Assembly: GCA_963804235.1 (NCBI GenBank)
Contig: CAWDPP010000057.1
Coordinates: 13,603 to 77,602 of the forward strand
Source: an uncultured Alphaproteobacteria bacterium
Lineage (GTDB): Bacteria > Pseudomonadota > Alphaproteobacteria > ATCC43930 > CGMCC-115725
Direction: 5' to 3'
DNA length: 64,000 nucleotides
Shown here: positions 1-64,000 of the stretch, piece after piece
Numbering within the stretch: position 1 is the first letter of the stretch
Layout of the letters: every line of letters starts with the position of its first letter
Program-made: the position numbers and the translations under genes
The notes under the pieces: generated by a model
The model's database searches: none
What the model was told of the DNA's origin: nothing
What the model saw: the letters and a program-made list of their open reading frames with translations, nothing else

Positions 1-1485
1 GCCGTGGTCTCGTCGAGGCGGCGGCGCGGCGCCAGATGCGGCGCGGTGCGGAAGAATTCGGGATCGCCCGCCTTGGCGCGCGCGGCCAAGCGCCGCAGCA
101 CGGCGATGAAGCGGTCGAGCCCGGCCTTGCTCTCGTTCTCGGTCGGCTCGATCAAGAGCGCGCCATGCACGACGAGCGGGAAATACATCGTCATCGGATG
201 GAAGCCCTCGTCGATCAGCGCCTTGGCGAAATCGAGCGTGGTGACGCCGGTGCCGTCGAGGAAGCGGTCGTCGAACAGCACCTCGTGCATCGCCGGCCCG
301 GGATATGACGGCGTCATCACGTCCTGCAAGCGCGCGAGGAGATAGTTCGCGTTCAGCACCGCGTCGCCCGAGACGAAGCGCAAGCCGTCGGCGCCGTGGC
401 TCATCATGAAGGCGAGCGCGCGCACGAACATGCCCATCTGGCCGTGGAATTCCTTGATGCGACCGATGGTGCGGGACGCATCGCCCTCGGCCCGCTCGAC
501 CAGGCGAAAGCCCTGCGCGTCATGCACGACCCACGGCAATGGCGCGTAGGGCGCGAGGCTCTGCGGCCAGCACGACCGGCCCGCTGCCCGGCCCGCCGCC
601 GCCATGCGGCGTCGAGAACGTCTTGTGCAGGTTGATGTGCATGCAGTCGATGCCGAGATCGCCCGGCCGCACGCGCCCGACCAGCGCGTTGAAATTGGCG
701 CCGTCGAGATAGAAATAGGCCCCGGCCGCGTGCACCGCCGCCGCGATCTCCGCCATCTCGTCCTCGAACAGGCCGCACGTGTTGGGGCTCGTCAGCATGA
801 TGGCGGCGACGTCGGCGCCGAGCTTCGCCTTCAACGCCGCGAGATCGACGCGCCCGCGCTCGTTCGCCGCGATGGCATCGACCTCGTAGCCGCAGGTGGC
901 GGCGGTGGCGGGATTGGTGCCGTGCGCCGATTCCGGCACGAGCACGCGTTTCCGCCGCTCGCCCTTCGCGTCGAGCGCGGCGGTGATGCACATCATGCCG
1001 CAGAGCTCGCCGTGCGCGCCCGCGGCGGGCGGCATCGCCACCGCCGGCATGCCGGTCAGCACCTTCAGCCAGTGCGCGAGGCGGTCGATCAGCTCGAGCG
1101 CGCCCTGCACGGTCGAGACCGGCTGCAGCGGATGGATGTCGCCGAAACCGGGCAGCCGCGCCATCTTCTCGTTCAAGCGCGGATTGTGCTTCATGGTGCA
1201 CGAGCCCAAGGGATAGAGCCCGGTGTCGATGCCGTAATTCTTTTGCGAGAGCCGCGTGAAGTGGCGGATCACTTGCGGCTCGCTGAGGCCGGGCAAGCCG
1301 ATGGCGCCCGCGCGCCGCAATCCGCCGAGCAAGTCCGCGCCCGGCGCGGGCGCGGGCCAATCGACGCCGCTCCTGCCCTCCTCGCCCTGCTCGAACAGCA
1401 ATAGTTCGTCGATCTCGAGCGCGGGATGCTCGTGCGCGCCCGTGTCCGGCGCGAAGGACGACACCGCCTTGCTCCAGTCGCTCAT
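1..1485 (-). CDS. gcvPB: glycine dehydrogenase (decarboxylating) subunit 2 (GcvPB); 3' end outside window; split by one apparent indel near 555-575
   Basis: Minus-strand ATG at 1485 overlaps the gcvPA stop (ATGA). It opens MSDWSKAV...[39 protein letters not shown]...[20 protein letters not shown], the P-protein subunit 2 region. The track ORF stops at 520. My translation of the adjacent frame continues [21 protein letters not shown]...[35 protein letters not shown]...RRRLDETT down to position 1. Confidence 0.9.
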
Positions 1486-2819
1486 CTGAGCGCCTCCCGG
1501 AGCGCCGCGACGAATACGTCCATCTCGTCGTCCGTGTTGGTCTCGGTCGCGGCGACGAGCAGCAGGTTCTTGTGCTCGGGCCAGAACCGGCTCGCCGGCA
1601 CGCCGCCGAGGATGCGCTTGGCGGCAAGCGCCTCGACGATCGGCGCCGCGGGACGCGCGAGCTCGAGCGTGAATTCGTTGAAGAAGCTGTCGTTCAGAAT
1701 CTTCACGCCCGGCACCGCCGCAAGTTTCTGCGCCAGCTTGCGCGCCTTGGCGTGGTTGAGCGCGGCCAGGCGCGCAAATCCGTCCTCGCCCAGAAGCGCC
1801 ATGTGGATCACGAAGCCGAGCGCACAGAGGCCGGCATTGGTGCAGATGTTGCTCGTCGCCTTCTCGCGCCGGATATGCTGCTCGCGCGCCGACAGCGTGA
1901 GCACGAACCCGCGCCGCCCCTCGGCGTCGTGCGTCTGCCCCGCAAGCCGCCCCGGCATCTGCCGCACATATTTGTCGCGCGTCGCGAACAGGCCGAGATA
2001 GGGCCCGCCGAAGGCGAGCGCGTTGCCGATCGGCGCGCCCTCGCCCGCGACGATGTCGGCGCCCATCTGGCCCGGCGGCACGACGAGGCCCAGCGATACC
2101 GGCTCCGTCACCACGGCGACCAAGAGCGCGCCCGCCTTGCGGCACGCCTCGGCGAGCGGCGCGAGATCGCGCAGATGGCCGAAGAAGCCGGGATTCTGCG
2201 CGACGACGCACGAGGTCTCGCCGTCGATGAGCGATGAAGGATCGTCGTTGCCCGCGGGATCAGGCGGGCGCGCCGCGACATCGAAGAGGTTGAAGCGCGC
2301 ATAGGTCGCGATCGTCTCGACGTAATGCGGATGAAGGTTGCCGGCGAGCACCGCCTTCTTCCGCCGCGTCAGGCGGTTCGCCATCATCACCGCCTCGGCC
2401 GCCGCGGTCGCGCCGTCGTAGAGCGAGGCGTTCGCCACCTCCATGCCGGTGATGAGCGCGACTTGCGTCTGGAACTCGAACAGCGCCTGGAGCGTGCCTT
2501 GCGCGATCTCGGGCTGATAGGGCGTGTAGGAGGTCAGGAACTCGCCGCGCTGCACGAGGTAGTCGACCGCGGCCGGCACGTGATGGCGATAGGCGCCGCA
2601 GCCGAGGAAACTCGGCACGCTGCCCGCGGGAATGTTCTTGGCAGCGAGTTTCTGCAGATCGCGCTCGACTTCGAGCTCGCCAAGGCCATGCGGCAGATCG
2701 ACCGGGCGCTCGAGCAGCGCGGCTTTCGGCACGCCGCGATAAAGCGCCTCGACCGATGCGGCGCCGATATCGCGCAGCATCGCGCTCCGGTCGGCATCGG
2801 TCAGCGACAGATAGCGCAT
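1482..2819 (-). CDS. gcvPA: glycine dehydrogenase (decarboxylating) subunit 1 (GcvPA)
   Basis: ATG at 2819 gives [19 protein letters not shown]...[24 protein letters not shown]...[17 protein letters not shown], about 445 aa. Its stop overlaps the gcvPB ATG. The 640-aa track ORF is this gene read through upstream into gcvH. Confidence 0.93.
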
Positions 2820-3197
2820 CAGCCGAGCCCTTCGACGAGTTTCTGGTACGCCGCCTCGTCCATCAGCCCGTCGAGCTCCTTCGCGTCCGCGAGCTTCAGC
2901 TTGAAGAACCAGCCCTCGCCCATCGGGTCGGAATTGACCTTCGCCGGATCGTCGGCGAGCGCCGCGTTGGCGCCCGTCACCTCGCCCGAGACGGGCGCAT
3001 AGACCTCGCTCGCCGCCTTCACCAATTCGACGACCGCCGCCTCCTTGCCCTGCGTCGACGCTCTTGCCCAATTCCGGCAGCTCGACATAGACGATGTCGC
3101 CGAGCTGCGTCTGCGCGTAGTCGGTGATGCCGATCACCGCTTCGTCGCCGTCGATCCGCACCCACTCGTGATCCTTGGTGAATCGGAGAATGCTCAT
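2819..3197 (-). CDS. gcvH: glycine cleavage system H protein; frame broken by one inserted base
   Basis: ATG at 3197 gives [50 protein letters not shown]. The frame then jumps to [22 protein letters not shown]...[10 protein letters not shown] (lipoyl-lysine context VKAAS). Removing one C from the C3 run at 3048-3050 restores a single 125-aa frame. The stop overlaps the gcvPA ATG (TGATG). Confidence 0.9.
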
Positions 3198-3216
3198 CTC
3201 GGCTCCTCGGCGCTCT

Positions 3217-4308
3217 TCAGGCTTTGTAGCGATGCGGCACGAACGGCAGGGATGCGACGCGCGCGGCGCGCGTCGTCCCGCGCACGACGAGGCCCAATTC
3301 GGTCCCGGGCGCGGCGGAAGCGGCCTCGACATAGCCCATGGCGACGGGCCCGCCGACGCTCGGACCGAAGCCGCCGCTGGTGACGCGGCCCAAGGCGCGG
3401 CCATCCTTCGCCACGATCGCCGTCTCCTCGCGCGCCGGCGCCTTGTCGGCGGGCTTCACGCCCACACGCTTGCGGGCCGCGCCCTCGGCAAGCTGCCGCG
3501 CGATCACCGCCGCGCCCGGATATCCGCCTTCGGCGCGCCGGCGCTTGGCGATGGTCCAGCCGAGCGCAGCTTCGATCGGCGTCGTCGTCTCGTCGATGTC
3601 GTGGCCCCAAAGGCAGAGCCCCGCCTCGAGGCGCAGCGTGTCGCGCGCGCCCAATCCCGCAGGCTTCACCTCGGGCTCGGCGAGAAGCCGGCGCGCCAGG
3701 CGCTCCGCCGCCTCGCCGGGGACGGAAATCTCGAACCCGTCCTCGCCGGTATAGCCCGAGCGCGACACCACCGCCGCGATGCCGGCGAGCGTCGCCGGCG
3801 CCGCGCTCATGAACGGCAACGCCGCGATCCCCGGCGCGAGGCGCTCGAGCACGGACGCGGCGGCCGGGCCTTGCAGCGCCAGCAGCGCGCGCTCCGGCAA
3901 CGGCTGCACCTCGGCGATGTGCCGGCGCAAATGCGCGATGTCGAAGTCCTTGCGCGCGGCGTTGACGACAAGGAACAGATGATCGCCGCGGTTCGTCACC
4001 ATGAGGTCGTCGAGAATGCCGCCCGCATCGTTCGTGAAAAGCGTGTAGCGCATGCGGCCTGGCGCCAGCCCCACGATGTCGCCCGGCACCAGCGCTTCGA
4101 GCGCCCGCGCGGCGCCCGGCCCGTCGAGCCGCACCTGCCCCATATGCGACACGTCGAACAGCGACGCGGCGCTGCGCGTGTGCAGATGCTCGGCCAGGAT
4201 CCCGGCCGGATACTGCACCGGCATGTCGTAGCCCGCGAACGGCACCATCTTGGCGCCGAGGCTCAGATGCAGGTCGTGAAGCGGCGTGCGCGCGAGGGCA
4301 TCGGCCAT
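3217..4308 (-). CDS. gcvT: aminomethyltransferase (glycine cleavage T protein)
   Basis: Intact 363-aa [61 protein letters not shown] is a typical T-protein N-terminus. It lies 19 nt upstream of gcvH. Confidence 0.93.
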
Positions 4309-4342
4309 GCGCGCATCATAGCACCGTCGTGCGCGGGGGCGC

Positions 4343-5263
4343 TTAGGGTGCCGTGGCGGGGAGGTGCTGCGCCTCGATGCGCCGCGCCTGCTCCGCGCGC
4401 GCCGGGCGCGAGCGCAGATCGAGCCGCAGCGTCAGGCAGAAGGCCGAGCCGCCGCTGCGCGCGAACGATGCGAGCGAGGTCTCGATGACGCGGTAGCCGC
4501 GCTCGCCCAGGCGCTCGCGCAGCTCGTCGCCGCAGCGCGACATGACGATCGCATCATCGATGCAGACGGCGTTGGCGGCGAGATGCGCCGCGTCCTCGGG
4601 CGCGACCGCGATGCGCAGCTCGGGCTGCACGCGCGCGTGGATCTCGGCCAGCCCTTCGTCAGTGAAGGCTTCCGGCACATAGATGAGTTCGCCGCCCGAC
4701 AGCGGATTGAGCGCCGTGTCCATGTGATAAAAGCGCGGGTCGGCGAGCCGGAGCGCCACCGTCTCGACGCCGAGCATGTCCTCGACATAAGGCCGCGCCG
4801 TCAGGCTCGAGCGCGGCCCGTGCCCCATCCAGTAGAGCTGCCGCGTGGCATCGAACACGCAATCGCCCGCGCCTTCCATGAAGACGCCGTCGGGCAGCTC
4901 CAGAATCTCCGCGATCAGTCCCTTCGCCTGGAGTTTCTCGAACGCGCGGCGGAAGACCGGCTCCTCGCCCTGCCGCTCGGGATGGCGGAAGCGCGCCAGC
5001 AGCGCCTTGCCGTCCATCACCACGGCGGAGTTGGCGGTGAAGACGAGATCGGGCAGGCCGGGCTCGGGCGGCACCAGCGCGATCTCGGCGCCGAGGTCCT
5101 TGAGCCGCGCATGGAGCGCGCGCCATTCGCGCCGCGCCGCCGCGGTCAGCGACTTCGCCTCGCTCGCCCAGCTCTTCGGGTCCATCCACGGATTGATGGC
5201 ATAGGTCACGCCGAAATGCTTCGGCCGGCACATCAGGATGCGCGGGGCGTTGTTCTTTGCCAT
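4343..5263 (-). CDS. guanidino-group-modifying enzyme superfamily protein (amidinotransferase / DDAH / arginine-deiminase-like)
   Basis: Intact 306-aa ORF. The N-terminus [20 protein letters not shown] and the C-terminal [12 protein letters not shown] (Cys near the C-terminus) fit this fold. It lies 24 nt downstream of rocD and 34 nt upstream of gcvT on the same strand. Confidence 0.7.
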
Positions 5264-5287
5264 TTTCTTCTCCTTTATTCTTCTCTT

Positions 5288-6519
5288 TTACGCGGCGGGA
5301 CGGAGATGGCTCTCTTCGATCTCGCGCAGCACGTCCGCGAACCGGTCGAGCGCCCAGTCGAGATCCGATTGGGCGATGACGAGCGGCGGCGCGAAGCGCA
5401 CGACCGTGTCGTGCGTGTCCTTCGACAGCACGCCCTTGGCGATGAGGCGCTCGCACACCTCGCGCGCGCCGGCGTAGGCGGGATCGATCTCGGCGCCGGC
5501 GAGAAGCCCGCGCCCGCGCACGTCGGTCAGCACCGGGCTCTTGATCGCGCGCGAGCCGCGCCAGCATGCGCGCGCCGAGCATGCGGCTGCGCTCGACGAG
5601 CCCCTCGTCCTCCATCACCGCAAGCGCCTCGAGCCCGACGGCAGCGGCGAGCGGGTTGCCGCCGAAGGTCGAGCCGTGCGAGCCCGGCGTGAACACGTCC
5701 ATGAGCGCGCGCTTTGCCGACGAGCGCCGAGACCGGCAGCACGCCGCCGCCCAGCGCCTTGCCGAGCACGAGCCCGTCCGGCACCGCGTTCTCGTGCTGG
5801 AACGCGAACCATGCGCCGGTGCGGCCCAATCCGGTCTGCACCTCGTCGAAGATGAGGAGGATGCCGGCCTCGTCGCAGATGCGCCGCAAGCCCGCGAGAT
5901 AGCCCGGCGGCGGCACGACGATCCCGCCCTCGCCCTGGATCGGCTCGATCAGGATCGCCGCCGTCTCGGGCGTGATCGCGCGCCGCATCGCCTCGAGGTC
6001 GCCGAACGGAACGGCGCGGAAGCCCGGCGTGAACGGCCCGAACCCGTCGCGGTAGGAGTCCTCGCTCGAGAACCCGACGATGGTCGTGGTGCGGCCGTGG
6101 AAATTCCCATCGGCGACGATGATCTCGGCGCGGCCCTCGGCGATGCCCTTGACGCGATAGCCCCAGCGCCGCGCGCCCTTGATCGCGGTCTCGACCGCCT
6201 CGGCGCCGGTGTTCATCGGCAGCGCGCGGTCGAGCCCGGTCACTTGGCACAGCTTCGCCAGGAACGGCCCGAGCCGGTCGCTGTGATATGCGCGCGAGGA
6301 GACGGCCAGGCGCCGCGCCTGGCCTTCGAGCGCCGCCAGGATACGCGGATGGGCGTGGCCGTGGCTCACGGCGGAATAGGCGCTCATCATGTCGATGTAG
6401 CGCTTGCCGTCTTCATCCCAGAGATAAGCCCCCTCCCCGCGCGTCAGCACGACCGCAAGCGGGTCGTAATTGCGGGCGGCCCAGCGGGCCTCGAGCTCGA
6501 TCGAATCCATGGCGCGCAT
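5288..6519 (-). CDS. rocD: ornithine--oxo-acid aminotransferase (class III aminotransferase); two frame breaks
   Basis: The gene is spread over three frames. First: [55 protein letters not shown]...[21 protein letters not shown]...[14 protein letters not shown]. Second: [27 protein letters not shown]. Third: [17 protein letters not shown]...[14 protein letters not shown]. One break sits at the T3 run 5713-5715 and the other near 5555-5562. Confidence 0.88.
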
Positions 6520-6623
6520 CCTCTTACAACGCGCGTATTAATTGCTCATTGAACGCTGCAAGACGCGCCGAAGTCCGGGGTCGAAACAGCAGAATCTGTC
6601 GAATTTGCCGATGTTTCCGGCAA

Positions 6624-7119
6624 TTATCTGCTGCGCGGGGAAAGCAGCGCCGCCGGGTATCCCGCGAATCGCCGGACCGCCCTGAGCACGACGTGGCTGA
6701 CGATGCGGCCGACGCCGAGCCCGGCGTCCAGCAGCTCGGATGTCAGCTCCTCGTAGCGGGTCAAGATCGGCGCACACGATGCGCGCGACATAGTCGAAGG
6801 CGCCGCTCACCTCCCAGCATTCGACGATCTCGTCGATCGTCTTGAGGCGGCGCTCGACCTGGTCGCGCCGCGCGCCGCTGTCGAGCTCGATCTCCGAGAT
6901 CACCGTCACCGGCCGCGACAGGCGGTCGATGTCGATCGCGGCCGCGAAGCCGGTGACGATGCCGGCGGCGGTGAGGCGGCGCACGCGCTCGAGGCAGGGG
7001 CGCGGCGTCAAGCCGACGCGGCTTGCGAGCGCGTCATAGGTCATGCGCCCGTCGCGTTGCAGCGCCGCCAGGATCTTGACGTCGATCGCATCGAGCCCGC
7101 GCGTCTTCCGTGCCGGCAT
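6624..7119 (-). CDS. Lrp/AsnC family transcriptional regulator; one frame break near 6770
   Basis: MPARKTRGLDAIDVKILAALQRDGRMTYDALASRVGLTPRPCLERVRRLTAAGIVTGF is the AsnC-type HTH. It is followed by ...IVECWEVSGAFDYVARIVCADL. The tail TRYEELTSELLDAGLGVGRIVSHVVLRAV appears in the neighbouring frame and ends at TAA 6624-6626. Confidence 0.85.
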
Positions 7120-7168
7120 GAGGCGAGCGTACAAATATCGCCGTTCGCGCGCCATCCTCCCTCTCGCT

Positions 7169-7242
7169 GTCATTGCGAGGAGCGTCAGCGACGACGCAAT
7201 CCCATTCCGGCCCGGGGATTGCTTCGCTGCGCTCGCAATGAC
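7169..7242. repeat. REP-A palindromic intergenic element (full copy)
   Basis: Sequence gtcattgcgagg...gcaatcc...ggggattgcttcgctgcgctcgcaatgac, with outer arms GTCATTGCGAG / CTCGCAATGAC. The same core GGGGATTGCTTCG...CTCGCAATGAC recurs at 28272, 32429 and 54644. Confidence 0.85.
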
Positions 7243-7270
7243 AATCGGGAAAGCTGCTAAGACTTCCCCC

Positions 7271-8215
7271 ATGACCGGCGACATCACGTATCGGCCGATG
7301 CGCGAAGCGGACCTCGCGGCGGCCGACCGCGTCTTCCGCCTGTCGTTCGGCACCTGGTTCGGCCTCGCCGATCCGATGCAGTTCCGCGGCGGCGAGCCGG
7401 GCCTGTTCGAGCCGCGCTTCTGGTCCTATCCCGACGGCGGCACGCTCGCCTGGCGCGACGGCGAGATGGTCGGCCTCTCCTACGCCAGCCGCTGGGGCAG
7501 CCTCGGCGTGCTCGGGCCCGTGGCGGTGCTGCCGGAGCTGTGGCGGCACGGCGTGGCGCGCCGCCTCGTCGCCGCCGCGCTCGACATCTTCGCGCGCTGG
7601 CACGCGCCGCTCGCCGGGCTCTTCACCTTCCCGCAAAGCCCGCTCCATCTGCGCCTCTACCAGTCGTTCGATTTCTGGCCGCGCCATCTCTCGCCCGTGA
7701 TGGCGAAGGCGGTGGGCCCGAAAGCGCCGGTGCCGGACGCGGTCTCGCTCGCCGCCTCGCCCGATCGCGCGGCGCTTGCCGCCCTTTGCCGCGAGCTTGC
7801 CGGGACGCTCTATCCCGGGCTCGATCTCGGGCGCGAGATCGCGGTCGTGCTGGAGCGCGGCCCCGGCGACGTGCTGGCGCTGGTCGAGGGCTCGCGCGTC
7901 ATGGGCTTCGCCATCTGTCCGTGCGGCGCGGGCAGCGAGGCCGGCTCGAAGCAGGCCTACATGAAGTTCGCGATGGTGCGCGGCGGCCCGGGCGCGGCCG
8001 ATCGGCTGCGCCGCCTCATCGCCGCGTGCGAGATCTATGCCGGCGCGCGCGGCGTCGCGAAACTCACCTGCGGCACCTCGACCGGGCGGATCGGCGCCTA
8101 CCGCGTGCTGTGCGAGCTCGGATTTCGCACCGAGCTGCCGGGCGTGATGATGCACCGGCCCTATGGCCCGGCCTATGACGGACCCGACGACTGGGTGCTG
8201 GACGACTGGCGCTGA
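7271..8215 (+). CDS. GNAT family N-acetyltransferase (tentative)
   Basis: 314-aa reading from ATG 7271 (MTGDITYRPMREADLAAADRVF...). The segment VAVLPELWRHGVARRLVAAAL resembles the acetyl-CoA-binding region. The 390-aa track ORF starts inside the REP element and is unlikely. Confidence 0.65.
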   Translation: MTGDITYRPMREADLAAADRVFRLSFGTWFGLADPMQFRGGEPGLFEPRFWSYPDGGTLAWRDGEMVGLSYASRWGSLGVLGPVAVLPELWRHGVARRLVAAALDIFARWHAPLAGLFTFPQSPLHLRLYQSFDFWPRHLSPVMAKAVGPKAPVPDAVSLAASPDRAALAALCRELAGTLYPGLDLGREIAVVLERGPGDVLALVEGSRVMGFAICPCGAGSEAGSKQAYMKFAMVRGGPGAADRLRRLIAACEIYAGARGVAKLTCGTSTGRIGAYRVLCELGFRTELPGVMMHRPYGPAYDGPDDWVLDDWR

Positions 8216-8255
8216 ACCACCTTTCGGCCGCCCGAGGCCGGCGCGGGCGCAGATT

Positions 8256-8519
8256 TCATGGCCCATGCCCATCCATGCCCATCGCGCCGTCTGCGCGAGC
8301 GGGCCTTTTTCGGCACAAGTTATTGAAATGACTGTGTAATACGTTCATGGTTCCGTTTCCGCCACGGTCTCGCAATCGCTCTCCCGGTACTTTCAATCAC
8401 TTTTGGCGCGCCGCTGCTTCGGAAATTCGGGGGTTTGTCGCAGTCTCCGCCGCCCTTCGCCGAGCCTCGCCGCGGCCGGCTCCGGCGAACGTATTTGTAT
8501 CCTGTTTGCGTACGACTGT
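8256..8519. other. decayed partial duplicate of the terS-5'-end / orf157 / toxin-leader segment found at 25514-26136
   Basis: The 23-mer catgcccatccatgcccatcgcg at 8264-8286 is identical to 25522-25544. On the minus strand this is ATGGGCATGGATGGGCATG, the first codons of terS; here it reads MGMDGHGP-stop. tgtatcctgtttgcgtacgactgt at 8496-8519 matches 26113-26136 at 21 of 24 positions. Patchy similarity lies in between (gcctttttcggcac vs gccattttccggac; acttttggcgcg vs actttcggcgcg; gtcgcagtctccgc vs gtcagtccgc). About 360 nt are missing relative to the long copy. Confidence 0.7.
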
Positions 8520-9919
8520 CAAGCGCCAACGGGGCGGCGCGCGCGCCACGTCATGGCGCGCTCATAGGCATGGGCGGCGCGCAGCACCGTCGGCTCGTCG
8601 AACGGCCGGGCGATCAACTGCATCGCCAGCGGCAAGACCCTCTTCGCCGTAGCCGGTGCAGATGGAGAGCGCCGGGAATCCGGTGACGTTGCAGGCCGAG
8701 GTGAAATTCGGCTGCTCGACGATGCCCCATTTCGGCACGCGGTCGATGCGCGGCGCCTCGGCCGGCACGGTCGCGGTGAGGAGGATGTCGTGCGCGCGCA
8801 TCGCGCGCGTCATCTCGGCGGTGAGATCGCGGCGGCGGCGCTGCGCCTCGATGTAGTCGGTGGCGCCGATGAGCGCGCCCAGGACCAGCCGGTCGCGCAG
8901 CAGCTCGCCGTATTTCTCCATGCTGTTCCGCATCCATCCGGCGTGGATGCAGAAGCCCTCGGCGAGCAGGATGACGAGGCCGCAGGCGCGCCACTCGACG
9001 AGCGGCGAGAGCTTCACGTCGCTGATCTCCGCGCCCTCGCGCCGGAAGAAATCGATGGCGCCTTCGAGGCCGTTGCGCGTCGCCTCGTTGACCGGGTTCT
9101 CGCGCTCGTGGAAATCGCGCACGACGCCGATGCGCAAGCCCTTCACGCCATCGTTGAGGCGCGCGCGAGAAATCCGGCACGGGGCGCTCTGCGCTCGCCG
9201 GATCCTCGGCGTCGTAGCCGGCGACGGCCTGCAGCAGGATGGCGCAATCCTCGGCCGTCCACGCCATCGGCCCGGCATGGTCGAGCGACCACGCGAGCGG
9301 GATCACGCCGGTGCGCGGCACGAGCCCGTAGGTCGGCTTCAGGCCGGCGAGCCCGCAGAGCGCGGCCGGGAGCCGGATCGAGCCGCCCGTGTCCGAGCCC
9401 ATGCCGCCCAGGATCATGCCGCTCGCCACCGCCGCGCCGGTGCCGCTCGACGAGCCGCCGGTGAAGTGATCCGTGTGCCACGGGTTGCGCGCCGGCGGCC
9501 ACGGCAAATCGAAGGACGGGCCGCCGAACGCGAATTCGTGCGTCGCGAGCTTGCCGAGAAGCACCGTGCCCGCATCGGCGAGGCGCTTGGTGCATGTGGA
9601 GTCGCGTTCCGGCCTGCGGCCCAACAGCTGGCGCGAATGCGCCGTCGTCGGCATGTCCTTGGTGTCGTAGATGTCCTTCAAACCGATCGGGATGCCGTGC
9701 AGCTTTGCTGCGCGGGCCGTCCTTGGGATCGCCGCTCTCGGCCGCGCGCGCCTTTGCCAGCGCGCCCTCGGCGTCGAGATGGAGGAACGCATGGAGCGCG
9801 GGGTCGAGCCGCGCGATGCGGTCGAGGCAGGCGCGCGTGAGCTCCACGGGCGAGAGCGCGCGCTTGGCGATGAGCGAGGCCGCTTCGGCGATCGTCCAGA
9901 ATTCGCCGCCGCCGCTCAC
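8519..9919 (-). CDS. amidase-signature family amidase (GatA/AtzE-like); about three frame breaks
   Basis: GTG at 9919 overlaps the stop of the upstream small ORF (GTGA). It opens SGGGEFWTIAEAASLIAKRALSPVELTRACLDRIARLDP. Signature blocks present: LHGIPIGLKDIYDTKDMPTTAHS, HFTGGSSSGTGAAVASG, GSDTGGSIRLPAALCGLAGLKPTYGLV. The tail is CNVTGFPALSICTGYGEE..LPLAMQLIARPFDEPTVLRAAHAYE. The pieces lie in three frames, with breaks near 9710, 9160 and 8640. Confidence 0.85.
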
Positions 9920-10110
9920 CGCGCGTCTTTCGGCATTTCGTAGATCGTCGCGGGCTCGGCCTCGGGCGGCACGTGGCCGCGCACGCGCGCGATGAGCAGC
10001 TCGAGGCTGCCCCAGGCGCGATAGATCTCGGCCTTCTGCGGCTCCGACAAGGTGAGCCCGGCGCGCGCCAGCAGAGCGTCGAACTCGGCGCGGGTGAGGG
10101 CCGCCGTCAT
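9916..10110 (-). CDS. small amidase-partner protein (AtzG/DUF4089-like, GatC-analogous); tentative
   Basis: 64-aa ORF MTAALTRAEFDALLARAGLTLSEPQKAEIYRAWGSLELLIARVRGH.... It is coupled on both sides: ATGA overlap with the dioxygenase stop and GTGA overlap with the amidase start. Size and position match the small subunits that accompany AtzE-type amidases. Confidence 0.55.
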   Translation of the reverse strand: MTAALTRAEFDALLARAGLTLSEPQKAEIYRAWGSLELLIARVRGHVPPEAEPATIYEMPKDAR

Positions 10111-11305
10111 GCGAGCTCCACGACGGTGCCGTCTTGCGCGCGGCCCTGGGCGCGGTACTGGCCGATCTTTTCGAGCAGCGGCGCATCGGAAACGGCATAG
10201 AGAACGGCGTCATCCGCGCCCGCGTTCAGATGCCGCCGCCACAGGAAATTCGGGATCACGAAGAAGTCGCTCTCGCGCCACTCCAATCGCGTGCCGGCCA
10301 CTTCGGTCGCGCCGCTTCCGGCGATGACGCAATAGAGCGTGCTCGCGGTCTCGCGCTTCCATGCCGTCGTCTCGCCCGCGCGCAAAAGCTGCGCCGAATA
10401 GTCCAGCGTCGGGAAGACGGGGGCGCCGTTGCCCGGATTGACGCAGCGCACGCGCACGCCCTCGTAAGGATCGCCCGCCTCGCCGCGCAAGCCGTCGAGC
10501 GATGCGCGGATCGCGGCACCGCGATAGTGCAGCATCGGCGTGCCGCCGCTGCCAGGGGCCGCGATGATCGGGCGCGAAGCTCGGCACCATGCCGCCCGCG
10601 CCGAACATGCGCTCGGAATAATCGGGCGCCGCGCGCACCTTCTGCGCCTTCGCGTTGCCTTCGCGCTCGCCCGGAAAGGCCTCGTCGAGCCAGCCGCAAT
10701 CGAGATACTCGACCAGCGGCCAATCGAGAATGTCGGCCCAGATCACCGGCTCGCCATCCTCGTTGCCGTGATCGTGCCAGGTGCCGGCGGGCGTGAAGAT
10801 GAGGTCGCCGCGTTCCGCGACGCAGCGCTCGCCCTCGATCGTGGTGTAGCCGCCCTTCGCCGACAGGATGGTGCGGCTGGCGTTGGGCGTGTGGCGATGG
10901 ACCGGCGCCACGTCGCCCGGATTGTAGATCGAGATGGCGCAGCGGATGACGCTCGACACCTGCAACCGGCCGCCCAAGCCCGGATTGGTGAGGAGGAACT
11001 GCTGCCGGTCGGCGAACTCTATGGGCGGCACGTCGGCGGTCTTGGCGATCTCGGCGATGCGCGCGAGATAGGGCGCGATGTCGCGCCAGCGCCACAGCCA
11101 CGGCACCGCCTTCATCTGCCCCGCCGCGACCCGGCCCGCGGCGAGCGGCGCGTGCCGCCTCGTTGCCGTAATCGCGGAACCACGGGCGCTGCGCCGGCGC
11201 GTTCGCCTCGGTCCTGAGCCAGATGTTGAGCGCCCGCGCCTCGCCATTGAGGCGCTCCATCGCCGCGCGCGCATCGGACGAAATTTTGCCGCGAGCCTCG
11301 TCCAT
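10107..11305 (-). CDS. bicupin dioxygenase, gentisate 1,2-dioxygenase-like; two frame breaks
   Basis: Three frame pieces. First: MDEARGKISSDARAAMERLNGEARALNIWL. Second: MKAVPWLWRWRDIAPYLARIAEI...NPGDVAPVHRHTPNASRTILSAKGGYTTIEGERCVAERGDLIFTPAGTWHDHGNEDGEPVIW. Third: TPMLHYRGAAIRASLD...YCVIAGSGATEVAGTRLEWRESDFFVIPNFLWRRH. The metal motif is HRH...WHDH. Breaks sit near 11150 and at the G4 run 10555-10558. Confidence 0.8.
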
Positions 11306-11339
11306 CGCCGCCGACTCTAGCCGAGCGCCGCGCCCGCTG

Positions 11340-11966
11340 TCACTTGCCGCGGAACTCGCGCCGCACCAGGAGCGGATAGAGCAGGAGCCCCGCGGCGAAG
11401 CCGCCGATATGCGCCACCCACGCGACCGGCTCGCCCTCGGCGCCGAGGCCGGTGACGCCCGCGACCGTGTTCATCACGAGCCACAGCACGATCAGGAGCC
11501 AGAAGCCGCGGCGGAACACGCCGAAGCGCAGGACGCCGCCGAAGAGGCCGCTGATCGCCGCCGACGCCCCGACCATGGGATCCTGCGAGGCGGGATCGAG
11601 CGCCCACTCGGTGCCGGCGCCGACGACGCCGCAGACGAGATAGAAGACGAGGAAGCGCACCGGCCCCAGGCGCTGCTCGACGCCGGCGCCGAACGCGGCG
11701 AGGCCGAGCATGTTGACGGCGATGTGAGCGAAGCCCGCGTGGATGAACTGGTACGTGACGGGATCGACGAGCGCCCAGAAATTGAATGACGGATAGCGCG
11801 CCGGGACGAAGCCGAGGAGATCGCTGATCTTGTCGAAGAGCCCGCCGGGCAGCAGAAGCATGACCGCGAACACGACGACGTTGGCGACGATCAGCGCCTT
11901 CGTCGCCGGCGGCAGATTGAAGATGGGCTGCCGCGGCGCGGCGGGATCGCTTTTCACGGCAGCCAT
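11340..11966 (-). CDS. rhomboid family intramembrane serine protease
   Basis: 208 aa from ATG 11966 with several TM segments. GASAAISGLFGG supplies the GxSxG serine and AHIGGFAAGLL the histidine. The 517-aa track ORF is an upstream read-through. Confidence 0.85.
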   Translation of the reverse strand: MAAVKSDPAAPRQPIFNLPPATKALIVANVVVFAVMLLLPGGLFDKISDLLGFVPARYPSFNFWALVDPVTYQFIHAGFAHIAVNMLGLAAFGAGVEQRLGPVRFLVFYLVCGVVGAGTEWALDPASQDPMVGASAAISGLFGGVLRFGVFRRGFWLLIVLWLVMNTVAGVTGLGAEGEPVAWVAHIGGFAAGLLLYPLLVRREFRGK

Positions 11967-12021
11967 CGTCGCGGCCGGGTAACATTCGGTCAACACTTTG
12001 CGGCCTAGGCTTCCTTCCGCC

Positions 12022-12375
12022 ATGGAAGCCCTCCCCGCCACGGCACAGTCCGCCGCACCCGCCGCCGCTCCCGCTCCCTCCGAGCGGCGCCGCTTTGCCC
12101 GCGTCAGCGTCAGCTTCTTCGGCACCGTGCGGCTTGCCGGCGGCGGCGCGTCCGAATGCCTCGTCATCGATCTGTCGCTGGGCGGCGCGAAAGTGGTGCT
12201 GTCCGATCCCTTGCCGCTGGCGCCGGCCGACGCGCTCGGGCTCGAGATCGAGAAATTCGGCGCATTCCGCGCGACCGCGGTGTGGCGGCGCGGCGTGTTC
12301 GCGGGCATCAGGTTCTTGGAGGCGCCCGAGACCATGGCGTCCGCGTTCGGGAACTTCCTGCCACCCGCGAATTGA
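12022..12375 (+). CDS. PilZ domain protein (c-di-GMP receptor type)
   Basis: RRFAR (RxxxR) is followed by DLSLGG (DxSxxG), about 117 aa from ATG 12022. It is divergent from the rhomboid gene. Confidence 0.8.
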   Translation: MEALPATAQSAAPAAAPAPSERRRFARVSVSFFGTVRLAGGGASECLVIDLSLGGAKVVLSDPLPLAPADALGLEIEKFGAFRATAVWRRGVFAGIRFLEAPETMASAFGNFLPPAN

Positions 12376-12400
12376 CGCGGATTTGTGATAAATTCGCGGG

Positions 12401-13416
12401 ATGCAAATCCTGCGATGCGCCGTGGCGGCGCTTTCCCTGGCCCTCGCAGCTCCCGCTCGCGCGCGCGGCCGAGCCGCTCACCATCCGCATCGCCTGGGCC
12501 GCCGTGCCGGGACAATTGCCGGCGGTGCTCTACCAGAAGCGCGACATCCTGCGCCATTACGGCCAGAGCTACACGGTCGAGCCGGTCTATAGCCGCGGCA
12601 GCGGCACGCAGATCACGGCGCTTGCGTCGGGCGAATTGCAGATGGCGCTCTATGCGCCCTCGGCCTTCGCGCTCACGATCGAGCGCGCCGGGATGGACGA
12701 CATCCGCATCATCGGCGACGCCACGCGCGACGGGTTCGGCGATTACTACTCGCGGCAATACATGGTGCGCGCGGCGAGCGCGATCCGCACGATCGACGAT
12801 CTGAAGGGCAAGGTGCTGGGCGTCAACAGCATCAGCGGCGCCATGGACATGGCGCTCCGCGCGGGGCTTGCGCCGCCACGCGCTCGAGGACAAGCGCGAC
12901 TATCACATCGTCGAGGTCGATTTCCCCAACATGTTTCCCATGCTGACGAGCGCCAAGATCGATCTCGGCTGCTTCACGACGCCGTTCTCGTTCACGGCCG
13001 ACAAATCGGGCGAGGCGCGCACGCTCTTCACCATGAAGGACCTGGTGGGCGAGCAGGACATCACCATCATGGCGGCGCGACAATCCTTCATCGCGGCCAA
13101 CCGCCAGGCGCTGGTCGATTTCTTCGCCGATTCGCAGCGCGCGATGCGCTGGTTCTACGACCCGGCGAACCGCGCCGAGGTGATATCCATCATCGCCGCC
13201 TTCACGAAGCAGCCGGCGTCGGCCTATTCGGACTGGCTCTTCACGCACGCCGACGATTACCGCGATCCCGATCTCCGGCCCAATCTCGACGCCGTCCAGC
13301 ACGACATCGACCGCGAGGTCGAATTGGGATTCCTCGACAAGGGCTTCGACGTCAAGCGCTATGCCGACCTGTCGCTGATCGACGACGCCGTGAAGGAGCG
13401 CGCGAGCGAGAACTAG
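12401..13416 (+). CDS. NMT1/THI5-like ABC-type substrate-binding protein; two frame breaks
   Basis: Three frame pieces. Signal peptide: MQILRCAVAALSLALAAPARA. Middle: AEPLTIRIAWAAVPGQLPAVLYQKRDILRHYG...GAMDMALRAGL. Tail: RRHALEDKRDYHIVEVDFPNMFPMLTSAKIDL...LSLIDDAVKERASEN. Breaks sit near 12460 and at the G4 run 12863-12866. It is a paralogue of 58065-59083. Confidence 0.8.
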
Positions 13417-14660
13417 CCGAGCGGCGTGCCGCGCGCCTCGGCCGCGACGCCGCGCGCCTGGGCCTCTGCGCGCGTCTCCTTGAACTCGCCGGAAATGCGC
13501 GCGCCCGGATACTCTTCCTTCAGGCGCGGATAGACCTCGCGCGCGAACATGCGGATGCCGTGCACCGTGTCGTCGTGCTCGAGGAAGCCGGCCTGGCCCA
13601 TGATGAGCAGGTGGCCGAAGCCGCCGACATGGTCATAGAACTTGCGGATCTGCGCGTGCACCTGGTTGGGCGTGCCGCAGAACAGGATGCCGCGCTCCAT
13701 CGCCGTCTCGACATTCATGTTGCGGCCGAAATTGGCGTGGTCGCCCTGCGTCGTCGCGCCCGCCGCCTTCAACCCGGCGACCGTGCCCGCAACGTTGACA
13801 TAGCCCGGGGGCGAGGCGAAATGGCGCGGCACCTTGTTGGCGTTCAAGTACCACAGCAGCTTGTCGGCGCCCTCATAGGCGCGGGATTCGCTTTCGCCGA
13901 CATAGACGAGTGCGGCATAAGCGAGGCGGTCGATCGGCACATCCTGGCTGCGTCCCGCCGCGCGCCAGCCGCGGCGATAGGATTCGTAGATCGCGCGCGT
14001 GCCCTCATAGCCGGTGAGGAAGGTCGCCTGCACGAAGCCGTGCGCGCCGACATTCTGCGCGCCCGACGCGCTCGTCGTCGAAACCCACACCGGCGGATGC
14101 GGCTGCTGCCACGGGCGCGGCCAGATGTTGACCGCGCGATAGTGGAAGAAGCGGCCCTCGTGGCTGAACGGCCCGTCATGGTTGGTCCAGGCCCGGACGA
14201 TGAGGTCGAGCGCCTCCCAGTGCCGCTCGTTCATGCGCACCGGATTGCTGTTCGCCGGCAGCAGCTCGTACGGCACGCCGCGCACGAAGCCGGCCTCGAG
14301 CCGGCCGTGCGAGAGAATGTCGATCATCGCCATTTCCTCGGCGACGCGCACCGGCTGGCGGCGGTTGGCGATCGGATTGCCGAGGATCAGGATGCGCGCC
14401 TTCGAGGTGACGCGCGCGACCGCGGCCATCATCAGCGGCGCCGCGGGATCGACGCAGGTCACCGTCTGATGATGCTCGTTCATCATGATCTCGACGCCTT
14501 CCTCCTCGGCGATCTGCCATTCCCGGAGATAGCGGTCGTAGAGCGCCGCGCCCTTCTGCGGATCGTAGATGCGGTTCGGCAGACTGACCCGGACCGATTC
14601 ATAAGTGTCCGCCGGCGGCAGGTAGGGATAGGCCGTCTCGGTGAAATGCCAAGCCTGCAT
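13413..14660 (-). CDS. LLM-class (luciferase-like) flavin-dependent oxidoreductase
   Basis: Intact 415-aa ORF MQAWHFTETAYPYLPPADTYESVRVSLPN...MNEHHQT...ILGNPIANRRQPVRVAEEMAMIDILSHGRLEAGFVRG. Confidence 0.85.
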   Translation of the reverse strand: MQAWHFTETAYPYLPPADTYESVRVSLPNRIYDPQKGAALYDRYLREWQIAEEEGVEIMMNEHHQTVTCVDPAAPLMMAAVARVTSKARILILGNPIANRRQPVRVAEEMAMIDILSHGRLEAGFVRGVPYELLPANSNPVRMNERHWEALDLIVRAWTNHDGPFSHEGRFFHYRAVNIWPRPWQQPHPPVWVSTTSASGAQNVGAHGFVQATFLTGYEGTRAIYESYRRGWRAAGRSQDVPIDRLAYAALVYVGESESRAYEGADKLLWYLNANKVPRHFASPPGYVNVAGTVAGLKAAGATTQGDHANFGRNMNVETAMERGILFCGTPNQVHAQIRKFYDHVGGFGHLLIMGQAGFLEHDDTVHGIRMFAREVYPRLKEEYPGARISGEFKETRAEAQARGVAAEARGTPLG

Positions 14661-14667
14661 GGCGGGC

Positions 14668-15464
14668 TTACTCCTTGTTGATGCTGATCAGGCGTCGAGG
14701 AAGCCCAAGACTCTTCGCCGCGAAGGCTTCGGGCTGTTCGACCTGGACGGCGTGTCCGGCCCTGGCGATGGTGTCGATGCGGGCGTTCGGCAGCAGGCGC
14801 GCATAGCGCTCGAGATAGTCCGCCGAAACGAGCCCGTCGCTTTCGCCGCGCAGGAAGAGCGTCGGCATGGCGAGGCGATGGAGCCGGTGCTTGAGCTTCG
14901 GATTGTGCATCCATGGCTCCCACACCAGCATGGCCAGCGTTTCGCGGTTGCGCACCATGACGGTGAGCTCGTCGTCAGGAAGACGCGACGGGTCGATCAC
15001 GTGCTTCGCCGGGTCGTGAAACAGCCACTCGTTCACGCGCTCCTGCGGCACGGCGAAGATGTCGGGAATGTCGAGCTTCTCGACCGATCCCGTCTTGACG
15101 CCGACCGGCGCCACCAGCACCAGCTTGCGGAACCGCTCCGGCGACTTCGACGCCATTTCCGCGGCGATCCAGCCGCCGAGCGAGCAGCCGACGAGATCGA
15201 CTTTCTGCGAGGCCGAGCTTGTCCATCAGCTCGAGATGGATGTGCGCGATGTCGTCGGCCTGATCGAGCCAGTCGGGCAACTCGGAATGGCCGAAGCCGG
15301 GGTGCGAGGGCGCGATGAGCCGCCGCCCCTTGGCGAGCAGCGCGACATAAGGCCTGGTTCGGCAGGAAGCCCTGCCCGCTGTGCAGAAAGAGCAGCGGCG
15401 CGCCGCTACCGTCCTCGTGCAGCTCGAGCTCGAGTCCGGCAAGCTTCAGCATCTCTTTCTTCAC
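14668..15464 (-). CDS. alpha/beta hydrolase; two frame breaks
   Basis: Three frame pieces. First: MKKEMLKLAGLELELHEDGSGAPLLFLHSGQGF. Second: PYVALLAKGRRLIAPSHPGFGHSE...ELMDKLGLAE. Third: VDLVGCSLGGWIAAEMASKSPERFRKLVLVAPVG. The nucleophile elbow is GCSLGG. Breaks sit near 15355 and at the T3 run 15202-15204. Confidence 0.82.
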
Positions 15465-15615
15465 AGGTTCGAGCCTCCCTCGCGCGCAAAGTGCCGGACC
15501 CCACTATTTCACCCCGCGAAAAGGGGCGCAATAGAGCCTGCTTCTGAACTGTCGCGGCGGCTCCCCGTTTCGCGTATGGTCCGCAAGTCGTCCCGCCCCG
15601 CCTAGGCCCCGCCCG

Positions 15616-17219
15616 ATGCCGACCGTCCGCAATCGCCGCAAGATCCTGTGCGTCTTTCCCGCCTACAGCCCGTCTTTCGGCACGTTCGAATATGCCTACA
15701 AGCTGCGCGGCGGGACACGCGCCTTCATGCCGCCGCAAGGTCTTCTCGTCATCGCGCTCATATCTGCCGGCCGAGTGGGACATCCGCTTCATCGACGAGA
15801 ACATCGGCCGCGCGCGGCCCAACGATTTCGCCTGGGCCGACGCCGTGCTCGTCTCCGGCATGCATGTGCAGCGTCCCGCGATCCTCGACATCGCGCGGCG
15901 TGCGCACCGCTTCGGCAAGGCGGCCGCCTTGGGCGGCCCGTCCGTTTCGGGCGCGCCCGAGCTCTACGGCGAGTTCGACTATATCCATGTCGGCGAGCTG
16001 GGCGACGGCACCGACCGGCTCATCGCGCTGCTCGACGCCGATCCGCGCCGGCCGCGCGAACAGATCCGCTGCGACACGGTGGAGCGCGTGCCCTTGACCG
16101 AGTTTCCGGCGCCGGCATATCACCTCGCCGAGATCGCGCGCTATTTCATCGGCAGCGTGCAGTTCTCGAGCGGCTGTCCCTACCGCTGCGAATTCTGCGA
16201 CATCCCGGCGCTCTACGGCCGCAACCCGCGCCTCAAAACGCCGCAGCAGGTGACGGACGAGCTCGACGCCATGCTGCGCCACGCCAATTTGGGCGCGGTC
16301 TATTTCGTCGATGACAATTTCATCGGCAACCGCCGCGCCGCGCGCGAGCTGGTCGAGCATCTGCTCCAGTGGCAGAAGGATCGCGGCTATCCCGTCGAGT
16401 TCGCGTGCGAGGCGACGCTCAACATCGCCAAGTATCCGGACCTCCTCGCGCTCATGCGCGAGGCGTACTTCAGCACCGTCTTCTGCGGCATCGAGACGCC
16501 GGAGCCCGAAGCGCTCCGCGCCATGCGCAAGGAGCAGAACGCGACGATCCCGATGCTCGAGGCGATCGCGACGCTCAATTCCTTCGGCATCGAGGTCGTG
16601 GCCGGCATGATCATGGGGCTCGACACCGATACGCGCGACACGGGCGCAGCGCATCGTCGAGTTCGCGACCGCCGCCAACATTCCGATGCTGACGCTCAAC
16701 CTGCTCCAGGCGCTGCCGAAGACGCCGCTGTGGGACCGGCTCGCGGCCGCGGACCGCATCCTCGACGACCCCGCGCGCGAATCGAACGTGCGCTTCCTTT
16801 TGCCCTATGACGAGGTCGTCGCCATGTGGCGCCGCGCCATCGCCGAGCTCTACGCGCCCGAGGCGCTCTATGCGCGCTTTGCCTACAATGTCGAGAACAC
16901 CTATCCGAACCGCATCCGCCCGCCCGCCTCGCCGGCGCGCGCCTCCTGGGCGAACATACGCAAGGGCATGCGCATCCTCGCCAACATCCTCCTCCGCGCC
17001 GGCGTCACGGCCGATTATCGCGCCACATTCTGGCGCCATGCCTGGCCGCTCTTGCGCGGCGGAAAGATCGAGGACGTGATCCATATCGGCCTCGTCGCGC
17101 ACCATCTCATCGAGTTCTCGCGCGACGCCGTCTCGGGCGGCCAGAATGCGTCGTTCTACTCGGCCAAGATTCGCGACCGCAGCGCGATTGAGCTAGAACC
17201 GGCCGACCTCACCCCCTGA
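15616..17219 (+). CDS. B12-binding (class B) radical SAM protein with DUF4070-type C-terminal region; two frame breaks
   Basis: Three frame pieces. First: MPTVRNRRKILCVFPAYSPSFGTFEYAYKLRGGTRAFMPPQGLLVIA. Second: YLPAEWDIRFIDENIG...GCPYRCEFCDI (CxxxCxxC)...IETPEPEALRAMRKEQN...GMIMGLDTDTRDTG. Third: IVEFATAANIPMLTLNLLQALPKTPLWDRL...VAHHLIEF. Breaks sit near 15760 and 16645. Confidence 0.85.
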
Positions 17220-17230
17220 CGCGGCGCCAT

Positions 17231-18259
17231 ATGCGCATCGCCACCTTTGTCACCTGGCTGATCGGTGCCGGGCTTCTCGCGGCCCTGCTCGCGACGAACG
17301 ACGCCGGAAAGCTGTTCGCCGCCGCCTGGCGGCTGCACGGGTGGCTCATCGTCATCGCGCTCTATCATGGCGTGCCGCTGCTGTTCGACGTGCTCGGCTG
17401 GCGGCGGCTGTTCGAGCATCCGCCGGATTTCCTGCGCCTCCTGCGCATCCGCTGGATCGGCGAGGCGGTCAACAGCCTCCTGCCGGTGCCCCATCTCGGC
17501 GAGATCCTGCGCGCCAAGCTGCCGCACGACGAGGGCAGCGACCTCACCGAGTCCGCCACCTCGGTGATCGGCGACGTCACCGTCGGGCTCGCGACGCAGA
17601 TCGTCTTCATCGCGACCGGGCTCGCGTACTTCGCGCTGCGGAGCGGGCGCGACATGCTGTTGCGGTCGTCGCTGACGATCGCGGCGCTCGCCCTCTTCGG
17701 CGTGGGCTTCTACTGGGCGCAGCGGACGCGCTGGTTCAGCCGGGCGGCGGGCGCCGTCGGCCGCCTCACCGGCTCGCGCACGCTCGACGGCTCGGTCATA
17801 CGCCGGGTCGAGGACGCGCTGCACCGGCTTTACCGGCGTCGCACCGCCTTGGCCTGGGCGTTCGCCTGGCGGCTCCTGAGCTGGTTCGCCGGCGCCGGCG
17901 AAATCTGGCTCGTGCCCTATCTGCTCGGCCAGCCGATCGGCATCGGCGACGCCGTGACGCTCGAAAGCCTGAGCCAGGGCGCGCGCGCCGTGGCCTTCAT
18001 CATCCCCGGCGGCCTCGGCGTGCAGGACGGCACGCTCATGGTGCTGTCGCAGCAGCTCGGCCTCGGCGGCGAGCTCGGCCTCGTGATCTCGCTGGTGAAG
18101 CGGTTCCGCGAGCTGGCGCTCGGCGTTCCCGCGCTCGTCCTGGCCTATTCGGGCGAGCTCAAGCGCTGGCGCCGGCTCACCCCTCAGGCCGGCAGCACGC
18201 GGCTCAGCATGCGCGCCACGTTCGGCATGATGCGCGGCCGCAGCAGCCGCGAATCATAG
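17231..18259 (+). CDS. UPF0104 / LPG-synthase-TM-like (flippase-like, HpnL-like) integral membrane protein
   Basis: Intact 342-aa polytopic ORF starting 12 nt after the radical SAM gene. WIGEAVNSLLPVPHLGEILRAKL and AFIIPGGLGVQDGTLM are typical of this family. Its 3' end overlaps the convergent di-iron gene by 76 nt. Confidence 0.72.
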   Translation: MRIATFVTWLIGAGLLAALLATNDAGKLFAAAWRLHGWLIVIALYHGVPLLFDVLGWRRLFEHPPDFLRLLRIRWIGEAVNSLLPVPHLGEILRAKLPHDEGSDLTESATSVIGDVTVGLATQIVFIATGLAYFALRSGRDMLLRSSLTIAALALFGVGFYWAQRTRWFSRAAGAVGRLTGSRTLDGSVIRRVEDALHRLYRRRTALAWAFAWRLLSWFAGAGEIWLVPYLLGQPIGIGDAVTLESLSQGARAVAFIIPGGLGVQDGTLMVLSQQLGLGGELGLVISLVKRFRELALGVPALVLAYSGELKRWRRLTPQAGSTRLSMRATFGMMRGRSSRES

Positions 18260-19038
18260 CGCCCCATGCGGCGCTCCTGCTCGCGCGCGCAGAGCGCGAA
18301 GAACGCGCGCGGCTTCAGCGTCAGCCCGACCGCTTCGCCGCCGGTGCGGGTGAAGTTCTTGTCGTCGACGCTGCGCGCCAGGGACAGCCGCCCCCACGCC
18401 TGGACCGCGAGCGCGGCGAGGCGCTGCAGATCGAGCTTCACCCGCGCCGGGAAGCCGCGATTGACCCGCGTATAGGCCACCCAGTTGACGAAAAAGAGAT
18501 TGTGCCGTGCCTCCTCCTGGATGATCGGCTCGAACACCTCGACGAGCGGCGCCGGGAAGAAGCCCGACTCCTGCGCCAGCCTGAACAGGCCGAAGGCGAA
18601 GAACGAATCGAAGCACTCGCCATAGCCGGTCCGCAAAAACCCCCACTCGGCGTCGGCAATGGCGACGTACGGCTCCTCCTCCTTTAGCTCTATGCGGTAG
18701 TGCCGGATCATGTGGCCCAAGACCTCTTTATGGCGGCGCTCCTCCCAGGCATTGAGGGCGACCGCCTTCTGGATGAGGGGGTCCCCGCTCGCCCCGGCCA
18801 GCGCCTCCATGCGCCGCGCCGCCCGCTCTTCGGTTGCGACCGCAATGTCCCAGAACGGCAGGCCGACCAGGCGCCGCAGCGCGTCCGGCGCGAGGGCCGG
18901 CCATGCGATGACGGCAGGTCGATAGGGATCGAAACTATCGAGCAGCATGTGACAGAATAGTTGCCTGTGCGCCTCGGATCCGACGGCAATCGCTTGATTT
19001 TGCGCGATCTCGCTTTCGAGTTGGGATGTTTCCGTCAT
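18184..19038 (-). CDS. ferritin-like di-iron carboxylate protein (putative oxygenase)
   Basis: Intact 284-aa ORF. It carries two ExxH motifs (WEERRHKEV and IIQEEARHNLF), each preceded by a lone Glu (VATEERAA; GYGECFD). This is the four-helix-bundle di-iron ligand pattern. Confidence 0.7.
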   Translation of the reverse strand: MTETSQLESEIAQNQAIAVGSEAHRQLFCHMLLDSFDPYRPAVIAWPALAPDALRRLVGLPFWDIAVATEERAARRMEALAGASGDPLIQKAVALNAWEERRHKEVLGHMIRHYRIELKEEEPYVAIADAEWGFLRTGYGECFDSFFAFGLFRLAQESGFFPAPLVEVFEPIIQEEARHNLFFVNWVAYTRVNRGFPARVKLDLQRLAALAVQAWGRLSLARSVDDKNFTRTGGEAVGLTLKPRAFFALCAREQERRMGRYDSRLLRPRIMPNVARMLSRVLPA

Positions 19039-19118
19039 AGCCTACCGTATAGCACAAGGGTTGCGGCGCGGCTGGGCCGCGTCGCCGACCGGACCTAGGA
19101 AGACAGGGCGAAACGACC

Positions 19119-20465
19119 GTGACCCTGACCGCTCCCGTGCTTGCCGAAGCGCCTGCCGCCGCCGTCCCGCAACCGCTGCGCGTGGCGGCGCTGGTCAACC
19201 TGGCGCAAGGGGCCCGCGCCGGCGGGCACGTCAAATGCTGGGAACGGCTGGCCCAGGCCGCGCTCGGCTTCGAGGGCACGCTCGACCTGACGATCTACTT
19301 CATGGGGAGCGAGCCGGCGCTGCGGCCGCTCGGCCGGAACGTGCGCTACATCGTCGAGCGGCCGGTGTTCGGGACCCACCGCGTGCCGTTCCTGTCGCAC
19401 GTGCCCGACCACACCGACCTCGCGCCGTGGCACGCCCGGCTCGCGCGGCAACTGTCGCAGTACGACGTAATCCACACCACTGACGCCTATTTCGCCTTCG
19501 CGCGCACCGCGTTCGCCGTGGCCCAGCGCCGGGGCATTCCGCTCGTCACGTCGGTGCACACGGATACGCCGCGCTATGCCCGCGTCTTCACGGCGCAGAC
19601 GGTGGAGCGCCTGTTCGGCACGGGTCTCGCCGCGCGCGCGCTGCTCGATCGGCTGGGCGTCGCGCGCTACGCCGAGCGCCGCATGCGGCGCCAGCTCGAG
19701 CAGCATCAGCGCGGCTGCCAAGGCGTGTTGGTGTCGCGCCCCGATCAGCTCAAGGCGGCGCGCGCCTTGAGCGGCGGCCGCGCCGGCCTGCTGCGCCGCG
19801 GCATCGACCACTCCTTCTTCAATCCCGGCAAGCGCGACCGCGCCTGGCTTGCGGCGCAGTACGCCATCGCGCCCGATGCCGTCGTCATCGCCTTTGCCGG
19901 CCGCGTCAATCGCGGCAAGAACGTCATGCTGCTCGCCGACGCCGTCGCCGAGCTTGCGGCGGCGGGCACGCCGGTGCATCTCTTCTGCGCCGGCGAGGGC
20001 GAAGAGCGCGCCGCGATCCGCGAGCGGCTGCCGCGCAACGCCACCTGTCCCGGCAGCCTCGAGCCCGAAACGCTGGCGCACATCTATGCCAGCGCCGACA
20101 TCTTCGCCTTCCCGTCGGCGATCGAGGAATACGCCAACGTCGTGATCGAGGCGCTCGCCTCGGGGCTGCCGGTGCTGGTGGCGGGCGAGAGCGGCATGGA
20201 CCGCGTCATCAGCGAAGGCGAGACCGGGTTCGTACTTCCGAGCAACAACAGCTTCGCCTGGTCGCGCTATCTGGCGCTGCTCGCACACGATCGCGCGCGG
20301 CGCGAGGCGATGGGCGCGCGCGCGCGGCGCTATGCCGAGCACCGGCTGCCGACCTGGGCGGACGTGCTTGGCGAGGACATTCTGCCGACCTGGCAAAGCG
20401 CCTTCGCGGCCGCGCGACAGTCCGATGTCCGCCCGCTCCGTCCTGCTGCTCGTCCCGCATCCTGA
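19119..20465 (+). CDS. GT4-family (GT-B fold) glycosyltransferase
   Basis: Intact 448-aa ORF with a GTG start. The C-terminal half ...FAGRVNRGKNVMLLADAV...ADIFAFPSAIEEYANVVIEALASGLPVLV...ETGFV carries the EX7E-type retaining GT4 signature. Confidence 0.85.
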   Translation: MTLTAPVLAEAPAAAVPQPLRVAALVNLAQGARAGGHVKCWERLAQAALGFEGTLDLTIYFMGSEPALRPLGRNVRYIVERPVFGTHRVPFLSHVPDHTDLAPWHARLARQLSQYDVIHTTDAYFAFARTAFAVAQRRGIPLVTSVHTDTPRYARVFTAQTVERLFGTGLAARALLDRLGVARYAERRMRRQLEQHQRGCQGVLVSRPDQLKAARALSGGRAGLLRRGIDHSFFNPGKRDRAWLAAQYAIAPDAVVIAFAGRVNRGKNVMLLADAVAELAAAGTPVHLFCAGEGEERAAIRERLPRNATCPGSLEPETLAHIYASADIFAFPSAIEEYANVVIEALASGLPVLVAGESGMDRVISEGETGFVLPSNNSFAWSRYLALLAHDRARREAMGARARRYAEHRLPTWADVLGEDILPTWQSAFAAARQSDVRPLRPAARPAS

Positions 20466-21189
20466 CGACGAGGTCGTCGGCTGCGCCGCCATGATCCGCC
20501 GCGCGCGGGCGGACGGCGCGCGCTTCTTCGCGCTCTATCTCACGACCGGCGTGCCGACGCGCGAGAGCCTGTGGCCGTGGCAGCGCCGCGATCACGCGAC
20601 CCGCATCGCGCGCCGCCGCGCCGAGGCGCTGCGCGCCGCCGGCATGCTCGGCATCACGCCCGTGGGCTTCTGCGATTGGCCGGCGCGGGGCTTGAAGGCG
20701 GCGCTCGGGCCGGCACTGGCGCGCATCCGCGCAGCGCTCGCCGCGCACGCGATCGACGAAATCTGGGCGCCCGCCTGGGAAGGCGCGCATCAGGACCACG
20801 ACGTCGCCAATTTCCTGGCCGCGCGGCTTGCCTCCGATTGCGCGGTCGTCGAGTTCGCGGAATACCACCTGGCCGGCGGCCGTGCCGTGTCGGGCCGCTT
20901 CAAGACGCCGGACGGGCGCGAGACGGTGCTGCGCCTCGATGCCGCGGAGCGGCGCTGGAAGCGCGAGCTTCTTGCCACTTATCGCTCCGAGCGCGGCAAC
21001 CTCGGCCATATCGCGTGCGAGACCGAGTCGTTCCGGCCGCTCGCGCGTTATGATTACCGCGCGCGGCCGCACGAGGGCCGCCTGTTCTACGAGCGCTTTC
21101 AATGGGTGCCCTTCCGCCATCCGCGCATCGACTTCGAACGGCCGGAACGCGTGCTGGCGGCGCTCGCGGACTTTCGCGACGGAGCCTAG
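20425..21189 (+). CDS. PIG-L/LmbE family de-N-acetylase
   Basis: ATG at 20425 opens MSARSVLLLVPHPDDEVVGCAAMI, the PIG-L zinc motif (A/P)HPDDE. It also has ...EGAHQDHD. It overlaps the GT4 3' end by 41 nt. Confidence 0.82.
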   Translation: MSARSVLLLVPHPDDEVVGCAAMIRRARADGARFFALYLTTGVPTRESLWPWQRRDHATRIARRRAEALRAAGMLGITPVGFCDWPARGLKAALGPALARIRAALAAHAIDEIWAPAWEGAHQDHDVANFLAARLASDCAVVEFAEYHLAGGRAVSGRFKTPDGRETVLRLDAAERRWKRELLATYRSERGNLGHIACETESFRPLARYDYRARPHEGRLFYERFQWVPFRHPRIDFERPERVLAALADFRDGA

Positions 21190-22079
21190 CGGGCGCTTTC
21201 CTGCTGCTCGCGCTGGCGCCCGGCGCGGCCGCTTCCGATCAGATCACCGTCGCCTCGAAGATCGACACAGAGGGCGCGCTGCTCGGCAACATGATCGCGC
21301 TCATGCTCGAGCATGGCGGGCTCGGCGTCAGAAGCCGCATCGGCCTCGGCCCCACCAACATCGTGCGCAGCGCCATCCTCGCCGGCGCGATCGACATCTA
21401 TCCCGAATACACCGGCAACGGCGCGCGCTTCTTCAAGCGCGAGGACGATCCCGTGTGGAAGGACGCCGCTGCCGGCTATGACGAAGTGCGCAAGCTCGAC
21501 CGCGCCGCGAACGACCTCGTCTGGCTGGCGCCGGCGCCGGCCAACAACACCTGGGCGATCGCCGCGCGCCACGACTTCGTAGCAATCGCGGGTGCCACGC
21601 TCGAAGACTTCTCCCGCTATGTCGCGGGCGGCGGACGGGTGCGGCTTGCGGCGTCGGCCGAGTTCGTCGAAAGCCCGGGCGGACTGCCGGCGTTCCAGAA
21701 GACCTACGGCTTCGCGCTCGGGCAGAGCCAGCTTCTGGTGCTCGCGGGCGGCGACACGGCGGCGACCATCCGCGCCGCGTCCGAAGGCGTCTCCGGCGTC
21801 AACGCGGCGATGGCGTATGGCACCGACGGCTCGCTCGCGGCGCTCGGCCTCGTCGTGCTCGCCGACGACAAGGGCGCGGAGGTGGTGTACGAGCCGGCGC
21901 CGGTCGTGCGCGCCGCCGTGCTGGCGGCGCATCCGGAGATACCGTCGCTCCTCGACCCCGCGTTCCGCTCGCTTACCCTGGCGCGGCTGCAAAAGCTCAA
22001 TGCCGAGATCGCGGTCGAGGGACGCGACGCGCGCGCGGTGGCCGAGGATTATCTCGCGGCGCAAGGCTTCCTCAAATGA
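21102..22079 (+). CDS. osmF: osmoprotectant (glycine betaine/choline-type) ABC transporter substrate-binding protein, OsmF/YehZ-like
   Basis: ITVASKIDTEGALLGNMIALMLEHGGLGV...IDIYPEYTGNGARFF closely resembles OsmF/YehZ. The only in-frame start is ATG 21102. That start gives a leader with SRRSLAGAFLLLALAPGAAA and an 88-nt overlap with the deacetylase gene, so the start is uncertain. Confidence 0.82.
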   Translation: MGALPPSAHRLRTAGTRAGGARGLSRRSLAGAFLLLALAPGAAASDQITVASKIDTEGALLGNMIALMLEHGGLGVRSRIGLGPTNIVRSAILAGAIDIYPEYTGNGARFFKREDDPVWKDAAAGYDEVRKLDRAANDLVWLAPAPANNTWAIAARHDFVAIAGATLEDFSRYVAGGGRVRLAASAEFVESPGGLPAFQKTYGFALGQSQLLVLAGGDTAATIRAASEGVSGVNAAMAYGTDGSLAALGLVVLADDKGAEVVYEPAPVVRAAVLAAHPEIPSLLDPAFRSLTLARLQKLNAEIAVEGRDARAVAEDYLAAQGFLK

Positions 22080-23203
22080 TTGTGCCGCGCAACGCCGTGC
22101 TGCTCGTGCTGGCGCTCGCCGCTTCTCTCGCGCTGCTGACGGCGGGCTTCGTCACGCACGCGCCGAACCGGCTCGTCTCGGGCGCGCCGATCCTGCTGTG
22201 GCATGCCGCGAGCGCGCCGCGCGCGGGCGCCATTGCGGCACTGTGCGCGGCGCTCGTTGCCGCCACGTTCCTGCCGCCGGCGCGGCACCATGCCGCGGCG
22301 ATCGCCGCCGCCGCCGCGCTCCTGCTGCTGCTCCTCATCGACACGGCAGGAGCCGCCGCCCGCGATTTCGCGGCGCATGCCCCGCCCGCCGCGCGCGCAA
22401 GCCTCGGCGCCGCGTTCTGGATCGCGGGACTATGCGCCGCGCTCGCCATCGTCGACGGGCTGCAGCGGTTGGGCGCCAGCCCCGCGCTGCGCTTCGGTGT
22501 CGCAGTGGCGATGACCGCCGCCATCCTCGCACTCGCCGCGAGCGGACGGCTCGATGCTCTGTCGCTGGCGCGCGAATACGCGGTGCGGCGCGACGCTTTC
22601 GCGAGTGAGTTCTGGCGCCATTGCGCGCTCGTCGTGGGCGCGGTCGCACCTGCGCTCGTCATCGGCGTGCCGCTTGGCATCTTGGCGGCGCGCCGGCCGC
22701 GCGCGCGCGGAACCCTGTTCGGCACGCTCAACATCATCGAGACGGTGCCGTCGGTGGCGCTCTTCGGCCTTCTCATCGCGCCCTTGGCGGCGCTCGGATT
22801 GTCAGGCGTCGGGCCCGCGCCGGCGCTCATCGCGCTCATCCTTTACGCGCTCCTGCCGGTGGCGCGGAACACCGAGGCCGGCATCCTCGGCACCGATCCG
22901 GCGGCGGTCGAAGCCGCCACCGGCATGGGCATGACGCCGCGCCAGATTTTCTGGCGCGTCGAGCTGCCGTTGGGATTGCCGGTGTTCGTGGCGGGACTGC
23001 GCATCGTCGTGGTGCAGACGATCGGGCTTGCCGCGGTCGCGGCGCTCATCGGCGCGGGCGGGCTTGGCACCTTCATCTTCCAGGGGATCGGGCAATACGC
23101 CATCGACCTCGTGCTGTTGGGCGCGCTGCCGACCATCGGCCTCGCGCTTGCGGCCGACTTCGCATTGGCGATGATGATCCCGCGATCGGGACGGAGAGCA
23201 TGA
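22076..23203 (+). CDS. yehY: osmoprotectant ABC transporter permease with long N-terminal TM extension (YehY-like)
   Basis: Intact 375-aa ORF whose ATG overlaps the osmF stop. The permease core is LLPVARNTEAGILGTDPAAVEAATGMGMTPRQIFWRVELPLGLPVFVAGLR. Confidence 0.85.
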   Translation: MIVPRNAVLLVLALAASLALLTAGFVTHAPNRLVSGAPILLWHAASAPRAGAIAALCAALVAATFLPPARHHAAAIAAAAALLLLLLIDTAGAAARDFAAHAPPAARASLGAAFWIAGLCAALAIVDGLQRLGASPALRFGVAVAMTAAILALAASGRLDALSLAREYAVRRDAFASEFWRHCALVVGAVAPALVIGVPLGILAARRPRARGTLFGTLNIIETVPSVALFGLLIAPLAALGLSGVGPAPALIALILYALLPVARNTEAGILGTDPAAVEAATGMGMTPRQIFWRVELPLGLPVFVAGLRIVVVQTIGLAAVAALIGAGGLGTFIFQGIGQYAIDLVLLGALPTIGLALAADFALAMMIPRSGRRA

Positions 23204-24122
23204 TCGAACTCGAGCACGTGGTGCGGAGCCAAGGCGGCAGGCGCCTCGTCGACGACGTGAGTTTTTCCGTGCCCTCGGGCGCGTTCTGCGCGCTCGTCGG
23301 TTCCTCGGGCGCCGGGAAATCGACGACGCTCAAACTCATCAACCGCCTCCTGCCGCTGACGGAGGGCGCGATCCGCATCGGCGGCGCCGACATCGCGAGC
23401 CTTGCCGCCCGAGGCGCTGCGCCGGCGCATCGGCTATGTCATCCAGTCGATCGGGCTTTTCCCGCACTGGACCGTGGCGCAGAACATCGCCACCGTGCCG
23501 CGCCTGTTGCGCTGGAGCGAGGCGAAGATTTCGGCGCGCGTCGCCGAGCTTCTGGCGCTCATGGGCCTCGACCCCGCGCATGCGAGCCGCTTCCCGCGCG
23601 AGCTTTCGGGCGGGCAGCAGCAGCGCGTCGGCGTCGCCCGCGCGCTCGCCGCCGATCCCGAGCTGCTGCTGATGGACGAGCCGTTCGGCGCGCTCGATCC
23701 GCTGACGCGCGCGGCGCTGGCGAAGGAGCTCGGCCTCATCCACCGGCGCACCAAGAAGACGATCGTGTTCGTGACGCACGACATCGACATGGCGTTGGAG
23801 CTGGCCGACGTGATCGCGATCATGCACGAGGGACGGCTCGTGCAGTTCGGGCCCCCGCTCGACATTCTCGAGCGGCCCGCGTCGGACTTCGTGCGCGCCT
23901 TCACCGGCGGCGCATCCTTGGGCCTGAAGCTCCTCGGCGTGCGGCGCGTGAGCGAACGCATCCGCGTCGAGCCCGCGTCATCGGGCGAGCCGCTCGAGCC
24001 CTCGGCCTCGCTCGCCGACGCGCTGTCGCGAGATGGTGGTGCGCCACACCGATCGCCTGCCGGTCAAGGGCGAGAACGGCGCGCCCGGCGGCTCGGTCGC
24101 GCTCGCCGATTTGGTGCGCTGA
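23200..24122 (+). CDS. yehX: osmoprotectant ABC transporter ATP-binding protein (YehX-like); two frame breaks
   Basis: ATG at 23200 overlaps the upstream stop (ATGA). It opens MIELEHVV...LVGSSGAGKST (Walker A). The next frame gives EALRRRIGYVIQSIGLFPHWTV...LSGGQQQRVGVARALA...LLLMDEPFGALD. The tail is MVVRHTDRLPVKGENGAPGGSVALADLVR, ending at TGA 24120-24122. Breaks at the C3 run 23408-23410 and near 24033 fuse it to the next permease in the ORF track. Confidence 0.85.
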
Positions 24123-24850
24123 TGGCGCTCGCGGCTATCGCGCTCGCGTTCGCGCTGGTGACCTTGTTCATGCCGGCGCTCGGGCCGCTCTTCGCGCGCG
24201 CCTGGCCCGATGTCGTGCCGCCGATCTATGGCTTCGCGTCGTTTCCCAGTCTGCTCCTGTCGCACGCCGAGATCGTGGCGGCGGCGAGCACGGCGGCGAC
24301 CGCGGCGGCGCTCGTCCTCGGCATCTTCGTGACCAGGCCGTGGGGCCGCGATTTCCGCCCGCTGCTGGGCGCGATCGCGACGATCGGCCAGACCTTTCCG
24401 CCGGTCGCGGTGCTCGCCATCGCGGTGCCTGTGCTCGGCTATGGCGACCTGCCGACCTTCGTCGCGCTTGGTCTCTACGGCTTCCTGCCGATCGTCGCCA
24501 ACGTCATCGCCGGGCTCGAGGGCGTGCCGCCGGGCGTGCGCGAAGCGGCGCAGGGCATGGGGCTGTCGTCGTGGCAGATCCTGCGCGACGTGGAGCTGCC
24601 GTTGGCCGCGCCCGTCATCCTCGCCGGCGTGCGCACCTCGGTCGTGATCGCGATCGGCACGGCGACGATCGGCTCGACCGTGGGCGCGGTGACCTTGGGC
24701 ACGCCGATCATCGATGGGCTCGTCGGCGACAAGCTGCCCTATGTGATCGAGGGCGCCGTGGTGGTGGCGCTCTTCGCGATTACCGCCGACATGGTGTTCG
24801 AGCGGCTCGACCGCGCGCTGCGCCGCCACGCCGGCGGGCGGGCGCGCTAG
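24122..24850 (+). CDS. yehW: osmoprotectant ABC transporter permease (YehW-like)
   Basis: ATG at 24122 overlaps the yehX stop (TGATG). It opens MALAAIALAFALVTLFMPALG and includes ...GVPPGVREAAQGMGLSSWQILRDVELPLAAPVILAGVR. The stop is TAG 24848-24850. Confidence 0.85.
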   Translation: MALAAIALAFALVTLFMPALGPLFARAWPDVVPPIYGFASFPSLLLSHAEIVAAASTAATAAALVLGIFVTRPWGRDFRPLLGAIATIGQTFPPVAVLAIAVPVLGYGDLPTFVALGLYGFLPIVANVIAGLEGVPPGVREAAQGMGLSSWQILRDVELPLAAPVILAGVRTSVVIAIGTATIGSTVGAVTLGTPIIDGLVGDKLPYVIEGAVVVALFAITADMVFERLDRALRRHAGGRAR

Positions 24851-25540
24851 CTAGTCCTCGTCGTCCTCCGGTTCCTTGCGCTCGGCCTTCGGGATGTAGC
24901 CGACGCGCTGCGCCAGCCACGAGGCCATCTCGTCGCCGCGGACGACCGCTTCGGCAATGACCTCGCGCGCCGACATGTCGCGATCCTGGCCGATCCCGAG
25001 CCGCTCTTTGATGTTGGCTACGATGGCGAGAAACTCCGCCAGGATCCGTTTTTCGCGTTCGCGCTTGCGCGCCGCTTCCTCGCCGTCGAACCGGTAGCGC
25101 TCGACCACGCCGAGCATCTTGGTCAGCACCTCGAGCGAGCGCGATTTCTCGTAGAGCTTTACCTGGAACCCGCCGCGGTGGCGCACCACCTCGCGCACCG
25201 CGGCGCTGTCGTCGGGCGCGATGCGGCGCGCGGCGCGCAGGCGCGGCCCTTTCTTCGAGAAGGTGACGATCCGGCCCATGTCGGCCAAGGCGATGCGCGC
25301 GTGCTCCTGCGCGATGCGGTCGACCGAGAGGCGCAGCCGTTCCGAGCGTTCGCCCTGCGCCTTGCGCAGCGCCTGGATGACGAGCGGCTCGTGCAGCAGG
25401 CGCCACGCCGTCTTCGCCGCGTTGCGCTCGGAATAGCCCGCGCGCAGCGCCGCCGCCTTGGGCCGCGGGTCGCGCAGATACTCCTCGACGAAGCGTCGCT
25501 GCCGCGGCTTCAGGCCGTCGTCATGCCCATCCATGCCCAT
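24851..25540 (-). CDS. phage terminase small subunit (Terminase_2-type TerS), orphan
   Basis: Intact 229-aa ORF. MGMDGHDDGLKPRQRRFVEEYLRDPRPKAAALRAGYSERNAAKTAWRLLHEPLVIQAL is the characteristic TerS N-terminal HTH. The C-terminus is acidic (PEDDED). No terminase large subunit, portal or capsid gene is present in the window. Its stop (cta 24851-24853) abuts the yehW stop directly (TAGCTA). Confidence 0.85.
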   Translation of the reverse strand: MGMDGHDDGLKPRQRRFVEEYLRDPRPKAAALRAGYSERNAAKTAWRLLHEPLVIQALRKAQGERSERLRLSVDRIAQEHARIALADMGRIVTFSKKGPRLRAARRIAPDDSAAVREVVRHRGGFQVKLYEKSRSLEVLTKMLGVVERYRFDGEEAARKREREKRILAEFLAIVANIKERLGIGQDRDMSAREVIAEAVVRGDEMASWLAQRVGYIPKAERKEPEDDED

Positions 25541-25573
25541 CGCGGGCGCATCCGGTGAGTGCCATTTTCCGGA

Positions 25574-26047
25574 CTATCTCTTTGGGATTGCTGGCGAATC
25601 GCCGGATACCGGCGGATTTTCCAGCGTGTCGTAGCCGGTCCCGGAATCGCCTTTCCGGCTCTCGCGATTACTTTCGGCGCGGGCGAGGGCTGCGCGGACG
25701 CGCTGCTGCGCCGGGGTGCGCTTCGGCCGCACGCGCCGCGCGGCCGTGCGCGGGATCGCGTCGTCCTCGCCCGGATCGCGCGCCACGATCTCGGCCGGCG
25801 CATCGGCCGCGCCGGGATCGTCCGCAGACGCTCCGACCGCCGGATGCGTGGTCATGCGCACGGTGCCGACATAGGTCCCGTCGGCGGCCAGGGTCTCGCA
25901 TTCGAAGGCGCGCCAGCCATGCGCGCCGGCCGCGAGCACGCGCGTCACGACGGCCAAATCCTCGTCGGATAGGCCAAGTCTTATGCCCAATTCGCCGGTC
26001 GCGACTTTCGCCGCGACGACATGGCCCAAGGTTTCGGCAGATGGCAT
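25574..26047 (-). CDS. hypothetical protein (orf157) co-oriented 33 nt upstream of terS
   Basis: 157-aa ORF with a good SD (GAGGAG 6-8 nt before ATG 26047). The N-terminal ~70 aa look globular (MPSAETLGHVVAAKVATGELGIRLGLSDEDLAVVTRVLAAGAHGWRAFECETL...). The C-terminal half is basic and probably disordered (RRVRPKRTPAQQRVRAALARAESNRESRK). I recognise no family. Confidence 0.55.
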   Translation of the reverse strand: MPSAETLGHVVAAKVATGELGIRLGLSDEDLAVVTRVLAAGAHGWRAFECETLAADGTYVGTVRMTTHPAVGASADDPGAADAPAEIVARDPGEDDAIPRTAARRVRPKRTPAQQRVRAALARAESNRESRKGDSGTGYDTLENPPVSGDSPAIPKR

Positions 26048-26391
26048 GCGGAATCTCCTCGTCAGTCCGCACCAGCCCGTGGCGGACGGCGGCGGATTTT
26101 CGTCGCACGCTATGTATCATATTTACGTACGACTGTTGGTCGGTCGCTTATACGGCCGATGCGTTGCGCGCATTGCAGCGAATGGATCGCGGCGTCGCAA
26201 AGACGCACCGGGCGAAGGTGTTGCTGCTCGCGCGCGATCCTCGGGCACCCAACAACGCCGTAAGGAAGCTCGCGGGCGTCGCAGGGTATCGGTTGCGGAT
26301 CGGAGATTGGCGCGCAATCTATCTGCTGCGCGATGAGGTCCTGACGATCGTGGTCGTCCGGATCGGGCATCGAAGCGAGGTTTATCAATGA
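26041..26391 (+). CDS. RelE/ParE-superfamily type II toxin (start uncertain; conserved core begins at Trp codon 26137)
   Basis: WSVAYTADALRALQRMDRGVAKTHRAKVLLLARDPRAPNNAVRKLAGVAGYRLRIGDWRAIYLLRDEVLTIVVVRIGHRSEVYQ is a typical RelE/ParE core. Its stop overlaps the antitoxin ATG (ATGA at 26388-26391). There is no ATG/GTG/TTG at the usual MW position. The nearest in-frame ATG is 26041, which overlaps the orf157 start. ATG 26112 would come into frame if one T of the T3 run 26122-26124 is spurious. Confidence 0.7.
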   Translation: MACGISSSVRTSPWRTAADFRRTLCIIFTYDCWSVAYTADALRALQRMDRGVAKTHRAKVLLLARDPRAPNNAVRKLAGVAGYRLRIGDWRAIYLLRDEVLTIVVVRIGHRSEVYQ

Positions 26392-26759
26392 GCCGGCAAA
26401 TCATCACTCAAGGAGGCAAGCCCGCCTTCGTCGTCATTCCGATCGAGGAATGGCGGCGCATCGAGGCGACACTGGAAGATCGCATCGACCGCGCTTCGTT
26501 GCGCGCATTCCTCGAACATCCGTCGGAGACCTTCCCCAACTCGGTCGCAGCCGCGATGCTCGATGGCGTGCATCCGCTCAAGGCGCTGCGCGAGTATCGC
26601 GGCCTCACCCAGGCGCAACTCGCCGACGGCGCCGGGACGAGCGCGGTCTATGTCTCGCAGATCGAGCGCGGCGAACGGCGCGCCGGGCGCAAACTGCGGG
26701 CAAAAATCGGCAAGTGCCTGCGCGTTCCGCCGCACTTGCTCAATGCGGCCGAGGAGTAG
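26388..26759 (+). CDS. antitoxin with N-terminal Phd/YefM-like segment and C-terminal XRE-type HTH (HigA-like arrangement, toxin gene first)
   Basis: Intact 123-aa ORF. KPAFVVIPIEEWRRIEATLEDRID is the antitoxin beta-strand/helix motif. LREYRGLTQAQLADGAGTSAVYVSQIERGER is the HTH_3 region. Confidence 0.82.
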   Translation: MSRQIITQGGKPAFVVIPIEEWRRIEATLEDRIDRASLRAFLEHPSETFPNSVAAAMLDGVHPLKALREYRGLTQAQLADGAGTSAVYVSQIERGERRAGRKLRAKIGKCLRVPPHLLNAAEE

Positions 26760-26761
26760 GA

Positions 26762-28245
26762 TCAGCCCTTCGCCGCGCGTGCGGCCGATGCGCCGGCGAT
26801 GCGGCCGAAGACGGCGCCCGAGGTGAGGCCGGAGCCGCCGGGATAGTTGAAATAGAAGAGCCCGCCGACCAGTTCGCCCGCGGCATAGAGGCCGGGGATC
26901 GGCCGGAAATCGAGATCGACCACTTCGCCGTCCGTGGTGATGCGCAATCCGCCGAAGGTGAAGGTGAGGCCGCAGGTGACGCCGTAGCCCTCGAACGGCG
27001 GCTCGTCGATCGTGTTGGCCCAGTTCGATTTCGGGATCGCGAGCCCCGTGGTGCCGCGGCCGTCCTTGACGTTGGGATTGAACGGCACGTCGGTGCGCAC
27101 GGCCTTGTTGTATTCGGCGATGGTCTTGACGAACTGCGCCGCATCGACGCCGTCGAGCTTCTGCGCCAGCTCCTCGATCGTCGCGGCGGTCACCTTGGTG
27201 ATGCGGCGGATGTTGTATTCGTCGCGCTGCAGGTGCTTCACCTTCTTGTCCCAGATCTGCCAGGCGAACTGGTTCGGCTGTTCCAGGATGACGCGGCCGT
27301 ACTTCGCATAGGTGTAGTTGCGGAAGTCGGCGCCCTCGTCGACGAAGCGCCGCCCGGTCGCGTTGACCATGATGGCGAACGGATAGGAATGTTTCTGGAA
27401 CTGGTCGCCGACCGCGAGGTCGCCGAACTCGGGCGCGTTCATGTCCCAGCCGACGGCGTGGCAGCCGGACCAGTTGCCGCAAGGGGATGCGCCGATCGCC
27501 AGCGCCATGCGGATGCCGTCGCCGGCGTTGAAGCGCGAGCCGCGCACCTTGGCGAGATCCCAGCCGGGGCCGAGATAGCGCGTGCGCCATTCGGGATTGG
27601 CCTCGAAGCCGCCGCAGGCGAGCACGACCGCGCCGGCCTTGAGCTCGCTGCGTCTGCACCGCCCGAGCGCACGTGCACGCCCGCGACGCGGCCCCGCTCG
27701 ACGACGAGATCGGTCGCGCGCGCGCCATAGCGGATTTCGACGCCGCGGCGCGTCGCGGCGCTGGTCAACTGCTCGACGAGGCCCGGGCCGCCGCCGACCG
27801 ATTCGACCGTGAGCCCGCCCCAGAACTTGAAGCGGCCGTCGATGCGGAACGCCTGGCGGCCATAGATCGGCACGAAGCGCACGCCCTTCTCGCGCATCCA
27901 GTTGGCGGCGGCGAAGCTGCGCGTCACCAGCAGCTCGACCAGATCGGGATTGGCGCGGTACTGCGTCACGCGCGCCATGTCGTCGAAGAACTGGTCCTGC
28001 GTGTAGGTGCCGAAATCGGAGGTGGCGATTTCCTGCGCGGTGAGATCGGGGATGAGCGTCTTGATGTCGTCGACGCCGTTATAGACGATGCGCATGGAGC
28101 CGGCGGTGAAGCGGCTGTTGCCGCCCGCTTCCTCGGGCGGCGCCGCCTCGAGCATCAGCACCTTGGCGCCCGCCTCCTCGGCCGCGAGCGCTGCGCAAAA
28201 GGCGGCGTTGCCCGCGCCGACCACGATCACGTCATGCGATGCCAT
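26762..28245 (-). CDS. FAD-dependent oxidoreductase of the fumarate-reductase/KstD/TcuA flavoprotein family; one frame break
   Basis: ATG at 28245 opens MASHDVIVVGAGNAAFCAALAAEEAGAKVLMLEAAP (dinucleotide fold), then ...GGNSRFTAG. The C-terminal part is GLYAAGELVGGLFYFNYPGGSGLTSGAVFGRIAG. The break is near 27640-27655. Confidence 0.8.
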
Positions 28246-28271
28246 CCCGATCCTCCTCGCGCGCGAGTGGG

Positions 28272-28337
28272 TCTTGCGCAGCGGAGCGAAGCAATCTCGG
28301 GGATTGCTTCGGCGCCGTCGCGGCGCCTCGCAATGAC
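28272..28337. repeat. REP-A element (variant copy)
   Basis: Sequence cttgcgcagcggagcgaagcaatctcggggattgcttcggcgccgtcgcggcgcctcgcaatgac. It shares the inner arms CGAAGCAATC/GGATTGCTTCG and the terminal CTCGCAATGAC with the other copies. Confidence 0.8.
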
Positions 28338-28387
28338 GGCGCGGCTTGGCGTATAACCGGGCGAACAAGTTTTGATGGGAAGAAGCG

Positions 28388-29488
28388 ATGGCCAGACTCG
28401 ATTTCGCCATGTGGGACGCGGTCGGCGGCTATGCCGAGCAATCGGTGCCGATGGCCGACATCTATGACGAGCACATCCGGCTCGCGCGCGAGGTCGAGGA
28501 GCTGGGCTACCACTCCTATTTCGTGATCGAGCACCAGAACTCGCCGATCGGCCGCATCACCGCGCCGACCGTGTATCTGACCGCGGTCGCGCGCGCGACC
28601 ACGCGGCTGCGCGTCGGCGCGATGATGTGGCAGCTGCCGTTCTATCATCCGATCCGGCTCGCGCAGGAAGTGGCGATGCTCGACCATCTGTCGCACGGGC
28701 GGGTCGAGTTCGGCACCGGCATCGGCGTGCACGAGCACGAATTCATCCGCTGGGGCGTCGACTATTACCAGCGCGCGGCGATGGCGGGCGAAGTGCTCGA
28801 CATCGTCAAGCGCGCCTGGACGCAGGACGAGGTGACGTTCGAAGGGAAATATTTCCACTTCGACGAGGCGCTGCCGCAGCCCAAACCGTTCCAGAAACCC
28901 TATCCGCCGATCTGGGCCGCGGTGCACAGCGACGCCTCGGTCGAGTTCGCCGCGCGCAACAATTACCACGTGTCGCAGAACCTCGACATCGACGAGGTGG
29001 TGGCGCAGAAATTCGACCTCTATCGCAAAATCTGGCGCGAGTGCGAACACAAGGGGCCGATGCCGCGCGTCTTCCTGCAGCGCCAGATGCATGTCGCCGA
29101 GACCGACGCCAAGGCGCGCGAGGAGGCCGAGCCCTATCTCCTCGGGCGCTCGGGCGGCGCCGTGCCGGTCGGCGGCGGGCCGATCGGGCAGACGCGCATC
29201 GGCTGGGGCTCGAACGCGCGCGGCATGGGGCGCGACAGTCTGCGCCCCGACGACGCGCGCCGCGGCGAGGCGATCAAGAAGGCCGGCGAGAGCTGGGACT
29301 ACAACATCGAGAACGGCCTCGCCATCGTGGGCTCGCCCGAGACGGTCATCAGGAAGCTCGAAGAGGGCAAGAAGCGGATCGGCTACGACATCTTCTGCGG
29401 CAACCACGAGATCGGCCGCATGCCGAAGGAGCTCGCGCTGAAATCGGTGCGGCTGCTCGGCAAGGAAGTGATCCCGGCGTTCAGGTGA
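28388..29488 (+). CDS. LLM-class (luciferase-like) flavin-dependent oxidoreductase
   Basis: Intact 366-aa ORF MARLDFAMWDAVGG...YHSYFVIEHQNSPIGRITAPTVYLTAVA...LAQEVAMLDHLSHGRVEFGTGIG. Confidence 0.85.
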   Translation: MARLDFAMWDAVGGYAEQSVPMADIYDEHIRLAREVEELGYHSYFVIEHQNSPIGRITAPTVYLTAVARATTRLRVGAMMWQLPFYHPIRLAQEVAMLDHLSHGRVEFGTGIGVHEHEFIRWGVDYYQRAAMAGEVLDIVKRAWTQDEVTFEGKYFHFDEALPQPKPFQKPYPPIWAAVHSDASVEFAARNNYHVSQNLDIDEVVAQKFDLYRKIWRECEHKGPMPRVFLQRQMHVAETDAKAREEAEPYLLGRSGGAVPVGGGPIGQTRIGWGSNARGMGRDSLRPDDARRGEAIKKAGESWDYNIENGLAIVGSPETVIRKLEEGKKRIGYDIFCGNHEIGRMPKELALKSVRLLGKEVIPAFR

Positions 29489-29491
29489 CAG

Positions 29492-30539
29492 CTAGGCTTC
29501 GGTGACGCGCCAGCGAATCTTTTCGCCGCCGCGGTGGATGAGGGCGCGCGCGTCCGGGCCTTCGACCGCAACCTCCTCGGGCACGGTCCACGGGCTCGCC
29601 TCGAGCGTGATGGTGTCGGCATTGACCGGCAGCCCGTAATGGCGCGCGCCGTTCAACGCGGCGAACGCCTCGAGGTTCGCGAGCGCGCCTTCCTCCTCGA
29701 ACACCTGCGCGTAGGACTCGATCGCGACCGGCGCATTGAACAGGCCGGGAATGCCGGTCGGATCGAGCTTTTTCGCCACCGGGTGCGGCGCCGAATCGGT
29801 GCCGAGGAAGAAGCACGGATCGCCCGAGGTGGCGGCCTTGCGCAGCGCCAGCCGGTCGCTCTCGCGCTTCAGCACCGGCATGCAATAGAAATACGGCTTG
29901 ATGCCGTAGCCGAGCATGTCGGTGCGCGTCAGCATCAGGTGATAGGGCGTGATGGTGGCGCCCAGTTGCGGCGCGGCGCTGCGTCACGAAATCGACCGCG
30001 ATCGCGCTGGAGATATGCTCCAGCACCATCTTGAGGCCGGGGAAATCCGTGAGCCAGTGCCTGAGCCAGCGGTCGATGAACACCGCCTCGCGGTCGAACA
30101 CGTCGATCGCGGGATCGGCCTCCTCGCCATGGATCAGGAGCGGCATGCCGATCTTCTCCATGCGCGCCAGCACCGGCCTGATCTTGCGGAAGTCGGTGAC
30201 GCCCGCGGCCGAGTATGTCGTGGCGTTGGCCGGATAAATCTTCACCGCCGTGAAGACGCGCTCGCGAAAACCGCGCTCGACCTCGTCGGGGCTCGTCTCG
30301 TCGGTCATGTAGCAGGTCATGAGCGGCTCGAATTTCGAGCCTTCGGGCAGAGCGGCGAGAAGCCGCGCGCGGTACGCCACGGCGTCGGCGACGCTGATCA
30401 CCGGCGGCACCAGGTTCGGCATGATGATGCCGCGCCCGAACGCGCGCGCCGAGAACGGCAGGCTCGCCTTCAGCATGGCGCCGTCGCGCACGTGCAGGTG
30501 CCAGTCGTCGGGGCGACGGATGGTGATGCGCTCCGCCAT
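29492..30539 (-). CDS. pyrC: dihydroorotase, E. coli-type (class II); one frame break near 29950
   Basis: ATG at 30539 opens MAERITIRRPDDWHLHVRDGAML (HxH), then ...IMPNLVPPV...FTAVKIYPANATT...MPLLIHGE. The next frame gives GATITPYHLMLTRTDML...YCMPVLKRESDRLALRKAATSGDPCFFLGTDSAPH. The protein is collinear with E. coli PyrC throughout. Confidence 0.88.
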
Positions 30540-30547
30540 CGCGCGCG

Positions 30548-31495
30548 TCAGCGGATGGGCGATGCGGCGGCGGCGTAGGTCTCGCGCGGCGGCTCGTCGA
30601 TCATCGCGCCGGTGAGGTCGGCAACGCGCGCGAAGCCGCGCCGCGCGCACCACGCGGCGAGATCGTCCACGAGCGACACGAGGCCCGAGGGATTGCGGAA
30701 CGTGAGGTACCCCACCATCACCGCCGAAGCGCCCGCGAGCATGTATTCGACCACGTCCTCGGCCTTGCAGATGCCGCCGCAGCCGATGATCGGAATCTTC
30801 ACCGCGCGCGCGCACTGATAGACCATGCGCAGGATGATGGGCTTGACGCCCGGCCCGGAGATGCCGCCGAGCTTGTTGCCGATCGCCGGGCGGAAATTGT
30901 CGAGATCGATCTTGAGGCCGAGGATCGTGTTCGAGACGACGAGCGCGTCGGCGCCGGCGCGCTCGGCCGCCTCGGCGATCGAGATGATGTCGCCGGCATT
31001 GGGCGAGAGCTTGGCCCAGATCGGCTTCTGCGTCGCCGCGCGCACGCCCTTCACGACCTGATAGGTGTGCTCTTCGTTCAACGCGAAATTGCCGCCGCCG
31101 GGACTGCGCGTCGGGCACGAGATGTTGAGCTCGATCGCCGCCACCTCGGGGATCGAAACCTCGCGCGCCATCTCGGCGAAATCCACCGGGTCCATCGAGG
31201 TGATGTTGGCGACGAGCGGCGGCGTGAATTGCTTGTATTCCGGCACCTGGTGCTCGAGGAAATATTTGAGCCCGTTGGTCGGCAGGCCGATCGAGTTGAT
31301 CATGCCGCATTCGACCTCGGCGATGCGCGGCGGCGGGTTGCCGGCGCGGAATTCGCGCGACACCGATTTCGAGACGAGCGCGCCCAGGCGGTTCAAATCC
31401 ATCACCTGCGCCAGCTCGGCCGAGAACGTGCCCGAGGCCGGCATGATCGGATTGGGCAGCGTGACGGCGCCGATCCGCACCGCGAGATCTACCAT
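30548..31495 (-). CDS. class 1B-type dihydroorotate dehydrogenase catalytic subunit-like flavoprotein
   Basis: ATG at 31495 opens MVDLAVRIGAVTLPNPIMPASGTF, then ...INSIGLPTNG...IELNISCPT (active-site Cys context)...GGISGPGVKPI...IIGCGGI. About 315 aa. It overlaps the upstream pyrK-like gene by 7 nt. Confidence 0.8.
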   Translation of the reverse strand: MVDLAVRIGAVTLPNPIMPASGTFSAELAQVMDLNRLGALVSKSVSREFRAGNPPPRIAEVECGMINSIGLPTNGLKYFLEHQVPEYKQFTPPLVANITSMDPVDFAEMAREVSIPEVAAIELNISCPTRSPGGGNFALNEEHTYQVVKGVRAATQKPIWAKLSPNAGDIISIAEAAERAGADALVVSNTILGLKIDLDNFRPAIGNKLGGISGPGVKPIILRMVYQCARAVKIPIIGCGGICKAEDVVEYMLAGASAVMVGYLTFRNPSGLVSLVDDLAAWCARRGFARVADLTGAMIDEPPRETYAAAASPIR

Positions 31496-32358
31496 CCGAC
31501 CGCCTCCTGCATGTCGAACACCGGCCCCTCGATGCAGACGCGGCGCAAAATCTTCTGGCCCTTGATCTCGAACGCCTTGACGCAGACGTAGCAGGGGCCG
31601 AGGCCGCACGCCATGACCTGCTCCATCGCCACCTGGCCGGGGATGTTGTGCGCCGCGCCCAAGCGCTTCATCGCCTGGAAGAGGCGGTTCGAGCCGCAGG
31701 TGAAGAACGCGTCGGCCTGTCCCGCGGCGATGAGGTCGCCGAGCAGCGCCTCGACATTCGCGACATCGCTCGTGCCGTCGCTGTCCAAGACCGGCACGAC
31801 GCGCGCGCCCACGTCCTCGAACAGATCATCGGTCATGACGAGATCGGCCTCGCGCGCCGACAGGATCGCGGTGACGCCGACCCCGGCCGCGCCCGCGAGC
31901 GCCGAGATGGGCGCGAGCGTGGCGAGCCCGACGCCGCGGCCCAGGACGACGATGTGGCGCCATCCCGGCGCGAGATGGAAGCCCACGCCCAAGGGCCCGA
32001 CGATGTTGAAGCGGTCGCCCGGCTTCAGCTGCGCCGCGCCGAACGTGCCGCGGCCCACGGTCTTGTACAGGAACTCGATGCGGCCCTGCGCGCGATCGAC
32101 GCGATAGATGCTCTGCGGGCGCCTCAGCCACAGCTCGCCGTCGTCGGGCGAGGGGCAGAGCCAGTTGAAGAATTGCCCGGCCTTGGCGGAGAGCGCCTTG
32201 TCCGAGGCGTCGAGCACGAGGTGCTTGTATTCGCGGTTGATCCAGTCGTTGCGCACGACCGGACAGAGCATTTCCTCGGCCGATTGCGGCGCAGGCGCGC
32301 CCTTCGGCGGGTCCTGGCCGACCACGAACGGCGCCGAGGCGAAGGCATACTGCGTCAT
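31489..32358 (-). CDS. PyrK-like FAD/NAD(P)-binding electron-transfer subunit with C-terminal Fe-S Cys cluster
   Basis: Intact 289-aa ORF. RRPQSIY is the flavin RxxS-type motif and VVLGRGVGLATL the nucleotide fold. The C-terminal segment is MACGLGPCYVCV...RVCIEGPVF, a Cys cluster as in PyrK. Confidence 0.78.
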   Translation of the reverse strand: MTQYAFASAPFVVGQDPPKGAPAPQSAEEMLCPVVRNDWINREYKHLVLDASDKALSAKAGQFFNWLCPSPDDGELWLRRPQSIYRVDRAQGRIEFLYKTVGRGTFGAAQLKPGDRFNIVGPLGVGFHLAPGWRHIVVLGRGVGLATLAPISALAGAAGVGVTAILSAREADLVMTDDLFEDVGARVVPVLDSDGTSDVANVEALLGDLIAAGQADAFFTCGSNRLFQAMKRLGAAHNIPGQVAMEQVMACGLGPCYVCVKAFEIKGQKILRRVCIEGPVFDMQEAVGW

Positions 32359-32428
32359 CGCCGTTTCTTAGCACGGGCCCTAGCGACGTACCAGTTGAGG
32401 CCGGGCTTCTTGCCGCGATCCGCGCATT

Positions 32429-32503
32429 GTCGTTGCGAGCGAGAGCGAAGCAATCCCCAGGCCGGCGGGGGATTGCTTCGTCGCTTTCGCTCCTCGCAAT
32501 GAC
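32429..32503. repeat. REP-A palindromic intergenic element (full copy)
   Basis: Sequence gtcgttgcgagcgagagcgaagcaatccccaggccggcgggggattgcttcgtcgctttcgctcctcgcaatgac. Confidence 0.85.
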
Positions 32504-32539
32504 GAGGGCAGATAAAATTAAGAACCGGCGCGTGGTGAA

Positions 32540-33152
32540 TTGGCAACGGACGCCGCGCTATCTTTGCCGCCGATGCAGTTCCTCACGAACTTTGGCGACG
32601 CCGGCGTGCTGCTGCCGCTGGCCGCGGTGATGTTCTTGTGGCTCCTCAGCCTGGCCGGGCGCAAGCAGGCGCTGATGTGGGGCCTGGCGGTGCTCGCCGC
32701 GGGCGGCGGCACGGCGCTTTTGAAGATCTGCATCTTCGCCTGCGGCTCGCCCGTCGCCACGCTCGAAAGTCCGAGCGGCCACGCCAGCATGAGCACGCTC
32801 GTCTATGGCGGCATCGCGCTCGTCGCGGGAACCGGGGGCGAGGTCTGGCCGCGCGTCGCCGCCGGAGCGGCCGGCGCCGCGCTCGTCGCGGCGATCGCGC
32901 TGTCGCGCATTCTTCTCGGCGCGCACAGCGCGAGCGAGGTCGTGGTCGGGCTCGCGATCGGCGCGCTCGCGCTCGGAATATTCGCGCTACAGCTATCTCG
33001 GCGGACGAGCGATCGGGCGGCGCGTGTGGCTGCTGCTTGTCCCGGCCGCGATCGTCGCCGCGCTGCTGCACGGACACCCGTCCCGGCTCGAGCCGCTGTG
33101 GCACGAGATCGCAGCCTATCTCAGCGCGACCACGGGCTTCTGCCGCGCCTAA
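32540..33152 (+). CDS. PAP2-family phosphatase (membrane); one frame break near 32975-32990
   Basis: PSGHASMS and SRILLGAHSASEVVVG are acid-phosphatase motifs 2 and 3. The last TM segment and tail (RRVWLLLVPAAIVAALLHGHPSRLEPLWHEIAAYLSATTGFCRA, stop TAA 33150-33152) lie in the neighbouring frame. The 610-aa track ORF is a read-through antisense to the transpeptidase gene. Confidence 0.75.
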
Positions 33153-33270
33153 CGCGCGACCACGGGATTGCCGCGCCTAAGCGCGGCCTGGGGGCTCTGC
33201 CGCGCCTAACGCGCGGCCTGGGGGCTTCTGCCGCGCCTACGCGCGGCCTGGGGGCTTCTGCCGCGCCTAG
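33124..33270. repeat. tandem array of five 27-30-nt stem-loop units
   Basis: Units start at 33124, 33154, 33181, 33211 and 33241. The consensus is GCGCGGCctgggggcttctGCCGCGCctaa/c/g, a 7-bp GC stem with an 11-12-nt loop. The first two units are variants (GCGCGACcacggg...). The array fills the gap between the convergent PAP2 and L,D-transpeptidase genes, and the first unit overlaps the PAP2 stop. Confidence 0.9.
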
Positions 33271-33271
33271 T

Positions 33272-34890
33272 CTAGAGGTTGGCCTGGCGCTCCTCCGCGC
33301 GGATCGCGCCGAGCGCGTCCTTGAGCCGCGCGTCGCGGCCGTAGAGATCGTCGCGGAACTCGACCGTGCCGTCCTCGTCGACGAAGCTCGTCGCATAGAG
33401 GATCCAGACGCGCCGCGGCCGCGTCAGATCGACCCGGCTCCTGCCGCCGGCGGCAATCGCTTCGCCGATGAGCTGTTCGTCCCAGCCGAGATCGCGCAGC
33501 ACGAAGCCCGCGAGCTCGGCCGCATGCTCGAGGCGGACGCAGCCGTGGCTCTGCGCGCGGAAGAAGCGGTCGAAGGCGAGGCGCGAGGGCGTGTCGTGGA
33601 GATAGACGTCGAACCGGTTCGGCGTCTCGAACTTGAGCTGACCGAGCGGATTCTTCGGGCCCGGCATCTGCTGCCAGCCGCGGCCCGGCGTGAACACGAT
33701 GTCGTTCTTGGCGAGATAGGAGCGATCATGCTTCGACTTCGGCATGATCTCGTTGGTGACGATCGAGGCCGGAATGGTCCAGGTCGGATTGAACTGCACC
33801 GCGACCATGGCGGTGCGCACGACCGGGGTCGGATGATCGGGATCGCCGACCACGACCTTCATGGTCACGGCGAGATTGCCGTCCTCGACGATGTCGAGCG
33901 TCTCGGCCGGCACGTTGACCATCATGTAGCTCGAGCCGAGATCGCGCGGCAGCGCGCGCCAGCGTTCGAGATTGAGCTCGATCTGCTCGACCCGCGCGCG
34001 CACCGGCACGTTCATGGCGGCGAGCGTCCGGGGCCCGATCGCGCCGTCGATGGCGATGCCGTAGCGGTGCTGAAAGCGGCGCACCGCCTCTTCCATCGCG
34101 CCGTCGAACGAAAGCGCCGGATCGTCGGGCGCGGCCGCGGCTTCGGGCGCGGGCGCGCCGCCGGAGACGGCGCTGACATGCTGGATCGGACCCGACGCCG
34201 CCGCGGGCGCACTCTCGGGCGCGGGCGGCGCTGCGGCGCCAGCGGCGCGAGATCGCCTTCGGCCTCGAGGCGCTTCCTCGCCGCGCGCACGCGCTCGCCC
34301 GTCATGCCGAGCTTCAACGGCTCGCCGCGCGGCACCTGCGCCCAGCCGCCGCCGGCCGCGATCGCGCGATAGCGCGCGAGCGCGCCGACGAGGCGCTGAT
34401 AGTACGGATGTTGCGGCGGCAAGGATGCGAACCAGGCGGCGAGGTCATGCTTGAGCGCGGCCGAAAGCCCGGCAGCCGCGTCGAAGGACGGCGCCGGGAT
34501 GGCCCAGTCCTGCTCGAGCTGGTCGAGGGGCACGCGCCCTTTGGCGAGCGCCGCGGCAGAGGCGAGCGCGAGGCGCGACAACGCCACGTCGCGCGCCGCC
34601 GTGGCGCCCTCCGCCGGCGCTTTCGGCAGGGCGAAATCGAGCCCCTGGTCCGCCGCCTTGGCCAGCGCGTCCGCCAGCGCCGCGACCTGCGCCGGGTCGG
34701 ACCAGGCCGGGGCGTCGTTGCGCGCGGCATAGAACGCGCGCAGGCTGGCCGCATCGGCGTCGGCCGAGTCGCGCGCGAGGAGAGCGGCGATCGCGTCCGC
34801 CGCCGGCTGCGGCGCATCGCTCCAGGCCGGCGCCGGGTGGCCCAAAACCAGCCAGGCGAGCAGGGCGACGATGGGCAAGCGAATCTGCAT
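33272..34890 (-). CDS. L,D-transpeptidase (YkuD domain) with peptidoglycan-binding domain, YcbB-like; one frame break near 34230
   Basis: Signal peptide MQIRLPIVALLAWLVLGHPAPA. PG_binding_1-like region AMEEAVRRFQHRYGIAIDGAIGPRTLAAMN. Catalytic region YLHDTPSRLAFDRFFRAQSHGCVRL. The N- and C-terminal halves lie in two frames joined in an Ala/Pro-rich linker. Confidence 0.85.
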
Positions 34891-35057
34891 GTCGATCCTC
34901 GGGCGCGCGCGACGCCCGCCGCCCGATCCATAGCAGAAATCCCGTCGCGTTGAGACGAGAACACAACGGGCTACGGAAAGTCCTTGGCGCGTTGTGACAA
35001 CATGGTCACACCCGCCGGGCCGCCGCAGCCGAGGGTTTAGTGATACTCTGCCCGCCC

Positions 35058-35934
35058 ATGATCCTGCGTCTTGCCGCCATCGCCCTCCTGCTCGCGCCGG
35101 CCGGCCTGGCGCGGGCCGCGGACAGCAACCCGTGGAGTGAGGCGGGCGCGCCCACGGCAGGAGCGCCCGCGGCGATCGGCAGCCCGGCCAAGGGCTGCCT
35201 CGAGGGCGCCGTCATGCTGCCGCCGGACGGCGACGGGCTACCAGGTCATAAGGCTCAGCCGCCGGCGCTATTTCGGCCTGCCCGAGACGGTCGATTTCGT
35301 GCGCCGGCTCGGCGCCGAGGCGGCCGCTTCGCGGCTGCCGCCGTTCTATGTCGGCGACATGGCGCAGCCGCGCGGCGGGCCGCTGCCGTTCGGGCACGCG
35401 AGCCACCAGACCGGGCTCGATGTCGATATCTGGTTCACGCTCGAGCCGAAGCCGGCGCTGGCGCCCGCCGCGCGCGAGGACGTGGATCTACCGTCGATGC
35501 TGCTGCCGAGCTGGCGCGCGGTCGATCCGAAGCGTTTCGGCGAGCGCCAGATCGCGCTCCTCCGGCTCGCCGCGCGCGACACGCTGGTCGACCGCATCTT
35601 CGTCAATCCGGTGATCAAGGCGACGCTGTGCCGCCGCCTGCCGCCAGCCGAGCATGCCTGGCTCGGCAAGCTCAGGCCGTGGTTTGCGCACGACGACCAT
35701 TTCCACGTCCGCCTGAACTGCCCGCCCGATTCGCCGGAGTGCGAGCCCCAGGCGCCGGTGCCGCCGGGCGACGGATGCGATGCGACGCTGGCGTCGTGGG
35801 TGCGCGACCAGCGCCCGCCGAAGCCGGGCGAGGCGGCGCCGCCGCGCAAGATGCCGACGCTTCCGGCGGAATGCCGCGCCGTGCTGGCGATGCCGGGCGC
35901 AGCCGGCTTCGCGAGCGCTACTTCTCCTCCATGA
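35058..35934 (+). CDS. mepA: penicillin-insensitive murein endopeptidase MepA; one frame break at G3 run 35236-35238
   Basis: The first frame gives MILRLAAIALLLAPAGLARA (signal) ...GCLEGAVMLPPDGDG. The second gives YQVIRLSRRRYFGLPETVDFVRRLG...GGPLPFGHASHQTGLDVDIWF...LRPWFAHDDHFHVRLNCP (His/Asp zinc ligands). Confidence 0.85.
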
Positions 35935-38267
35935 TCCACACGCCGCTCCAGTCGGCCGCCGGCGGGTGGCGGGCGTAGTAGCGGCAGCGGTCGAGGAAGA
36001 CGCGCGACGGCTTGTCCTTGGGCGCCAGCTCGAGCGCCTCGGTGAAGTTGGCGATGGCGCCGACCCAGTCGCGCCTCTGGTAGCGCTCGAACCCGGTTTC
36101 GTAGAGCCTGACCACGCGGTGCATGCTGGGGAAGCGTGTGCTCGGTATTGTGGCCGAGCGATTCGTAGAGCTGCGTCGGCTTCGACTTGCCCTTCACCTG
36201 GAGCACGTCGAGGCGGCGCAGCGTCGCGGGCGTGGTCAGCGCCTCGACCGTCGGGCCCGAGACCAGCACCTTGGTGCCGTAATGCTTGTTGGCGCTCTCA
36301 AGGCGCGCCGCGAGATTCACGGTGTCGCCGATCACGGTATATTCCATGCGCTTGACCGAGCCGACCGAGCCGGCGAGCACCTCGCCCGTGGCGAGCCCGA
36401 CGCCGATATCGATGGCGGGCAGGCCTTCGGCGACGCGGCGCAAGTTGAGCTTCTCGAGCTCGCGGATCATCTCGGTGGCGACACGCAGCGCGCGGTCGGC
36501 GTCGGTCACGTCTTCGACCGGCGCGCCGAAAATCGCCATCAGCGCGTCGCCGATATACTTGTCGAGCATGCCGCCATGCGTCAGCACGACCTCGACCATC
36601 TCGGTGAAATACTCGTTCAGCATGGCGACGGTCTGCTGCGGGCTCATCGCCTCGGTGAGCGTGGTGAACTGGCGGATGTCGGAGAACAGCACCGTGGCGA
36701 CGTGCGAGCTGCCCTTCAGCATCTCATCGCCGCTGGCGAGGAGCCGGTCCACCACCTCCTTCGCCATGTAGCGCGACATGGTGTTGCGGACGCGCTTTTC
36801 GCGGGTGATGTCCTCGAGCACCAGCATGTAGCCGATCGCCTTGTTGTCGAGGTCGAGGAGCGGCGCCGTGGTGCAGTTGACGGCGGCGGTGTTGCCGTCC
36901 GGCATGAGCAGCTCGGTGTCGGCGTGGTAGTCGGTGGTGTTCTGCGCCACGACGTATTCGAGGCTGCGCGTGATCCAGGCGTTGCGGTTGCCGAACACCT
37001 GCTCGGCCGGGCGGCCCAGCACGTCGTTGGCGGAAAAGCCGAGGATGCGCTCGCCCGCCTCGTTCACCTTGGCGACGTTCAAGCGCTGGTCGAGCGTGAC
37101 GACGCCGTTCGACAGCGACTTCAGGATGCTCTCGTTGTAGTTCTTGAGCGCGAGCACGTCGGAGAAGAGCTGCGCGTTGTGGATGGCGATGGCGATCTGC
37201 GCGCAGAACGCCTTGAGGCGGCGCACGTCGATCGCGGCAAACGGCCCGCCGCGCTTGTTGAGCACCTGGACGATGCCGAGATGGAGGCCGGCCCGGTCGA
37301 TCACCGGCGCGCACAGGATGTTGCGCGTGCGGAAGCCGGTCGCCTTGTCCACCGTGCGGTTGAAGCGCGGGTCGGCATAGGCGTCGGGGATGTTGAGCAC
37401 CTCGGACGACTGGAAGGCGGCGCCGACGAGGCCGGCGTCGGCCTTGACGCGCAGCTCCTTCTGCTCGCCGCCCTCGGTCACCTTGGCCCAGAGCTCGTCC
37501 TTGTCGCGGTCGTAGATGAAGAGGGTCGAGCGCTCCGCCTCCAGGAACTCGGTGCAGGCGTGCATGATGCGGTTCAGCAGCACGTCGAGCTGCAATTCGC
37601 TCGAGATCGCCTCGGAGATCGCGAGCAGCTCCGTCTCCTCGCGCCGCGCGCGCTCCAGAAGCTCGGCGAGCCGCGCCTCCTCGATCGCGTTCACGGCCTG
37701 GCGGTTGATCGCCTCGAGCAGCGCCCGGTCGTCCTCGGTGAAGGCGCCGCGGCGCTTGTTCAGCACTTGCGTCACGCCGCTCGGCTTGCCCGCGCGGTTG
37801 CGGAGCGGCACGCACAGCATGTTGTGCGTCACGTAGCCGGTCTGGCGGTCGACCTCGGGATTGAAGCGCGGATCCTTGTAGACGTCGTCGAGGATGACGG
37901 GCGCGCCCGTCTGGAACACGGCGCCGGCGATGCCCGCGCCCGCCGGAATGCGGATCTCGCGCACGCCTTCGCCGCTCGCCACGCGCGAGAACAGCTCGCC
38001 CGCGTCCGGATCGTTGAGGAAGAGCGTGGCGCGCTCGGCGTCGAACACTTCGGTGATGAGCGCGATCATGCGCGGCAACTGGTGGTCGAGCGTCATCTGC
38101 TCGGTCACCGTGTCGGAAACTTCGGCGAGAATGGAGAGGCGCCGCAGCGAGTCGATCACGCGCTCGGCGAGCGCCAGGTCGCCGCTCTTGAGCGCCGCGG
38201 CCAAGTCGCGGCTTTCGCCGACCGGCCGGCCGATCACCGTCTCGAGGACGTTGCGCGCGTCCCGCAT
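35918..38267 (-). CDS. GAF-GAF-PAS class III adenylate/guanylate cyclase with TPR-like tail; one frame break at G4 run 36128-36131
   Basis: Two GAF-like blocks are present (...ERATLFLNDPDAGELFS...IAGAVFQTG...; ...ERSTLFIYDRDKDELWA...LVGAAFQSS...), followed by a PAS-like block (ILKSLSNGVVTLD...). The cyclase core is VATVLFSDIRQFTTLTE...DKYIGDALMAIFGAP...YTVIGDTVNLAARLES. The tail MHRVVRLYETGFERYQRRDWVGAIANFTEALELAP is in the next frame. The 973-aa track ORF runs on antisense to mepA. Confidence 0.85.
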
Positions 38268-38442
38268 CGAAGCCCCCCGAAGCCAGGCGTCAATTCGTTA
38301 GCGCCCACGCCCTCGAGGGCCATGCTGGCGGGGTTGAAGGCGCGGGGTCAACCGAAATTGGCGCGCGCATTCTAGCGGGAATCCGGTTGCCCGCGCCGGC
38401 CGATCGGTGGGACAATATACGGGCAAAGCACACGAGGCTTTC

Positions 38443-38910
38443 ATGAGCAGCCCGAACATTCGCGCATCAGTCACGCTCGCCGCCCTCATCTGCGCCGGTT
38501 GCGTCGTCTCTCCGCCCCCGCCGCCGCCCGTCATGCCGATGACCATGATCGCACCGCCGGCGCAAGCAGCGGCCGCGCCGCAGGCGCAAGCCGCGCAGGC
38601 GGGCCAGACCTGCCGCGAGTATCAGCAGACGATCACCCTCAACGGCCAGCCGCAGGAAGCGTGGGGCATGACCTGCCTCCAGCCGAACGGCACCTGGAAG
38701 GTCGTGTCGCAGCCCTCCGACGCGGCGCCCGCGGCGTCGAGTTCCGTCGCGCCACCGCCGCCACCGCCGCCATCGGCGCAGCAGCAAGCGATCGCGGTGC
38801 AAAGCTATCCGGCCTACGCGTACTATCCCTATCCGTCCTACTACTACTATCAGCCGCCTTCCTATTACTCCGGCGGCCCCACCGTGTTCGTCCGTAACCG
38901 CTGGCGTTGA
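38443..38910 (+). CDS. lipoprotein with Cys-bracketed surface-antigen-like motif and Pro/Tyr-rich tail
   Basis: The lipobox LICAGC follows MSSPNIRASVTLAA. The motif is CREYQQTITLNGQPQEAWGMTCLQPNGTWKVV. Poly-Pro tracts (PPPPPP, twice) and the tail YPAYAYYPYPSYYYYQPPSYYSGGP are also present. Confidence 0.65.
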   Translation: MSSPNIRASVTLAALICAGCVVSPPPPPPVMPMTMIAPPAQAAAAPQAQAAQAGQTCREYQQTITLNGQPQEAWGMTCLQPNGTWKVVSQPSDAAPAASSSVAPPPPPPPSAQQQAIAVQSYPAYAYYPYPSYYYYQPPSYYSGGPTVFVRNRWR

Positions 38911-38943
38911 GACGTCGCAGGGAGCGGGCCCTCGTCCGCTCCT

Positions 38944-39002
38944 AGAGCAAGATCGCTTCGCATGGAAACGGGCGTTTCCATGCGAAGCGTGAATCTTGCT
39001 CT
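38944..39002. repeat. long near-perfect hairpin (26-bp stem, 3-nt bulge, 4-nt loop)
   Basis: agagcaagatcgcttcgcatggaaac gggc gtttccatgcgaagcgtgaatcttgctct, located 34 nt after the lipoprotein stop. Confidence 0.85.
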
Positions 39003-39016
39003 CACTTAAAGATGTT

Positions 39017-39077
39017 AGACCATGATTCACGGCTCGGACGGATCGCAAAGCGATTCCGCCCGATCCGATCATGGTCT
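39017..39077. repeat. second palindromic element (10-bp outer stem agaccatgat/atcatggtct with imperfect interior)
   Basis: agaccatgattcacggctcggacggatcgcaaagcgattccgcccgatccgatcatggtct, lying 14 nt after the first hairpin. Confidence 0.7.
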
Positions 39078-39083
39078 TGGCGG

Positions 39084-39306
39084 TCAGTGAATCCGCTCGG
39101 TGACGTCGGGCTCGAGCTTCGACGAGCTCGGCCGTGACGCGCGCGATCCACGACCACACGACGCAGCTCAGCTCGTCCTCGCGGCGGCAATATCTGAGCG
39201 CCTCGCGCCCGGCCACCGCGGGGGCATCCTCGCCATGCTGGCGCACGAGCAGGACGGCCGCCTCCCAGATCTGCCGCTCGCTCGTCATCCGGCCGATGGT
39301 GGTCAT
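39084..39306 (-). CDS. small hypothetical protein (about 73 aa), possible frame break near its 3' end
   Basis: MTTIGRMTSERQIWEAAVLLVRQHGEDAPAVAGREALRYCRREDELSCVVWSWIARVTAELVEA. A natural end EPDVTERIH-stop (tca 39084-39086) is reached only in the adjacent frame. Otherwise the frame runs on for 300 codons through repeats and antisense to the lipoprotein gene. Confidence 0.35.
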
Positions 39307-39385
39307 GCCGACACGCTCTCCCGCTTGGTCAAGGCCACGCCGCACACTTCGTTCCCTGCGCAACCGGCGCGGGCGGGAGCGGTGC

Positions 39386-39874
39386 TCATTCGAGCGCGAC
39401 GGAACTCGCCAACGGTTCAATCCGCACGGGGGCGAGGCCTTTTCGGGTCATGCCGAGCCGCCGCGCCGCCTGTTCCGAAAGATCGATGGCGCGGCCCCTG
39501 ACGGCCGGGCCGCGATCGTTGATGACGACGTTGACCGACTTGCCGTTGCGCAGGTTGGTCACCTTGACCTCTGTGTTGAAGGGCAGGCTGCGGTGCGCCG
39601 CGGTGAGCTTGCCGGCGTCGAAAATCGCGCCGCTCGCGGTGACGCGGCCGTTATGGTCCGGCCCATACCACGAGGCGAGGCCGACCTGCGCCTTCGGCCG
39701 CGGCGGCGCCGGCTTCGGCGCGGGCGGCGGCGGCAGTACCGCGGTGATGGCCGGCTGCTGCGGCGGCGGCGCCGTCAGGGCGGCGTCGCCGGCGCGCAGC
39801 GGCAGGCCGGCCGCAAGGCCGCAGCCCACGATGCAATAAAGGCAACATCGCGTGAGGACCGACCAACCTCGCAT
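39386..39874 (-). CDS. rlpA: septal ring lytic transglycosylase RlpA family lipoprotein (DPBB domain)
   Basis: Lipobox IVGCG, a Pro-rich linker, then GLASWYGPDHNGRVTASGAIFDAGKLTAAHRSLPFNTEVKVTNLRNGKSVNVVINDRGP. Confidence 0.88.
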   Translation of the reverse strand: MRGWSVLTRCCLYCIVGCGLAAGLPLRAGDAALTAPPPQQPAITAVLPPPPAPKPAPPRPKAQVGLASWYGPDHNGRVTASGAIFDAGKLTAAHRSLPFNTEVKVTNLRNGKSVNVVINDRGPAVRGRAIDLSEQAARRLGMTRKGLAPVRIEPLASSVALE

Positions 39875-40018
39875 GACCCCGGCGCACCGGCCCCTCTCTA
39901 GCCCTCGACCCGTGCCGCAAAACGGGCGCGCCTTGCCGCCCGTTCCATATCGACCGGACGGTGTTCACGGTTCCTTCGGCAAATCCGTATTGCCGCGCGA
40001 GTTGGCCAGCCGCGCCGC

Positions 40019-40399
40019 TCAACCCTCGGGCGGAAGCGGCCGCGGCCTGCGGTCGGGGCCGATCGCGACATAGGTGAAGAGCCCTTCCGTCACGTTGACC
40101 CGCTCGCCCGACAGGCTGCGCCGGGCCCAGCTCTCGACCTTGACGGTGATCGAGGTGCGGCCGGTCTTGACGATGCTCACATGGCAGCTCACCTCGTCGC
40201 CGACGAAGACCGGCAGGTGGAAGGTCATGCCGGTGATGGCGACGGTCGCGACCCGGCCCTGGGCGCGCCGGCCGGCGACCGACCCGCCGGCCAGGTCCAT
40301 CTGCGACAGGACCCAGCCGCCGAAGATGTCGCCGCTCGGATTGGCGTCGGCCGGCATGGCGATGGCGCGCAGCGCAGGCTCGTTCGGCGGGCCGTTCAT
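40019..40399 (-). CDS. acyl-CoA thioesterase, hotdog fold (YciA-like)
   Basis: Intact 126-aa ORF: AMPADANPSGDIFGGWVLSQMDLAGGSVAGRRAQGRVATVAITGMTFHLPVFVGDEVSCH. Confidence 0.8.
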   Translation of the reverse strand: MNGPPNEPALRAIAMPADANPSGDIFGGWVLSQMDLAGGSVAGRRAQGRVATVAITGMTFHLPVFVGDEVSCHVSIVKTGRTSITVKVESWARRSLSGERVNVTEGLFTYVAIGPDRRPRPLPPEG

Positions 40400-40480
40400 G
40401 ACGATGCTCCTTGCACGAAATTCGACCAGATATTGTGATGCACGGCCTCGGCGCTACAGTATGATGGGTTCGTAGGAAGC

Positions 40481-42436
40481 ATGGCCGACCTTTTCGACAA
40501 TCTCGCCCGCAAATCGCAATCGGACGGCTATTCCGCCAAGGACATCGAGGTCCTGGAGGGGCTCGAGCCGGTGCGGCGCCGGCCCGGCATGTATATCGGC
40601 GGCACCGACGAGCGCGCCCTCAATCATCTCGTCGCCGAAGTGCTCGACAACGCCATGGACGAGGCGGTCGCCGGGCACGCGAGCCATATCGAGCTCGAGC
40701 TGCATGGCGACGGCAGCGTCAAGGTGCGCGACAACGGGCGCGGCATCCCGGTCGATCCGCATCCGAAATTCCCGAAGCAGTCGGCGCTCGAAGTCATCCT
40801 CACCATGCTGCATTCCGGCGGCAAGTTCTCGGGCGAGGCGTACAAGACCTCGGGCGGGCTGCATGGCGTCGGCGTCTCCGTGGTGAACGCGCTCAGCGAC
40901 TGGCTCAAGGTCGAGGTGTGGCGCGACCGCCGCCTCTATGCGCAGGAGTACGCGCGCGGCAAGCCCAAGGGCAAGCTCAAGGATGGCGGCGCGGTCCATA
41001 ACAAGCGCGGCACCAGCGTGCACTTCCATCCCGACCCGGAAATTTTCGGCGCGAGCCTGCACTTCAAGCCGGCGCCGCTTTATCGCATGGCGCGCGCCAA
41101 GGCCTATCTCTTCCGCGGCGTCGAGATCCGCTGGTGGTGCGATCCGGCGCTGCCGCGGCCCGACGACGTGGCGCAGGAAGAGACGCTGCATTTCCCCGGC
41201 GGGCTCGGCGATTATCTCGCGACCGAGCTCGACGGCCGCGAGACCATCACCAAGCGCCCGTTCGACGGCGAGGCCGAGTTCGGCGAGGGCGGCCGCGTCG
41301 AGTGGGCGATCGCGTGGCCGTTGGACTTGGAGGGCCATCTCGCGTCCTACTGCAACACCGTGCCGACGCCCGAGGGCGGCACGCACGAGGCGGGCTTGCG
41401 CAGCGCGCTGACGCGCAGCTTGCGCGCCTATGGCGAGCTGACCGGCAACCGCCGCGCGGCGCAGATCGCGCCCGAGGACGTGGTCGCCGGCGCGGTCGCG
41501 ATCCTGTCGCTGTTCATCCGCGACCCGCAGTTCCAGGGCCAGACCAAGGAGCGGCTCGCCTCGGCCGAGGCGACGCGGCTGGTCGAGGGCGCGCTCAAGG
41601 ACCGCTGCGACCACTGGCTGTCCGACGATCCGCAGAACGCGCGCGAGCTTTTGGATGCCGTCATCGAGCGCGCCGAGGATCGCCTGCGCAAGAAGCAGGA
41701 GCGCGAGCTCGAGCGCAAGACCGCGACGCGGAAGCTGCGCCTGCCCGGCAAGCTCGCCGACTGCGCGCGCTCGGCCGCGAGCGGCACCGAGATCTTCCTG
41801 GTCGAGGGCGACAGCGCCGGCGGCTCGGCGAAACAGGCGCGCGACCGCGAGACGCAGGCGATCCTGCCGTTGCGCGGCAAGATCCTCAACGTCGCCAGCG
41901 CGACCGCCGACCGGCTGAAGCAGAACCAGGAGCTGGCCGATCTGGTGCAGGCGCTGGGCGCCGGCTCGGGCGAGCGCTACCAGGACGACAAGCTGCGCTA
42001 CGAGCGCGTCATCATCATGACCGACGCCGATGTCGACGGCGCGCACATCGCCTCGCTGCTGATGACGTTCTTCTTCCGCGAGATGCCGGTGCTCGTGGCG
42101 CAGGGCCACCTCTTCCTCGCAGCGCCCCCGCTCTACCGCTTGCAGCACGCGCAGGAAACAGCTTATGCGCGCGACGACGCGCACAAGGACGAGCTCATGG
42201 CCACGACCTTCAAGGGCAAGGGCAAGGTCGAGGTGAGCCGCTTCAAGGGGCTCGGCGAGATGCCGCCGCGCCAGCTGCGCGAGACCACGATGGACCCGGC
42301 GACGCGGCTGCTGCTGCGCGTGACGAAGCCGGAGCAGGCGGCCGAGCTGGTCGAGACGCTGATGGGCAAGAAGCCCGAGCTGCGCTACGCCTTCATCCAG
42401 GACAAGGCCAAGTTCGCCAAGGATCTGGATATTTAG
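40481..42436 (+). CDS. parE: DNA topoisomerase IV subunit B
   Basis: Intact 651-aa ORF: YSAKDIEVLEGLEPVRRRPGMYIGGTDERALNHLVAEVLDNAMDE...GGLHGVGVSVVNALS...LFLVEGDSAGGSAKQARDRETQAILPLRGKILNV...IIMTDADVDGAHI. The size and lack of a GyrB insertion fit ParE. Confidence 0.9.
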   Translation: MADLFDNLARKSQSDGYSAKDIEVLEGLEPVRRRPGMYIGGTDERALNHLVAEVLDNAMDEAVAGHASHIELELHGDGSVKVRDNGRGIPVDPHPKFPKQSALEVILTMLHSGGKFSGEAYKTSGGLHGVGVSVVNALSDWLKVEVWRDRRLYAQEYARGKPKGKLKDGGAVHNKRGTSVHFHPDPEIFGASLHFKPAPLYRMARAKAYLFRGVEIRWWCDPALPRPDDVAQEETLHFPGGLGDYLATELDGRETITKRPFDGEAEFGEGGRVEWAIAWPLDLEGHLASYCNTVPTPEGGTHEAGLRSALTRSLRAYGELTGNRRAAQIAPEDVVAGAVAILSLFIRDPQFQGQTKERLASAEATRLVEGALKDRCDHWLSDDPQNARELLDAVIERAEDRLRKKQERELERKTATRKLRLPGKLADCARSAASGTEIFLVEGDSAGGSAKQARDRETQAILPLRGKILNVASATADRLKQNQELADLVQALGAGSGERYQDDKLRYERVIIMTDADVDGAHIASLLMTFFFREMPVLVAQGHLFLAAPPLYRLQHAQETAYARDDAHKDELMATTFKGKGKVEVSRFKGLGEMPPRQLRETTMDPATRLLLRVTKPEQAAELVETLMGKKPELRYAFIQDKAKFAKDLDI

Positions 42437-42461
42437 GTAGCGCGCCCGGGAGGAGCGGCCG

Positions 42462-43436
42462 ATGCGGAGAGGATGTGGGCGTCGTGGCGCTCGCCGCGTG
42501 TTGGCGCTGACGCCGGCGCTGACGGCGCCGGCGAACGCGGCCGAGACCATCGTCACCGGCCTCATCGGCTCGCCCAATTCCGGCGCGTGGCCCTATTACA
42601 TCGGCATCGACAAGGGCTTCTTCGCCGCGGCCGGCATCACGCTCGACCTCGTCTATGTGCCGACCGCGTCGGGCCTCGTGCAACAGCTCACCGCCGGCTC
42701 GCTCGACATCGTCGGCACGATCGGCACGGTCGAGCCGATCCACGCCATCGAGAAGGGCGCGCCGGTGGCGATCCTGCGCGTCGTCGGCCGCGTCACGCCG
42801 TACGAGATGGTGGCGAAGCCGTCGATCCAGAAATTCGAGGATCTCAAGGGCAAGATCATCTGCATCGGCGGCCTGCGCGACATCAACCGCGTCTATCTCA
42901 ACCGCATCGCCGAGGCGCACGGGTTGAAGGACGGCGACTACGACATCGTCGTCATCGGCAACACGGCGCAGCGCTTCGCCGCGCTCCAGTCGGGCGCGGT
43001 CGATGCGACGATGCTGGTGCCGCCCGTCAATTTCATCGCCGAGAAGGCGGGCTTCCGCAATATCGGCATGATCAAGGACTATACCGAGGACCTGCCGATG
43101 GGCTCGGCCGACGTGTCGCTCGCGTGGGCGAAGACGCACATGGACACGGCCAGGCGCATCGTCGGCGTGCTCGACCACGCGATCGCGTGGTTCGACGACG
43201 ACGGCAACCGCGACGCGGCGATCGACATATTGCAGCGCCTGATGAAGAGCGACCGCGCCGAGGTCGCGCAGGCCTACGACCTGATGCGCCGGATCGACGG
43301 GTTCGAGCGCAGCAACAAGGTCTCGCGCGCGAAGCTCCTGAACCTCATCGCGGCGATGAAGGCGATGGGCGACATCGAGGGCACGACCCCGCCCGAGCGC
43401 CTCGTGCTCCAAGGCGTGACCGAACTCGGCGACTAA
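42462..43436 (+). CDS. NMT1/THI5-like ABC-type substrate-binding protein (orphan)
   Basis: Intact 324-aa ORF with an N-terminal signal-like region (ALTPALTAPANAAE). ...GFFAAAGITLDLVYVPTASGLVQQLTAGSLDIVG...LKGKIICIGG. No permease or ATPase gene is adjacent. Confidence 0.75.
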   Translation: MRRGCGRRGARRVLALTPALTAPANAAETIVTGLIGSPNSGAWPYYIGIDKGFFAAAGITLDLVYVPTASGLVQQLTAGSLDIVGTIGTVEPIHAIEKGAPVAILRVVGRVTPYEMVAKPSIQKFEDLKGKIICIGGLRDINRVYLNRIAEAHGLKDGDYDIVVIGNTAQRFAALQSGAVDATMLVPPVNFIAEKAGFRNIGMIKDYTEDLPMGSADVSLAWAKTHMDTARRIVGVLDHAIAWFDDDGNRDAAIDILQRLMKSDRAEVAQAYDLMRRIDGFERSNKVSRAKLLNLIAAMKAMGDIEGTTPPERLVLQGVTELGD

Positions 43437-43717
43437 GGGCCGGGAGCGCGCCGCCGGATACTGCGATCTCGGGCTGATGTTCAGGGTGATGTCGTGGTTC
43501 ACGCCACGTGAATCGCGGGGCGCATACCGCGATTTTCTCAACCCGAGGTCACGCGAAAATCACAACGCCACCGCGGTTTGGTTCCTTTCTCGTCAAACCG
43601 GTCCGAAAGGGGTAGCTGACTTCGTCAAAAGGAGTCGAGCCCACACGCGGCGCTTTCCGGCGTTTATAGGCGACGATAGATTGACGGAATCGGGCCAGTT
43701 TCGCGTGGAGACGATCG

Positions 43718-44933
43718 ATGCCGCAGTACGATCGGGCAAAAGACTCTGTGCGCGCCAGCGCCCCCGAACTCCCGAGCGAAACTCCCTCCGTCGAGATGCA
43801 GAAGCTCGAAAGCCTGGGCCAGCTCACGGGCGGCTTCGCGCACGCCTTCAACAATGTGCTGATGGCGATCCTCGGCAATCTCGATCTCCTGGCGCGCATC
43901 CTGCCCGAGGGCGCGCAAGGCCGCGCGCTGGTCAGCTCCGCCGTCCAGGCGGCCGAGCGCGGCGCCACCTTGACGAAGCACATGCTCGCCTTCGCGCGGC
44001 GCCAGGATTTGCGCCCCGAGGCGGTGAGCGTGCCGCACCTCGTCGGCTCGATGGTCGAGATGCTGCGCAGCTCTTTGGGCCCGGCGGTCGAGATCGAGAC
44101 GGATTTCCGCGCGCCGCTGTCGCTCGTGCGCGTCGATCCGAACCAGCTCGAGCTCGCGCTCCTGAACCTCGCCTTGAACGCGCGCGACGCGATGGACGAT
44201 GGCGGCGCGCTGACGATCGCCGCGCGCGCCGAATCCGTTGCCGCCGGCGAGGTGCAGGGGCTCGTCTCCGGCGACTATGTCTGCGTCTCGGTCGTGGACG
44301 ACGGCTGCGGCATGGACGAGGCCACGCTGAAGCGCGCGGCCGAGCCGTTCTTCACCACGAAGGGCGCCGGCAAGGGCACCGGGCTCGGGCTCTCGATGGT
44401 CTATGGGCTGGCCGCGCAATCGGGCGGCGCGATCCGGCTGCACAGCCGGGTCGGATCCGGCACCAAGGTCGAGCTGTGGCTGCCGGTGGCGGGACCGGAC
44501 GAGGCGGAGCGGCCGCGGCCGGCGCTGTCCACCTCGGCGCCCGGCTCCGAGCCGCTCCTATGCCGTGCTGTTCGTCGACGACGATCCGATGGTGGCGTCG
44601 GGCACGAGCGCGATGCTGCACGAGCTCGGCCATCGCGTCGTGATGGCGTCCTCGGCGGCGCTGGCGCTCGACGTGATCCGCTCGGACGCGCCGCTCGACC
44701 TCATCATCACCGACCACGCCATGCCCGGCATGTCCGGCACCGAGCTCGCCAGGCTCGCGCGCGACCTGCGCCCGGGCCTGCCGATCATCCTCGCCACCGG
44801 CTACGCCGACGCGCCGAGCGGCGCCGTCCCCGGCATGGCGCGGCTCGACAAGCCCTATTGCATCGACACGCTCGCCGCCATGATCGCCGCCGTCGTCGGC
44901 CGCGAGCTGCGCGACCAGATCAGCGCGGCCTGA
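43718..44933 (+). CDS. hybrid histidine kinase / response regulator lacking any sensor domain; one frame break near 44555
   Basis: The H-box GGFAHAFNNVLMAI starts at residue ~38. The N-box is LLNLALNARDAM and the G-boxes are DDGCGMD and GKGTGLGLSMV. The receiver domain is in the next frame (VLFVDDDPMV...IITDHAMPGMSG...LDKPY). Confidence 0.85.
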
Positions 44934-45060
44934 TCTGCACCTCCGCGGTGTCATTGGCCGAGCCGGCGAAGCCCGAAGCCGGCCATCCACGGGCATCTGC
45001 TGGTCGCCGCCTGGGTGCGTCTCGCAATGCCCGCGCGATGACAAACCTGGAAAGCGCCCG

Positions 45061-45571
45061 ATGTCCTTTCCCTATCCCCTGCCGCCCCTGGACCTTGCGG
45101 CGCCGTTCGACCGGCACCGCGCGGTGGTGCGGCCGGACTGGGTCGACGGCAACGGGCACATGAACGTGGGCTACTACGTCGTCGCCTTCGACCACGCGAC
45201 CGACACGATCGCCGAGCAGCTCGGCATCGATTGGCGCTATGTCGAGCACCGGCTCGGCCGCACCTTCATCCTCGAGGCGCATGTCACATTCGAGCATGAG
45301 CTTCTGGCGGGCGATCCGATCCGCATCACGACGCTCGTCCTCGATCACGACGAGAAGCGCGCGCACCTCTTTCACGCGATGTATCACGCCGGCGACGGCT
45401 ACCCTCGCCGCCACCAACGAGCTCTTGATGCTCCATGTCGGGTTCGCGACCCGCCGCGCGGCGCCTTGGGCCGGCGAAACGCGCGCGCGGCTCGATGCGA
45501 TGGCGGCCGCGCACCGCACTCTGCCGCGCCCGGCCCAGGCCGGCCGCGTCATCGGCCTCAAGCGCCGTTAA
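45061..45571 (+). CDS. 4HBT-type thioesterase (hotdog fold); one frame break at C3 run 45402-45404
   Basis: The first frame gives FDRHRAVVRPDWVDGNGHMNVGYYVVAFDHATD...FILEAHVTFEHELLAGDPIRITTLVLDHDEKRAHLFHAMYHAGDGY. The second gives LAATNELLMLHVGFATRRAAPW...VIGLKRR-stop. In the track it is fused to the following GGDEF gene. Confidence 0.78.
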
Positions 45572-45636
45572 CCATCCGATCTTGGCGGAACCTTAACTCC
45601 TCGCGGGCTAGAAAACGCGGGGTACAGGGGTTCCGA

Positions 45637-46695
45637 ATGCACGGGCCGGCCGAGAATCAACTGTCGCTGCAGCTCGCCGACAAGGCCATGAAGGCCATGC
45701 ACGGCCACGAGATCCCGCCCACGCCGCAGAATTATGCGGTGTGGTACACCTTTGCCGCCGGCACGCAGCCCGAATTGACGCGCACGCTCGATATCCTCAT
45801 ATCGAACAAGCAGACCTTCACGCCCGACCTCAATTCCGAGCTCTATGCGCGCTTCTTCGACGCCACCGGCCAGCTCGCCGTCCTGAGCGATACCGGCGGG
45901 CGCCTCACGCACATCGTCGACCAGGTCCGCAAGCACATCGAAACCGCGTCCGGCGACGCCACCGCCTTCGGCCGCACCCTCGACGATTTCTCCGAGAAGA
46001 TCGGCGACGGCGGCGCGCCGACCAACATCCAGACCCTCGTCGCCGACCTCGTCGTCGAGACGCAGCGCGTCGCCGAGCGCAACCGCACGCTCGAGGAGAA
46101 GCTCACCAAGTCCTCGGGCGAGGTGAGCGAGCTGAAGCAGCACCTCGAGACCGTGCAGCGCGAGGCGCTGACCGACGCGCTGACCGGCATCCCCAACCGC
46201 AAATCGTTCGACACGCGGCTCAGGGAAGCGGCGCGCGACGCCATGGAGAACGACGAGCGCCTCTGTCTGCTCATCGCCGACATCGACCATTTCAAGCGCT
46301 TCAACGACACTTACGGGCACCAGATCGGCGACCAGGTGCTGCGCCTCGTGGCGCGGACGCTGACCGATTCGGTGAAGGGCCGCGACACGTCGGCGCGCTT
46401 CGGCGGCGAGGAATTCGCCATCATCCTGCCGCAGACCACGCTCGGCGATGCGCAGACCGTCGCCGAGCATATCCGCGAAGGGCTGCAGCGCCGCAAGGTG
46501 GTGGGGCGCGACAAGAAGAACCAGGATTACGGCGGCATCACCCTGTCCTTCGGCGCCGCCGAGTATCGCCCCGGCGAGCCGCTCTCGGCCTTCGTCGAAC
46601 GCGCCGACGCCGCGCTCTATCGCGCCAAGCGCGAAGGCCGCAACCGCGTCGCCATCGAGCAGGACGAACCGGCCGAGGAAGAAGCGAAGGCCTAG
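45637..46695 (+). CDS. diguanylate cyclase (GGDEF) with N-terminal helical/coiled-coil domain
   Basis: ATG at 45637. ...DALTGIPNRKSFDTRL...DIDHFKRFNDTYGHQIGDQVL...ARFGGEEFAIIL...YRAKREGRNRV. The position of the I-site Arg reads KGRD rather than RxxD. Confidence 0.88.
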   Translation: MHGPAENQLSLQLADKAMKAMHGHEIPPTPQNYAVWYTFAAGTQPELTRTLDILISNKQTFTPDLNSELYARFFDATGQLAVLSDTGGRLTHIVDQVRKHIETASGDATAFGRTLDDFSEKIGDGGAPTNIQTLVADLVVETQRVAERNRTLEEKLTKSSGEVSELKQHLETVQREALTDALTGIPNRKSFDTRLREAARDAMENDERLCLLIADIDHFKRFNDTYGHQIGDQVLRLVARTLTDSVKGRDTSARFGGEEFAIILPQTTLGDAQTVAEHIREGLQRRKVVGRDKKNQDYGGITLSFGAAEYRPGEPLSAFVERADAALYRAKREGRNRVAIEQDEPAEEEAKA

Positions 46696-47951
46696 CCTCC
46701 GCCCGAGACCCACGGCAACCAGCCGGTCCAGGCGAGCCACGCACACGCGAATCCGACCGAGAGAAGGGTCGCGGGAACGCCGACGCGGGCATAGTCGGCG
46801 AAGCTCAGCCGCACGCCAAAGGCCTCGGCGCGCTCGACCACGATGAGGTTCGAGAGCGAGCCCGTCAGCAGCAGGCTGCCCGACAGCGACGACAGCAGCG
46901 CCAGCGCATAGAGCGCGCCTTGCGGCGGGTTGGGCCAGACCTGCAACAGCAGGATCACCGACGGCACGTTGCCGATCACGTTGCTGGAAAAGAGCGTGAG
47001 CGGCGCCAGCACGGCGAGATTGTCCGGCAGGAGACCGTACTGCTCGAGCCAGGAGAGCGCGCGATAGGGCATGCCGGTGTCGGCGAGCGCGCCGGTGATG
47101 GCGAACAGGCACACGAACAGCAGCAGCAGCGGCCAATCGACGCCGGCGATCATGGTGCGGCTGGTGATCTTGCGGTTCGAGAGCAGGACCGCCGCGATGA
47201 GGAGGCCGCCGATCTCGCGCGGGATCGGCGTCATGAACAGGATCAGCAGCAGCGCCATGGCGACGAAGCCTTTGATCGTCTGGCTGCGGTCGTAAGGATG
47301 GCGCGGCACCTCGGGCACATCGCGCGTCGCCGCCATCACCGTGCCGTCGATGCGGTCGTGCCACAGCAGCCAGATCACGGCGAAGAACGCGACGAGCCCG
47401 AACAGCGCCGGCACGGCGCAGGCGCCGAGGAACACGCCGAAGCTCAGATTGCCGAGCTGGCCGATCAGGATGTTCTGCGGATTGCCGATGAGCGTGGCGG
47501 CCGAGCCCGCGTTGCTGGCGCCGCACAACGCAATGAGGAAGGGCCGCGGGTCCAAGCCCTGCGAGCGCGCGCCGGCGATGAGGAGCGGCGCCAGCGCGAA
47601 CACCAGGATGTCGTTCATCAGGAGCGCCGAAAGCGCGCCGCACACGCCCACGGTCAGCGCGAGGAGCAGCGCCGGGCTCGCGCGCTTGGTCACGATCCAG
47701 CCGGCGCAGAGATCGAAAAAACCCGCGACCGCGAATTGCGCCGAGATGATCATCAGCGCGAACAGCAGCACCAGGGTCGAGACGTCGATGCTCGATCCGA
47801 GATCGTCGAGCGTCGTCGTCTCGGTGCCGAGCAGCGCGATGACGCCCAAAAGCGCGATGCCGGTGCGGTCCACCTGCAGCCACGGCAGCCGTCCCGCCGC
47901 CATGCCGAGATACGCGAAGACGAAGACCAGGATGATGATGGCGGCGTGCAC
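46692..47951 (-). CDS. ArsB/NhaD-superfamily anion permease (CitMHS/SLC13-like)
   Basis: Intact 419-aa polytopic ORF: ...NDILVFALAPLL...CGASNAGSAATLIGNPQNILIG...FSSNVIGNVPSV. Confidence 0.78.
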   Translation of the reverse strand: MHAAIIILVFVFAYLGMAAGRLPWLQVDRTGIALLGVIALLGTETTTLDDLGSSIDVSTLVLLFALMIISAQFAVAGFFDLCAGWIVTKRASPALLLALTVGVCGALSALLMNDILVFALAPLLIAGARSQGLDPRPFLIALCGASNAGSAATLIGNPQNILIGQLGNLSFGVFLGACAVPALFGLVAFFAVIWLLWHDRIDGTVMAATRDVPEVPRHPYDRSQTIKGFVAMALLLILFMTPIPREIGGLLIAAVLLSNRKITSRTMIAGVDWPLLLLFVCLFAITGALADTGMPYRALSWLEQYGLLPDNLAVLAPLTLFSSNVIGNVPSVILLLQVWPNPPQGALYALALLSSLSGSLLLTGSLSNLIVVERAEAFGVRLSFADYARVGVPATLLSVGFACAWLAWTGWLPWVSGGG

Positions 47952-47988
47952 GGGACGGAACCGGGTTTCCGGGGATCGGGGATTTTAA

Positions 47989-48150
47989 CAGCTATCGCAC
48001 GGGAGCTGTCAGCTATCCGCTCTCGGCCATCAGCCATCGGCTATCAGAAGGCCACTGGAAATGCCTGAAATTGGCTTCTTTGCGGCAACTCGCGCGAGAA
48101 AAAGAAAGGCTGACGGCTGATAGCTGACGGCTGACGGCTAGGCTATATAG
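47989..48150. repeat. inverted arms built from GCTGAYRG-type short repeats flanking a ~60-nt spacer
   Basis: The left arm is acagctatcgcacgggagctgtcagctatccgctctcggccatcagccatcggctatcag. The right arm is ggctgacggctgatagctgacggctgacggctaggctatatagc, the reverse-complement sense of the left arm. The element lies between the permease start and the uvrD start. Confidence 0.75.
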
Positions 48151-48156
48151 CTTTCC

Positions 48157-50381
<2,225 letters not shown>

Positions 50382-50385
50382 GCCC

Positions 50386-51278
50386 GTGGCGAGGGCTGGC
50401 AGCGCGCTGTGGCGCGTCCTCTTGAGCGTGCGCGATGCCGACCGCGCCGAAGCTGCGGCGCGCGCGCTCGATCCCGTCGTCGAAAGCGTGAGCGCGTTCG
50501 GCGCGGGCGACGATTGGCGCATCGAGGGATTGACGCGGAAGGAACCCGACCGCGCGGCGATCGCGGCCAATCTCGCGCTGCAATGGCTCGGCGCGGATGA
50601 CGCGCCGCCCTTCTTGATCGAGCGCCTGCCCGCGCGCGACTGGCTCGACGAGAACCAGAAGAGTTTCGCCCCGGTCGGGCGGGCCGCTATTTCGTCCATC
50701 CGACGAGCTGGCGCGGGCGCGCGGCGGCGGGCCGCATCGCGCTCGGGATCGACGCCGCGACCGCGTTCGGCACCGGCGAGCACGGTTCCACGCGCGGTTG
50801 TCTTATCGCCCTTGACCAGCTCGCGCGGCGGCGGCGTTTTCGCCGCGTGCTCGACATGGGCTGCGGCACCGGGATCCTGGCGATGGCCGCGGCCAAGACG
50901 TGGCGGCGCGGCGGCGTCGCCCTGTGCGACATCGATCCCGAGGCCGTGCGCGTCGCATCGCGCAATGCCCGGGCGAACGGGCTTCACCCGCGGCTCGCGC
51001 CCAAGCGCGCACGCTCCTACCGCGAGCGCGTGCTCGCGCGGCGGGCGCCTTACGATCTCGTGCTGGCGAACATCCTGGCGCGGCCGCTCATGACGATGGC
51101 GCGCGAGCTGGCCCGCGCGCTCGCGCCGCGCGGCGTCGCCGTCCTCGGCGGCTTCCTGCCGTGGCAGGAAAGCGCCGTTCTCGCGGCGCATCGCACGCGC
51201 CGCTTCGTCCTGTGCCGGCGCATCGTCGTCGATGGCTGGTCCACTCTCATCGTGTCGCGGAGCAAATCCACCCCATGA
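50386..51278 (+). CDS. prmA: ribosomal protein L11 methyltransferase; one frame break near 50680
   Basis: GTG at 50386. The first frame gives ...[21 protein letters not shown]. The second gives RYFVHPTSW...[23 protein letters not shown]...[17 protein letters not shown]...[18 protein letters not shown]...LANILARPL. Confidence 0.85.
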
Positions 51279-52109
51279 CTGCGTTGCAAGCGATCATCAC
51301 CGCCATCCTGCAAGGCGTGACCGAGCTGTTCCCGGTCTCGAGCCTCGGCCACGCCGTCGTCCTGCCGCGGCTTCTGGGCTGGCACATCGACCAGGACGCG
51401 CCCGACTACCTGCCGTTCCTCGTGGTGCTGCATCTCGGCACGGCGGCGGCGCTTCTCGCCTACTTCTGGCGCGACTGGTGGGACATCGCGACGGCGCTCG
51501 TGGGCATCGGGCGAGCCGGACCAGCGGCGCGCCAACTGGCGCCTCCTCATCCTCATCGTGGTGGCGACCATTCCGGCGGTGATCCTGGGATTTGCGCTGG
51601 AAAAATGGTTCCGCTCGCTGTTCGGCGCGCCGGCGGTGGCGGCCGTGTTCCTCATCGTCAACGGCTTCGTGCTGTTCGCGGGCGAGCGCTTGCGGCGCCG
51701 CGCCGGCGAGCGCACGCTCACCGAGATGCACTGGGGCGAGGCGCTCGTGATCGGGCTGTGGCAAAGCACGGCGCTCATTCCCGGCATCTCGCGCTCGGGC
51801 GCGACCATGGTGGGCGGGCTGCTCATGGGCTTCCACCATCGCGAGGCGGCGCATTTCTCGTTCCTCATCGCCACGCCCGTGATCTTGGGCGCGGCCGTGC
51901 TCGAAGTGCCGAAGCTCATGCACGCGCACACGGCAATCGGCGGCGTCGCCTGGATCGCGGGCATCGTCGCCGGCATCACCGCGTTCGCGAGCGTCGCCTT
52001 CCTCATGCGCTATTTCCGGCGGCACGATTTCGACGCGCTCGACCCGTTCGCCTATTACTGCTGGGCGGCGGGCGCGCTCGCGCTGGGGCTGCTGCTGTTC
52101 GTGGTGTGA
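51275..52109 (+). CDS. uppP: undecaprenyl-diphosphate phosphatase; one frame break near 51510
   Basis: ATG at 51275 overlaps the prmA stop (ATGA). It opens [36 protein letters not shown]. The next frame gives [18 protein letters not shown]...[41 protein letters not shown]. Confidence 0.88.
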
Positions 52110-52112
52110 GAG

Positions 52113-53060
52113 CTAGACCACGTGGTCGGGCGCGAGCCGGCAGGCGTGCTCGGGATCGATCTCGACCTGGATGGTGACGTGGCCGATGGCGAAGCGATCG
52201 TAGAGGCCGGTCGCGATCTCGGCCAAGGTCTCGTCGCCGGGATGGCCCGCCGGCATCACGAGATGCGCGGTGAGCGCCGTCTCGGTCGTGCTCATCGGCC
52301 AGATGTGGAGATCGTGCACGGCGGAAACGCCGCCCAATCGCGCCAGATGCTCGCGCACGCGCTCGGCGTCGATCGTCGCCGGCACGGCGTCGAGCGCCAT
52401 GTCGAGCGACTGGCGCAGGAGGCGCCACGTGGCGATGACGATGACGAGCGCCACCACGATGCTGACGATGGGATCGAGCCGCTGCCAGCCGGTCAGCAGG
52501 ATGACGCCGCCCGATATCGCGACGCCGAGGCTCACCGCCGCGTCGGCCGCCATGTGCACGTAGGCCGCGCGCACGTTCAGGTCCGATTGCGCGGCGCGGC
52601 CGAGCACGAGCGCCGTGCCGCCGTTCAAGGCGACGCCGACGAGCGCCACCACGACCACGGTGAGACCCATGACCGGCACGGGTGCGGCAAGCCGCTCGGC
52701 CGCCCCGAGGATGATCGCGCCGACCGCGATCAAGAGGACGATCGCGTTCAACAGCGCAACCAGGATCGAGAAGCTGCCGAGACCGTATGTGTAGCGCGCG
52801 CTCGGGCTGCGCCGCGCCAGGAGGCTCGCGGCCCAGGCCGCGGCGAGGCTCAGCACATCGGCGAAATTGTGGCCGGCGTCGGCCAGAAGCGCGATCGAAT
52901 TGCCGAGCACGCCATAGACCGCCTCGACCGCGCAGAACGCGAGATTGAGCGCGGTGCCGATGGCAAGAAGGGCGGGCGTGGCGTCGTGCCGATGATGGCG
53001 CGTGGCCATGGCGGCCATGATCGTGGCCGCCATGGTGTGCGTGCTCATGACCATCGGCAT
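52113..53060 (-). CDS. cation diffusion facilitator family metal efflux transporter (CzcD-like)
   Basis: Intact 315-aa ORF: [20 protein letters not shown]...[16 protein letters not shown]...[21 protein letters not shown]. Confidence 0.85.
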
Positions 53061-53116
53061 GCGCCATGGCCCGCTACTTTGCCCGAGCGGCGCCTCAGCG
53101 TCGAGTGCCGCTCGCC

Positions 53117-53326
53117 TCAGGCGGCGTGGCGGAAGCCGCGAATCGGCGCTCCCGCAGGCGGCACGGTTCGCTCCGAGCGCGCCAGGACATAGGGGATTTC
53201 CGACCGGCTGATGCCGATGTCGGAGAGCGAGCGGTCATCGAGGGCGGAAAGCTCGCGATAGGCCTGCTCGCGCCGGCGCCACTCCTCGTAGCGCTCGGAC
53301 AAGGCCTTGAAAAGACGGGAAAACAT
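53117..53326 (-). CDS. DUF1127 small protein
   Basis: 69 aa from ATG 53326: MFSRLFKALSERYEEWRRREQAYRELSALDDRSLSDIGISRSEIPYV, which contains the DUF1127 core L..LDDRSL.DIGISR..I. Confidence 0.8.
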   Translation of the reverse strand: MFSRLFKALSERYEEWRRREQAYRELSALDDRSLSDIGISRSEIPYVLARSERTVPPAGAPIRGFRHAA

Positions 53327-53335
53327 GTCTTTTCT

Positions 53336-53358
53336 CCGCAGTTGATGTTGCACTGCGG
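53336..53358 (-). promoter_or_regulatory. 7-bp stem hairpin in the DUF1127 leader, 10 nt upstream of the ATG
   Basis: ccgcagt tgatgttgc actgcgg, sitting in a locally AT-richer intergenic stretch (53327-53435). Its function is unknown. Confidence 0.3.
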
Positions 53359-53435
53359 TAAAGGTAAGCACGGCTGTCCTATATGGGAAGCCCACCCAAA
53401 GCATTCCTGCCAATCGTGGGACGCATGGAATGGGC

Positions 53436-54639
53436 TCAGGCGAGCGCGCTGCCGTCGCTGTCGCCGACGAGGTGCGGGGCGCCATAGCGGCGCATCACCT
53501 GTTCCGGATCGCGTATCCCGTCGGGCGCGAGCGAGGCGGCGCCGAGCGTGCGCGAGTAATCGACCAGCGCCTGGCCGAACGCGCGGCGCTCGCGCTCGAA
53601 GCGGGCGAGCGCGCCGTCGATGTCGTGCGGCGCGGCCGCCAGGGCCTCGGCGAGCGCGACGGCATCGAGCGCGGCCTTGGTGACGCCGGCCGCGACGTGC
53701 GGGCGCGCGATGAAGGCGGCGTCGCCCAAAAGCGCGACGCGGCCCCACACCATGCGCGGGACTTCGAGATCGGTGACCGCCTGGAGGAGCGGCTGCGCCG
53801 CGCGCGCGACGATGGAGGATACGACGGGCGGCAGCAGCGCCCGTGCCTCGGCGCGCATCGCGGCGATCGCGTCGGCGCGAATGAGCGGCGGCGGGATCGC
53901 GAACTCGTGCGCGCGCCCCGTCTCGTCGGTCATGAGGGCGCCGAGCCGCGCCACGTCGGCCGGGCGATACCAGATGAAGTAATAGCGGCGATGGCCCGGG
54001 CGCACGTCGTCGTCGCGGCCGGGGATCGGCATCGACAGGCTCATCTCGCCGGCGGGGAAGGCGAACACGATGCTGTCGGAGAGCAGCGCGTGCTCGGACG
54101 CCGTGAGCTCGCTCTCCTCGATGACGCCGCGCCAGGCGACGTAGCCGGCATAGCGCGCCGCGATCTCCGGCAGGAACTGGCGCCGCACGGTCGAATGGAC
54201 GCCGTCGGCTCCGACGAGCAAATCTCCCGCCTCGCGCCCGCCATCGGCGAAATGCGCGACGACGCCCGTTCCGTCCTGCTCGACGCGCTCGAGCGCGCGG
54301 CCGGGAAAGACGATTTCGTCCGGCACCGCGGCGCGCAGCGGGCGATAGATCCTCGACCACGCGCCGGTGAGCCACGGCCGCGCGATGCGCAGGACCGGCC
54401 GGCCGGCGCCGATCGAGCCACAGCAGCGCGGCGACCGGAACGCCGGTCGAAGGCGAAATCTCCGCGCCGACGCGGCGCAGCACCTGGAACAGCTCGTTCG
54501 AGAGGCCGAGCCCGGCGCCGCGGCCGGAAAGATCGCCCGCCGTCTTCTCGTAGACGGCGACGTCCCAGCCGATCTCGCGCAGGAGCAGCGCGGCGAAAAG
54601 GCCGCCGACCGAACCGCCGATCACCAAGGCGCGTGGCAT
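53436..54639 (-). CDS. FAD-dependent (class A flavoprotein) monooxygenase; one frame break near 54405
   Basis: ATG at 54639 opens MPRALVIGGSVGGLFAALLLREIGWDVAVYEK (GxGxxG). The next frame gives RPVLRIARPWLTGAWSRIYRPLRAAVPDEIVFPGRALE...LVGADGVHSTVRRQF...VALLGDAAFIARPHVAAGVTKA. Confidence 0.82.
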
Positions 54640-54643
54640 CACG

Positions 54644-54673
54644 GGAGATTGCTTCGCTGCGCGCGCAATGACA
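54644..54673. repeat. REP-A half element
   Basis: ggagattgcttcgctgcgcgcgcaatgac. Only the right arm of the REP-A palindrome is present. Confidence 0.7.
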
Positions 54674-54683
54674 AGAATGCCGG

Positions 54684-55391
54684 ATGATGCTCGAGGTGCA
54701 GAACCTCAGCGCGCGCTATGGCGAAAGCCAGGTCCTGTTCGGCGTCTCGTTCGCGGTCGCGGCGGGCGAGGTGGTGACGCTGCTCGGCCGGAACGGCATG
54801 GGCAAGACCACGACGGTCGGCGCGGTGATGGGGATCGTGCCGCCCGCCGCCGGCACGATCCGCTTCGAAGGAACCGAGATCGCGGGCTGGCCGTCCTATC
54901 GCATCGCGCAGCTCGGGCTCGGCCTCGTGCCGGAAGGGCGGCAGGTCTTTCCCAACCTCACCGTGCGCGAGAACCTCGTCGCCACCGCCGCCGACCGCCA
55001 CGGCGGCGGCGCGCGGCGCTGGGACCTCGATGCGGTGCTGCGGCTTTTTCCGGCGCTCGCCCCGCGACTCGACGCGTTCGGCGCGCTCCTCTCGGGCGGC
55101 GAGCAGCAGATGCTGGCCGTGGGCCGCGCGCTCATGACCAATCCGCGGCTCCTCATCCTCGACGAGGCGACGGAAGGATTGGCGCCGCTGGTGCGCCAGG
55201 AAATCTGGCGCGCGCTCGCGACCCTGAAGGCGGCGGGCCAGTCGATCCTGGTGATCGACAAGAACGTCGCCGCGCTCAATCGCATCGCCGACCGCCACTA
55301 TGTGCTCGAAAAAGGCCAGATCGTGTGGCAGGGAACGTCCGCTGCCTTGGCCGCCGACGTCGAGCTGCAACACAGATATCTCGGCGTTTGA
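54684..55391 (+). CDS. LivF/UrtE-like ABC transporter ATP-binding protein (orphan)
   Basis: Intact 235-aa ORF: LLGRNGMGKTTT (Walker A), GLGLVPEGRQVFPNLTVRENL, LSGGEQQMLAVGRALM (signature), LLILDEATEGLAP (Walker B). No partner ATPase, permease or binding-protein gene is adjacent. Confidence 0.85.
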   Translation: MMLEVQNLSARYGESQVLFGVSFAVAAGEVVTLLGRNGMGKTTTVGAVMGIVPPAAGTIRFEGTEIAGWPSYRIAQLGLGLVPEGRQVFPNLTVRENLVATAADRHGGGARRWDLDAVLRLFPALAPRLDAFGALLSGGEQQMLAVGRALMTNPRLLILDEATEGLAPLVRQEIWRALATLKAAGQSILVIDKNVAALNRIADRHYVLEKGQIVWQGTSAALAADVELQHRYLGV

Positions 55392-55414
55392 TGGCGGACT
55401 ATGCGATGGATGTT

Positions 55415-55496
55415 GTCATGGCCGGGCTGTCCCGGCCATCCACGTGTAGTCTGCAAGAAAGAACCCGTGGATGCCCGGCACAAGGCCGGGCATGAC
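55415..55496. repeat. REP-B palindromic intergenic element
   Basis: gtcatggccgggctgtcccggccatccacg ... cgtggatgcccggcacaaggccgggcatgac. This is a nested palindrome of the family that reads ...VDARHKAGHD... when translated. Confidence 0.85.
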
Positions 55497-55511
55497 GACA
55501 AAAAGAAACTG

Positions 55512-56388
55512 CTAACGCTGCTCCTCCTTATAGCGCGCCTCGAGCGCGTCCCAATCGGGCTTGCCGACGAGGTCCTGGCGCTCGGCGAACGGCATGAGGC
55601 GAGCGGCGACGCCGTCGAGCGCGCCGGTCTCGCGCAAATGGCCGAGCACATCCTTCATGCCGAAAAGCGCCGCCTGGAGCGCCACGTTGGCATAGAGCAC
55701 GAGCGCGAAGCCCATCGACTGGAGCGTTTCGCGCGGCAGCACCGGCGTGAGGCCGCCGACCACCAGGTTCGCGACCTGCGGCACGGCGAGCGCTGCCGGG
55801 ATGCGCGCCATGTCGGCCTCGCTCCGCGGCGCCTCGACGAAGGTGAGATCGGCGCCCGCCTCGATATAAAGCTGCGGCGCGGGCGAGCGCGTCCTCGATG
55901 CCGTTGGGCGCGATCGCGTCGGTGCGGGCGATGACGAGGAAATCCGGGTCGCGCCGCGCATCGACCGCGGCGCGCACCTTCGCCGCCATCTCGCCGGCGG
56001 GGATCACCGTCTTGCCGGCGAAATGGCCGCAGCGCTTCGGGAACTCCTGGTCCTCGAGTTGCACGGCGTTGGCGCCGGCGCGCTCCAGCACGCGGATCGT
56101 GCGCGCGACGTTCAACGCATTGCCGAAGCCCGTGTCGGCATCGACGATGAGCGGCAGCGCGACCGCCTCGCGCATGGCGGCGACGTTGGCGGCAAGCTCG
56201 GTGAGCGTGACGAGGCCGATATCGGGCACGCCGAGATAGGCATTGGCGAGGCCGGCGCCGGTGACATAGACGGCGGGGAAACCCAGGCGCTCGATGAGGC
56301 GCGCGGCGAGCGCGTCGGCCGCGCCCGGAACGATCGCACCGGCGCCCTTGTGGAGCGCGCGGCGCAGTGCTTTGTTGAGATCGCTCAT
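55512..56388 (-). CDS. isocitrate lyase / PEP mutase superfamily enzyme (methylisocitrate-lyase / carboxyvinyl-carboxyphosphonate phosphorylmutase-like); one frame break near 55877
   Basis: ATG at 56388 opens MSDLNKALRRALHKGAGAIVPGAADALAARLIERLGFPAVYVTGAG, then ...LIVDADTGFGNALNVARTIRVLERAGANAVQLEDQEFPKRCGH...VIARTDA. The next frame gives QLYIEAGADLTFVEAPRSEADM. Confidence 0.82.
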
Positions 56389-56415
56389 GTGATCCGACCT
56401 TAGGCCAAGCCGAGA

Positions 56416-58033
56416 ATGGCGACAATCGACACACCCGTGCTCATCGTCGGCGCCGGGCCGGTCGGGCTCGCACTCGCGGGCGAGCTTGGCTGGCGCGGCA
56501 TCCCGTGCCTTCTCATCGAGAAGGGCGACGGCTCGATCTATCAGCCGAAGATGGACCTCGTCGGCATCCGCACCATGGAATTCTGCCGGCGCTGGGGCAT
56601 CGTGCCGTGGGTCGAGGCGACGCCTTATCCGCGCGACTACCGGCAGGACAATGTCTATGTCTCGTCCGTCACCGGCATAGAATTCGGGCGCGACCGCTTC
56701 GTCTCGATGAACGCCGAGCGCCCGCCGCCGCAAAGCCCGCAGCATCGCGAGCGCTGCCCGCAGGACATGTTCGACCCGGTGCTGAAGCGCTTCGCCACGA
56801 GTTTCCCGCATGTGAGCCTGCGCTATCACGCGGAATTGATCGCGTTCGATGAGGACGGGCGCGGCGTGACGGCGACGATCGCCGATCCGCGCAGCGGCGC
56901 GCGCGAGACCGTGACGGCGCGCTATCTCGTCGGCTGCGATGGCGCGGCGAGCACGGTGCGCCAGGCGCTCGGCATCGCGATGTCGGGCAATCCGGTCCTC
57001 ACCTACACGACCAACGCCATCTTCCGCTGCGAGAATTTCCTGGCGCTGCACGGCAAGGGCGAGGCCTATCGCTATATCTGCATCGGCACCGAGGGCACCT
57101 TCGCCACCATCGTCGCGATCAACGGGCGCGACCGCTTCCGCTTCTCGATCGTCGGCGACGCGACCATGCGCAGCTATGACGAGCGCGAGGTGCGCGCGCT
57201 CATCGTCAAGGCGGTGGGGTGCGAGTTCGATTTCGAGGTGCTGAGCATCGTGCCGTGGGTCCGGCGCGAGCTGGTGGCCGACCGCTACGGCGCGAGCCGC
57301 GTCTTCATCGCCGGCGACGCCGCGCACCTCACCTCGCCGACCGGCGGCTTCGGCATGAACATGGGCATCCAGGACGCGGTCGATCTCGGCTGGAAGCTCG
57401 AGGCGATGCTGCGCGGCTGGGGCGGAGAGAACCTGCTCGCCTCCTACGAGATCGAGCGCCGGCCGGTCGCGATCCGCAACGTGCGCGAGGCGAGCGCCAA
57501 TCTGCGCCGCATGCTGTCGCCGCGCGAGCGAGCGCGTGCCGCCCGAGGCTTTTCTGCCGGGCCCCGCGGGCAAGCGCGCGCAACAGGAATTCGGCCTCAA
57601 ATTCAGCGCGCTCATGAAGCACGAATGGTTCACGATCGGCATTCACCTGGGCTATCGCTACGCGGGCTCGCCCGTCATCGTGCCCGACGGCACGAAAGAG
57701 CCGCCCGACACGGTCTCGACATACGAGCAGACATCGCATCCCGGCCACCGCGCGCCGCATGTCTGGCTCGGCGAGGGAAAATCGACGCTCGACCTCTTCG
57801 GACGCGGCTTCGTGCTGCTGCGCTTCGATGCCGCGGCCGATGCGGGCTCGCTCGAAGAGGCCGCGCGCGCGTGCGGCGTGCCGCTGACGCTGGTCGAGCT
57901 TGCGCATCGGGACGCGGCGCGGCTTTATGAAAGAAAGCTGGTGCTGGTGCGGCCCGACGGCCACGTCGCCTGGCGCGGCGATCACGTCGCGGACGCACGA
58001 CGCATCATCGACACGGTGCGCGGCGCGGCGTAA
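56416..58033 (+). CDS. FAD-dependent aromatic-ring hydroxylase (PheA/TfdB-like) with C-terminal thioredoxin-like domain; one frame break near 57530
   Basis: The first frame gives MATIDTPVLIVGAGPVGLALAGELGWRGIPCLLIEK...YLVGCDGAASTVRQALG...VFIAGDAAHLTSPTGGFGMNMGIQDAVDLGWKL. The second gives PPEAFLPG...GHRAPHVWLGEGKSTLDLFGRGFVLL...LVLVRPDGHVAWRG. Confidence 0.85.
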
Positions 58034-58064
58034 AAGAGGCGCAACAAGAACGGGAAGGGATGGA

Positions 58065-59083
58065 ATGCGCTCGTTCCGGATTGCGGCAGGTGCTGTGCTC
58101 GCGGCGCTTGCGCTGGCCGCCGCGCGCGCGGAGGAGCCGGCGCCGCTGCGCATCGGCTGGGTCGTGGTGCCGTCCGACCTGGCGCCCGTCATGCTGGCGA
58201 AGCCGGGTCTCGCGCCGCACGCCGGCAAGAGCTATGCGCCGCAGCTTGTGCATTTCTCCGGCACTTCGACCATCGTGACCGCGCTCGCGGCCGGCGAGCT
58301 CGACATGGCGGCGATCGCCTATTCGACGCTCGCGATCGCGATCGAGAATGCAGGGCTCACCGACATCCGCGTCATCGCCAATTCCTTCATGGACGGGACG
58401 CAAGGCTATCACACCAACGACTACATGGTGCGCAACGACAGCAAGATCGAGACGATCGAGGGTTTGAAGGGCAAGGTCCTGGCCACCAACGAGGCCGGCA
58501 GCGCCATCGACATGGCGCTCCGCGCCAATCTCGCCAAGCACGACATGCGCGACAAGCGCGACGTGACCATCCTCGAGGTGCCGTTTCCGCAGATGAAGGC
58601 GACGCTGAAGGAGGGCAAGGTCGATCTGGTCGCCGCCGCCTCGCCGTTCGACTACGACCCCGACCTGCGCGCCTTCGCGCACACGCTCTTCACGCAGAAG
58701 GACGGCATGGGCCCGACCGAGATGATCATGCGCGTCGTGCGCGGCGCCTATATCAAGGAGCACCGCGCGGCGCTCGTCGATTTCATGGAGGATTATCTCC
58801 GCACGCTGCACTACGTCTATGAGCCGCAGCATCGCGCGGACGGGATTGCGCTCGTCGCCGACATGACGAAGCAGAAGCCCGAGTTCTACGACAAGTGGCT
58901 TTTCACCAAGGACGACTATTATCGCAACCCGAACGGGCTGCCCGATCTCGACGTGCTGCAGGCCAATATCGACACGCAGCGCGAGCTCGGATTCCTCAAA
59001 TCCGACATCGACGTGAAGAAATACGCCGATCTGAGCATCGTCGAGGAAGCCGCAAAGCGCCTCGGCGCTGCGCCGCGAACTAG
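58065..59083 (+). CDS. NMT1/THI5-like ABC-type substrate-binding protein (paralogue of 12401-13416); probable frame break just before the stop
   Basis: Signal peptide MRSFRIAAGAVLAALALAAARA. It is collinear with the first paralogue (…AIDMALRANLAKHDMRDKRDVTILEVPFPQM...DIDVKKYADLSIVEEAAKRLG). In the given frame there is no stop until 60587. The adjacent frame ends ...AAN-TAG at 59081-59083. Confidence 0.75.
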
Positions 59084-59121
59084 CGCGCGGCGCGGAGCGC
59101 CCGTCAACGAAGGAGAACGAG

Positions 59122-59925
59122 ATGCTGCTGCCGCTCAAGAACCGCCGCATCCATTACGACCTCGCCGGGCGCGACAGGGGGCCGGTGCTGTGCGTCACCC
59201 ATTCGCTCGCGTCGGACAGCGGCATGTGGGGCGAGCAGATGGCGCCGCTCCTCACCGCCGGCTGGCGCGTCCTGCGCATCGACATGCGCGGCCACGGCGG
59301 CAGCGACCCGGTGCCGGGCGACTACACGATGGACGAGCTGGCCGACGACTGCGCGAGCGTCTTGGAGGCGCTCGGCCTCTCGGGCGTGCATTACATGGGG
59401 CTGTCGATCGGCGGCATGTTCGGACACAGCCTCGCGCTCCGGCATGGCGCGCGGTTCAAGTCGCTGCTGCTGTGCGACACGAGCTGCGCCACGCCGCCGG
59501 CGCCGCCGGGCGCCTGGGCCGAGCGCGCGAGCGCGGTGCGCAAGGCCAACTCGGTCGCGCCCTTGGCCGAGGGCACGCTCGAGCGCTGGTTCACGCCCGC
59601 GATGAAGGAGAAGAATCCGGGCCGCTTCAAGCAGATCCTCGACACCGTCGCGGCGACGACGCCGGACGGGTTCTGCGGCTGCGTCGCCGCCATCCAGAAT
59701 TTCGATTTCTCGGACCGGTTGCCGCAGATCAAGCTGCCGACGCTGGTCGTTTGGGGAAAGGAGGATCCGGGCACGCCGCCCGCGGCGAACAAACGCATCG
59801 TCGCGCTCATCCCCGGCGCGCGCGGCGAGGAGATGCCGGGCTTGCGCCACTTCCCCAATGTCGAAGGCCCGGACGCCTTCAACCGCATCATGATGGGCTG
59901 GCTCGACGCGCGGAAGAACGCCTAG
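59122..59925 (+). CDS. alpha/beta hydrolase (3-oxoadipate enol-lactonase-like)
   Basis: Intact 267-aa ORF: VLCVTHSLASDSGMW...RIDMRGHGGSD...HYMGLSIGGMFG (GxSxG)...LPTLVVWGKEDPGTPP...GLRHFPNVE. Confidence 0.82.
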   Translation: MLLPLKNRRIHYDLAGRDRGPVLCVTHSLASDSGMWGEQMAPLLTAGWRVLRIDMRGHGGSDPVPGDYTMDELADDCASVLEALGLSGVHYMGLSIGGMFGHSLALRHGARFKSLLLCDTSCATPPAPPGAWAERASAVRKANSVAPLAEGTLERWFTPAMKEKNPGRFKQILDTVAATTPDGFCGCVAAIQNFDFSDRLPQIKLPTLVVWGKEDPGTPPAANKRIVALIPGARGEEMPGLRHFPNVEGPDAFNRIMMGWLDARKNA

Positions 59926-61607
59926 CCGCCCTCTCGCCGATCGAGGCGGTCGAGCGCGTACTTCGCCATCTCCTCGGCCGCGTGCTGCTCGCCCATGACG
60001 GCGCGCCCGACGTCGTTCTGGGCGAGCCAATCCGCCTCCTCGCGGCTGTGCGTGCGCACGACCGCCTCGATCGCCGGATTGGCGCGGCGGGCCGCCGCGA
60101 GAATGCGCCGCGCGGCGCCCTTTTCCGGCACGGCGATGACGATCATGCGGGCGCGGTCCGGCGCGGCGGCGTCGAGAACTTCGGGCCAGGCGGCATCGCC
60201 ATAGATCACCGGAATGTTCTCGCGGCGGAGCATTTCCGCGAAGTGCAGATTCTGCTCGATGACGACATAGGGCATGCCGCGGCTGCGCAAGGAGGCGGCG
60301 ACGACGCTGCCGACGCGCCCATGGCCGACGATGATCGTGTGCCGGTCGGGGGCGGACGCTTCCTCGCGGCGCTTTCGTTCGCGCCGGCCGGAATGCCACG
60401 CGCGCAGAAAAGCGAGCTTTTCGAGGCGCGGACCGGCGGCGTCCGCCGCTTTGAACATCGCCGACTGAACGAGGATCGAGATCAATGCGGCCGCCAGCAC
60501 GAGATCCCGCCCCTCCGCCGGCAAAAGCCCGCGGCTGACGGCGGTTCCGCTCAAGATGAAGGAGAACTCGCCGATCTGCGCCAATGAAGCCGCGACGGTG
60601 GCCGCGGTCCTCGGCGCCTCGCGCAGCGCGAACAGGATCAGCAGCGTCAGAACGCCGTTGCCGACGATGACGGCCGCGGCGACGGCCGCGATGTGCCACG
60701 GCACGCGGACGATCGCGGCCGGGTCGAACAGCATGCCGATCGAGACGAAGAACAGCACCGTGAAGACCTGCTGCACCGGGACGGATTCGCCCGCCGCCTG
60801 GTGGCTCAGGTCGGACTCGGCGATGACCACGCCGGCAAAGAAGGCGCCGAGCGCGGGCGAGACGCCGATCAGCTCGGTCGTGAGGAAGGCGATGCCGAGT
60901 GCCACGACGAGGACGGCAAGCCGGAACAGCTCGTGCGAGCCGTCGCGCGCGGTATAGGCCAAAAGCCGGGGAATGAGGCGCCGGCCGAGCAGCAGCATGG
61001 CGGCGGCAAAGGCCACGACCTCGGCCAGCTTCAAGGCGAGCCGGGCCGCCAATGCCGCGCCATTGCTGCCGCCATCGCCGGCGCCTTGCGGCAGCATCAC
61101 CAGCACGCCGACGACGATCAGGTCCTGCATCACGAGCCATCCGAGCGCCACGCGTCCGGCCTCGGTCTGCAGCATGTCGCGATCGCCGAGCGCGCGCGTC
61201 GCCACGACGGTGCTGGCGACGGCAAGACAGGCCGCGAACAGGACGGCCTGCTCGGGTGCGAAGCCGACGAGACGCCCGACGCCGAACCCGAGCGCCGCCG
61301 ACGCCGCGACCTGGAGGATGGCGCCGGGAACGGCGGTGCGCCAAACCGCAACGAGATCGCCGATCGAGAAATGCAGCCCGACGCCGAACAGCAAGAGCGC
61401 CACGCCGATCTCGGCGAGTTGCTCGACGATCGCCTCGTCCGCGACGAAGCCCGGCGTGAACGGCCCAAGCACGACGCCGGCGAGCAGATAGCCGACGAGC
61501 GGCGGAAGGCGCACGGCGCGCGCCAGCAGTGCGCCGGCATAGGCGACGGCGAGGCTCACCACGATGGTCGTTACGAGCGTTGCGCCAGGCGGCATGACGC
61601 GAAGCAT
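59922..61607 (-). CDS. CPA2-family cation:proton antiporter with C-terminal TrkA-N (RCK) domain (KefB/YbaL-like)
   Basis: Intact 561-aa ORF: LPPLVGYLLAGVVLGPFTPGF...LLFGVGLHFS...ELIGVSPALGAFFAGVVIAES. The RCK part is HTIIVGHGRVGSVVAASLRSRGMPYVVIEQN. Confidence 0.85.
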   Translation of the reverse strand: MLRVMPPGATLVTTIVVSLAVAYAGALLARAVRLPPLVGYLLAGVVLGPFTPGFVADEAIVEQLAEIGVALLLFGVGLHFSIGDLVAVWRTAVPGAILQVAASAALGFGVGRLVGFAPEQAVLFAACLAVASTVVATRALGDRDMLQTEAGRVALGWLVMQDLIVVGVLVMLPQGAGDGGSNGAALAARLALKLAEVVAFAAAMLLLGRRLIPRLLAYTARDGSHELFRLAVLVVALGIAFLTTELIGVSPALGAFFAGVVIAESDLSHQAAGESVPVQQVFTVLFFVSIGMLFDPAAIVRVPWHIAAVAAAVIVGNGVLTLLILFALREAPRTAATVAASLAQIGEFSFILSGTAVSRGLLPAEGRDLVLAAALISILVQSAMFKAADAAGPRLEKLAFLRAWHSGRRERKRREEASAPDRHTIIVGHGRVGSVVAASLRSRGMPYVVIEQNLHFAEMLRRENIPVIYGDAAWPEVLDAAAPDRARMIVIAVPEKGAARRILAAARRANPAIEAVVRTHSREEADWLAQNDVGRAVMGEQHAAEEMAKYALDRLDRREGG

Positions 61608-61638
61608 GCATCCTCGCGCGCGCCAAGGCGAGAGCGCG

Positions 61639-62460
61639 TTAGAGCGCCGAAAATTCCTCGTCGCTCAGGGCGAGCTCGCGGGCGGCGAAATTCTCCTCGA
61701 AATGCGCGAGCGAGGAGGTGCCGGGGATCGGCACGACGCACGGCGAGCGGCGCAGGAGCCAGGCCAGCGCAACCTGCGCGGTCGTGGCAGTGTGGCGCTT
61801 GGCGATCGCCTCGATGCGGCGGGCGCTCGTCCTCTGATGCAGCGGATACCACGGCAGGAAGGCGAGCCCGTCCTTCGCGCACTGGTCGATCACCGGGTCG
61901 GACGAGCGGTCGCCGAGATTGTAGTGGTTCTGCACCGAGACGATCGTCGCGACCTTGCGGGCGCGCGCGAGCTGGCGCGTATCGACGTTGGAGAGCCCGA
62001 TGTGGCGGATCTTGCCCGCCTTCTGCAACTCGGCGAGCGCGCCGACGCTCTCTTCGAGCGGCACGCGCGCATCGACGGTGTGGAGCTGATAAAGATCGAT
62101 GCGCTCGAGCTTCAGTCGCTTCAGGCTCGCCTCGCACGCCTCCTTCAGATGCGCGGGCCGGCAATCGGCGTCCCAGCGTCCGGCCGATGGCCGCAACAGC
62201 CCGCCCTTCGTCGCGATGACGAGGCCCTTGGGATAGGGATGGAGCGCCTCGGCGATCGTGCTCTCGCTCCACGCCGGCCCGTAGGAGTCGGCGGTGTCGA
62301 TGAGCTGCACGCCGGCTGCTACGACGCCCTGCAACAGCGCCACGGCGGCAACGCGGTCGCGCGGCGGCCCGAAGCTGCCGGGCCCGGCGATGTGGAGCGC
62401 GCCAAAACCCATGCGCTCGACGGCGAGATCGCCGCCGATCGTGATCGTGCCCGCTTCCAT
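61639..62460 (-). CDS. aldo/keto reductase
   Basis: ATG at 62460 opens MEAGTITIGGDLAVERMGFGALHIAG, then ...IDTADSYGP...IATKGG...IDLYQLHTVD...IRHIGLSNV...QNHYNL...PIPGTSSLAHFEEN. Its ATG overlaps the stop of the upstream gene (TGATG). Confidence 0.85.
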   Translation of the reverse strand: MEAGTITIGGDLAVERMGFGALHIAGPGSFGPPRDRVAAVALLQGVVAAGVQLIDTADSYGPAWSESTIAEALHPYPKGLVIATKGGLLRPSAGRWDADCRPAHLKEACEASLKRLKLERIDLYQLHTVDARVPLEESVGALAELQKAGKIRHIGLSNVDTRQLARARKVATIVSVQNHYNLGDRSSDPVIDQCAKDGLAFLPWYPLHQRTSARRIEAIAKRHTATTAQVALAWLLRRSPCVVPIPGTSSLAHFEENFAARELALSDEEFSAL

Positions 62461-63647
62461 CAGATCAGGCGTTCGATCGGCGCCGGCCCGCCCAGGAGCA
62501 TGGTGCCCCAGAGGCGGCCGAAATATTCGGGCTGGTTCGAGACGTGCTGGCGCCCGGCATTGATGTCGGCGACGATGCGGCCGAACGGCAGAGTGTCGCG
62601 AATGGCCGAGGCGCCGGCCGCCTTGAACAGCTTCAAGGCCGCGAGCCCGCAGCGCTCGACGCCCCACGACGAGTGGAACTTGAGCTTCAAGCGCAAATCC
62701 ATCGGCGGCACCTCGCGCCGCTCGGCGTAGGCGGCGAGCGTGCGCAGGTTGTGATGCAGCATGACCTTGAGCTCGTCGGCGAGCGCCGCGGCCTCGGCGC
62801 AGGCGAGCTGCGCGAACGGGTCCTCGGAGGTCTTGCCGCGCGGCGTCGCGCGTTTCGCGCCGTAGTCGCGGAACGAAGCGACCATGCCGGAGAGCGCGCC
62901 GATCGCGCCGCAGGCGACGCCGAGATAGAGGATCTGCGCCGCCGGGATGCGGTAGAGCGCGGCGGTATTCACCTTCTGGCCGGGCCCGGCGCATTCGTAC
63001 ATGTCGGCGACGCTGTGGATGCGATAGGCGGGCACGAACTTGTCCTTGATGACGATGTCCTGGCTGCCGGTGCCCTTCAAGCCGGCGACGCGCCAGGTAT
63101 CGACGATCTCATAATCGCGCCGCGGCACGAGGCAGAAGCGCCAGTCGAAATGCTCGGCATCGACCGGCGGCACCACCGCGCCGAGGAAAGCCCAGTCGCA
63201 ATGATCGGCGCCGCTCGAATAGCTCCAGCGGCCCGAGAGGCGGAAGCCGTCCTTCTCCGGCACGAGCTGTCCGCCCGGCATGAGCGAGGACGACATCAGC
63301 GTGCCGGCGTCGTTCCCCCACACGTCCTGCGCCGCGCGGTCGTCATAGAGCGCGATGAGCCAGGGATGGATGCCGACCACGCCATAGACCCAGGCGGTCG
63401 AGAAGCAGCCCTCGGCAAGCGTCATCAGCACGTCGAAATAGACGGAGGGGTCCATCTCGTAGCCGCCCCAGCGCTTCGGCTGGAGGATGCGGAAGAAGCC
63501 CGCCTCCTGCATCTCGGCGATGGTTTCCTTGGGCAGGAAGCGCTGCGCCTCGGCCTCGGGCGCGCGCGCGGCCAAGCGCGGGACCATGTCGCGCGCGCGG
63601 CGCAACATTTCCTTGGGCTCGGGCACGGCAATGCTGGCTGTATCCAT
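62460..63647 (-). CDS. acyl-CoA-dehydrogenase-fold flavin-dependent monooxygenase (HsaA/HpaH-C2-like oxygenase component)
   Basis: Intact 395-aa ORF: ...FFRILQPKRWGGYEMDP...CFSTAWVYGVVGIHPWL...GRWSYSSGADHCDWAFLG...WRVAGLKGTGSQDIVIKDKFVPAYR. Confidence 0.75.
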   Translation of the reverse strand: MDTASIAVPEPKEMLRRARDMVPRLAARAPEAEAQRFLPKETIAEMQEAGFFRILQPKRWGGYEMDPSVYFDVLMTLAEGCFSTAWVYGVVGIHPWLIALYDDRAAQDVWGNDAGTLMSSSLMPGGQLVPEKDGFRLSGRWSYSSGADHCDWAFLGAVVPPVDAEHFDWRFCLVPRRDYEIVDTWRVAGLKGTGSQDIVIKDKFVPAYRIHSVADMYECAGPGQKVNTAALYRIPAAQILYLGVACGAIGALSGMVASFRDYGAKRATPRGKTSEDPFAQLACAEAAALADELKVMLHHNLRTLAAYAERREVPPMDLRLKLKFHSSWGVERCGLAALKLFKAAGASAIRDTLPFGRIVADINAGRQHVSNQPEYFGRLWGTMLLGGPAPIERLI

Positions 63648-63698
63648 GCGGCCAACTCTATGCCCCCTCGGGAAGCGGCGTCAACGCAGCGGACGGCC

Positions 63699-64000
63699 TT
63701 ACAGCATCCCCACCATGGCGCCGCTCATGCAGGTGGCGAGCGTGCCGGACAGGATCGAGCGCAGGCCGAGCTCGACGATCTCGCGCCTGCGCTCGGGCAC
63801 CATCGCGCCCATGCCGCCCAGCAGGATCCCGAGGCTGCCGAAATTGGCGAAGCCGCACATCGCATAGGTGAGGATGAGGCGCGAGTGCGGCGTGAGCGCG
63901 TCCGGCGGCAGGTGCGCGAGATCGACATAGGCGATGAACTCGTTCAACACCGTCTTGGTGCCCATGAGCTGCGCCGCCTGGTGGATGTCGGCGTCGGGAA
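63699..64000 (-). CDS. NupC/CNT-family nucleoside transporter, C-terminal part (5' end outside window)
   Basis: ...GTKTVLNEFIAYVDLAHLPPDALTPHSRLILTYAMCGFANFGSLGILLGGMGAMVPERRREIVELGLRSILSGTLATCMSGAMVGML is the conserved CNT C-terminus. Confidence 0.82.
   Translation of the reverse strand, partial: PDADIHQAAQLMGTKTVLNEFIAYVDLAHLPPDALTPHSRLILTYAMCGFANFGSLGILLGGMGAMVPERRREIVELGLRSILSGTLATCMSGAMVGML

Follow-up and report, generated by a model that had tools for sequence, protein, structure and literature searches.

We examined a block of five genes that appears to serve in the tailoring of hopanoids, the sterol-like membrane lipids of bacteria, and specifically of bacteriohopanepolyols (BHPs), in an uncultured Stellaceae-like alphaproteobacterium, a reading to which we assign a probability of roughly 0.6. 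The block lies in a 64,000-nucleotide stretch of contig sequence (the window) and would combine hpnP with a GT4/PIG-L/HpnL module and an oxidation carried out by a di-iron protein. HpnP is already known, while the other four genes are predicted to form an undescribed module for amino sugar attachment, flipping and oxidation. The direct results behind this reading are the family identities of the proteins, the placement of one of them in the HpnP clade, gene-neighborhood statistics, and the embedding of related genes in hpn clusters. A previous sequence-only reading of this DNA had suggested a route to an amino-sugar-decorated lipid, and its core idea is supported by the family identities and hpn-cluster contexts. 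Its statement that the combination matches no described pathway does not hold at the pathway level, where orthologues are found in hpn clusters, but it stands for three uncharacterized enzymes.

In the scheme that we propose, HpnP would methylate C-2 of the hopanoid A ring by B12/radical SAM chemistry. At the cytoplasmic face, the GT4 enzyme would take GlcNAc (or a different HexNAc) from a UDP-sugar donor and attach it to a hydroxyl of the BHP side chain. PIG-L would then remove the N-acetyl group to give a cationic aminoglycosyl-BHP, which the UPF0104 protein HpnL would move to the outer leaflet. The R2-like di-iron protein may catalyze an O2-dependent oxidation of this lipid class, either a hydroxylation or a desaturation. 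Our statements on acceptor lipid, sugar, anomeric outcome, flippase activity and di-iron chemistry are inferences from gene association.

Four of the five genes, those for the membrane protein, the di-iron protein, GT4 and PIG-L, are intact ORFs just where they had been placed by the sequence-only reading. The expected motifs are likewise present, namely the radical SAM CX3CX2C, the PIG-L HPDDE, and the E/ExxH ligands of the di-iron protein. Profile searches with Pfam recover Radical_SAM, DUF4070, LPG_synthase_TM, Glycos_transf_1, Glyco_transf_4 and PIG-L, with B12-binding falling below its cut-off.

The membrane protein gene (17231..18259, + strand) begins 11 nt downstream of hpnP, and not 12 nt as had been counted. 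It encodes a UPF0104/LPG_synthase_TM flippase-like protein of the HpnL family, which scores 226.9 bits against TIGR03476 (HpnL; curated cut-off 195.65) and 93 bits against PF03706. All six further GT4-adjacent membrane proteins taken from other loci also exceed the TIGR03476 cut-off. Orthologues adjoin HpnA, SHC, HpnN, HpnK and HpnI in L003, L102, L109 and L135. The hopanoid (hpn) connection suspected earlier is real, the membrane protein being HpnL by the curated cut-off and both GT4/PIG-L and the di-iron family occurring inside hpn clusters elsewhere.

The gene for a retaining GT-B glycosyltransferase of family GT4 (19119..20465, + strand) starts with GTG, diverges from the di-iron gene at a distance of 80 nt, and has a product matched by Glycos_transf_1 and Glyco_transf_4. 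Its 3' end is overlapped by 41 nt by the gene for a PIG-L/LmbE-type Zn de-N-acetylase (20425..21189, + strand; PF02585, 76.8 bits), whose ORF opens at 20332 with homologues aligning from 20425. The GT4 protein contains the E-x7-E motif, and the PIG-L Zn-ligand motifs (HPDDE and HQDH) are intact. The best curated matches for GT4 are the PEP-CTERM/XrtA GT4 model (83.8 bits, uninformative), MshA (82 bits) and the GlcNAc-PG synthase GpgS (81 bits), the last two being retaining GlcNAc transferases, and its scores are far under every equivalog cut-off. The best solved-structure match is 3c4q/3c48, which was deposited as 'Predicted glycosyltransferases' and which we take to be C. glutamicum MshA. The nearest solved relatives of PIG-L are TT1542 and the diacetylchitobiose deacetylases. 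We predict that GT4 is a UDP-HexNAc:lipid (bacteriohopanepolyol) HexNAc transferase; the acceptor of the pair could be other than BHT.

MshA/MshB (mycothiol), BshA/BshB (bacillithiol) and PIG-A/PIG-L (GPI anchor) likewise combine a GlcNAc transferase of family GT4 with a deacetylase of the PIG-L/LmbE type. However, the proteins are set apart from the thiol pathways by their scores (MshA 82 against a cut-off of 462.5, BshA 44.7 against 273.7, BshB1 25.6 against 182.5). Unlike MshA/MshB and BshA/BshB, the block also contains a flippase-like membrane partner, which points to a lipid product. GlcNAc transfer followed by de-N-acetylation, the logic put forward earlier for an amino-sugar lipid, agrees with the evidence.

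Embedding of GT4/PIG-L in hpn clusters is seen repeatedly. PIG-L immediately follows GT4 in 47 of the 53 loci with room, HpnL is within 2.5 kb of GT4/PIG-L in 14/24 loci, and the GT4, PIG-L and HpnL triad is found in approximately 40 of 80 loci. The gene order in L135 is HpnD-HpnE-SHC-HpnG-(HpnH, IspH)-HpnA-HpnL-GT4-PIG-L-HpnN, and the flanking hpn genes there reach or exceed NCBIfam cut-offs, with HpnG marginal (186.4 vs 187.1). The order HpnA>HpnL>GT4>PIG-L is repeated in L132, L146 and L154. HpnK or HpnI adjoins GT4/PIG-L in L003, L089, L102, L109, L111, L112, L117 and L147, and HpnP does so in L086, L088, L092, L097 and L157. The GT4-PIG-L(-HpnL) genes stand alone, with no hpn gene closer than 10 kb, in L166, L168, L105 and L128, and among the twelve loci that extend 6 kb or more to both sides, only three have core hpn genes.

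In the HpnI/HpnK/HpnJ branch, as Schmerk et al. (2015) is summarized in PMC12583986, BHT-GlcNAc is converted to BHT-GlcN and then to BHT cyclitol ether. The block resembles the HpnI/HpnK/HpnJ/HpnL system in its predicted HexNAc transfer and subsequent de-N-acetylation, its HpnL-family partner, its hpn-cluster neighborhood, and the presence of the di-iron family within hpnIJKL operons. However, it uses a GT4 rather than a GT2 enzyme and a PIG-L/LmbE rather than a YdjC deacetylase, and it carries HpnP and no HpnJ. The view that GT4 and PIG-L are non-orthologous to HpnI (GT2) and HpnK (YdjC) is borne out, as TIGR03472 and TIGR03473 are absent among the matches listed; tblastn with HpnI and HpnK also found nothing in the window. 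Since GT4/PIG-L are frequently found alongside HpnI and/or HpnK (L003, L109), they are not simple replacements, and their product probably differs from the HpnI/HpnK product. GT4 enzymes retain configuration whereas GT2 enzymes invert it, and we therefore expect an isomer of the HpnI product with an alpha linkage. No paper in the literature that we searched connects GT4 or PIG-L with hopanoids.

A related arrangement is gpgSDF of Pseudomonas aeruginosa, which is responsible for GlcN-phosphatidylglycerol; the GT4 GlcNAc transferase and the deacetylase have been shown genetically and the UPF0104 flippase is predicted (PMC12713373). The same type of clustering of glycosyltransferase, deacetylase and UPF0104 genes is present in the window. 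As with gpgSDF and hexSDF (Clostridioides difficile), the block would constitute a module of synthase, deacetylase and UPF0104/AglD2-type predicted flippase leading to a cationic amino-sugar lipid. It is conceivable, if rather doubtful, that the product of the GT4-PIG-L-HpnL triad is an amino-sugar glycerolipid (for example GlcN-PG or GlcN-diacylglycerol) and that hpn proximity reflects general membrane-remodelling islands. Phosphatidylglycerol is the acceptor in the genetically supported precedent (PMC12713373), the match to the GlcNAc-PG synthase model (81 bits) spans nearly the whole profile (positions 72-349 of 361), and several triads occur alone without nearby hpn genes. However, the GT4 score against GpgS (NF053787) of 81.3 bits is far under the cut-off of 480, and the PIG-L fold (PF02585) of the block deacetylase differs from that of GpgD (COG3233). 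In addition, the flippase-like partner is always of the HpnL subfamily, and complete hpn clusters carry the pair inserted after HpnA/HpnL and ahead of HpnN. Various other arrangements link the pair to HpnP, HpnK and HpnI. The acceptor that we predict is a hopanoid and not a glycerolipid.

The first gene of the block is hpnP (15616..17219, + strand), encoding the hopanoid C-2 methylase, a class-B B12 radical SAM enzyme with a DUF4070 domain, as identified by Pfam, sequence identity and a neighbor-joining (NJ) tree. The Radical_SAM (68 bits) and DUF4070 (111 bits) domains are clearly matched, the B12-binding domain is marginal (31.2 vs a cut-off of 32.1), and the CX3CX2C motif reads CPYRCEFC. 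The protein is 57% identical to HpnP of R. palustris TIE-1 (B3QHD1), a genetically validated enzyme, 64% and 62% identical to HpnP of Rhodospirillales (64% for Rhodospirillaceae SYSU D60006), 49% identical to a deep myxobacterial-type branch, and 34–35% identical to HpnP-like outgroups. It also shares 65% identity with P0229, whose 90% cluster includes Gloeobacter BAC90255.1, labeled HpnP in the tree of Hoshino 2023. For comparison, an alphaproteobacterial study applied a cut-off of approximately 55% similarity to TIE-1 HpnP with two PSI-BLAST iterations, other B12 radical SAM proteins lying below 34%. The NJ tree comprised 17 sequences, without support values and with clade labels from the supplement of PMC10697835; in it the window protein falls inside the HpnP clade and not in the HpnP-like clades.

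By sequence, the radical SAM protein is thus HpnP, the known hopanoid C-2 methylase. It shares with HpnP (Welander et al. 2010; clade defined in PMC10697835) the same three-domain architecture, the CX3CX2C motif, and 57–65% identity to clade members. The comparison to the ring-contraction enzyme HpnJ that had been drawn earlier gives way to this assignment on the grounds of clade placement and identity. As an HpnJ-like candidate the protein was rejected, with 66.9 bits against TIGR03471 compared with a cut-off of 577.6 and a score of 805.6 for a true HpnJ. The window copy differs in being frame-broken and in its linkage to hpnL, the di-iron gene, GT4 and PIG-L instead of core hpn genes.

The hpnP gene had been taken for a single ORF, but its 1604 nt contain two frame shifts. 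The frame changes from 1 to 2 to 3 through +1 shifts near 15757-15760 and 16643-16648, both of which are single-base insertions compared with the intact genes (530–533 aa) of relatives, including L002. After frame repair the product is 533 aa. Two independent 1-nt insertions relative to intact orthologues, together with the fast loss of hpnP reported among alphaproteobacterial lineages (PMC12583986), might indicate that the locus is decaying and that hpnP is a genuine pseudogene, 2-methylation having been lost in this organism. We consider this unlikely. Within about 21 kb there are approximately nine frame breaks, across at least five unrelated neighboring genes whose counterparts in L001 and L002 are intact, a pattern typical of consensus errors in a long-read metagenome assembly, and codon-position GC is still gene-like over the hpnP fragments. 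Because at least five neighboring genes are broken as well, the hpnP insertions are probably assembly errors.

The di-iron gene (18184..19038, - strand) overlaps the 3' end of the membrane protein gene by 76 nt and encodes an R2-like (ferritin-like) di-metal carboxylate protein of an unnamed family, recognized from its ligand motifs, AF2/Foldseek comparisons and gene neighborhoods. Profile and PDB sequence searches matched it to neither a curated family nor a PDB entry. The residues E70, E99-E100-R-R-H103, E141 and E175-E176-A-R-H179 are invariant in 18 homologues. The AF2 model is helical (pLDDT 84.6), and its best Foldseek matches are RNR R2F/NrdF, R2lox, AurF and acyl-ACP desaturase (TM ~0.5, E ~2e-3). 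The predicted helical structure and the invariant E, ExxH, E, ExxH set resemble those of R2-like oxidases (RNR R2/NrdF, R2lox, AurF, soluble acyl-ACP desaturases). However, identity to these is only 9–15% at a TM of ~0.5, and the protein has no family assignment. We predict a putative O2-dependent oxidase, hydroxylase or desaturase.

The di-iron family is large, and its members are co-directional with hpn genes in operons of the form hpnI>hpnJ>hpnK>hpnL>diFe or ...>diFe>hpnL>hpnA. Such hpn-embedded genes occur in lineages other than that of the window (Nevskia, Pseudomonas sp. NA-150, Rhizomicrobium and Steroidobacteraceae), where the family is found inside hpnI-hpnJ-hpnK-hpnL operons beside squalene-hopene cyclase. 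Overall, hpn genes are present in 25 of the 62 di-iron loci with room. We know of no gene for BHpentol/BHhexol hydroxylation or for delta-6/delta-11 desaturation. It is possible, although we advance this tentatively, that the di-iron family is one of the missing O2-dependent hopanoid tailoring enzymes, acting in one of these steps, and that GT4/PIG-L/HpnL form a second, undescribed aminoglycosyl-BHP route, leading to an alpha-linked BHT-glucosamine isomer or a second amino sugar with HpnL as flippase. If true, the second route could account for the 'later-eluting BHT-glucosamine isomer of unknown structure' reported in five species (PMC12583986).

The grouping of the five genes is more than chance. 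In L001 and L002, synteny with the window extends over more than 20 kb, and conservation of the block in those two loci is therefore uninformative. However, the block recurs in the Stellaceae loci L003 and L004 with flanks differing from those of the window, and in L003 it abuts hpnI-hpnK-hpnL. It is also found in many metagenome contigs. The co-conservation raised as a check by the sequence-only reading is seen in L003 and L004, but the block is not an obligate five-gene unit. Comparison of the loci indicates that a core of GT4-PIG-L(-HpnL) is variably supplemented by HpnP and the di-iron gene.

An accidental juxtaposition of two or three unrelated units, such as hpnP-hpnL for hopanoids, a separate sugar or thiol pathway using GT4/PIG-L, and an oxidase with no connection to these, is quite improbable. 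Such an explanation would accommodate the dispensability of HpnP and the di-iron gene in many loci, the uninformative conservation in L001 and L002, and the location of the di-iron gene apart from hpn genes in Paraburkholderia. However, the block is the sole stretch that L003 and L004 have in common with the window, and HpnL, HpnP, the di-iron gene and GT4/PIG-L each occur independently in hpn clusters of unrelated lineages. No thiol ligase or inositol-phosphate synthase was recognized in the annotated part of the window, including the flanks of the block. As had been claimed, squalene-hopene cyclase is absent from the 64 kb searched, as is any other core hpn gene.

Membership in an LPS-core, exopolysaccharide or protein-glycosylation cluster, suggested by weak GT4 matches to EPS and LPS glycosyltransferase models, is highly implausible, as those scores are all far under cut-offs, the flanks are without a polyprenyl-phosphate transferase, Wzx/Wzy, further glycosyltransferase or sugar-nucleotide gene, and the 80 loci examined show the opposite of polysaccharide-cluster embedding. 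On its flanks in the window, the block has genes for a luciferase-like monooxygenase, for an alpha/beta hydrolase and for an OpuAC ABC transporter.

The block of five genes lies at 15616-21189 in the window, which has a G+C content of approximately 70%. A radical SAM gene (15616-17219, forward strand) is followed by a gene for a UPF0104 membrane protein (17231-18259, forward strand). The gene for a di-iron protein that belongs to no curated family (18184-19038, reverse strand) is convergent with the UPF0104 gene and overlaps its 3' end by 76 nt. Divergent from the di-iron gene is a GT4 glycosyltransferase gene (19119-20465, forward strand) with a GTG start. It overlaps by 41 nt a PIG-L deacetylase gene on the same strand, whose homology runs from 20425 to the end of the gene at 21189 (PF02585, 76.8 bits in Pfam). 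The sequence-only reading had described five genes at these positions, and every motif it quoted is present in the sequence. Four of the genes are intact ORFs as described, but the radical SAM gene contains two frame breaks and has no single ORF.

The frame of the radical SAM gene breaks twice, each time by a +1 shift, near 15757-15760 and near 16643-16648. Deletion of one base at each break restores a product of 533 aa, which aligns colinearly with the intact proteins of its relatives (530-533 aa), and both breaks are single-base insertions relative to L002, a homologous locus that is 88% identical. There are about nine frame breaks in approximately 21 kb, and at least six genes (10110-11314, 12456-13413, 14701-15494, 15616-17219, 26798-28461 and 29498-30539) are each spread across two or three frames where L002 and a second homologous locus, L001, have intact orthologs. 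Because at least five unrelated neighbors, all of them intact in both loci, are also broken, the breaks suggest consensus errors of an unpolished long-read assembly rather than pseudogenes or gene decay.

Synteny of L001 and L002 with the window extends over more than 20 kb. Conservation in these two loci is therefore uninformative and was discarded as evidence for the block. Two Stellaceae loci with approximately 60% amino-acid identity (L003 and L004) have only 15621-21174 in common with the window. Genes of unrelated function flank the block: luciferase-like monooxygenase and alpha/beta hydrolase genes upstream, and an OpuAC-type ABC transporter downstream. A search of the 64-kb window identified no hpn gene besides those of the block. 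L002, which is otherwise colinear, lacks a 1.9-kb stretch (24850-26765) containing a terminase-small-subunit-like gene (24851-25537, reverse strand) and an ORF (25555-26388, forward strand) that ends in a ParE-toxin domain; this stretch resembles the remnant of a prophage or small mobile element.

The radical SAM protein matches the Radical_SAM and DUF4070 families of Pfam, with a marginal match to the B12-binding domain. It scores 66.9 bits against the NCBIfam model for HpnJ (cut-off 577.6) and 53.6 bits against that for HpnR (cut-off 650). Close homologs (64-89% identity) are labeled "hopanoid C-2 methylase" by JGI, and one homolog that is 65% identical to the query (P0229) shares a 90% cluster with Gloeobacter violaceus BAC90255.1, labeled HpnP in the tree of Hoshino et al. 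2023 (PMC10697835, supplement). The same authors caution that HpnP-like paralogs have the same three-domain architecture (PMC10697835), and we therefore compared the protein directly with reference sequences from their alignment. Identity is 57% to the genetically validated HpnP of R. palustris TIE-1, 64% and 62% to two Rhodospirillales HpnP proteins, and 49% to the deep branch without shc. A myxobacterial relative is 41% identical, and the HpnP-like outgroups, which include the Gloeobacter paralog BAC92182, are 34-35% identical. A neighbor-joining tree places the protein inside the HpnP clade, between alphaproteobacterial and cyanobacterial members. By sequence, the protein is thus assigned as HpnP, the known hopanoid C-2 methylase, and not the HpnJ analog that had been suggested from the sequence alone. 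Roles as an HpnJ analog, HpnR, BchE or PhpK were rejected on the model scores and on the placement with HpnP. L082 (10001-17646) encodes a protein with 71% identity to HpnP of the window, beside PEP mutase, phosphonopyruvate decarboxylase-like, aminotransferase/nucleotidyltransferase and PhyH genes and two CDP-alcohol phosphatidyltransferase genes. This context resembles a phosphonate or phosphonolipid pathway more than a hopanoid one.

The UPF0104 membrane protein scores 226.9 bits against the HpnL model TIGR03476 (NCBIfam), above the cut-off of 195.65 bits. The cut-off is passed by all tested GT4-adjacent UPF0104 proteins, among them that of L168, a locus in which the triad has no hpn gene closer than 10 kb. 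In a neighbor-joining tree calculated without support values, the GT4-linked HpnL copies are mostly separate from those linked to HpnIJK, with one exception clade, which suggests two distinct subfamilies. The Stellaceae MAG locus L003 encodes two HpnL paralogs (10860-11801 and 16485-17249), one within the GT4/PIG-L block and the other after hpnI-hpnK. There the block adjoins hpnI-hpnK and the second hpnL, and no hpnJ lies between hpnI and hpnK.

Among curated models the GT4 protein comes closest to MshA (82 bits) and to NF053787, the model for GlcNAc-phosphatidylglycerol synthase (81 bits), both far below cut-off; a score of 83.8 bits to a PEP-CTERM/XrtA GT4 model is likewise far below cut-off and uninformative. 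A metagenome scan with five GT4 seeds recovered 336 relatives, of which 80 loci were retained. The PIG-L gene is immediately 3' of GT4 in 47 of the 53 loci with sufficient room, and 14 of 24 GT4 loci have an HpnL homolog no more than 2.5 kb away. HpnP occurs in six GT4 loci, in one of which (L092) the order is HpnP, GT4, PIG-L, and the di-iron gene accompanies only the closest GT4 relatives (at least 57% identity). The conserved core is GT4-PIG-L-HpnL, to which the di-iron gene and HpnP are lineage-specific additions.

Hopanoid genes recur beside the pair. L135 reads HpnD-HpnE-SHC-HpnG-(HpnH, IspH)-HpnA-HpnL-GT4-PIG-L-HpnN, in which SHC is squalene-hopene cyclase and the hpn genes around the pair reach or exceed their curated cut-offs, HpnG being marginal (186.4 versus 187.1). 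The order HpnA, HpnL, GT4, PIG-L recurs in L132, L146 and L154. In L109, hpnI-hpnK-hpnL and GT4-PIG-L are divergent, and HpnK adjoins HpnL-GT4-PIG-L in L089, L102, L111 and L147. In the latter four loci a lone YdjC-type hpnK (8018-8812 in L102) is divergent from HpnL-GT4-PIG-L with no hpnI nearby, and a single glycosyltransferase is flanked by two deacetylase types. An LPS or EPS role for GT4/PIG-L, and likewise a role in mycothiol or bacillithiol synthesis, were rejected on the model cut-offs and the genes flanking the block in the window. The names recovered by a profile search built on 36 GT4 sequences were all those of uncultured MAGs (Stellaceae, Alphaproteobacteria, Rhodospirillaceae and Planctomycetota), and a tblastn search of PLSDB found no match for GT4 on plasmids. 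In L167 (9051-11239) a GT4 homolog without an adjacent PIG-L gene adjoins a gene for an MlaA-family lipoprotein; an MlaA domain is also present in 'HpnS', a candidate hopanoid-transport protein (proposed in bioRxiv 10.1101/2025.07.29.667474).

The closest worked-out analog of GT4-PIG-L-HpnL is gpgSDF of P. aeruginosa, in which the GT4 enzyme GpgS attaches GlcNAc to phosphatidylglycerol, the deacetylase GpgD converts GlcNAc-PG to GlcN-PG, and the UPF0104 protein GpgF is a predicted flippase; hexSDF of C. difficile is described as analogous by the same authors (PMC12713373). HpnI, HpnK and HpnL form a module of the same shape for BHT-glucosamine (summarized in PMC12583986). Given these two precedents, we propose that GT4, PIG-L and HpnL would constitute a third, non-orthologous synthase-deacetylase-flippase module with bacteriohopanepolyol (BHP) as substrate. 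By the stereochemistry of their CAZy families, GT4 enzymes act with retention of the anomeric configuration and GT2 enzymes with inversion, and the GT4 product would therefore be expected to carry an alpha linkage and to be an isomer of what HpnI makes. The frequent coexistence of GT4 and PIG-L with HpnI and HpnK favors a separate product over a replacement; in clusters of the L135 type the GT4 route is alone within 17 kb. The sugar transferred may be other than GlcNAc, as HpnA, a sugar epimerase homolog, is directly upstream in four loci.

The module most likely acts on hopanoids. The earlier proposal of an amino-sugar lipid is supported, and is sharpened to this lipid class. The suspected resemblance to hpn loci also holds, given an HpnL above cut-off and both GT4/PIG-L and the di-iron gene in hpn clusters.

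Hopanoids are major membrane lipids of bacteria, and their fossils are widely used biomarkers. The locus and its relatives offer a predicted second, non-orthologous enzyme pair for amino-sugar hopanoids, and the module should be of moderately high interest to hopanoid biology and geobiology. They also give HpnL, which has no assigned function according to two recent surveys (bioRxiv 10.1101/2025.07.29.667474; PMC12583986), a concrete candidate function as the flippase of the triad. Four alphaproteobacteria contain cyclitol-ether-type BHPs, yet hpnI, hpnJ and hpnK are not detectable in them, and five species contain a later-eluting BHT-glucosamine isomer of unknown structure (PMC12583986). The GT4-PIG-L-HpnL module might explain both such producers and such isomers. 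Formation of BHpentol and BHhexol is without candidate genes, and the genes for unsaturation are unresolved (PMC12583986). A full-text literature search covering few subscription journals returned nothing relevant linking hopanoids or hpnI/hpnK to PIG-L, LmbE or GT4.

The di-iron protein belongs to a large unnamed family, with 2245 matches at E<=1e-5 among the candidates scored and at least 563 stretches with a relative in species-representative genomes. Members are found in Stellaceae and other Rhodospirillales, Rhizomicrobium and Caulobacteraceae, and elsewhere in Paraburkholderia, Pandoraea, Nevskia, Steroidobacteraceae and one Pseudomonas. The predicted ligands (E70, E100/H103, E141, E176/H179) are unchanged across 18 homologs. 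A profile search of the PDB for sequence relatives gave chance matches only. The AlphaFold2 model is helical (pLDDT 84.6), and in Foldseek it comes closest to RNR R2F/NrdF, R2-like ligand-binding oxidase, AurF and an acyl-ACP desaturase (TM approximately 0.5, E approximately 2e-3). The protein is therefore read as an R2-like di-metal carboxylate protein, placed weakly and by fold comparison only.

We clustered neighboring ORFs in 80 di-iron loci and scanned them with NCBIfam. The recurrent neighbors are true hpn proteins: HpnJ (805.6 bits), HpnI (455.9), HpnK (344.5), HpnA (499.6), HpnL (278.2) and squalene-hopene cyclase (785.2). Among the 62 loci that extend 6 kb or more in both directions, 25 contain hpn genes. 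The genes are co-directional in the order hpnI, hpnJ, hpnK, hpnL, di-iron in Nevskia and Pseudomonas sp. NA-150; hpnI, hpnJ, hpnK, di-iron, hpnL in Steroidobacteraceae-type loci; and hpnI, hpnJ, di-iron, hpnL, hpnA in Rhizomicrobium. As the di-iron gene and HpnJ occur together in at least 17 operons, a role of the di-iron protein as an O2-dependent substitute for HpnJ was rejected. Most plausibly, the di-iron enzyme would use O2 to hydroxylate or desaturate the same hopanoid lipids. The family, which sits inside hpnIJKL operons, is a candidate for O2-dependent hopanoid modification, and a tailoring step requiring O2 would affect the reading of BHP derivatives as environmental proxies.

In seven loci (L020, L027, L042 and L074 from Rhizomicrobium, and L040, L062 and L079) the di-iron gene stands between hpnJ and hpnL, with hpnI before hpnJ where detected; the Rhizomicrobium loci continue with hpnA. 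The di-iron gene here occupies the position taken by hpnK in other loci, and searches of these operons for a full-length hpnK gave spurious short matches only.

In Paraburkholderia and Pandoraea the di-iron gene is outside hpn clusters, near an NADPH-dependent FMN reductase-like gene and cdh. Loci of Paraburkholderia and relatives with the gene outside an hpn cluster include L021, L026, L029, L032, L034, L036, L043, L046-L048, L052, L061, L076 and L078. In these Paraburkholderia-type loci the FMN reductase-like gene sits approximately 1.6 kb upstream and its product could be the electron donor of the di-iron protein; many also contain a gene for CDP-diacylglycerol diphosphatase or a CynX-type MFS transporter.

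What the first reader, a model, noticed from the sequence alone, without database searches (positions are those of the whole stretch)
24851..26759. Orphan terminase small subunit + unknown ORF + toxin-first TA pair packed into a 1.9-kb islet with essentially no flanking intergenic DNA
A Terminase_2-type TerS (24851-25540) is preceded on the same strand by an unassignable 157-aa ORF. That ORF has a good SD, a globular N-terminal half and a basic, probably disordered C-terminal half. A RelE/ParE toxin and a Phd-like+XRE-HTH antitoxin are transcribed divergently.

No terminase large subunit, portal, capsid, integrase or tRNA is present anywhere in the 64 kb. The islet is jammed between convergent chromosomal genes. 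The terS stop abuts the yehW stop directly (TAGCTA, 24848-24853). The antitoxin stop lies 2 nt from the stop of the FAD oxidoreductase gene (26759/26762).

Stand-alone TerS genes are the hallmark used by phage satellites (PICI-type elements) to redirect helper-phage packaging. TA pairs commonly stabilise such elements or act in abortive infection. This could be a minimal or decayed satellite-like or defence-like module. The orf157-terS pair may be a functional unit of unknown role.
Basis: partly seen in the sequence, partly recalled or inferred. Interest (0 to 1): 0.62.

Follow-up and report, generated by a model that had tools for sequence, protein, structure and literature searches.

The report
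Stand-alone small-terminase two-gene cassette
A phage-type DNA-recognition gene (small terminase) and an unknown partner gene form a pair with its own promoter that sits alone at many chromosomal sites in one genus of uncultured soil bacteria. The pair shares its ends with a family of short dispersed repeats, and the toxin-antitoxin pair next to it is a later, unrelated insertion whose toxin has lost its start codon.

Summary
All four ORFs are present at the stated coordinates, and the gene stops abut as described. The "islet" is two unrelated insertions.

**1. orf157-terS cassette**
- It is a conserved bicistronic cassette with its own sigma-70-like promoter and a GTACG palindrome.
- It occurs only in one genus of uncultured soil Stellaceae, in at least 7 different chromosomal contexts.
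- It never has TerL, portal or integrase next to it.
- Sister species have an empty site, 0-40 nt between the same two flanking genes.
- orf157 is an ORFan under purifying selection. TerS is SPP1/SF6-type and less constrained.

**2. ParE/RelE-Phd/XRE block (26137-26766)**
- It is absent from the sister species that carries the cassette at the same site.
- Its insertion split the cassette's -35 box and begins at toxin codon 2, so the toxin has no native start codon, SD or promoter.

**Unexpected repeat family**
- The cassette's promoter, the 3' tail of orf157 and the first six terS codons are also the two ends of a 210-350-bp dispersed repeat.
- This genome has at least 26 copies and the sister species 16. 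The repeat is nearly absent in the other genomes searched.

It is not a satellite. The function is unproven. My best guess is a packaging-specifier or packaging-interference pair acting with the resident tandem-terS prophage-like elements.

The parts
24851..25540 (-). terS: a 229-aa SPP1/SF6-type small terminase homologue with a lineage-specific C-terminal extension of about 80 aa
   Evidence: It matches Pfam PF03592 at E=2e-23 over residues 11-149. A profile of the cassette TerS proteins hits the SF6 TerS structure 3ZQQ at E=4.6e-15. Its C-terminal motif AE(G/A)VxRGD is conserved among cassette copies and is absent from the prophage TerS proteins.
25574..26047 (-). orf157: a lineage-restricted ORFan with a conserved 70-aa N-domain, a variable linker, a conserved basic motif RRARPKRTPAQxRV and a poorly constrained tail
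   Evidence: Only 15 homologues exist among 5.8 billion proteins. A profile search of 1.84 billion representatives finds only its own family. dN/dS is 0.17-0.53, and codon periodicity is clear in the N-domain and the basic motif. Secondary-structure order is helix-helix-helix-strand-strand at low confidence.
25523..25690 (-). Segment shared with the dispersed repeat family: the last ~40 codons of orf157 (up to ~45 by alignment), the intergenic spacer and terS codons 1-6. It ends in the direct repeat ATGGGCAT-GG-ATGGGCAT.
   Evidence: It aligns over its whole length with 25 other copies of the repeat in this genome. BLAST gives up to 83% identity over 88 nt plus 23/23 identity at the end.
26048..26136 (-). 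Cassette leader and promoter/operator. The -10 TACATA lies at 26111-26116. The palindrome arms lie at 26102-26109 and 26126-26133. Only TGT (26134-26136) of the -35 hexamer remains.
   Evidence: The region is homologous to G008 up to position 26136. Intact versions TTGAC(A/G)-17 nt-TAnAnn with GTACG-type inverted repeats stand in front of orf157 homologues in G008, L016, L017, L055 and L056. This is one of about 7 AT-rich spots in the 64 kb, and TACGTA is unique in the window.
26137..26766 (.). Later insertion block carrying the TA genes. It replaces about 80 nt that G008 has here (REP-like hairpins and the -35 box).
   Evidence: G000-G008 homology stops at 26136 and resumes at 26767. The repeat copy at 8519 and G008 both read GAC(T/C)GTCAAG where the window reads GACTGT|TGGTCG.
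26137..26391 (+). ParE/RelE toxin frame that begins at codon 2 and lacks its native start codon, SD and promoter
   Evidence: It matches PF05016, TIGR02385 and PHROG 1213. The intact homologue in G084 starts ATG TGG TCC and has its own AT-rich promoter.
26388..26759 (+). Antitoxin-type gene with a Phd/YefM-like N-terminus and an XRE HTH. It is intact, has a GAGG SD, and its ATGA overlaps the toxin stop.
   Evidence: It matches Pfam HTH_3/HTH_31 and PhdYeFM, and PHROG 7241 at 9e-29. Homologues of 76-78% identity occur only in another genus of the family. G138 keeps the antitoxin with only the last ~10 toxin codons.
8262..8522 (-). Short copy of the dispersed repeat: promoter TTGACA-GTCGTACG..., leader, conserved module and the ATGGGCATGGATGGGCAT end, with no orf157 core and no terS
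   Evidence: It is 23/23 identical to 25522-25544 and 21/24 identical to 26113-26136. It is one of 19 complete copies and at least 26 module copies in the genome. An orthologous copy is present in G008.

Best explanation
The 1.9-kb block is two independent accessory insertions in a variable gap between two convergent chromosomal genes.

**(A) The orf157-terS cassette.**
- It is a self-contained operon of phage origin.
- Its parts, in order, are: a sigma-70-like promoter overlapped by a GTACG-type palindrome, a leader, orf157, a short spacer and terS.
- orf157 has a small N-domain with a winged-helix-like order of secondary-structure elements, plus a basic arm.
- terS has an HTH and an oligomerisation core of the SPP1/SF6 type, plus a cassette-specific C-terminal tail.

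I infer the following mechanism:
- Both proteins bind DNA.
- One of them represses the operon through the palindrome.
- Together they act as a packaging-specifier or packaging-interference pair on the terminase of the prophage-like elements resident in this genus.
- This would resemble the SaPI 'TerS + Ppi' two-shot strategy, but without the rest of a satellite.

The cassette shares both of its ends with a family of short dispersed repeats that multiplied in this lineage. The proteins may also act on those sites.

**(B) The ParE/RelE-Phd/XRE fragment.**
- It landed later, in this lineage only, inside the cassette's -35 box.
- It starts at toxin codon 2, so the toxin is most likely silent.
- Only the antitoxin-type repressor is likely to be made.

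**Shown:** the anatomy, distribution, insertion order, selection on the genes and the repeat family.
**Inferred:** DNA binding, autoregulation and any link to packaging.
For: **The cassette is one unit**
- An orf157 homologue lies directly upstream of a Terminase_2 gene in every case found:
  - G008: same site, 91-93% aa identity, no TA.
  - G007/L018, G004, L016, L017, L055 and L056: all different flanks, no phage genes nearby.
- The family exists in only 4 of 185,579 species genomes, all in one genus.

**The block is accessory**
- The permease/FAD-oxidoreductase gap is 0-40 nt in G001, G002, G006 and G007.
- It holds other genes in G004, G005 and G009.

**Selection**
- orf157 dN/dS is 0.17-0.53, with p<0.006 in all 21 pairs.
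- Codon-position differences are 0.19/0.13/0.45 in the N-domain.
- terS dN/dS is 0.46 in the HTH and 0.65 in the core.

**Regulatory anatomy**
- TTGACA-17 nt-TAnAnn is conserved upstream of orf157 homologues.
- The inverted repeats change between cassettes but keep a TACG core.

**TerS type**
- The cassette TerS profile hits the solved SF6 TerS at 4.6e-15.

**Possible helper**
- A prophage-like element with tandem terS1-terS2, TerL and portal lies on contig C56.
- Portal homologues occur in 7 of 10 genus genomes and Terminase_2 genes in 8 of 10, mostly as tandem pairs.
- Its terminase-operon promoter shares the -35 hexamer, the 17-nt spacer, the TG-extended -10, GTACG motifs and a GAAAATCCGCC leader with the cassette.

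**Precedent**
- Two-protein terminase manipulation is known: SaPI TerS+Ppi and Rpp (PMC6739421), PLE Gpi/GpsA/GpsB (PMC11417361), and TerI, which binds TerS (bioRxiv 10.1101/2025.02.27.640495).

**The TA block is later and disabled**

**Repeat family**
Against: - There is no experimental or transcript evidence.
- terS is weakly constrained overall (dN/dS 0.41-0.79). Its C-terminal third, where TerS usually contacts TerL, evolves almost neutrally at 0.94.
- One copy (L016) has a split terS.
- In this genome the -35 box is destroyed by the TA insertion, so the cassette may be poorly expressed.
- The cassette TerS is no closer to the resident prophage TerS (32-36% identity) than to Bacillus phage TerS (35%).
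- G007 has the cassette but no homologue of that portal, although G007 is only 69% complete.
- The orf157 fold is low-confidence (pLDDT 57-58) and Foldseek finds nothing significant.
- The strict promoter scan did not call the promoter.
- The genomes are long-read MAGs with likely indel errors.
Confidence: 0.4

Rival explanations
1. TA-like or regulatory module with no role in packaging. On this reading orf157 is an antitoxin-like protein or regulator: first in the operon, with an N-terminal DNA-binding domain and a disordered C-terminal half. The TerS homologue is a co-opted HTH effector or regulator. The pair would behave genetically like a type II addiction or abortive-infection module.
For: - The operon is bicistronic with a palindromic operator over its promoter.
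- Its distribution is patchy within one genus, with tight junctions at many unrelated sites.
- It is repeatedly found next to TA genes:
  - the ParE/Phd-XRE block in the window;
  - a lone HigA-like HTH gene directly upstream in G007/L018;
  - MNT/HepT next to a lone terS in L057.
- A higB promoter elsewhere in the genome has a similar TTGACA + ACGTAC operator.
Against: - Neither protein matches any toxin, antitoxin or defence family in Pfam, NCBIfam or PADLOC.
- TerS keeps the SPP1-type HTH and oligomerisation core.
- TA genes are common in these genomes, so the adjacency may only reflect shared permissive sites.
Confidence: 0.2
2. Decaying prophage remnant. The pair is the surviving 5' end of a phage packaging operon, it has no present function, and its frames stay open mainly because stop codons are rare in 70% G+C DNA.
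For: - The terS C-terminal third has dN/dS of about 0.94, and the whole gene 0.41-0.79.
- terS is frameshifted in L016.
- The -35 box is lost in the window.
- The promoter and leader resemble those of the terminase operons of resident prophage-like elements.
Against: - The same two genes, with the same boundaries, occur in at least 7 unrelated contexts. No TerL fragment is found downstream in any of them.
- orf157 shows clear purifying selection and codon periodicity at dS of about 0.8-1.5.
- The promoter/operator is conserved.
- orf157 is never found inside a prophage.
Confidence: 0.15
3. Autonomous member of a new kind of mobile or site-multiplying element. On this reading the cassette encodes the trans-acting proteins, and the 210-350-bp repeats are its non-autonomous derivatives. 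The two repeat ends, a GTACG palindrome and an ATGGGCAT direct repeat, would be the protein binding sites, for example dispersed pac-like sites.
For: - The short repeats equal the cassette minus the orf157 core (~355 nt) and minus terS, with sharply shared ends.
- The repeats are abundant only in G000 (at least 26 by motif scan, at least 20 by BLAST) and G008 (16). These are the two genomes carrying this cassette type.
- G001 has 2 partial copies, and 38 other genomes have none.
- The tails of all orf157 homologues align with the repeat module, so the module looks ancestral to the cassette.
- The cassette itself sits at many different sites.
Against: - Neither protein has a recognisable recombinase or nuclease domain.
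- The repeats have no terminal inverted repeats and no target-site duplications.
- The copies are old, with a mean identity of 0.60.
- G007 and G004 have cassettes but no repeat expansion.
- terS lies outside the 3' end of the repeat.
- The association rests on only two genomes.
Confidence: 0.12
4. One reading: a minimal or decayed PICI-type satellite stabilised by its own TA pair.
For: A stand-alone terS is a hallmark of pac-type SaPIs (PMC6739421). The block is accessory.
Against: - There is no integrase on the 232-kb contig.
- There are no att-like repeats at the insertion and no replication or regulatory genes.
- The TA block is absent from the sister species that carries the cassette. It also disrupts the cassette promoter.
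Confidence: 0.05

Closest known systems
SaPI (pac-type PICI) TerS_S plus Ppi, the 'two-shot' packaging strategy (PMC6739421, which cites Ubeda 2007 and Ram 2012)
   Same: A TerS homologue encoded outside a phage is paired with a small unrelated protein. In SaPIs this pair redirects the helper TerL and blocks the phage TerS.
   Different: The cassette here has no integrase, repressor, replication or capsid-remodelling genes and no att sites. orf157 has no similarity to Ppi. No helper relation has been shown.
PLE packaging genes Gpi, GpsA and GpsB (PMC11417361), and PICI Rpp (PMC6739421)
   Same: Small element-encoded proteins act on the terminase and on pac/cos recognition. GpsA and GpsB form a two-protein 'specifier'.
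   Different: Those genes belong to 7-18-kb excising satellites. They share no sequence similarity with orf157 or this terS, and none of them is a Terminase_2 protein.
TERi system of Listeria prophages, in which TerI binds TerS (bioRxiv 10.1101/2025.02.27.640495)
   Same: It is a defence that acts through the small terminase.
   Different: TerI is prophage-encoded and has two anti-TerI partners. It is an inhibitor of TerS, not a TerS homologue.
SPP1/SF6 G1P small terminase (PDB 3ZQQ)
   Same: It has the same HTH and oligomerisation core (profile E=4.6e-15). In SPP1 the pac site overlaps the start of the terS gene; this point is from my own knowledge and was not checked here.
   Different: The cassette terS has no adjacent terL and carries an extra conserved C-terminal segment. 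It sits in the chromosome without any other phage gene.
Type II toxin-antitoxin cassettes, compared for genetic behaviour only
   Same: They are two small co-transcribed genes with a palindromic operator over the promoter. Their distribution is patchy and they insert into intergenic hot spots.
   Different: No toxin or antitoxin domain is present, and toxicity has not been tested.
MITE-like non-autonomous repeats derived from a longer parent element
   Same: Short multi-copy derivatives share both ends with a longer, protein-coding version.
   Different: There are no terminal inverted repeats, no target duplications and no transposase. The repeat starts exactly at a -35 box and ends six codons into terS.

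Membership tests
Small terminase, Pfam Terminase_2 (SPP1/SF6 type) | Sequence match above the curated threshold, covering the HTH and the oligomerisation core | tested here: met
   PF03592 scores 84 bits against a cut-off of 26.1, over residues 11-149. The cassette TerS profile hits 3ZQQ at E=4.6e-15.
Small terminase, Pfam Terminase_2 (SPP1/SF6 type) | Encoded next to a large terminase within a head-packaging gene cluster | tested here: not met
   The flanks are an ABC permease and a FAD oxidoreductase, and sister species have an empty site. None of the 7 contexts has a TerL or portal.
Small terminase, Pfam Terminase_2 (SPP1/SF6 type) | Binds a pac site and recruits TerL | not testable with these tools
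   This needs EMSA, two-hybrid and packaging assays.
PICI/SaPI-type phage satellite | Integrase and flanking att repeats | tested here: not met
   Contig C57 has no PF00589 match. Comparison with empty sites shows no repeats at the junctions.
PICI/SaPI-type phage satellite | Replication module (primase/rep and ori) and a master repressor | tested here: not met
   Only two genes lie between conserved chromosomal genes.
PICI/SaPI-type phage satellite | Its own terS, with or without a packaging-interference gene | tested here: inconclusive
   terS is present. The partner orf157 has no similarity to any known family.
Type II TA, RelE/ParE toxin with Phd/XRE antitoxin | Toxin domain and antitoxin domains present, with overlapping stop and start codons | tested here: met
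   The toxin matches PF05016 and TIGR02385, and the antitoxin matches PhdYeFM plus HTH_3. The ATGA overlap lies at 26388-26391.
Type II TA, RelE/ParE toxin with Phd/XRE antitoxin | Toxin gene with a start codon, an SD and the operon's own promoter | tested here: not met
   The junction at 26136/26137 removes the ATG and everything upstream of it. The intact homologue in G084 shows what is missing.
RcGTA-type gene transfer agent | terS as the first gene of a conserved head-tail cluster | tested here: not met
   No structural genes are adjacent. The cassette is present in only 4 of 10 genus genomes.
MITE / IS-derived repeat (tested for the short dispersed copies) | Terminal inverted repeats and target-site duplications | tested here: not met
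   The 19 complete copies begin at CTTGAC and end at GGGCAT. Their flanks share only chance matches.
Structured small-RNA gene family (tested for the short dispersed copies) | Conserved secondary structure with covariation, or an Rfam match | tested here: not met
   RNAalifold gives about 0 kcal/mol on both strands for 26 copies. Rfam finds no match at E<=1.

The most novel reading that the evidence does not exclude
orf157-terS is the protein-coding parent of a previously undescribed repeat family. On this reading a small-terminase-based cassette supplies two DNA-binding proteins. These recognise the two ends of 210-350-bp promoter-bearing repeats scattered over the chromosome. The result would be either a new, recombinase-less kind of mobile element or a set of dispersed pac-like sites. 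Through such sites resident phage-like particles would package, and so transfer, host DNA.
Probability: 0.13. Interest if true: 0.85.

Novelty: new variant of a known kind. Interest (0 to 1): 0.55.

Why it matters
Orphan small terminases are normally read as a sign of a satellite or as prophage debris. Here a terS and an ORFan form a minimal unit with its own promoter. The unit persists at many chromosomal sites without any other mobility or phage gene, and it shares its ends with a multi-copy repeat.

If the pair acts on packaging, it would be the smallest known terminase-manipulating module. It would also be a cheap way for a cell, or for the cassette itself, to interfere with or exploit resident phage-like particles.

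If the pair acts on the repeats, it would point to a new way of spreading DNA sites.

The result also gives a cautionary example for annotation. What looks like a 'toxin-first TA pair' is here an insertion fragment with a start-less toxin.

Tried and rejected
- **Remote homology for orf157.** Pfam, PHROGs, NCBIfam and PADLOC gave nothing. A profile search of 1.84 billion proteins found only its own family and frameshifted fragments.
- **orf157 against TerS.** hhalign gave a probability of 0.1%, so orf157 is not a diverged TerS.
- **Structure of orf157.** Two AlphaFold2 runs, full length and N-domain, gave pLDDT 57-58. Foldseek against PDB found nothing at E<0.3. The winged-helix idea therefore rests only on the order of secondary-structure elements.
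- **Strict sigma-70 and terminator scan.** It called nothing at the cassette, so the promoter is my own reading of conserved hexamers.
- **Operator elsewhere in the genome.** The exact 32-mer is unique. Looser inverted-repeat hits were mostly GC-rich noise.
- **REP-like palindrome GTCGACCGCATGCGGTCGAC next to the cassette in G008.** It is a generic repeat with 11 copies, not a cassette end.
- **'Decayed second cassette' at 8256-8519.** Rejected as a one-off relic, because it is one of at least 26 repeat copies.
- **Repeat as a structured RNA.** No consensus fold and no Rfam hit.
- **Repeat as a MITE.** No terminal inverted repeats and no target-site duplications.
- **Cassette co-occurring with the prophage portal.** No clear association across the genus.
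- **Metagenome pattern scan for the repeat.** My gap range was too narrow, and the scan found only one extra copy, L076.
- **Rfam over the islet and over the whole window.** Nothing found.
Full report
**1. What is there**

The window is G000:C57:13603-77602. G000 is a 5.1-Mb, 62-contig MAG that is 63% complete. Its relatives are named 'Stellaceae bacterium' and 'MFD... uncultured Alphaproteobacteria'.

The four frames sit at the stated coordinates.
- terS, 24851-25540(-): Pfam Terminase_2 at E=2e-23, PHROG 51.
- orf157, 25574-26047(-): GAGGAG lies 8 nt upstream of its ATG, and no family matches it.
- A ParE/RelE frame ending at 26391.
- A Phd-N-terminus + XRE-HTH gene at 26388-26759.

The stops abut exactly as described. 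Contig C57 has no tyrosine integrase. Rfam finds no tRNA in the window, and two 98-nt ARAGORN calls at 53425 and 56034 are unsupported.

**2. The TA block is a separate, later insertion, and its toxin is beheaded**

G008 is a sister species whose flanking proteins are 82-95% identical. It carries orf157-terS at the same site, between the same ABC permease and FAD oxidoreductase, but has no TA genes.
- DNA homology between G000 and G008 runs from 24786 to 26136 and resumes at 26767.
- The 630-bp TA block replaces about 80 nt of G008 sequence. That stretch holds REP-like hairpins and the cassette's -35 box.
- G008, and a repeat copy at 8519 in the window, read GAC(C/T)GTCAAG at this point. The window reads GACTGT|TGGTCG.

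The junction therefore falls inside the -35 hexamer (TTGACA on the cassette strand), and the inserted DNA begins with toxin codon 2.
- An intact homologue in another genus (G084; toxin 59% and antitoxin 76% identical) starts ATG TGG TCC GTC (MWSVTY...) behind its own AT-rich promoter.
- The window has TGT TGG TCG GTC.
- The next in-frame canonical starts are TTG at 26164 and ATG at 26182. These would remove the first strand of the toxin fold.
- An upstream ATG at 26035 would add 34 residues that run antisense to the orf157 start.
- G138 keeps the antitoxin with only the last ~10 toxin codons, so toxin loss recurs in this TA family.
- No other genome of the genus has this antitoxin.

**3. The site is a variable spot**

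Between the permease stop and the FAD-oxidoreductase stop the genus shows four states:
- 0-40 nt in G001, G002, G006 and G007;
- a membrane protein and a metallophosphoesterase in G004 and G009;
- a SAM methyltransferase in G005;
- the cassette in G000 and G008.

L056 is a metagenome contig with the same flanks (FAD oxidoreductase 92% identical). It has an extra Asp/Arg-hydroxylase gene and then a cassette that is only 71% (orf157) and 58% (terS) identical. The cassette is thus far more diverged than its flanks.

**4. orf157-terS is a conserved two-gene cassette**

- The orf157 family has 15 members among 5.8 billion proteins.
- A profile search of 1.84 billion representatives finds 5 clusters, all from its own family.
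- It occurs in 4 of 185,579 species genomes, all in one genus.
- Every homologue with enough flanking DNA is followed within 8-33 nt by a Terminase_2 gene.

The neighbours differ on both sides between contexts:

| Context | Upstream neighbour | Downstream neighbour |
|---|---|---|
| G000, G008 | FAD oxidoreductase | ABC permease |
| L056 | Asp/Arg hydroxylase | contig end (not seen) |
| G007, L018 | HigA-like HTH | amidohydrolase |
| G004 | contig end (not seen) | periplasmic binding protein |
| L016 | unannotated ORF (a TANGO2-like gene lies beyond it) | purB (adenylosuccinate lyase) |
| L017 | CMD-like | hydrolase |
| L055 | SGL | aspS |

No TerL, portal or integrase is nearby in any context. 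A more distant lone terS (43% identity) sits next to MNT/HepT TA genes in L057.

**5. Selection**

- orf157: dN/dS is 0.17-0.53 in all 21 pairs, each with p<0.006 against neutrality.
- Mean differences at codon positions 1/2/3 are 0.19/0.13/0.45 in the N-domain and 0.16/0.19/0.48 in the basic motif. The linker and the tail show little periodicity.
- terS: dN/dS is 0.41-0.79 overall. By region it is 0.46 in the HTH, 0.65 in the core and 0.94 in the C-terminal third.
- Flanking genes score 0.11-0.26.
- Nei-Gojobori values are probably inflated at 90% GC3.
- orf157 is the better-conserved partner.

**6. The proteins**

*TerS*
- The cassette TerS profile hits the solved SF6 TerS (3ZQQ) at 4.6e-15 across the HTH and the core.
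- Phage TerS proteins match only residues 10-147, at 30-35% identity.
- Cassette copies share an extra C-terminal segment with the motif AE(G/A)VxRGD.

*orf157*
- It has an almost invariant 70-aa N-domain (GWRAFECETLDADGTYVGTVRLTTHPA).
- It also has an invariant basic motif RRARPKRTPAQxRV.
- AlphaFold2 gives helix-helix-helix-strand-strand, then disorder, then a helix, at pLDDT 57-58. Foldseek finds nothing.
- DNA binding by a winged-helix-like domain plus a basic arm is therefore an inference.
- orf157 is not a diverged TerS.

**7. Promoter and operator**

Upstream of orf157 homologues in G008, L016, L017, L055 and L056 stands TTGAC(A/G)/TTGAAA, a 17-nt spacer and TAnAnn. Inverted repeats span the spacer and the -10 box. 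They differ between cassettes but keep a TACG/ACGC core:
- GTCGTACG/CGTGCGAC
- TGTACGC/GCGTACA
- GTACGTAAATA/TATATACGTAC
- ATAACGC/GCGTTAT

In the window this is one of about 7 AT-rich spots in the 64 kb. The strict consensus scan does not call it. G007/L018 lack this promoter and instead have a lone HigA-like HTH gene upstream.

**8. A dispersed repeat shares the cassette's ends**

I confirmed the matches: 23/23 to 25522-25544 and 21/24 to 26113-26136. It turned out to be one member of a family.
- At least 26 copies of a ~170-nt module exist in G000.
- 19 copies are complete (210-353 bp, mode ~258 bp). Each has three parts:
  - the promoter CTTGAC(A/T)..TGTACG(C/T)AAAT(A/G)TGATA;
  - a variable stretch of 67-212 nt;
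  - the module, which ends CGCGATGGGCATGGATGGGCAT.
- In the cassette, that module forms the last ~40 codons of orf157 (up to ~45 by alignment), the spacer and terS codons 1-6.
- A short copy therefore equals the cassette minus ~355 nt of orf157 core and minus terS.
- The copies are old, with a mean identity of 0.60.
- They have no terminal inverted repeats, no target duplications, no consensus RNA fold and no Rfam match.
- By BLAST the module has at least 20 copies in G000, 16 in G008 and 2 partial copies in G001. It has none in the other 7 genus genomes or in 31 genomes of other genera.
- G007 and G004 have no multi-copy version of their own module.
- One further copy lies on a soil metagenome contig.
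- The tails of all orf157 homologues align with the module, so the short copies look derived from the cassette.
- How they multiplied is unexplained.

**9. Resident phage-like elements**

- Contig C56 carries a prophage-like element at about 35.7-58.9 kb. It has a repressor, tandem terS1-terS2, a TerL read in three frames, a portal, a protease, a capsid gene and MazEF.
- It is collinear with G001 and G008 at 86-89% nt identity.
- Portal homologues occur in 7 of 10 genus genomes, and Terminase_2 genes in 8 of 10, mostly as tandem pairs.
- The promoter of its terminase operon resembles the cassette's. Both have TTGACA, a 17-nt spacer, a TG-extended -10, GTACG motifs and a GAAAATCCGCC leader. In the prophage-like element, however, the GTACG motifs are direct repeats upstream of the -35 box.
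- The cassette TerS is only 32-36% identical to these TerS proteins.

**10. Interpretation**

The anatomy, the order of insertions, the selection on the genes and the repeat family are shown. Function is inferred.

I favour, at about 0.4, a DNA-binding pair that represses its own promoter and acts on the packaging machinery of the resident phage-like elements. It would work as a specifier or as an interference system, in the manner of SaPI TerS+Ppi (PMC6739421) or PLE GpsA/GpsB (PMC11417361).

The rivals are:
- a TA-like or regulatory module (0.2);
- an inert remnant (0.15);
- the parent of a new repeat or mobile system (0.12);
- a true decayed satellite with its own TA pair (0.05).

**11. Caveats**

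- These genomes are uncultured long-read MAGs with probable indel errors. Examples are the FAD oxidoreductase, which is +2 nt relative to G008, and the split TerL.
- No reads or transcripts could be examined.
- The structure models are weak.
- The link between repeats and cassette rests on two genomes.

Noticed in passing
window 27439-27660: The FAD-dependent oxidoreductase next to the islet is split into two overlapping frames, 26762-27625 and 27439-28410. Relative to the intact G008 gene it has two extra single bases within 12 nt. This is either a real pseudogene or a long-read assembly error.
   Followed up: partly
G000 contig C56, about 35.7-58.9 kb (L007, L064): A prophage-like element carries two tandem terS genes, a TerL read in three frames, a portal, a protease, a capsid gene and a MazEF pair. 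It is collinear with G001 and G008 at 86-89% nt identity, and portal homologues occur in 7 of 10 genus genomes. That is about the divergence of core genes, so it may be a long-resident or domesticated (GTA-like) element.
   Followed up: partly
L065-L072, L062, L063; G000 C56 41290-41445: The promoters in front of the tandem terS genes across the genus are strongly conserved: GTACG(C/T), a T-tract, TTGACA, a 17-nt spacer and a TG-extended -10. They are followed by a leader (CATCCTGAAAAATCCGCC) and, in several genomes, a hairpin plus T-run. This looks like a late operon controlled by antitermination.
   Followed up: no
G000 contig C51, 29473-33400 (L006): A second orphan terS (183 aa) plus a terS fragment lies next to a 3-kb low-GC island (49-58% GC). 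The island encodes a ParA-like ATPase and two unknown proteins, and no phage structural genes are nearby.
   Followed up: no
L074 7600-8560 (G001:C9): At the GNAT/amidase site where G000 and G008 carry a short repeat copy, G001 has a ~230-aa ORF (MTTEAQIEANRRNSQHSTGPRTEAGKE...). It sits behind the same promoter type: TTGATT, then TGTACGTA, then TATAAT, with flanking CGTACG motifs.
   Followed up: no
G000 contig C49, about 798,640-798,800: A higB-like gene (MIQSFRDRRTALFY...) has a promoter TTGACA followed by GCACGAC...TACGTAC. This resembles the cassette operator, so XRE/HigA-type repressors may recognise this class of site.
   Followed up: no
L013 10283-10362; G000 C51 30410; nine other places: A composite REP-like repeat consists of the perfect palindrome GTCGACCGCATGCGGTCGAC flanked by a GGGGAGAGGG-type hairpin. 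It occurs 11 times in the genome, in intergenic gaps.
   Followed up: partly
window 53425-53522 and 56034-56131: ARAGORN reports two unusually long (98-nt) tRNAs, Asp-GTC and Ala-GGC. Rfam does not support them at gathering score, so they are probably false positives.
   Followed up: partly
L014 10493-10774; L018 9553-9834: In G007/L018 a lone HigA-type HTH gene with no higB stands directly upstream of orf157 on the same strand. There the cassette lacks the TTGACA/GTACG promoter, so this may be a three-gene variant of the cassette.
   Followed up: no
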